Made by a program: the position numbers and the translations under genes. Positions 1-13,305 of a stretch of 13,305 bases of DNA are shown piece after piece. The DNA is taken from NCBI GenBank assembly GCA_031370645.1, contig JANMQV010000013.1, positions 1 through 13,305 on the forward strand. The letters run 5' to 3'. The first letter of the stretch is position 1. Each line of letters begins with the position of its first letter. The notes under the pieces are model-generated. The model was given only the letters and a program-made list of their open reading frames with translations. It had not been told where the DNA came from and did not search any database. The DNA comes from Candidatus Eiseniibacteriota bacterium. Lineage in GTDB: Bacteria; Eisenbacteria; RBG-16-71-46; SZUA-252.

Positions 1-1202
1 AACAGCGCGATCGCGCTCATCTCGTGAACGATCATCCACCGGTACTCCACCCGGCCGAGCAGGAGCTGCCGATCACGAAATCGGTTGGGGGCGTAGCCCG
101 CAAAGTTCGTGACGCCGTCGCTCCGAATAAGACGATAGAACGGAATGGTCGTGGTCGCGCTTCCGAGCGGTCCGATGCCGGCGTAGATGCCCCGGAATGC
201 CAGTACCCGCCGCTTGGCGAACACGGGAACGTAGGCGCGGCCCTCCAGATTCCACTGGTTGTAGTTTGGGTCGCTGGAGCGCACTCCCGACGCCCGTTTC
301 AGGTCGACGCGCGCATGGACGCCGCGCGACGGATGGCGGTTGTCGTCGAGAGCGGCGAAATCCGCGGTGACTCCGTACAGAAACTCCTGGGTCGCACGGT
401 CGTCGTACGGCACGTCGGCCGTCGCGAAGACCGCTTCCAATGGCGGTGACCCATTATAGGCGGAAAGCGGGGTCATGTTCGAATAGCCGCCCACGATTCG
501 CACCTGCCGCAGGCGCGAGCGGCCGAGAAGCAGCGCCGCCTCGGCGCTCATCGTCTCGAGCCGAAAGTAGGACAAGTCCGCCTCCGAGGAAGCGTTGCCG
601 ATTCCGTAGTAGCTCCGATTCGGTTTGTAGTCGTAGTCCGCGCGTAGAGCGACACTCACCGGGTGCCGCGTTCCGATCGCCTCGCTGAATCGGGCGTGTC
701 GGTGGTCCGGAAGGGACCACGAACCCGTGGCGCGAAGCCGGCTGTCCATGGTTGGAAATCCGACCCACGTTATCGCGGGACCGATTCCGAGAGTGGTTCC
801 GTCCCCGACGACGACGGATAGCGCCAGCGTAGGGGAAAGCGGTTCCGGACGATGCGGCTTCGGGTCGAGATACCGCGGGCCGAAATGCCCAACGCCCGCT
901 TCCAACCCATTGGCCACAAGCCGCAGCGGCAAGAACACGATCCGGAATGGCGTCCGCAGGGCTGTCTCCCACCGTCGCTCGTGATCGGGAGAGGCGACGC
1001 GCGGACCGTCGGTCGTGACTTCCGAGCGGAACATGTCGTCGGGGGCGACCCACGTGGAATCTCCAAAGCGCGCTTGTGCCCGGGCGCCGCTCGGCCCCAA
1101 GAGACTTACGACTTGGCATACGAGAAGCGCGAGCAAAAGCGCCGTGGCTCGCGGCCCTCGTCGATGCCCATCGTTTCTGACGACCTGCTGCGTGGTTTCG
1201 AT
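1..1202 (-). CDS. Omp85/BamA-TamA family outer-membrane beta-barrel protein without POTRA domains; 3' end lies outside the window; start codon uncertain
   Basis: Translated by hand; absent from the ORF track because there is no stop in the window. The frame is open from 1457 to the left edge. Signal peptide-like RRGPRATALLLALLVCQVVSLLGPSGARA|Q, then surface-antigen barrel motifs YYGIGN, DDNRHPSRG, EGRAYVPV, IPFY and FAGYAPNRFRDRQLLLGRVEYRW. Best RBS-supported start is ATC at 1202 (GAGGTG-N5); alternatives are TTG 1241, GTG 1259 and ATG 1364. Confidence 0.85.
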   Translation of the reverse strand, partial: METTQQVVRNDGHRRGPRATALLLALLVCQVVSLLGPSGARAQARFGDSTWVAPDDMFRSEVTTDGPRVASPDHERRWETALRTPFRIVFLPLRLVANGLEAGVGHFGPRYLDPKPHRPEPLSPTLALSVVVGDGTTLGIGPAITWVGFPTMDSRLRATGSWSLPDHRHARFSEAIGTRHPVSVALRADYDYKPNRSYYGIGNASSEADLSYFRLETMSAEAALLLGRSRLRQVRIVGGYSNMTPLSAYNGSPPLEAVFATADVPYDDRATQEFLYGVTADFAALDDNRHPSRGVHARVDLKRASGVRSSDPNYNQWNLEGRAYVPVFAKRRVLAFRGIYAGIGPLGSATTTIPFYRLIRSDGVTNFAGYAPNRFRDRQLLLGRVEYRWMIVHEMSAIAL

Positions 1203-1262
1203 GAACTCACCTCTCGAAGAGCCGGATGAACTTGATCCCAATTCGATAGTTAGGTACACACG

Positions 1263-1277
1263 GCAAGCCGTGTGCCA
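1263..1277 (-). promoter_or_regulatory. sigma54 (-24/-12) promoter for the Omp85 gene
   Basis: Minus strand reads TGGCACACGGCTTGC = TGGCAC-N5-TTGC, an exact match to the consensus. It lies between pit and the barrel gene and points toward the barrel gene. Confidence 0.8.
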
Positions 1278-1433
1278 CGACACCGTGTTCGAGGCCGTCG
1301 CGCGGCACCTCCGAAGCGGAGGCAAGCAACCCACGTGCTGAGCGCGACATGCGGATGCGTCCATGGCCGGCGCGGGGCGCCCCGCCGGGCCCCATTGACC
1401 GTTTGCGGCCACCCGCGCAGGCTCGGCGACGCG

Positions 1434-1468
1434 TTCAATTGAAAGGTTGGGGCCCCCTTATTTCAATC
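1434..1468. repeat. AT-rich inverted repeat/palindrome just downstream of pit (possible hairpin or protein-binding site)
   Basis: Perfect palindrome TTCAATTGAA (1434-1443) and inverted arms ATTGAAA (1438-1444) / TTTCAAT (1461-1467) in an otherwise GC-rich context. Confidence 0.35.
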
Positions 1469-1472
1469 GCAC

Positions 1473-2474
1473 TCAGTGGGTGATCGCGCGTGCCGCAAGC
1501 GCCGCGAGGAAGCCGAGTGCGGCCGTGACAGGAATCGTCAGGAGCCAGGCGCTGGCCATCGTCCGCACCACGCCCCAGCGCACGGCGTTCAGCCGCCGTG
1601 CGGCCCCGACTCCGAGGATGCTCGAACTGATCACGTGCGTGGTGCTGAGGGGAAATCCGAACCGCGACGCGACCTGAATCACGAGGGCCGCGGACGTTTC
1701 CGCCGCGAAGCCGTGAATCGGCTCAAGATGCGCGAAGCGCGTTCCCATCGTATGAATGATCCGGCGCCCCCCGGCGAAGGTGCCGGCGGCCATCGCGACG
1801 GCACTCACCACGATCACCCAGGCGGGCACCTGGAATGTCGAGATCACTCCCGCGCTCAACAGTCCGAGCGTGATGACTCCCATGGTCTTCTGCGCATCGT
1901 TGCTCCCATGGCTGAAGGCCATGAATGCGGCCGACACGATTTGCGTTCGACGGAAGATCGGTCCGACCCGCCGGGGCGGCATCTTCGCGAAGATTCGGAT
2001 GAGCACTCTCATCAAGGCCATCGCGATGATGAAGCCCGCCGCGGGTGACAGAAAGAGGGGGTACACGACCTTGTCCACGAGGACGCCCCAATGCGCCGAT
2101 CCGAACCCCAGGCTCGCGATTCCCGCGCCGAGGAGGCTCCCGATCAGCGCGTGGCTCGAGCTGCTCGGAATGCCGTAGTACCACGTGAAGAGATTCCAGG
2201 CGATGGCGCCGACGAGCGCGGCCGTGATGGCGACGAGCGGAACCGACGCGCCGACGATTCCACTTCCGACGGTCTTCGCCACTTCCGTCCCGCTCATCGC
2301 TCCGGCGAGATTCAGGACCGCCGCCATGAGAATCGCCAGCCAGGGCTTCAGGACGCGCGTGGAGATGACCGTGGCGACGGCGTTTGCGGTGTCGTGGAAC
2401 CCGTTGATGAAGTCGAACGCGACCGCGAGCGCGATGAGGACCAACAGCGGCGTCGTGAGTCCGTGATCAGGCAT
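1473..2474 (-). CDS. pit: Inorganic phosphate transporter, PiT family (333 aa)
   Basis: Both PiT signature repeats are present (INGFHDTANAVAT and SHGSNDAQKTMG), plus GIPSSSSHALIG and PLSTTH. Hydrophobic throughout. ATG overlaps the DUF47 stop (ATGCCTGA). Confidence 0.95.
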   Translation of the reverse strand: MPDHGLTTPLLVLIALAVAFDFINGFHDTANAVATVISTRVLKPWLAILMAAVLNLAGAMSGTEVAKTVGSGIVGASVPLVAITAALVGAIAWNLFTWYYGIPSSSSHALIGSLLGAGIASLGFGSAHWGVLVDKVVYPLFLSPAAGFIIAMALMRVLIRIFAKMPPRRVGPIFRRTQIVSAAFMAFSHGSNDAQKTMGVITLGLLSAGVISTFQVPAWVIVVSAVAMAAGTFAGGRRIIHTMGTRFAHLEPIHGFAAETSAALVIQVASRFGFPLSTTHVISSSILGVGAARRLNAVRWGVVRTMASAWLLTIPVTAALGFLAALAARAITH

Positions 2475-3096
2475 GTTTGATGGCGAGCCCGCGGAGCACG
2501 TCGGCGATGTCCTCGCACCTGTCCGTCACCTGCTCCATCGTCTCGTAGATCCGGCTCCAAGCGATTACCCGGATCGGGTCGTTAGGATGGTGGAAGAGTT
2601 CCATCACCCCCTCCCGAAGGAGCGTATCGGCTTGATTTTCGAGCCGGTGAAGTTCGACCACTCCCTCCTCAATGCTCCGCATCGTTCGCCGTTGCCGGAG
2701 TTTCGGGAGCTGCACGGCCACGGAGCGGGTACACGCGACGATGACGGCGGCGAGCGACGCCGCGATCGGGGTCGGCTCCTTGATGTTGTAGAGACACATG
2801 GCGTCGGCGGCCTCGTGAATGTGGTCCATCACGTCGTCGAGGGCGATGGTCATCGCGATGATGTCTTCGCGATCGAGGGGCGGGATAAAGACCCGGTTCA
2901 ACGCCTTGTAGATGGCGTGGGTGATCTCGTCGCCTTTGTGCTCGAGGTCGTGCAACTCCCCCACGATCCGCTCAGCGCTCGAGAAGTCATGGCAGATTTG
3001 GTCGAGCAACGTGGCGGCCTCGACGTTGTTCTGCGCGGCTTCCTCGAACCGACCGAAGAAATCGTCATTCGATTTTCGCGGCTTCAGTGTCTCCAC
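2467..3096 (-). CDS. DUF47 / PhoU-like phosphate transport regulator (209 aa)
   Basis: Motifs LEHKGDEITH, FIPPLDREDI, LDDVMD, RLENQAD and YETMEQVTDRCEDIAD; canonical position directly upstream of pit. Likely start is GTG 3096 behind AGGAAGGA, not 3525 as in the track. Confidence 0.92.
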   Translation of the reverse strand: METLKPRKSNDDFFGRFEEAAQNNVEAATLLDQICHDFSSAERIVGELHDLEHKGDEITHAIYKALNRVFIPPLDREDIIAMTIALDDVMDHIHEAADAMCLYNIKEPTPIAASLAAVIVACTRSVAVQLPKLRQRRTMRSIEEGVVELHRLENQADTLLREGVMELFHHPNDPIRVIAWSRIYETMEQVTDRCEDIADVLRGLAIKHA

Positions 3097-3154
3097 GTGT
3101 CCTTCCTGGAGCCAAGGCCCCAGCCACGGTTTCCTGCTACCGGAAGTCCGGCCC

Positions 3155-3760
3155 TTAAGGGGATTTCGTCTCTTCCTCGGTCTTGGCTCCGGGCGGTTCG
3201 TGCCCCAGCGCGGCCGCGGCCAGCGACGCACCCGCCGAGGGCTGCGGAACGGTCTCGTCGGTGTCCGCCTTGGGCGGCGCGACCTCTGCCGTGGGGACCT
3301 CGGGCTCCCCAGCCCCTTCGCTCTCGACGCGCGCCTCCTCCGGCCGCTCGGCCACAAGCGTCCGGAGTCGCTTGGCGAGCGCGCGCACGACCTCTTGAAG
3401 TAGTGGCAGATCGCCGGCAGCGACGTCGTAGAACTCGTCCCGGTGGAGCGCCAGCGCCATCCCGTCCTCCGTACACTCCGCACGGTGCCCGCGGGCCGAC
3501 TCGTCGACCAACGACCACGTGCCAAAGGCTTCCCCGGGACCCACCTCGGACATCGTCCGGTCCTCGGTCGAGAGTCGGACGCGACCCTCGACGACGATAT
3601 AGAGCGCGTCCGCCGGGTCTTCCGCGTTGTAGATCATGTCGCCCTTCACGATCTCGACTTCACGAGCGACTTCCGCCAAACCCAGGAGGTGACGCGGCCC
3701 GACATCGCTCAACAGGTCGGCGCGCTTGAGGGTCAGCACGCGCTCCACGGCGGTCAGCAT
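3155..3760 (-). CDS. Stand-alone cyclic-nucleotide-binding (CAP effector) domain protein with acidic Pro/Ala-rich tail, no HTH (201 aa)
   Basis: MLTAVERVLTLKRADLL...GDMIYNAEDPADALYIVVEGRVRL...VGPGEAFGTWSL...ARGHRAEC...LHRDEF fits the cNMP fold pattern. ATG 3760 overlaps the upstream stop (ATGCTGA). Confidence 0.88.
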   Translation of the reverse strand: MLTAVERVLTLKRADLLSDVGPRHLLGLAEVAREVEIVKGDMIYNAEDPADALYIVVEGRVRLSTEDRTMSEVGPGEAFGTWSLVDESARGHRAECTEDGMALALHRDEFYDVAAGDLPLLQEVVRALAKRLRTLVAERPEEARVESEGAGEPEVPTAEVAPPKADTDETVPQPSAGASLAAAALGHEPPGAKTEEETKSP

Positions 3761-6522
3761 GGCACGCTCGTCGGCACGATTGGTTCTTCCGCCGCTGGTC
3801 GCCGGTTGGTCTCTCGCATGATCTCCTTGGCGAGCACCGCCAATTCCGCACTCACCAGCGGATCCTTGAATCCGCCTGATTCGAACAGGGACGGATCCAA
3901 CGACGGTGAGAACCGCGATGCCCGAACGGCGCAGGCGCGGAGCCAATCGTCACCCCACTTCCAGGCGGCCCGGATTGGTTCGGCGACGTCGTCGCGACCT
4001 GCCGCCTCCTCCACCGTCACCTCCTCTGGTACGGTTCCTTCGAAAACTCTCGAGACAGGACGGAACACGGCGCGAGGGAGCACATGGCTAAGATACTCCA
4101 GCGCGGGCGCGGCGGCTTGAGGCTCCCGCGACCGGAGCCTCTCGAACGCCCCGGCGAGCGGTTTGGCCTCGTACCAGCACGCTAGTGCGCGGAGCCCGCG
4201 CTCGAGGCCCCATTCGGCCTGCTCCTCGAGGCTCGATGCGAAGAGCCTCACCTCGGCGGCGGCGTGCGCCGCGATCCCCTGGCTCGCCTCGCGATTCAAT
4301 CTTACACTCGCCAATTCTCGGAGAAACAATTTGTGAACCGTGGCGCGTGGAAGAACGGGCCTGCCGCGATTCGCGCGAATTCGGCTCAATCCCTCGAGGC
4401 CAAAGTGACGTAGGCGTGGATCGCCGGTTCGCGCCAGGACAATCAGGGCCTTGACGGCGCGAGGGGTCGCCATCCGCGCCAGCGTGCGTGCGGCGAGAGC
4501 CTGTGCCCAGGCGCCCCCGGCGCCCTGGAGTAGCGGCTCCAGCTTCGTGACGGCCGGATCGCCGATCGCCGCGAGCGCCTCGCGCGCCTCGTGACTCAAA
4601 TCGGGGATGAGGAAGAGCGGCAACAACACTTCGATCAATTCCCGGTGCGGCCGGCGCCTCGCGGAGACAAGCGCCACGCGCTTCACGTCCAGGTCGGGGT
4701 TGGCGAGTAGCGTACGAAGGAACCTTACGGAGGCCGTGCCGGACAGGACGCCCGCCGCGCGGGCCGCAAGCAGCAGATCCTCTCGCGAGCCGGCCGCGAT
4801 GCGGGCGTCGATCCACGCCGGCGTGATCGCATCGGGGGCTTCGTAGGGCCGCTCGAAAAGGGCGTCGAGAAGGTATTGCCGAACGGCCACTTCCTCCCCG
4901 TCCAAGATCAGGCGAGCGAATGTGGTCGCGTGGGGACTCTGGGCCAGCAGGTATCCGACCGCCGCGCGTCGAAGCGTCTCCTCCGACTCCTGCATGAACC
5001 CCTCGATCAACTTCTCCGGGTCGGACAGGCGCATCGCCCGCATCGCGTCCACCGCCGCGGTGCGAACAGCCGGCGACGAGTGTCGCAGACACCCGCGCAC
5101 CGCGCTCGCGACGCCTCGGTCCCGAACCGCGCGGCTCAATGTTAGTGCAAATACGATTCGTTGCTCGTCGTCCGCGCGGAGCGCCTCCATCAGCGCACGA
5201 CGCGCCGACGGCGTCCGAACGGCATCGGGCGTCGCCTCCGGCTCGATCCACCGGCTGCTCAGTGTCTGCTGGAATGCATCGCCGTACTGCCGGTTCAAGA
5301 CGATGAGAACGGCGACCCACGCCACCGACAGCGCGATGGTCACGACCGCGATCACCGACGTGCGAACGCCGACCGTGTGCAACACGACGATGAGCAACAA
5401 TCCCGCGGCCGCGTCCGACCACCGTTCCACGAGAGTATCGATGGCGGGCTTGATGCGGCGCCGCTCGCGGGGGTGGATGGCCGTGTAGTAGATCTCGGCC
5501 GACGACTTGCCCAGCGTCCCGAACACAATGCCTTGGATCCATCGCATCGCGACGATCACCAGCCAGATCGGGCTGAGGACGATCCACGACATGAAGGCCA
5601 CCGCCGTGATCGGTTGCAATGCGGTGGCGGCGCCAAGACCGAGCCGGCGTAGGATCAACCCCGCCACGCTGAACTGAAAGAGTAGGGAAAGCGCGTTTAG
5701 CCCCACGTAGAACTTCCCGAAGAACTGGGTGAGCGAGTGCTGATCCGGGTAGACACTCTGAATGTACAGTTTGAACTGAAAGTCGACGAGTGTGGATACG
5801 ACGACCGAGAGGGCGAGGGCAATCGTGAGCGTCTTGATGTAGGGAGAACGCAGGATGGCGCCCCAGCGCGATGTCTTCGTGCTTGCTTCCAGCGGCGCTG
5901 GTCGGAGCGCGCGGTTGCGTTCCACGATGCGTGTGAGGCCGTAGGACGCGACGAGAAGACCCGACATCGTCCACATGAGCCCGACGTGCTTGAGCAGTGG
6001 GGTCGACCAGGCTGCAAAGGCGCCTCCCGCCAAGCCTCCCAGCAATCCGCAGCCGCCGAATAACGGAAAGATGCTCCGCGCCCTGCGCGAGTCCCACACG
6101 TCGAGCGCGAGCCCCCAAAAGTGTGGCAAGAGCATCATCGCTTGACTGCCGGTCCAGATGTAGAAGGCCGCGATGGTCCAGTGGCGGGCGTGCGGGAGTG
6201 TGATCGCGGCCAGAATGCTGAAACCAATTGCGGCGTACTGGTTGAACCGCGTCGCGCCGACGTCCGTGAAGCGTCGCGCCACGATGCTTTCCAACCAGAC
6301 GAACCCTGCGGCCGCCACCGCGACGCCGATATAGGCGTACGGAAGCGCGAGGGCGCCGAATTCCGACAGGAAGAGGGCGTCACGTAGAATTTTGGCGATG
6401 GTGTAGGCGCAGAACAACGTCGCCACCAGCGCCCCCATGAGGACGAGAAGCCGTTGCTCATGCGACTCGATTCCGAGCCGGCGTCCAATTCCCCCGAGCC
6501 ATCGCTTCACGATGACGATCAC
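3754..6522 (-). CDS. NTT/TLC-family (Npt1/Npt2 ATP/ADP translocase-like) MFS transporter fused to C-terminal HEAT repeats (922 aa)
   Basis: N-terminal ~410 aa are multi-pass hydrophobic with NTT-like motifs YTIAKILRDALF, FWGLALDVWDSRRARSIFPLF, STLVDFQFK and EIYYTAIHPRERRRIKPAID. The C-terminal half has HEAT-like units (LRHSSPAVRTAAVDAM, LLANPDLDVKRVAL, EAREALAAIG, GDPRLRHFGLEGL, DDWLRACAV). Start is GTG 6522 or 6510. Confidence 0.85.
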   Translation of the reverse strand: MIVIVKRWLGGIGRRLGIESHEQRLLVLMGALVATLFCAYTIAKILRDALFLSEFGALALPYAYIGVAVAAAGFVWLESIVARRFTDVGATRFNQYAAIGFSILAAITLPHARHWTIAAFYIWTGSQAMMLLPHFWGLALDVWDSRRARSIFPLFGGCGLLGGLAGGAFAAWSTPLLKHVGLMWTMSGLLVASYGLTRIVERNRALRPAPLEASTKTSRWGAILRSPYIKTLTIALALSVVVSTLVDFQFKLYIQSVYPDQHSLTQFFGKFYVGLNALSLLFQFSVAGLILRRLGLGAATALQPITAVAFMSWIVLSPIWLVIVAMRWIQGIVFGTLGKSSAEIYYTAIHPRERRRIKPAIDTLVERWSDAAAGLLLIVVLHTVGVRTSVIAVVTIALSVAWVAVLIVLNRQYGDAFQQTLSSRWIEPEATPDAVRTPSARRALMEALRADDEQRIVFALTLSRAVRDRGVASAVRGCLRHSSPAVRTAAVDAMRAMRLSDPEKLIEGFMQESEETLRRAAVGYLLAQSPHATTFARLILDGEEVAVRQYLLDALFERPYEAPDAITPAWIDARIAAGSREDLLLAARAAGVLSGTASVRFLRTLLANPDLDVKRVALVSARRRPHRELIEVLLPLFLIPDLSHEAREALAAIGDPAVTKLEPLLQGAGGAWAQALAARTLARMATPRAVKALIVLARTGDPRLRHFGLEGLSRIRANRGRPVLPRATVHKLFLRELASVRLNREASQGIAAHAAAEVRLFASSLEEQAEWGLERGLRALACWYEAKPLAGAFERLRSREPQAAAPALEYLSHVLPRAVFRPVSRVFEGTVPEEVTVEEAAGRDDVAEPIRAAWKWGDDWLRACAVRASRFSPSLDPSLFESGGFKDPLVSAELAVLAKEIMRETNRRPAAEEPIVPTSVPC

Positions 6523-6528
6523 GAAGCG

Positions 6529-6744
6529 CTAGGCGAGGCGCTTTCTCGGCACGATGAGGAGCAAAACACCACCGAGCAGGGCGATCCCCCCAACGATGGG
6601 CGAGAGGGGGACGTTCTTCTGCTCGGTGGCCGTCGCCTGGAATGGGCCGACGTCGAGGACGGTGCGCTCCCTGTTGTAGCTGATCCCGCCGTAGACGAGC
6701 GCGAGCACACCGATAATGACTAGCACGAACCCGAATATCTTCAC
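6529..6744 (-). CDS. Small two-TM membrane protein, DUF3185-like (71 aa)
   Basis: MKIFGFVLVIIGVLALVYGGISY...VLDVGP...PLSPIVGGIALLGGVLLL pattern; GTG start behind a GGAGA RBS. Confidence 0.85.
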   Translation of the reverse strand: MKIFGFVLVIIGVLALVYGGISYNRERTVLDVGPFQATATEQKNVPLSPIVGGIALLGGVLLLIVPRKRLA

Positions 6745-6775
6745 GCTACTTCTCCAATCTGGCCCGGACGACGCT

Positions 6776-6925
6776 TCAGACCACCCGGCGACCTTGAATG
6801 ACGCGGAGCAACACGACGACGACAGCGATAACCAACAGAACGTGGATGAAGCCGCCCATCGTGTACGCGGTCACGAGCCCGAGCAGCCACAACGCGATGA
6901 GCACGACGGCAATAGTCCAGAGCAT
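6776..6925 (-). CDS. lmo0937-family small membrane protein (49 aa)
   Basis: Manual translation MLWTIAVVLIALWLLGLVTAYTMGGFIHVLLVIAVVVVLLRVIQGRRVV*, with the family pattern LWLLG...GG.IH.LLVIA and a GGGGGGA RBS. Shorter than any ORF in the track. Confidence 0.9.
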   Translation of the reverse strand: MLWTIAVVLIALWLLGLVTAYTMGGFIHVLLVIAVVVVLLRVIQGRRVV

Positions 6926-6998
6926 GGTTTTGTTCCCCCCGGCGCGCTTTTCGGCGCGGCTTTACGAGTATCGGAAAGCTGTTTTGCTTCTAGGCACA

Positions 6999-7013
6999 GC
7001 ATGACATGTGCCA
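6999..7013 (-). promoter_or_regulatory. sigma54 (-24/-12) promoter for the leftward operon
   Basis: Minus strand CTGGCACATGTCATGCT = TGGCAC-N5-ATGC (GG-N10-GC), about 75 bp upstream of the lmo0937-like ATG. Confidence 0.75.
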
Positions 7014-7084
7014 GCGCGTTCTCCGGCGTAACCGGTTGGGGTGCCACACTCCGCGCCCCCGCGATTCCACGGCGGGGCGGCTCA

Positions 7085-7111
7085 TGTAAAAGATTCCAGC
7101 CCGTTATTACA
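7085..7111. promoter_or_regulatory. Candidate enhancer (UAS) for the NtrC-family activator
   Basis: Near-palindrome TGTAA-AAGA-TTCCA (7085-7098) plus a TTACA half-site (7107-7111). AT-rich island ~70-100 bp upstream of the 6999-7013 promoter. Confidence 0.4.
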
Positions 7112-7340
7112 AAGATGCGGTGCCTCAGCGGCACGCCACGACTCACGCGAATTCGAACTTCGCGGACGGCGTCATCGACCGAGCTTCCGCGACTTTGTGA
7201 GGGTGCCACGGGCGAAAGTTGCGGCCATACCGGTCGTACGGGTGTATTCTCGACCTGTCTTAGCGGCGGGTCTTGCTGCGTGCAGGACCCGGCAAGACCA
7301 CAACTTGGTTCGTGATCCGCATGAAAACGGGGGTTTCCCG

Positions 7341-8678
7341 ATGTTGCACGCACTCCTCATTGACGATGACAGCGACTTCCTCGCAGGGTTGGCGGAAATC
7401 GCCGAGCAGGAAGGTTTCGCGATCGCCACGGCCGGCACGCTTACCGCCGGGCGCGAGCACCTCGGCAGCGTCGCGGTCGATATCGTGGTGGTTGATCTGG
7501 CACTTCCCGACGGGGAAGGGACCGCTCTTCTCGAGGAATTGAAGGACACGCCGACCGACGTGATCATCGTGTCGGGTGTGGCGACCGTCCATTCCGCAAT
7601 CGAAGCGCTGCGTCTCGGCGCGCTCGATTACCTCACGAAGCCGCTCGACGTCGGCCGCTTACGAGCCGTTCTCGCCAATGCCGCGCGCGTCCGATCGCTC
7701 AAAGATCAGGTCGGGTCGCTTCGGGCTGAATTGCGAAAATTCGGACGCTTCGGCCCCATGGTCGGGGAGTCTTCTCTGATGCAGAAGGTCTACGACATGA
7801 TCGCCAAGGTTGCCCCCACGGACGCCACGGTGCTGATTACCGGCGAGAGCGGCTCCGGGAAGGAACTCGTCGCACAGGCCATCGTCGACCTGAGTCCCCG
7901 GCGCGTCCGTCCTTTCATCCCGCTCGACTGCGGCGCGATCCCGCCGGCGCTCATCGAAAGCGAATTGTTCGGACATGAACGCGGCAGCTTCACCGGCGCG
8001 ACCCAGCAGCGGCGCGGGCACTTCGAGCGTGCGACCGGCGGCACCCTGTTCCTCGATGAGATCACGGAGATGCCGGTCGAATTGCAGGTGAAGTTGCTGC
8101 GTGTGCTCGAGTCCGGCGCTCTGACTCGCGTCGGGGGCGAGGCGCGCATTCCGGTGAACGTACGCTTGATCGCGGCATCGAATCGTCCGCCGCGCGAGGC
8201 CATTCTGGCTCGAAGGCTGCGGGAGGACCTCTACTACCGGTTGAATGTGTTTCCCATTGTTCTTCCCCCGCTCCGGGAGCGGGAGGGAGACGTGTTGATG
8301 CTGGCCGATCACTTCCTGGCCGTGCTCAATCGTGCCGATGGCACGACGAAGCGCCTGAGCGCTCGCGCTCGCGAACGGATCCGCGATTATGCCTGGCCCG
8401 GAAACGTCAGGGAGCTCAAGAACGAGATCCAGCGTGCCTACATCATGGGCGTCGACGTGCTCGAACTCGATGACCTGGGAGCCGAGGTTCGGGAAATCAC
8501 GCTCCAGGCAGGCGCCTCGCCGCCTCCCGACGTCGGGAGTTCACTCAACGATTCCGAGCGGCAGCTCATCTTGGCCACCCTGGATCATTGCGGTGGCGAC
8601 AAGAAGCGGGCCGCCGAGATTCTCGGGATCAGCCTCAAGACGCTCTACAACCGGCTCCACCTCTACGCCAAGATTTGA
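7341..8678 (+). CDS. sigma54-dependent response regulator, NtrC/Fis family (REC-AAA+-HTH, 445 aa)
   Basis: REC (LLIDDD, VVVDLALPDG, KP), Walker A GESGSGKE, ESELFGHERGSFTGA loop, Walker B LFLDE, REDLYYRL, WPGNVRELKN and HTH KKRAAEILGISLKTLYNRL. ATG 7341 follows a GGGGG RBS; the track's 100-aa N-terminal extension is probably spurious. Confidence 0.96.
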   Translation: MLHALLIDDDSDFLAGLAEIAEQEGFAIATAGTLTAGREHLGSVAVDIVVVDLALPDGEGTALLEELKDTPTDVIIVSGVATVHSAIEALRLGALDYLTKPLDVGRLRAVLANAARVRSLKDQVGSLRAELRKFGRFGPMVGESSLMQKVYDMIAKVAPTDATVLITGESGSGKELVAQAIVDLSPRRVRPFIPLDCGAIPPALIESELFGHERGSFTGATQQRRGHFERATGGTLFLDEITEMPVELQVKLLRVLESGALTRVGGEARIPVNVRLIAASNRPPREAILARRLREDLYYRLNVFPIVLPPLREREGDVLMLADHFLAVLNRADGTTKRLSARARERIRDYAWPGNVRELKNEIQRAYIMGVDVLELDDLGAEVREITLQAGASPPPDVGSSLNDSERQLILATLDHCGGDKKRAAEILGISLKTLYNRLHLYAKI

Positions 8679-8713
8679 TTGAAATAGCTTCCGAGAATTT
8701 GAAATTGCTGCCG
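8679..8713 (+). repeat. Tandem 15-bp direct repeat, 20-bp period (candidate enhancer sites)
   Basis: TTGAAATAGCTTCCG (8679-8693) and TTGAAATTGCTGCCG (8699-8713), 13/15 identical, ~110-140 bp upstream of the 8821 element. Confidence 0.55.
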
Positions 8714-8820
8714 CGCCGCTTCGCGGTCGGGGACTTCCCGTGCGGTGGTTTGCCGAACACAAACCACCAACACCGCGCCCGAGCAACGACTTCCAACAAG
8801 CCTCGAGTTGCCGATTCCGC

Positions 8821-8835
8821 TGGCACGATTCTCGA
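8821..8835 (+). promoter_or_regulatory. Imperfect sigma54 promoter upstream of the histidine kinase
   Basis: CTGGCACGATTCTCGA: perfect -24 element (TGGCACG), but GA instead of GC at -12; 80 bp before ATG 8916. Confidence 0.5.
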
Positions 8836-8915
8836 TATAGGCTTTCGATTTACGCCTCACCGTCTTGGTGGGCGCGCCGAACCATACCCTTTCGAAGCCT
8901 AGACAGGACCGCCCC

Positions 8916-10787
8916 ATGTGGAAGTGGTCTCACCAGCACACCCTGAACACCGGACTGATCGTGATCGGCCTCTTGGCGATCGTGAGCAGCGGCGCTTCCT
9001 TGTTCGCGTCGAAGGTACTGGTTCAGAGGATGGCCACGCTCGCCCTGGGCGAGGTGCAAGATCTCTCCGAAAGCCAGTCGCTTCGGCTCGACGGCCTTCG
9101 GGAAGTCTCGGACGTCGGCGCGTCGCTCCTCACTGGCGAGGAGCCCTACACGCAATCGGCTCGTGCGCGAAGCGCGGTGGTCCGCGCGAGGATCTCGCGG
9201 CTCCGAACGCAGATCGTCGACGCCGAGGGACGGGCCATGGTGGAGCGTATTCAGCTCGCCGAGAAAGAATTCCAGGACGCTTTCGAGCGGGCTCTGCTCG
9301 GCGCCGGCGGTCCTGAAACGCTCCTGACGGCCACGGGGTCGCGCGGGCGAGCGTTTCAACAGGCGCTCGACTCGCTCGTCGCTCACATGGAGCCGGCCGC
9401 TGTGGGAGGTCTCACGGCCACCCGTACATCCGTGGAACGGACGCAGACCGTGTTCAACGTCGTCACGACGGTCTCGATCGTGCTGGCGCTCCTCCTTTGC
9501 GTCATGCTGATCCTGCTCATCAATCGGACCTATCGGGAACAGTCGAGCGCCCGGCTGCTCGCCGAAGAGGGGCAAACCAGGACGTCCGAGGCCTTGCAGG
9601 AGGAAAGGGCGGCGAGCCATCTGAAGGACGAGTTTCTGGCGACCGTCTCCCACGAATTGCGCAACCCCCTGGCTCCGATCCTCACGTGGACCCAGCTCCT
9701 TCGAAGCGGGACGCTCGATAAGGAGAAGTCCGAACGCGGCCTGGAAGTCATCGAGCGAAATGTCATCTCCCTGTCTCAATTGATCGACGACCTCGTCGAT
9801 GTCTCCCGGGTCGCGTCGGGCAAGTTCCGGCTCGACGTGAGGGCCATCGATCTGGCCGGCGTCATTCGCACCGCCGTGGAGTCCCAGCGGCCCGCCAGCG
9901 ACGCGAAGAAGATCCGAGTTCAACTTGTCTTGGACGAACGGGCGGGGTTGATCTCCGGGGATTCGGAGCGTCTTCACCAAGTTGTGGGAAATTTGCTTTC
10001 GAACGCCATCAAGTTCACGCCAAAGGGCGGGAGCGTGCAGGTCACGCTCGGCCGCGCGGAGTCACACGTCGAATTGGCGGTCGCAGACACGGGAATCGGG
10101 ATTGAAAGCGTATTCTTGCCTCACGTCTTCGAACCATTCCAGCAGGCTATGGACGGATCGATGCGGCGTCACGGCGGGCTCGGGCTCGGCCTTTCGATCG
10201 TTCGTCACATTATCGAGCTGCATGGAGGCGAGATCGTCGCTGAAAGTGCCGGTTCCGGGCTTGGGTCGAGATTCACGGTCAAACTCCCCCTCCTCGGAAC
10301 GGGCGAGATGACGACGAACGGGCGCCCCAGACACCCCAGCGCCGGCGACGCTATTTCGCACGTCCTGCTCCGCCGGCTCGATAAGATCCGCGTCCTGCTC
10401 GTGGACGACGAGCCCACCGCGAACGAAGCCGTGCAGGCCTTGCTCGAATCTTGCGGAGCGGACGTGCGTGTCGCCGGTTCGGTCGCGCAAGCGATCCAGG
10501 TGTTCGACACGTGGAAACCCGACGTCCTCATTTCCGATATCGCGATGCCCGAGGAAGACGGGTACGCGCTGATCAAGAAGGTCCGCGCGCGAACCGGGGA
10601 GCAGGGCGGCGAGACGCCGGCGGCGGCGCTCACGGCCTACGCCAAGATCGAAGACCGCGTGAAAATCTTGGCCGCCGGATTTCAGATGTATCTCTCCAAG
10701 CCGGCCGACCCGAGCGAACTCATGGCGGTCGTGGCGAGCCTCGCATCCGGGCGGCGCGGGTCATCCGTGGAGCGCACCGAAGTCTAG
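8916..10787 (+). CDS. Membrane-bound hybrid sensor histidine kinase/response regulator (2 TM, HisKA, HATPase_c, REC; 623 aa)
   Basis: TM1 LIVIGLLAIVSSGASLF, helical extracytoplasmic segment, TM2 VSIVLALLLCVMLILLI, H-box FLATVSHELRNPL, N-box NLLSNAIKFT, DTGIGI, GGLGLGL, and REC motifs VLLVDDE, ISDIAMP, LTAYA, KP. ATG 8916 follows CAGGA. Confidence 0.95.
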   Translation: MWKWSHQHTLNTGLIVIGLLAIVSSGASLFASKVLVQRMATLALGEVQDLSESQSLRLDGLREVSDVGASLLTGEEPYTQSARARSAVVRARISRLRTQIVDAEGRAMVERIQLAEKEFQDAFERALLGAGGPETLLTATGSRGRAFQQALDSLVAHMEPAAVGGLTATRTSVERTQTVFNVVTTVSIVLALLLCVMLILLINRTYREQSSARLLAEEGQTRTSEALQEERAASHLKDEFLATVSHELRNPLAPILTWTQLLRSGTLDKEKSERGLEVIERNVISLSQLIDDLVDVSRVASGKFRLDVRAIDLAGVIRTAVESQRPASDAKKIRVQLVLDERAGLISGDSERLHQVVGNLLSNAIKFTPKGGSVQVTLGRAESHVELAVADTGIGIESVFLPHVFEPFQQAMDGSMRRHGGLGLGLSIVRHIIELHGGEIVAESAGSGLGSRFTVKLPLLGTGEMTTNGRPRHPSAGDAISHVLLRRLDKIRVLLVDDEPTANEAVQALLESCGADVRVAGSVAQAIQVFDTWKPDVLISDIAMPEEDGYALIKKVRARTGEQGGETPAAALTAYAKIEDRVKILAAGFQMYLSKPADPSELMAVVASLASGRRGSSVERTEV

Positions 10788-10839
10788 CTTGACGGCGGGG
10801 CGTGTGCGGATGATCGAGGCGCCAACAGCGCTTCGCGTC

Positions 10840-10855
10840 GGGTCGCGCCTTTGCA
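10840..10855 (+). promoter_or_regulatory. Possible sigma54 promoter upstream of the AI-2E permease
   Basis: GGGTCGCGCCTTTGCA: GG-N10-GC with a perfect -12 (TTGCA) but a weak -24; ~76 bp before TTG 10932. Confidence 0.4.
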
Positions 10856-10931
10856 CGAGACGGCGGCGAGCCGAAACCCGCATCGTGACCCGCCGTCTTT
10901 TCGTCCCCACCACATCCCGCGAGGTGAATTT

Positions 10932-12005
10932 TTGATTTCCGCACGCAGGGCGCTGCTCTGGGTCGCCGGCGTCGTGTTTCTCCTCGTCTGGGTCTTCCGG
11001 GACCTCGTCCTCTTGGTCGGGTACTCCGTCCTCCTGGCGTATGCCCTCCTTCCCGTCGTGGCGGCCTTGGAACACCCCCTGAGCCGCCGGGGCGCCCGGT
11101 TGCCACGGGGCGCCGCCGCCGCGGTCGTGATGGCTGGGCTGGTCACGATCGTCGGTTGGCTCCTCGCTCTCGCTGTGCCGCGGCTGGCGACTCAGGCGGC
11201 ACGATTCGCGGCAGGAGCGCCCGCGGCCATCGCCCGACTCGATCTGGGAGCGCGTGCGTACGGCGAGGCGCATGGGCTGAGCGCCTGGATGAATCCGGCG
11301 GTCGAAGCAGCGCGCACGAGCCTCTCCGACATTCTCCAAAACATGTCCGGTTCCCTCTCGCAGTGGGCCAGCGGCGGGTTCGGCGGACTCGGCCAACTTC
11401 TAGGCCTCGCTCTCCTGCCGGTGCTGTCGTTCTATCTCCTGGCGGAGCCGACGGCGGTACGGGTCAGCGTGCTTCGCTTCGTGCCCGAGAGCGCCCACTC
11501 CGAGCTCTCGCGTCTCGGCCGCGCCGTCGACCGCGCGCTGCGCGCGTATGTGCGGGGGCAGGCGATCGTCTGCCTGGTGATGGGAGTCAGCGTCGGCGTC
11601 CTCCTCGCCCTGATGGGATCTCCGGTGGCCTTGCTGCTCGGTCTGGTGGTCGCGTTCGCGGAATTGGTTCCCTATCTCGGCTTCCTGATCGCCGCGACGG
11701 CGATCGCTCTCGCCGGAGTGGCGGTGGGCCCGCTGCATGCCCTGGCCGGCGTCGGGGTCTATGTTGTCATCAATTGGGCGATCGGCACCTTCGTGGCGCC
11801 GCGCGTCATGGGCCGGTACCTCAAGATGCATCCCTTCGTCGTGACCGTCAGCATCCTCGCGGGCACCCAGGTGTTCGGACCCGCCGGCGCCCTGCTAGGA
11901 CTTCCGGGAGCAGCCATGCTCCAAGCCGTGGTCGGCGAGCTAGCCGTGCCCGCGCCACCCACCTCAGGGAAATCTGTTTCGATTCAGGCTCACACCCCCG
12001 ACTAG
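10932..12005 (+). CDS. AI-2E family (PerM/UPF0118) membrane transporter (~357 aa)
   Basis: Motifs LLAYALLPVV, LSFYLL, LRAYVRGQAIV, AELVPYLG, VAPRVMGRYLKMHPFVV and FGPAGALLGLP. Likely start is in-frame TTG 10932 after GAGGTG-N5 (track start 10851). Confidence 0.92.
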   Translation: MISARRALLWVAGVVFLLVWVFRDLVLLVGYSVLLAYALLPVVAALEHPLSRRGARLPRGAAAAVVMAGLVTIVGWLLALAVPRLATQAARFAAGAPAAIARLDLGARAYGEAHGLSAWMNPAVEAARTSLSDILQNMSGSLSQWASGGFGGLGQLLGLALLPVLSFYLLAEPTAVRVSVLRFVPESAHSELSRLGRAVDRALRAYVRGQAIVCLVMGVSVGVLLALMGSPVALLLGLVVAFAELVPYLGFLIAATAIALAGVAVGPLHALAGVGVYVVINWAIGTFVAPRVMGRYLKMHPFVVTVSILAGTQVFGPAGALLGLPGAAMLQAVVGELAVPAPPTSGKSVSIQAHTPD

Positions 12006-12007
12006 TC

Positions 12008-12022
12008 TGGCCTCGATCTTGC
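12008..12022 (+). promoter_or_regulatory. sigma54 (-24/-12) promoter for the DUF948-YtxH block
   Basis: CTGGCCTCGATCTTGC = TGGC-N7-TTGC (GG-N10-GC), directly after the AI-2E stop and ~93 bp before ATG 12116. Confidence 0.7.
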
Positions 12023-12115
12023 CGTACCTTCCTCGTGATCGTCGGATGTCTCGCTCGCGCCCGGCGATCGTTCGCGCTCTAAGCCCTTGTCTCGACACCC
12101 GAAGGAAGGTGCTTC

Positions 12116-12541
12116 ATGCCCGAGCTGCTCCAGATATGGATTGTAATCGTGACAATCGCGCTGCTCGTGATTGCCGTGCTGACGGCGCGCATGATGGATC
12201 GTCACTTGAGTAGGGTGGCCGATGATCTCTCGCGGCTCACCGCAGCGGTCAGCGAGTCCGTCGAGCGGATCAATCTGGTCACGCAGGAAGCCAGGGACTT
12301 GGTGGCGTCGGCTCGCGGGTTCGTCACTCCCGTTCAGCGCGTGGTCGATCGGTTCGTGGACATCGGCCAGCGCACGGCGACTCTTTCGTCCACGCTGCTC
12401 GAGGCAGTCGAGCCCCCCGTCTTCATCGCGGCCGCCGTCACTCAAGGGGTGAGGACCGGCGCCAATTTACTCCTGAACCAATTGTTGCTTCGACTCACTC
12501 ACCGCCGCACCTCGATCAATGGAGATCATGACCATGAATGA
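12116..12541 (+). CDS. DUF948/YtxG(YoxC)-like membrane-anchored coiled-coil protein (141 aa)
   Basis: Single N-terminal TM (IWIVIVTIALLVIAVL) followed by an amphipathic helical region; GGAAGGTG RBS; overlaps a YtxH-like gene, as in ytxG-ytxH. The family call rests on architecture and context. Confidence 0.7.
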   Translation: MPELLQIWIVIVTIALLVIAVLTARMMDRHLSRVADDLSRLTAAVSESVERINLVTQEARDLVASARGFVTPVQRVVDRFVDIGQRTATLSSTLLEAVEPPVFIAAAVTQGVRTGANLLLNQLLLRLTHRRTSINGDHDHE

Positions 12542-12905
12542 CACGTCCAATTCCAACGGCTCCTCGAACACCACTGCTGTCCTCCTCGGATTCGCCGTCG
12601 GCGCCGTCGTCGGGGCGGGAGTCGCGCTCCTCCTGGCGCCCGAGAGCGGTAGGAAGACGCGAGAACGCCTTACCTCGACGGCTCAGCGCGTCGGCAAGAG
12701 CGCCGGAGAAACCATGGATCAGGCGCGCGCGACCATGGTGGAGATGGGGTCCGACGCGAAGTCGGCCATCAAGGCCGGCCAGGAAGCGTTCTTGAAGGAC
12801 CTCGGCACGCGCGAGTCGCGTTCCGACCGCCGTATGACGCACGCCGGCGAGGCCGCCGCGGTTGTCGGCTCCGCGCTTCGCGACGGCGATGAGATGTCCC
12901 GATGA
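12534..12905 (+). CDS. YtxH-domain general-stress-type protein (~123 aa)
   Basis: Signature LLGFAVGAVVGAGVALLLAPESGRKTRERL followed by a hydrophilic helical tail. GGAGA RBS 8 nt before ATG 12534 (ATGAATGA overlap with the upstream gene). Confidence 0.9.
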   Translation: MNDTSNSNGSSNTTAVLLGFAVGAVVGAGVALLLAPESGRKTRERLTSTAQRVGKSAGETMDQARATMVEMGSDAKSAIKAGQEAFLKDLGTRESRSDRRMTHAGEAAAVVGSALRDGDEMSR

Positions 12906-12968
12906 TCCGTGCGGGTCACTGGACTCACCGAATCTGTCGCGGTTTCCGCGTAGCAGGGAGGAACTAAC

Positions 12969-13160
12969 ATGCCGCTCGTGAACGTAGTCGTCACCTTGCT
13001 CGTCGTCGGGGTGTTGCTCTGGTTGATCAACACGTACTTCCCGATGGACGCGAAGATCAAGAGCATCCTCAACATCGTCGTCGTTATCGGCGTGGTGATC
13101 TGGCTCCTCCAGGCGTTCGGGATGATGGGAAGCATGGGGAACATGAGAGTCGGTCGGTAA
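12969..13160 (+). CDS. Small two-TM membrane protein, Thivi_2564-like (63 aa)
   Basis: MPLVNVVVTLLVVGVLLWLINTYFPMDAKIKSILNIVVVIGVVIWLLQAFG; strong GGGAGGA RBS. Confidence 0.85.
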   Translation: MPLVNVVVTLLVVGVLLWLINTYFPMDAKIKSILNIVVVIGVVIWLLQAFGMMGSMGNMRVGR

Positions 13161-13170
13161 CAGAACGTAA

Positions 13171-13209
13171 CGCCTTCGAACCAACCGAGGCGGGGCTGTG
13201 AATAGCCCC
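13171..13209 (+). terminator. Two adjacent GC-rich hairpins after the last gene (possible terminator/stabiliser)
   Basis: CGCCT(T)CG...CGAGGCG (13171-13192) and GGGGCTG-TGAA-TAGCCCC (13192-13209). No U-tract follows, and the downstream sequence is of doubtful quality. Confidence 0.3.
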
Positions 13210-13305
13210 AGGCGCCCGGGGGCCCACTAACAAACCCGGGACGCAGTTGCCCCATAAACCGACCAAAAGACACCCCCCAAAAAAAAACCCAATTAGGGAA
13301 ACCCC

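Follow-up and report, generated by a model that had tools for sequence, protein, structure and literature searches.

A two-component system and, probably, part of a sigma-54 regulon for small membrane "stress" proteins in an uncultured Eisenbacteria genome

The window, i.e. the whole stretch of DNA that was analysed, is one complete 13.3-kb contig of a Candidatus Eisenbacteria genome (an uncultured sediment bacterium), and it raises the question whether genes of families known from general-stress regulons can be wired to sigma-54 through a neighbouring kinase and activator. The first-pass annotation had proposed exactly this, in the form of a self-contained regulon with five -24/-12 elements. 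The analysis makes it fairly probable that the window contains a two-component system and part of a sigma-54 regulon for small membrane "stress" proteins. The rpoN gene that such a reading calls for was found in the genome (a single match in the profile search), together with about 19-20 enhancer-binding proteins (EBPs), the window activator included, and about 60-70 sigma-54 promoters in a matrix scan. No earlier description of this wiring was found in the literature searched.

All five reported strings are present, intergenic and in the same orientation as the next gene; scores are followed by the number of genome positions that score as high:

1263..1277, - strand: sigma-54 promoter TGGCACACGGCTTGC of the Omp85-family gene (18.1 bits; only 33 of 5,986,398)
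6999..7013, - strand: sigma-54 promoter TGGCACATGTCATGC of the lmo0937 unit (13.7 bits; 91)
8821..8835, + strand: -24-type element TGGCACGATTCTCGA without a -12 GC, before the kinase gene (12.9 bits, to which the flanks contribute; 111)
10840..10855, + strand: reported element GGGTCGCGCCTTTGCA (<5 bits; >2,900)
12008..12022, + strand: sigma-54 promoter TGGCCTCGATCTTGC of the DUF948-like/YtxH/Thivi_2564 unit (12.9 bits; 110)

In this order, the gaps to the gene starts are 60, 73, 80, 76 and 93 nt, the first of them counted to an in-frame ATC at 1202 (126 nt if counted to a TTG at 1136). The training set of the 23-nt matrix came exclusively from the remaining contigs of this genome (45 sites as seed, grown to 64 in three rounds), and against the genome background four elements reached 12.9-18.1 bits, with the 10840 element left behind. 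Exact copies of TGGCAC-N5-TTGC number 14 in the genome, 10 of which are upstream of a co-oriented gene, a kind of space that comprises about 4% of the strand-specific genome space; this enrichment indicates that the genome uses the motif. In the band of 12-14 bits, 14 sites genome-wide are upstream of co-oriented genes, 4 are in other intergenic regions and 37 in coding regions. The window contig carries 4 of the 125 genome sites of at least 12.5 bits (expected about 0.55, Poisson P about 0.0025) and ties for the densest 13.3-kb span in the genome.

Three of the elements, 1263-1277(-), 6999-7013(-) and 12008-12022(+), are upheld by score and conservation. The closest relative (G002, with an EBP 88% identical to that of the window) has all three at matching positions, with 15.6-17.1 bits: 1263-1277 is a conserved island in a spacer that has otherwise diverged, the 15-mer at 6999-7013 is identical, and the 12008 promoter scores 15.6 bits there, with one spacer change. 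In addition, TGGCAC..G...TG of the lmo0937 promoter is invariant in 5/5 genomes. The element at 8821-8835(+) is conserved, but TCGA stands where TTGC is expected, and thus it has no -12 GC; the missing C is present in every training site. Its -24 half, GGCACGATTCT, is invariant in 3/3 genomes, the -12 GC is absent from all three, and a canonical TGGCACGATTGCTGC is found at the corresponding place, downstream of the EBP gene, in second-clade Eisenbacteria relatives as well as in other phyla, so that the proposed kinase promoter is conserved in its -24 half but non-canonical. The string at 10840-10855(+) was not supported as a sigma-54 promoter of the AI-2E gene, as its score is background; in G002 the kinase gene abuts the AI-2E gene by 4 bp, leaving no spacer and thus no counterpart of the string. 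Most likely, the AI-2E gene is co-transcribed with the kinase gene. The first observation was therefore correct as to strings, positions and orientation, but two of the five elements are not canonical promoters.

The regulators that these elements surround, with the neighbouring site and transporter gene, are the following:

7341..8678, + strand: NtrC-type enhancer-binding response regulator (PF00072, PF00158, PF02954)
8678..8705, + strand: two TGAAAT words, 20 nt apart, that follow immediately on the EBP stop codon; the 8821 element is about 130 nt further downstream
8916..10787, + strand: membrane hybrid histidine kinase (HisKA, HATPase, REC)
10932..12005, + strand: AI-2E family transporter gene (PF01594, 174 bits)

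The domains of both regulators were found as annotated. The activator comprises REC, an AAA+ sigma-54 interaction domain and a Fis-type HTH, with an acceptor Asp in DLALPDG, Walker A GESGSGKE, Walker B DE and a GSFTGA loop, and no named NCBIfam equivalog model reaches its cut-off with it. The best-scoring named model is NtrC (373 bits, cut-off 558.6), and NtrB-NtrC shares the response-regulator architecture and mechanism class; unlike NtrB-NtrC, the window is devoid of nitrogen-assimilation targets and its kinase is of the membrane hybrid type. The kinase has two transmembrane helices around an unassigned domain of about 150 aa, followed by HisKA-HATPase-REC; a domain search revealed no Hpt domain in it, so that no obvious path leads the phosphate on to the activator.

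The genes around the two regulators are as follows:

3..1202, - strand: Omp85-superfamily outer-membrane protein gene, cut off by the contig end (PF01103, E 6.5e-10)
1473..3096, - strand: PhoU_div (DUF47) and PHO4 phosphate-transporter genes (family profile matches)
3155..3760, - strand: cNMP-binding protein (family profile matches)
3754..6522, - strand: TLC-like transporter plus HEAT-repeat protein (family profile matches)
6529..6744, - strand: 71-aa two-helix membrane protein (sub-threshold DUF3185 match)
6776..6925, - strand: lmo0937-family (DUF5670) 49-aa membrane protein, first gene of its unit (NF033488 65.2 bits, cut-off 30; PF18919 57.9 bits)
12116..12541, + strand: DUF948-like membrane protein (sub-threshold family match)
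12519..12905, + strand: YtxH membrane protein (above family cut-off)
12969..13160, + strand: Thivi_2564-family membrane protein (above family cut-off)

The assignments of lmo0937, YtxH, Thivi_2564 and AI-2E all exceed the family cut-offs, and the lmo0937 and YtxH genes are the only ones of their families found in the window genome; the DUF3185 (13.7 bits, cut-off 25.3) and DUF948 (20.4 bits, cut-off 37.2) assignments remained below threshold. The lmo0937 unit ends with the TLC/HEAT and cNMP genes, the junctions being a gap of 6 nt and an overlap of 7 nt. The probable start codon of the Omp85 gene is the ATC at 1202, preceded by a GAGGTGA ribosome-binding site (both kept in G002); the TTG at 1136 is the alternative. 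The PhoU_div and PHO4 genes, which share one direction, separate the cNMP gene from the Omp85 control region; neither was matched at the corresponding place in the G002 synteny map. The units also include the Omp85-family, TLC-like/HEAT and cNMP-binding genes, which do not belong to the classical general-stress genes.

A comparison of 18 orthologous loci, window included, showed that lmo0937 genes are in a sigma-54 unit at 9/11, DUF948 genes at 6/9, Thivi_2564 genes at 3/3 and genes of the 71-aa family at four of their five loci. Omp85 genes are in such a unit at only 2/6 loci, YtxH genes near the orthologues are mostly without a sigma-54 site (present for only 2/11 by transcription unit and 4/19 by distance), and the TLC/HEAT and cNMP pair is beside the EBP in 3/18 loci. 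The proposed promoters of the lmo0937 and DUF948-YtxH-Thivi units are thus conserved in the relatives' loci, and throughout the family, loci with an activator orthologue retain those before lmo0937 and DUF948 genes. Of the seven lmo0937 copies next to the activator, six have a sigma-54 promoter (five directly upstream, one via an upstream operon gene), and none of the eight copies elsewhere has a site of at least 12 bits: the promoter tracks the activator locus, not the lmo0937 gene family. Among 16 genomes of the family, all 8 with lmo0937 carry an activator orthologue, and lmo0937 is present in 0/6 genomes without one.

The activator belongs to a cross-phylum clade of 137 rows with an SH-like support of 100 (FastTree, local supports only), which includes none of its 17 paralogues in the genome. 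A stress-type ORF is located within 5 kb of 111/137 clade rows versus 0/17 paralogues, a count for which the families were picked after viewing the loci and in which many rows are close kin, 98 are from Pseudomonadota and both members of each EBP pair are included. The neighbours confirmed by Pfam are CsbD, BON, YflT, YtxH, DUF892, DUF883, DUF1328 and OtsA.

Two further features are located upstream of the promoters:

7085..7112, read on the - strand: candidate activator-binding site TTGTA-N18-TTACA (conservation and matrix score)
1436..1469, no strand: inverted repeat TTGAAA-N16-TTTCAA; the predicted Omp85 start point is about 200 nt downstream

The centre of the former is about 110 nt upstream of the predicted lmo0937 start point; its TTGTA and TTACA are invariant in 5/5 aligned close relatives, and with 22.4 bits it is the best non-training match in the genome to a matrix built from six instances, all outside the window. 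On contigs C34 and C178, too, sigma-54 promoters have TTGTA-N18-TTACA about 90 nt before them, and on contigs C48 and C32 promoters are preceded by related sites. Near the activator, the related palindrome TGTA-N5-TACA precedes 11/21 sigma-54 sites of the second Eisenbacteria clade and 8/26 of other phyla; in the rest of the window genome it precedes only 1/104, and the Pseudomonadota branch is without it (1/91 sites). In the 3 Mb of the window genome it occurs just once, and there an 18.4-bit promoter, that of an OmpA-family gene, follows at about 125 nt. Within the window, the canonical site is confined to the lmo0937 promoter, and the Omp85, kinase and DUF948 promoters have weak variants at best (9.9 bits, 10.6 bits or none). 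The 9.9 bits are those of the repeat at 1436-1469, a candidate variant of an upstream-activator-like site with both arms kept in G002 and flanks diverged; the 10.6 bits are those of 8678-8705, and a related TGTAA...TGAAA block is at the corresponding place in G002. Contrary to the earlier claim, the regulon is not self-contained: the upstream site is also present at other places in the genome, and by G002 synteny the locus continues onto C34 with two more sigma-54 promoters.

In the mechanism that we propose, the membrane hybrid kinase (8916-10787) would sense an envelope or water-stress type signal and phosphorylate the receiver domain of the activator (7341-8678), which would assemble on upstream sites made of TGTA/TACA half-sites (in the window lineage TTGTA-N18-TTACA at 7085-7112) and, using ATP, open sigma-54 RNA polymerase complexes waiting at -24/-12 promoters; the products might then have a stress-protective role. 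The best supported driven unit is that of lmo0937, the 71-aa protein, TLC/HEAT and cNMP; the DUF948-like/YtxH/Thivi_2564 unit and the Omp85-family gene are probable ones, and the kinase-AI-2E unit, behind its conserved degenerate element, may be subject to weak feedback. Predicted targets beyond the window are an M15-type peptidase gene, PPK2, a gene for a 295-aa protein of no known family and the OmpA-family gene. Co-occurrence, the conserved upstream site and the cross-phylum neighbourhoods argue for wiring via the local activator, but as the genome has about 19 other EBPs, we infer the assignment of all promoters to it. As a whole, the first interpretation holds for sigma-54, the activator and the conserved promoters, but is weakened or unsupported as to self-containment, the AI-2E and kinase promoters and DUF3185/DUF948.

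It should be noted that several targets are envelope proteins, not classical stress proteins.

A tentative alternative is that the circuit, in the manner of Psp/Zra, answers specifically to envelope or outer-membrane stress and does not replace a general stress sigma factor; any general stress role would then fall to another sigma factor, on C153. Nearly all window targets are indeed membrane or envelope proteins (Omp85, lmo0937, the 71-aa protein, YtxH, DUF948-like, Thivi_2564, AI-2E), targets elsewhere include the M15-type peptidase, the OmpA-family protein and SppA, and neither a CsbD nor a BON gene was found in the window genome. Profile searches of the genome revealed no SigB/F/G and no proteobacterial RpoS model above cut-off, in agreement with the claimed independence from SigB and RpoS, but also a second group-1/2-like (RpoD/RpoS-like) sigma factor on C153 (RpoS model 241 bits, cut-off 379), and thus a dedicated stress sigma factor may exist. 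However, activators of other lineages are beside CsbD, BON, YflT, DUF892, DUF883 and OtsA genes, families of cytoplasmic or periplasmic general and osmotic stress, and PPK2 is among the predicted targets. In the enterobacterial systems ZraSR-ZraP and PspF-pspABCDE, a sigma-54 promoter and an EBP switch on membrane and envelope protection genes, and ZraR has the same REC-AAA+-HTH build as the window activator. Nevertheless, the latter is not an equivalog of ZraR (320 bits versus 760) or PspF (270 versus 444), no ZraP or PspA homologue is among the annotated targets, and the target set and upstream site differ.

It is rather unlikely that the sigma-54 promoters, though real, belong to several regulons, with the local activator controlling only the lmo0937 unit and distant promoters with the same site, the Omp85 and DUF948-YtxH promoters under other EBPs, and the clustering due to shared envelope function. 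The numbers of other EBPs and of sigma-54 promoters in the genome would allow this, the canonical upstream site is at one of four window promoters, and the Omp85 gene, in a sigma-54 unit at only 2/6 loci, has a site with a different half-site word, TGAAA, at the larger distance. However, DUF948 promoters of the second Eisenbacteria clade have TTGTA-N5-TACAA upstream, TGAAA and TGTAA words interchange between the window and G002 at the homologous post-EBP site, and the contig is among the densest sigma-54 clusters of the genome. Chance motifs in G+C-rich intergenic DNA, without any part for sigma-54, are highly improbable: the loose TGG-N9-TGC is not enriched in the window (10 versus 6.1 expected; 18/200 shuffles reach 10) and one of five elements is at background, but matrix scores, genome-wide upstream enrichment, conservation in relatives and conserved islands in diverged spacers speak against chance, which is already contradicted for three of the five sites.

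RpoS-dependent genes of E. coli include osmY (BON), yjbJ (CsbD), elaB/yqjD/ygaM (DUF883), yciEF (DUF892), otsBA and ytjA (DUF1328). These are the families found beside clade members in other phyla and Burkholderiales, but there their neighbours are an activator gene and sigma-54 sites, in place of control by a stationary-phase sigma-70 factor, and only some of them occur in the window's own genome. The SigB regulons of Bacillus subtilis and Listeria monocytogenes (ytxGH-brxC, csbD, yflT, lmo0937) comprise the same protein families as the window, with YtxH, DUF948/YtxG-like and lmo0937, and as the neighbourhoods of orthologous activators, with CsbD and YflT. The lmo0937 gene is reported to be lower in a sigB mutant (PMC7690807), and ytxGH-brxC to be under SigB and SigH (PMC8113031). 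In SigB systems a partner-switching cascade releases a group-3 sigma-70 factor, whereas the window has an ATP-driven enhancer-binding response regulator and sigma-54.

Comparable, too, is the megaplasmid rpoN2 locus of Ralstonia with the EBPs RSp1667 and RSp1668. A Ralstonia locus included in the analysis contains two clade EBPs (54-56% identical to that of the window), a second rpoN, and DUF1328, DUF883-like and BrkB genes. It pairs one REC-bearing with one REC-less EBP and has a dedicated second sigma-54 (rpoN2), whereas the window genome has one rpoN match, and it is without the palindrome of the other phyla (1/91 sites). In one study, RSp1667 and RSp1668 are listed without function, the predicted targets being each other and rpoN2 (PMC4676750).

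The window comprises the complete contig C78 of a genome (G000) of 3.0 Mb with 66% G+C, 247 contigs and an estimated completeness of 95%. Open reading frames, family scans and a simple gene caller based on codon bias gave the following gene content:

3 to about 1202, minus strand, Omp85-superfamily gene
1473-2474, minus strand, PHO4
2467-3096, minus strand, PhoU_div
3155-3760, minus strand, cNMP-binding protein
3754-6522, minus strand, TLC-like transporter with HEAT repeats, 922 aa
6529-6744, minus strand, 71-aa membrane protein
6776-6925, minus strand, lmo0937/DUF5670 protein, 49 aa
7341-8678, plus strand, NtrC-type enhancer-binding protein (EBP), the activator
8916-10787, plus strand, hybrid histidine kinase
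10932-12005, plus strand, AI-2E transporter
12116-12541, plus strand, DUF948-like protein
12519-12905, plus strand, YtxH
12969-13160, plus strand, Thivi_2564-family protein

The family names lmo0937 (NF033488, 65.2 bits, curated cut-off 30), YtxH (PF12732, 59.4 bits, cut-off 37.5), Thivi_2564 (NF041949, 74.6 bits, cut-off 33) and AI-2E (PF01594, 174 bits, cut-off 34.3), all proposed in the first-pass annotation, were borne out, whereas the Pfam gathering cut-offs were not reached for the likewise proposed DUF948 (20.4 versus 37.2 bits) and DUF3185 (13.7 versus 25.3 bits). Distant membership in these two families is possible, because both proteins align over the full profile, end to end.

Sigma-54 promoters presuppose the respective sigma factor, and a single rpoN gene was indeed found in G000 (PF04552, 219.6 bits, in a 526-aa open frame on contig C106). 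The exact consensus TGGCAC-N5-TTGC occurs 14 times in the genome, and 10 of these 14 occurrences are intergenic, co-oriented with a gene and upstream of it, despite a coding fraction of 92%. As the window shows no enrichment of the loose pattern TGG-N9-TGC, a 23-nt matrix was trained on genomic sites from contigs other than the window instead, and every genome position was scored.

Matrix scores of the five proposed -24/-12 elements and number of genome positions scoring as high
1263-1277, minus strand: 18.1 bits, 33 of 5,986,398 positions
6999-7013, minus strand: 13.7 bits, 91 positions
12008-12022, plus strand: 12.9 bits, 110 positions
8821-8835, plus strand: 12.9 bits, 111 positions
10840-10855, plus strand: below 5 bits, more than 2,900 positions

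Four of the five elements combine a score above background with a location upstream of a co-oriented gene. Three of them (1263, 6999 and 12008) are good predicted promoters, in which the GG and GC of TGGCAC-N5-TTGC are spaced by exactly 10 nt. The element at 8821 is conserved but odd: it carries TCGA where TTGC belongs and thus lacks the -12 GC, of which the C is present in every training site, and it owes its 12.9 bits to the -24 half plus flank. The element at 10840 has the GG-N10-GC spacing in a poor -24 context and is not supported as a sigma-54 promoter, since its score is background and it has no counterpart in the closest relative (G002), in which the kinase and AI-2E genes are only 4 bp apart. 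Across G000, the 12-14 bit band contains 14 upstream co-oriented sites, 4 other intergenic sites and 37 sites in coding regions, and by a rough estimate about nine-tenths of the upstream sites in this band are real. The window contig holds 4 of the 125 G000 sites of at least 12.5 bits and ties for the densest span. A generic repeat search yielded only families at chance level. A scan for sigma-70 promoters and terminators gave one promoter-like site, inside a gene, and five terminator-like sites, neither count exceeding the shuffle expectation; none lies in a control region, and the scan is uninformative on the expression of the activator gene itself. Some 30 nt ahead of the 6999 promoter and in the same orientation, a second GGCACC word is present at 7036-7052 (minus strand); it is shared with G002, in which it reads GG-N10-GC.

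Among 41 genomes searched, orthologues of the activator (58-88% identical) are confined to the same family, and all other matches are at most 48% identical. Seventeen orthologous loci were retrieved for comparison (18 including the window). The locus in G002, with an activator 88% identical, is syntenic throughout apart from the missing PHO4 and PhoU_div genes, and the promoters at 1263, 6999 and 12008 recur there in the same places with 15.6-17.1 bits, so that promoter conservation, on which the proposal had been made to depend, was found for all three. In the otherwise diverged Omp85 spacer, conservation between the two genomes is concentrated in islands, namely the promoter, an inverted repeat upstream of it, and an in-frame ATC together with a ribosome-binding site. 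For the DUF948-like gene, the 93-nt leader (window 12023-12115; 5655-5747 in the G002 locus, L032) is about 87% identical to that of G002, far above the other spacers, and may thus hold a structured or regulatory RNA element. The -24 half of the 8821 element (GGCACGATTCT) is invariant across the three genomes with a downstream kinase gene, and the -12 GC is missing from all three. A canonical TGGCACGATTGCTGC occupies the equivalent position, directly after the activator gene, in a second clade of the family, and relatives from Thermoanaerobaculia and Myxococcota also carry it there. The 8821 element therefore looks like a degenerate descendant of a canonical promoter on which constraint persists.

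The activator is a group I (NtrC class) EBP with the domains PF00072, PF00158, PF25601 and PF02954. It contains the acceptor Asp in the receiver, an AAA+ domain with Walker A and B motifs, a loop of the GAFTGA type and a C-terminal Fis-type HTH. It does not correspond to a named EBP equivalog, as the best 25 of 98 matching NCBIfam models all stayed below their cut-offs; the scores were 373 bits with the NtrC model (cut-off 558.6), 363 with AtoC (714) and 320 with ZraR (760). The sigma-54 interaction domain has 23 matches in G000, 19 of them strong and full-length. The kinase is a hybrid histidine kinase comprising HisKA with the phospho-acceptor His, HATPase_c and a C-terminal receiver domain; its outer domain of about 150 aa matches no family, and no Hpt domain was found within the window.

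The association of gene families with sigma-54 promoters was followed through the 18 loci. Genes inside a sigma-54 unit were found for 9 of 11 lmo0937 genes, 6 of 9 DUF948 genes, 4 of 5 genes for the 71-aa protein and 3 of 3 Thivi_2564 genes, and for only 2 of 11 YtxH and 2 of 6 Omp85 genes. Six of seven lmo0937 copies adjacent to the activator have a sigma-54 promoter, and none of eight copies elsewhere has a site of at least 12 bits. Judged from these sequences, the promoter tracks the activator locus and not the lmo0937 gene family. In line with this, lmo0937 occurs in 8 of 16 genomes of the family, all 8 with an activator orthologue, and in none of the 6 that lack the orthologue, although the 16 genomes, being kin, are not independent.

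A candidate binding site of the activator, TTGTA-N18-TTACA, precedes the lmo0937 unit (7085-7112, read on the minus strand), with its centre some 110 nt upstream of the predicted start point. Both half-sites are invariant in five of five aligned relatives, and a matrix derived from six instances on other contigs or loci than the window gives the site 22.4 bits, which makes it the top non-training match in the genome. The same motif is found about 90 nt upstream of two further sigma-54 promoters, that of PPK2 on contig C34 and that of a 295-aa protein without a known family on contig C178. A version two bases longer precedes a 16.8-bit promoter of SppA and an IHF/HU-family gene on contig C32 (23379-25042; L148). 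The second-best non-training match inside the window (10657-10690, 17.8 bits) falls inside the kinase gene at its 3' end, some 150 nt ahead of the 10840 element, and may be due to chance in a conserved stretch coding for the receiver domain.

The candidate site takes the form of a related palindrome, TTGTA-N5-TACAA, in the second Eisenbacteria clade and other phyla. Upstream copies of TGTA-N5-TACA were found for 11 of the 21 sigma-54 sites close to the activator in that clade and for 8 of 26 in other phyla. The count is 1 of 104 in the rest of G000, where the sole palindrome in 3 Mb lies about 125 nt before the 18.4-bit promoter of an OmpA-family gene, and 1 of 91 in Pseudomonadota, which rules out that the Burkholderiales relatives share the same upstream site. 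The promoters of Omp85, the kinase and DUF948 in the window either lack the site or have weak variants of it containing TGAAA words (9.9 and 10.6 bits), and their assignment to the local activator is less secure. For the lmo0937 unit, the proposed sigma-54 wiring and its link to the local activator are well supported; for the other units they are plausible.

The first-pass annotation had described the regulon as self-contained, which does not hold. The window ends 145 nt past the Thivi_2564 gene in an A/C-rich low-complexity tail, and contig C34 opens with the 3' end of an 83% identical Thivi_2564-like gene (window 13071-13305; C34 1-400, L147), followed by a sigma-54 promoter, a gene for an M15-type peptidase, another sigma-54 promoter accompanied by the upstream site, and PPK2. 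G002 has the same order past its Thivi_2564 gene, and the regulon therefore continues beyond the window. Either strain variation broke the assembly at this point, or the Thivi_2564-like sequence on C34 belongs to a second, paralogous gene.

The claim that the genes are not wired to SigB or RpoS is supported in part. Models for these factors stayed below cut-off in G000 (best SigBFG score 130 versus 234; best score for proteobacterial RpoS 295, from the RpoD gene, versus 379), but the genome encodes, alongside RpoD and FliA, a second factor resembling RpoD and RpoS (377 aa), so that a dedicated stress sigma factor may exist. The sole YtxH and the sole lmo0937 gene of G000 lie in the window. No CsbD or BON gene was found in G000, which at 95% completeness is no proof of absence. 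The single YflT gene (contig C137) has no sigma-54 site of at least 8 bits upstream and was rejected as a member of the regulon.

The main interest lies in the finding that the activator clade and its company of stress genes span several phyla. A scan of 185,579 species genomes returned 80 loci with proteins 52-71% identical to the window activator and thus nearer to it than any G000 paralogue (at most 48%). In a FastTree phylogeny of 155 distinct sequences with SH-like supports, these relatives and the window activator form a clade of 137 rows (support 100), with members from Eisenbacteria, Binatota, Acidobacteriota, Myxococcota, Planctomycetota and Burkholderiales and none of the 17 G000 paralogues. 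The loop of the activator reads GSFTGA in place of GAFTGA, the typical form of the clade (128 of 137 rows). Pfam matches among the neighbouring genes include YflT, CsbD, DUF892 and YtxH in the second Eisenbacteria clade; CsbD, BON, YflT, YtxH, an SRPBCC protein, OmpA, PLD/VTT and MgtC in Binatia; BON in Acidobacteriota; YflT in Thermoanaerobaculia; and DUF883, DUF1328, trehalose-6-phosphate synthase and BrkB in Paraburkholderia, Caballeronia and Ralstonia, the Ralstonia locus additionally carrying a second rpoN. Many of the stress-type genes sit behind sigma-54 sites. Using profiles from neighbour seeds, a stress-type open reading frame within 5 kb was found for 21 of the 22 distinct orthologues from Eisenbacteria, 9 of 16 members from other non-Pseudomonadota phyla, 80 of 98 Pseudomonadota rows and none of the 17 G000 paralogues, counts for which the families were picked after the loci had been seen, kin are over-represented, and both members of the Burkholderiales EBP pairs are included.

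CsbD, YtxH, OsmY-type BON proteins and lmo0937 are textbook markers of regulons under dedicated stress sigma factors, and to our knowledge it is largely unknown how such genes are controlled in the many phyla without RpoS, SigB or EcfG. Their location behind enhancer-dependent promoters beside a conserved two-component activator would imply a switch that is tight in its off-state, ATP-gated and dependent on a signal. Motifs, domains, conservation and co-occurrence were observed, and activator binding, start points, induction and physiology are inferred in the following proposed chain: a signal would act on the membrane-bound hybrid kinase, which would phosphorylate the activator; the phospho-activator would assemble at the TGTA/TACA sites and open sigma-54 complexes at the expense of ATP; and the output would be stress proteins of the membrane and envelope. 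Weak feedback may come in addition from the degenerate element ahead of the kinase. From the family identity of the target genes, the response could be labelled either general stress or envelope stress. The earlier proposal is confirmed in part as an observation and supported in part as an interpretation. Beyond this, one might speculate, with considerable doubt, that a single ancient NtrC-type clade, marked by GSFTGA and, outside Pseudomonadota, by TTGTA-N5-TACAA, is the master switch of a sigma-54-dependent response to general, osmotic or desiccation stress. If so, it would represent a further architecture of the general stress response beside RpoS, SigB and EcfG, of which the window would be one lineage-specific version. 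As the clade also occurs, next to otsA and DUF883 genes, in cultured Burkholderiales, the idea is genetically testable, although Eisenbacteria are uncultured.

The regulon is of the enhancer-dependent type and as such already known in kind, whereas full-text searches of the literature, including passages of PMC13207237, gave no description of a sigma-54 wiring of these stress families. Passages of two comparative sigma-54 papers (PMC12316311, PMC3162934) make no mention of it. In Listeria, lmo0937 is SigB-dependent (PMC7690807), and in Bacillus, ytxGH-brxC is controlled by both SigB and SigH (PMC8113031), in contrast to the sigma-54 promoters and NtrC-type activator of the window. The Ralstonia homologues RSp1667 and RSp1668 appear without assigned function in PMC4676750.

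Several further observations concern the minus-strand genes. The TLC-like/HEAT fusion is translationally coupled to the cNMP-binding protein (3155-6522), and the pair accompanies the activator in 3 of the 18 loci. PhoU_div and PHO4 (1473-3096) separate the cNMP gene from the Omp85 control region and are absent from this place in the otherwise syntenic G002, which points to an insertion in the window or a loss in G002. The Omp85-family gene most likely starts at the in-frame ATC (1202), 5-6 nt past a GAGGTGA ribosome-binding site (1195-1215, minus strand), both of which are kept in G002 (L032 14860-14900); the nearest in-frame canonical start, TTG at 1136, would remove the charged start of the signal peptide.

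Elsewhere in G000, a subclass of sigma-54 sites has a nearly fixed spacer (TGGCACCGTTCCTGC and variants of one or two bases) and probably represents a separate regulon. Its sites are C48:9467, C186:16726, C210:7112, C217:18994, C124:23563, C210:19743, C210:33301 and C208:7473. An Ice-binding-like/Big_5 gene follows one of them, and the G011 locus has a similar site ahead of an Ice-binding-like gene.
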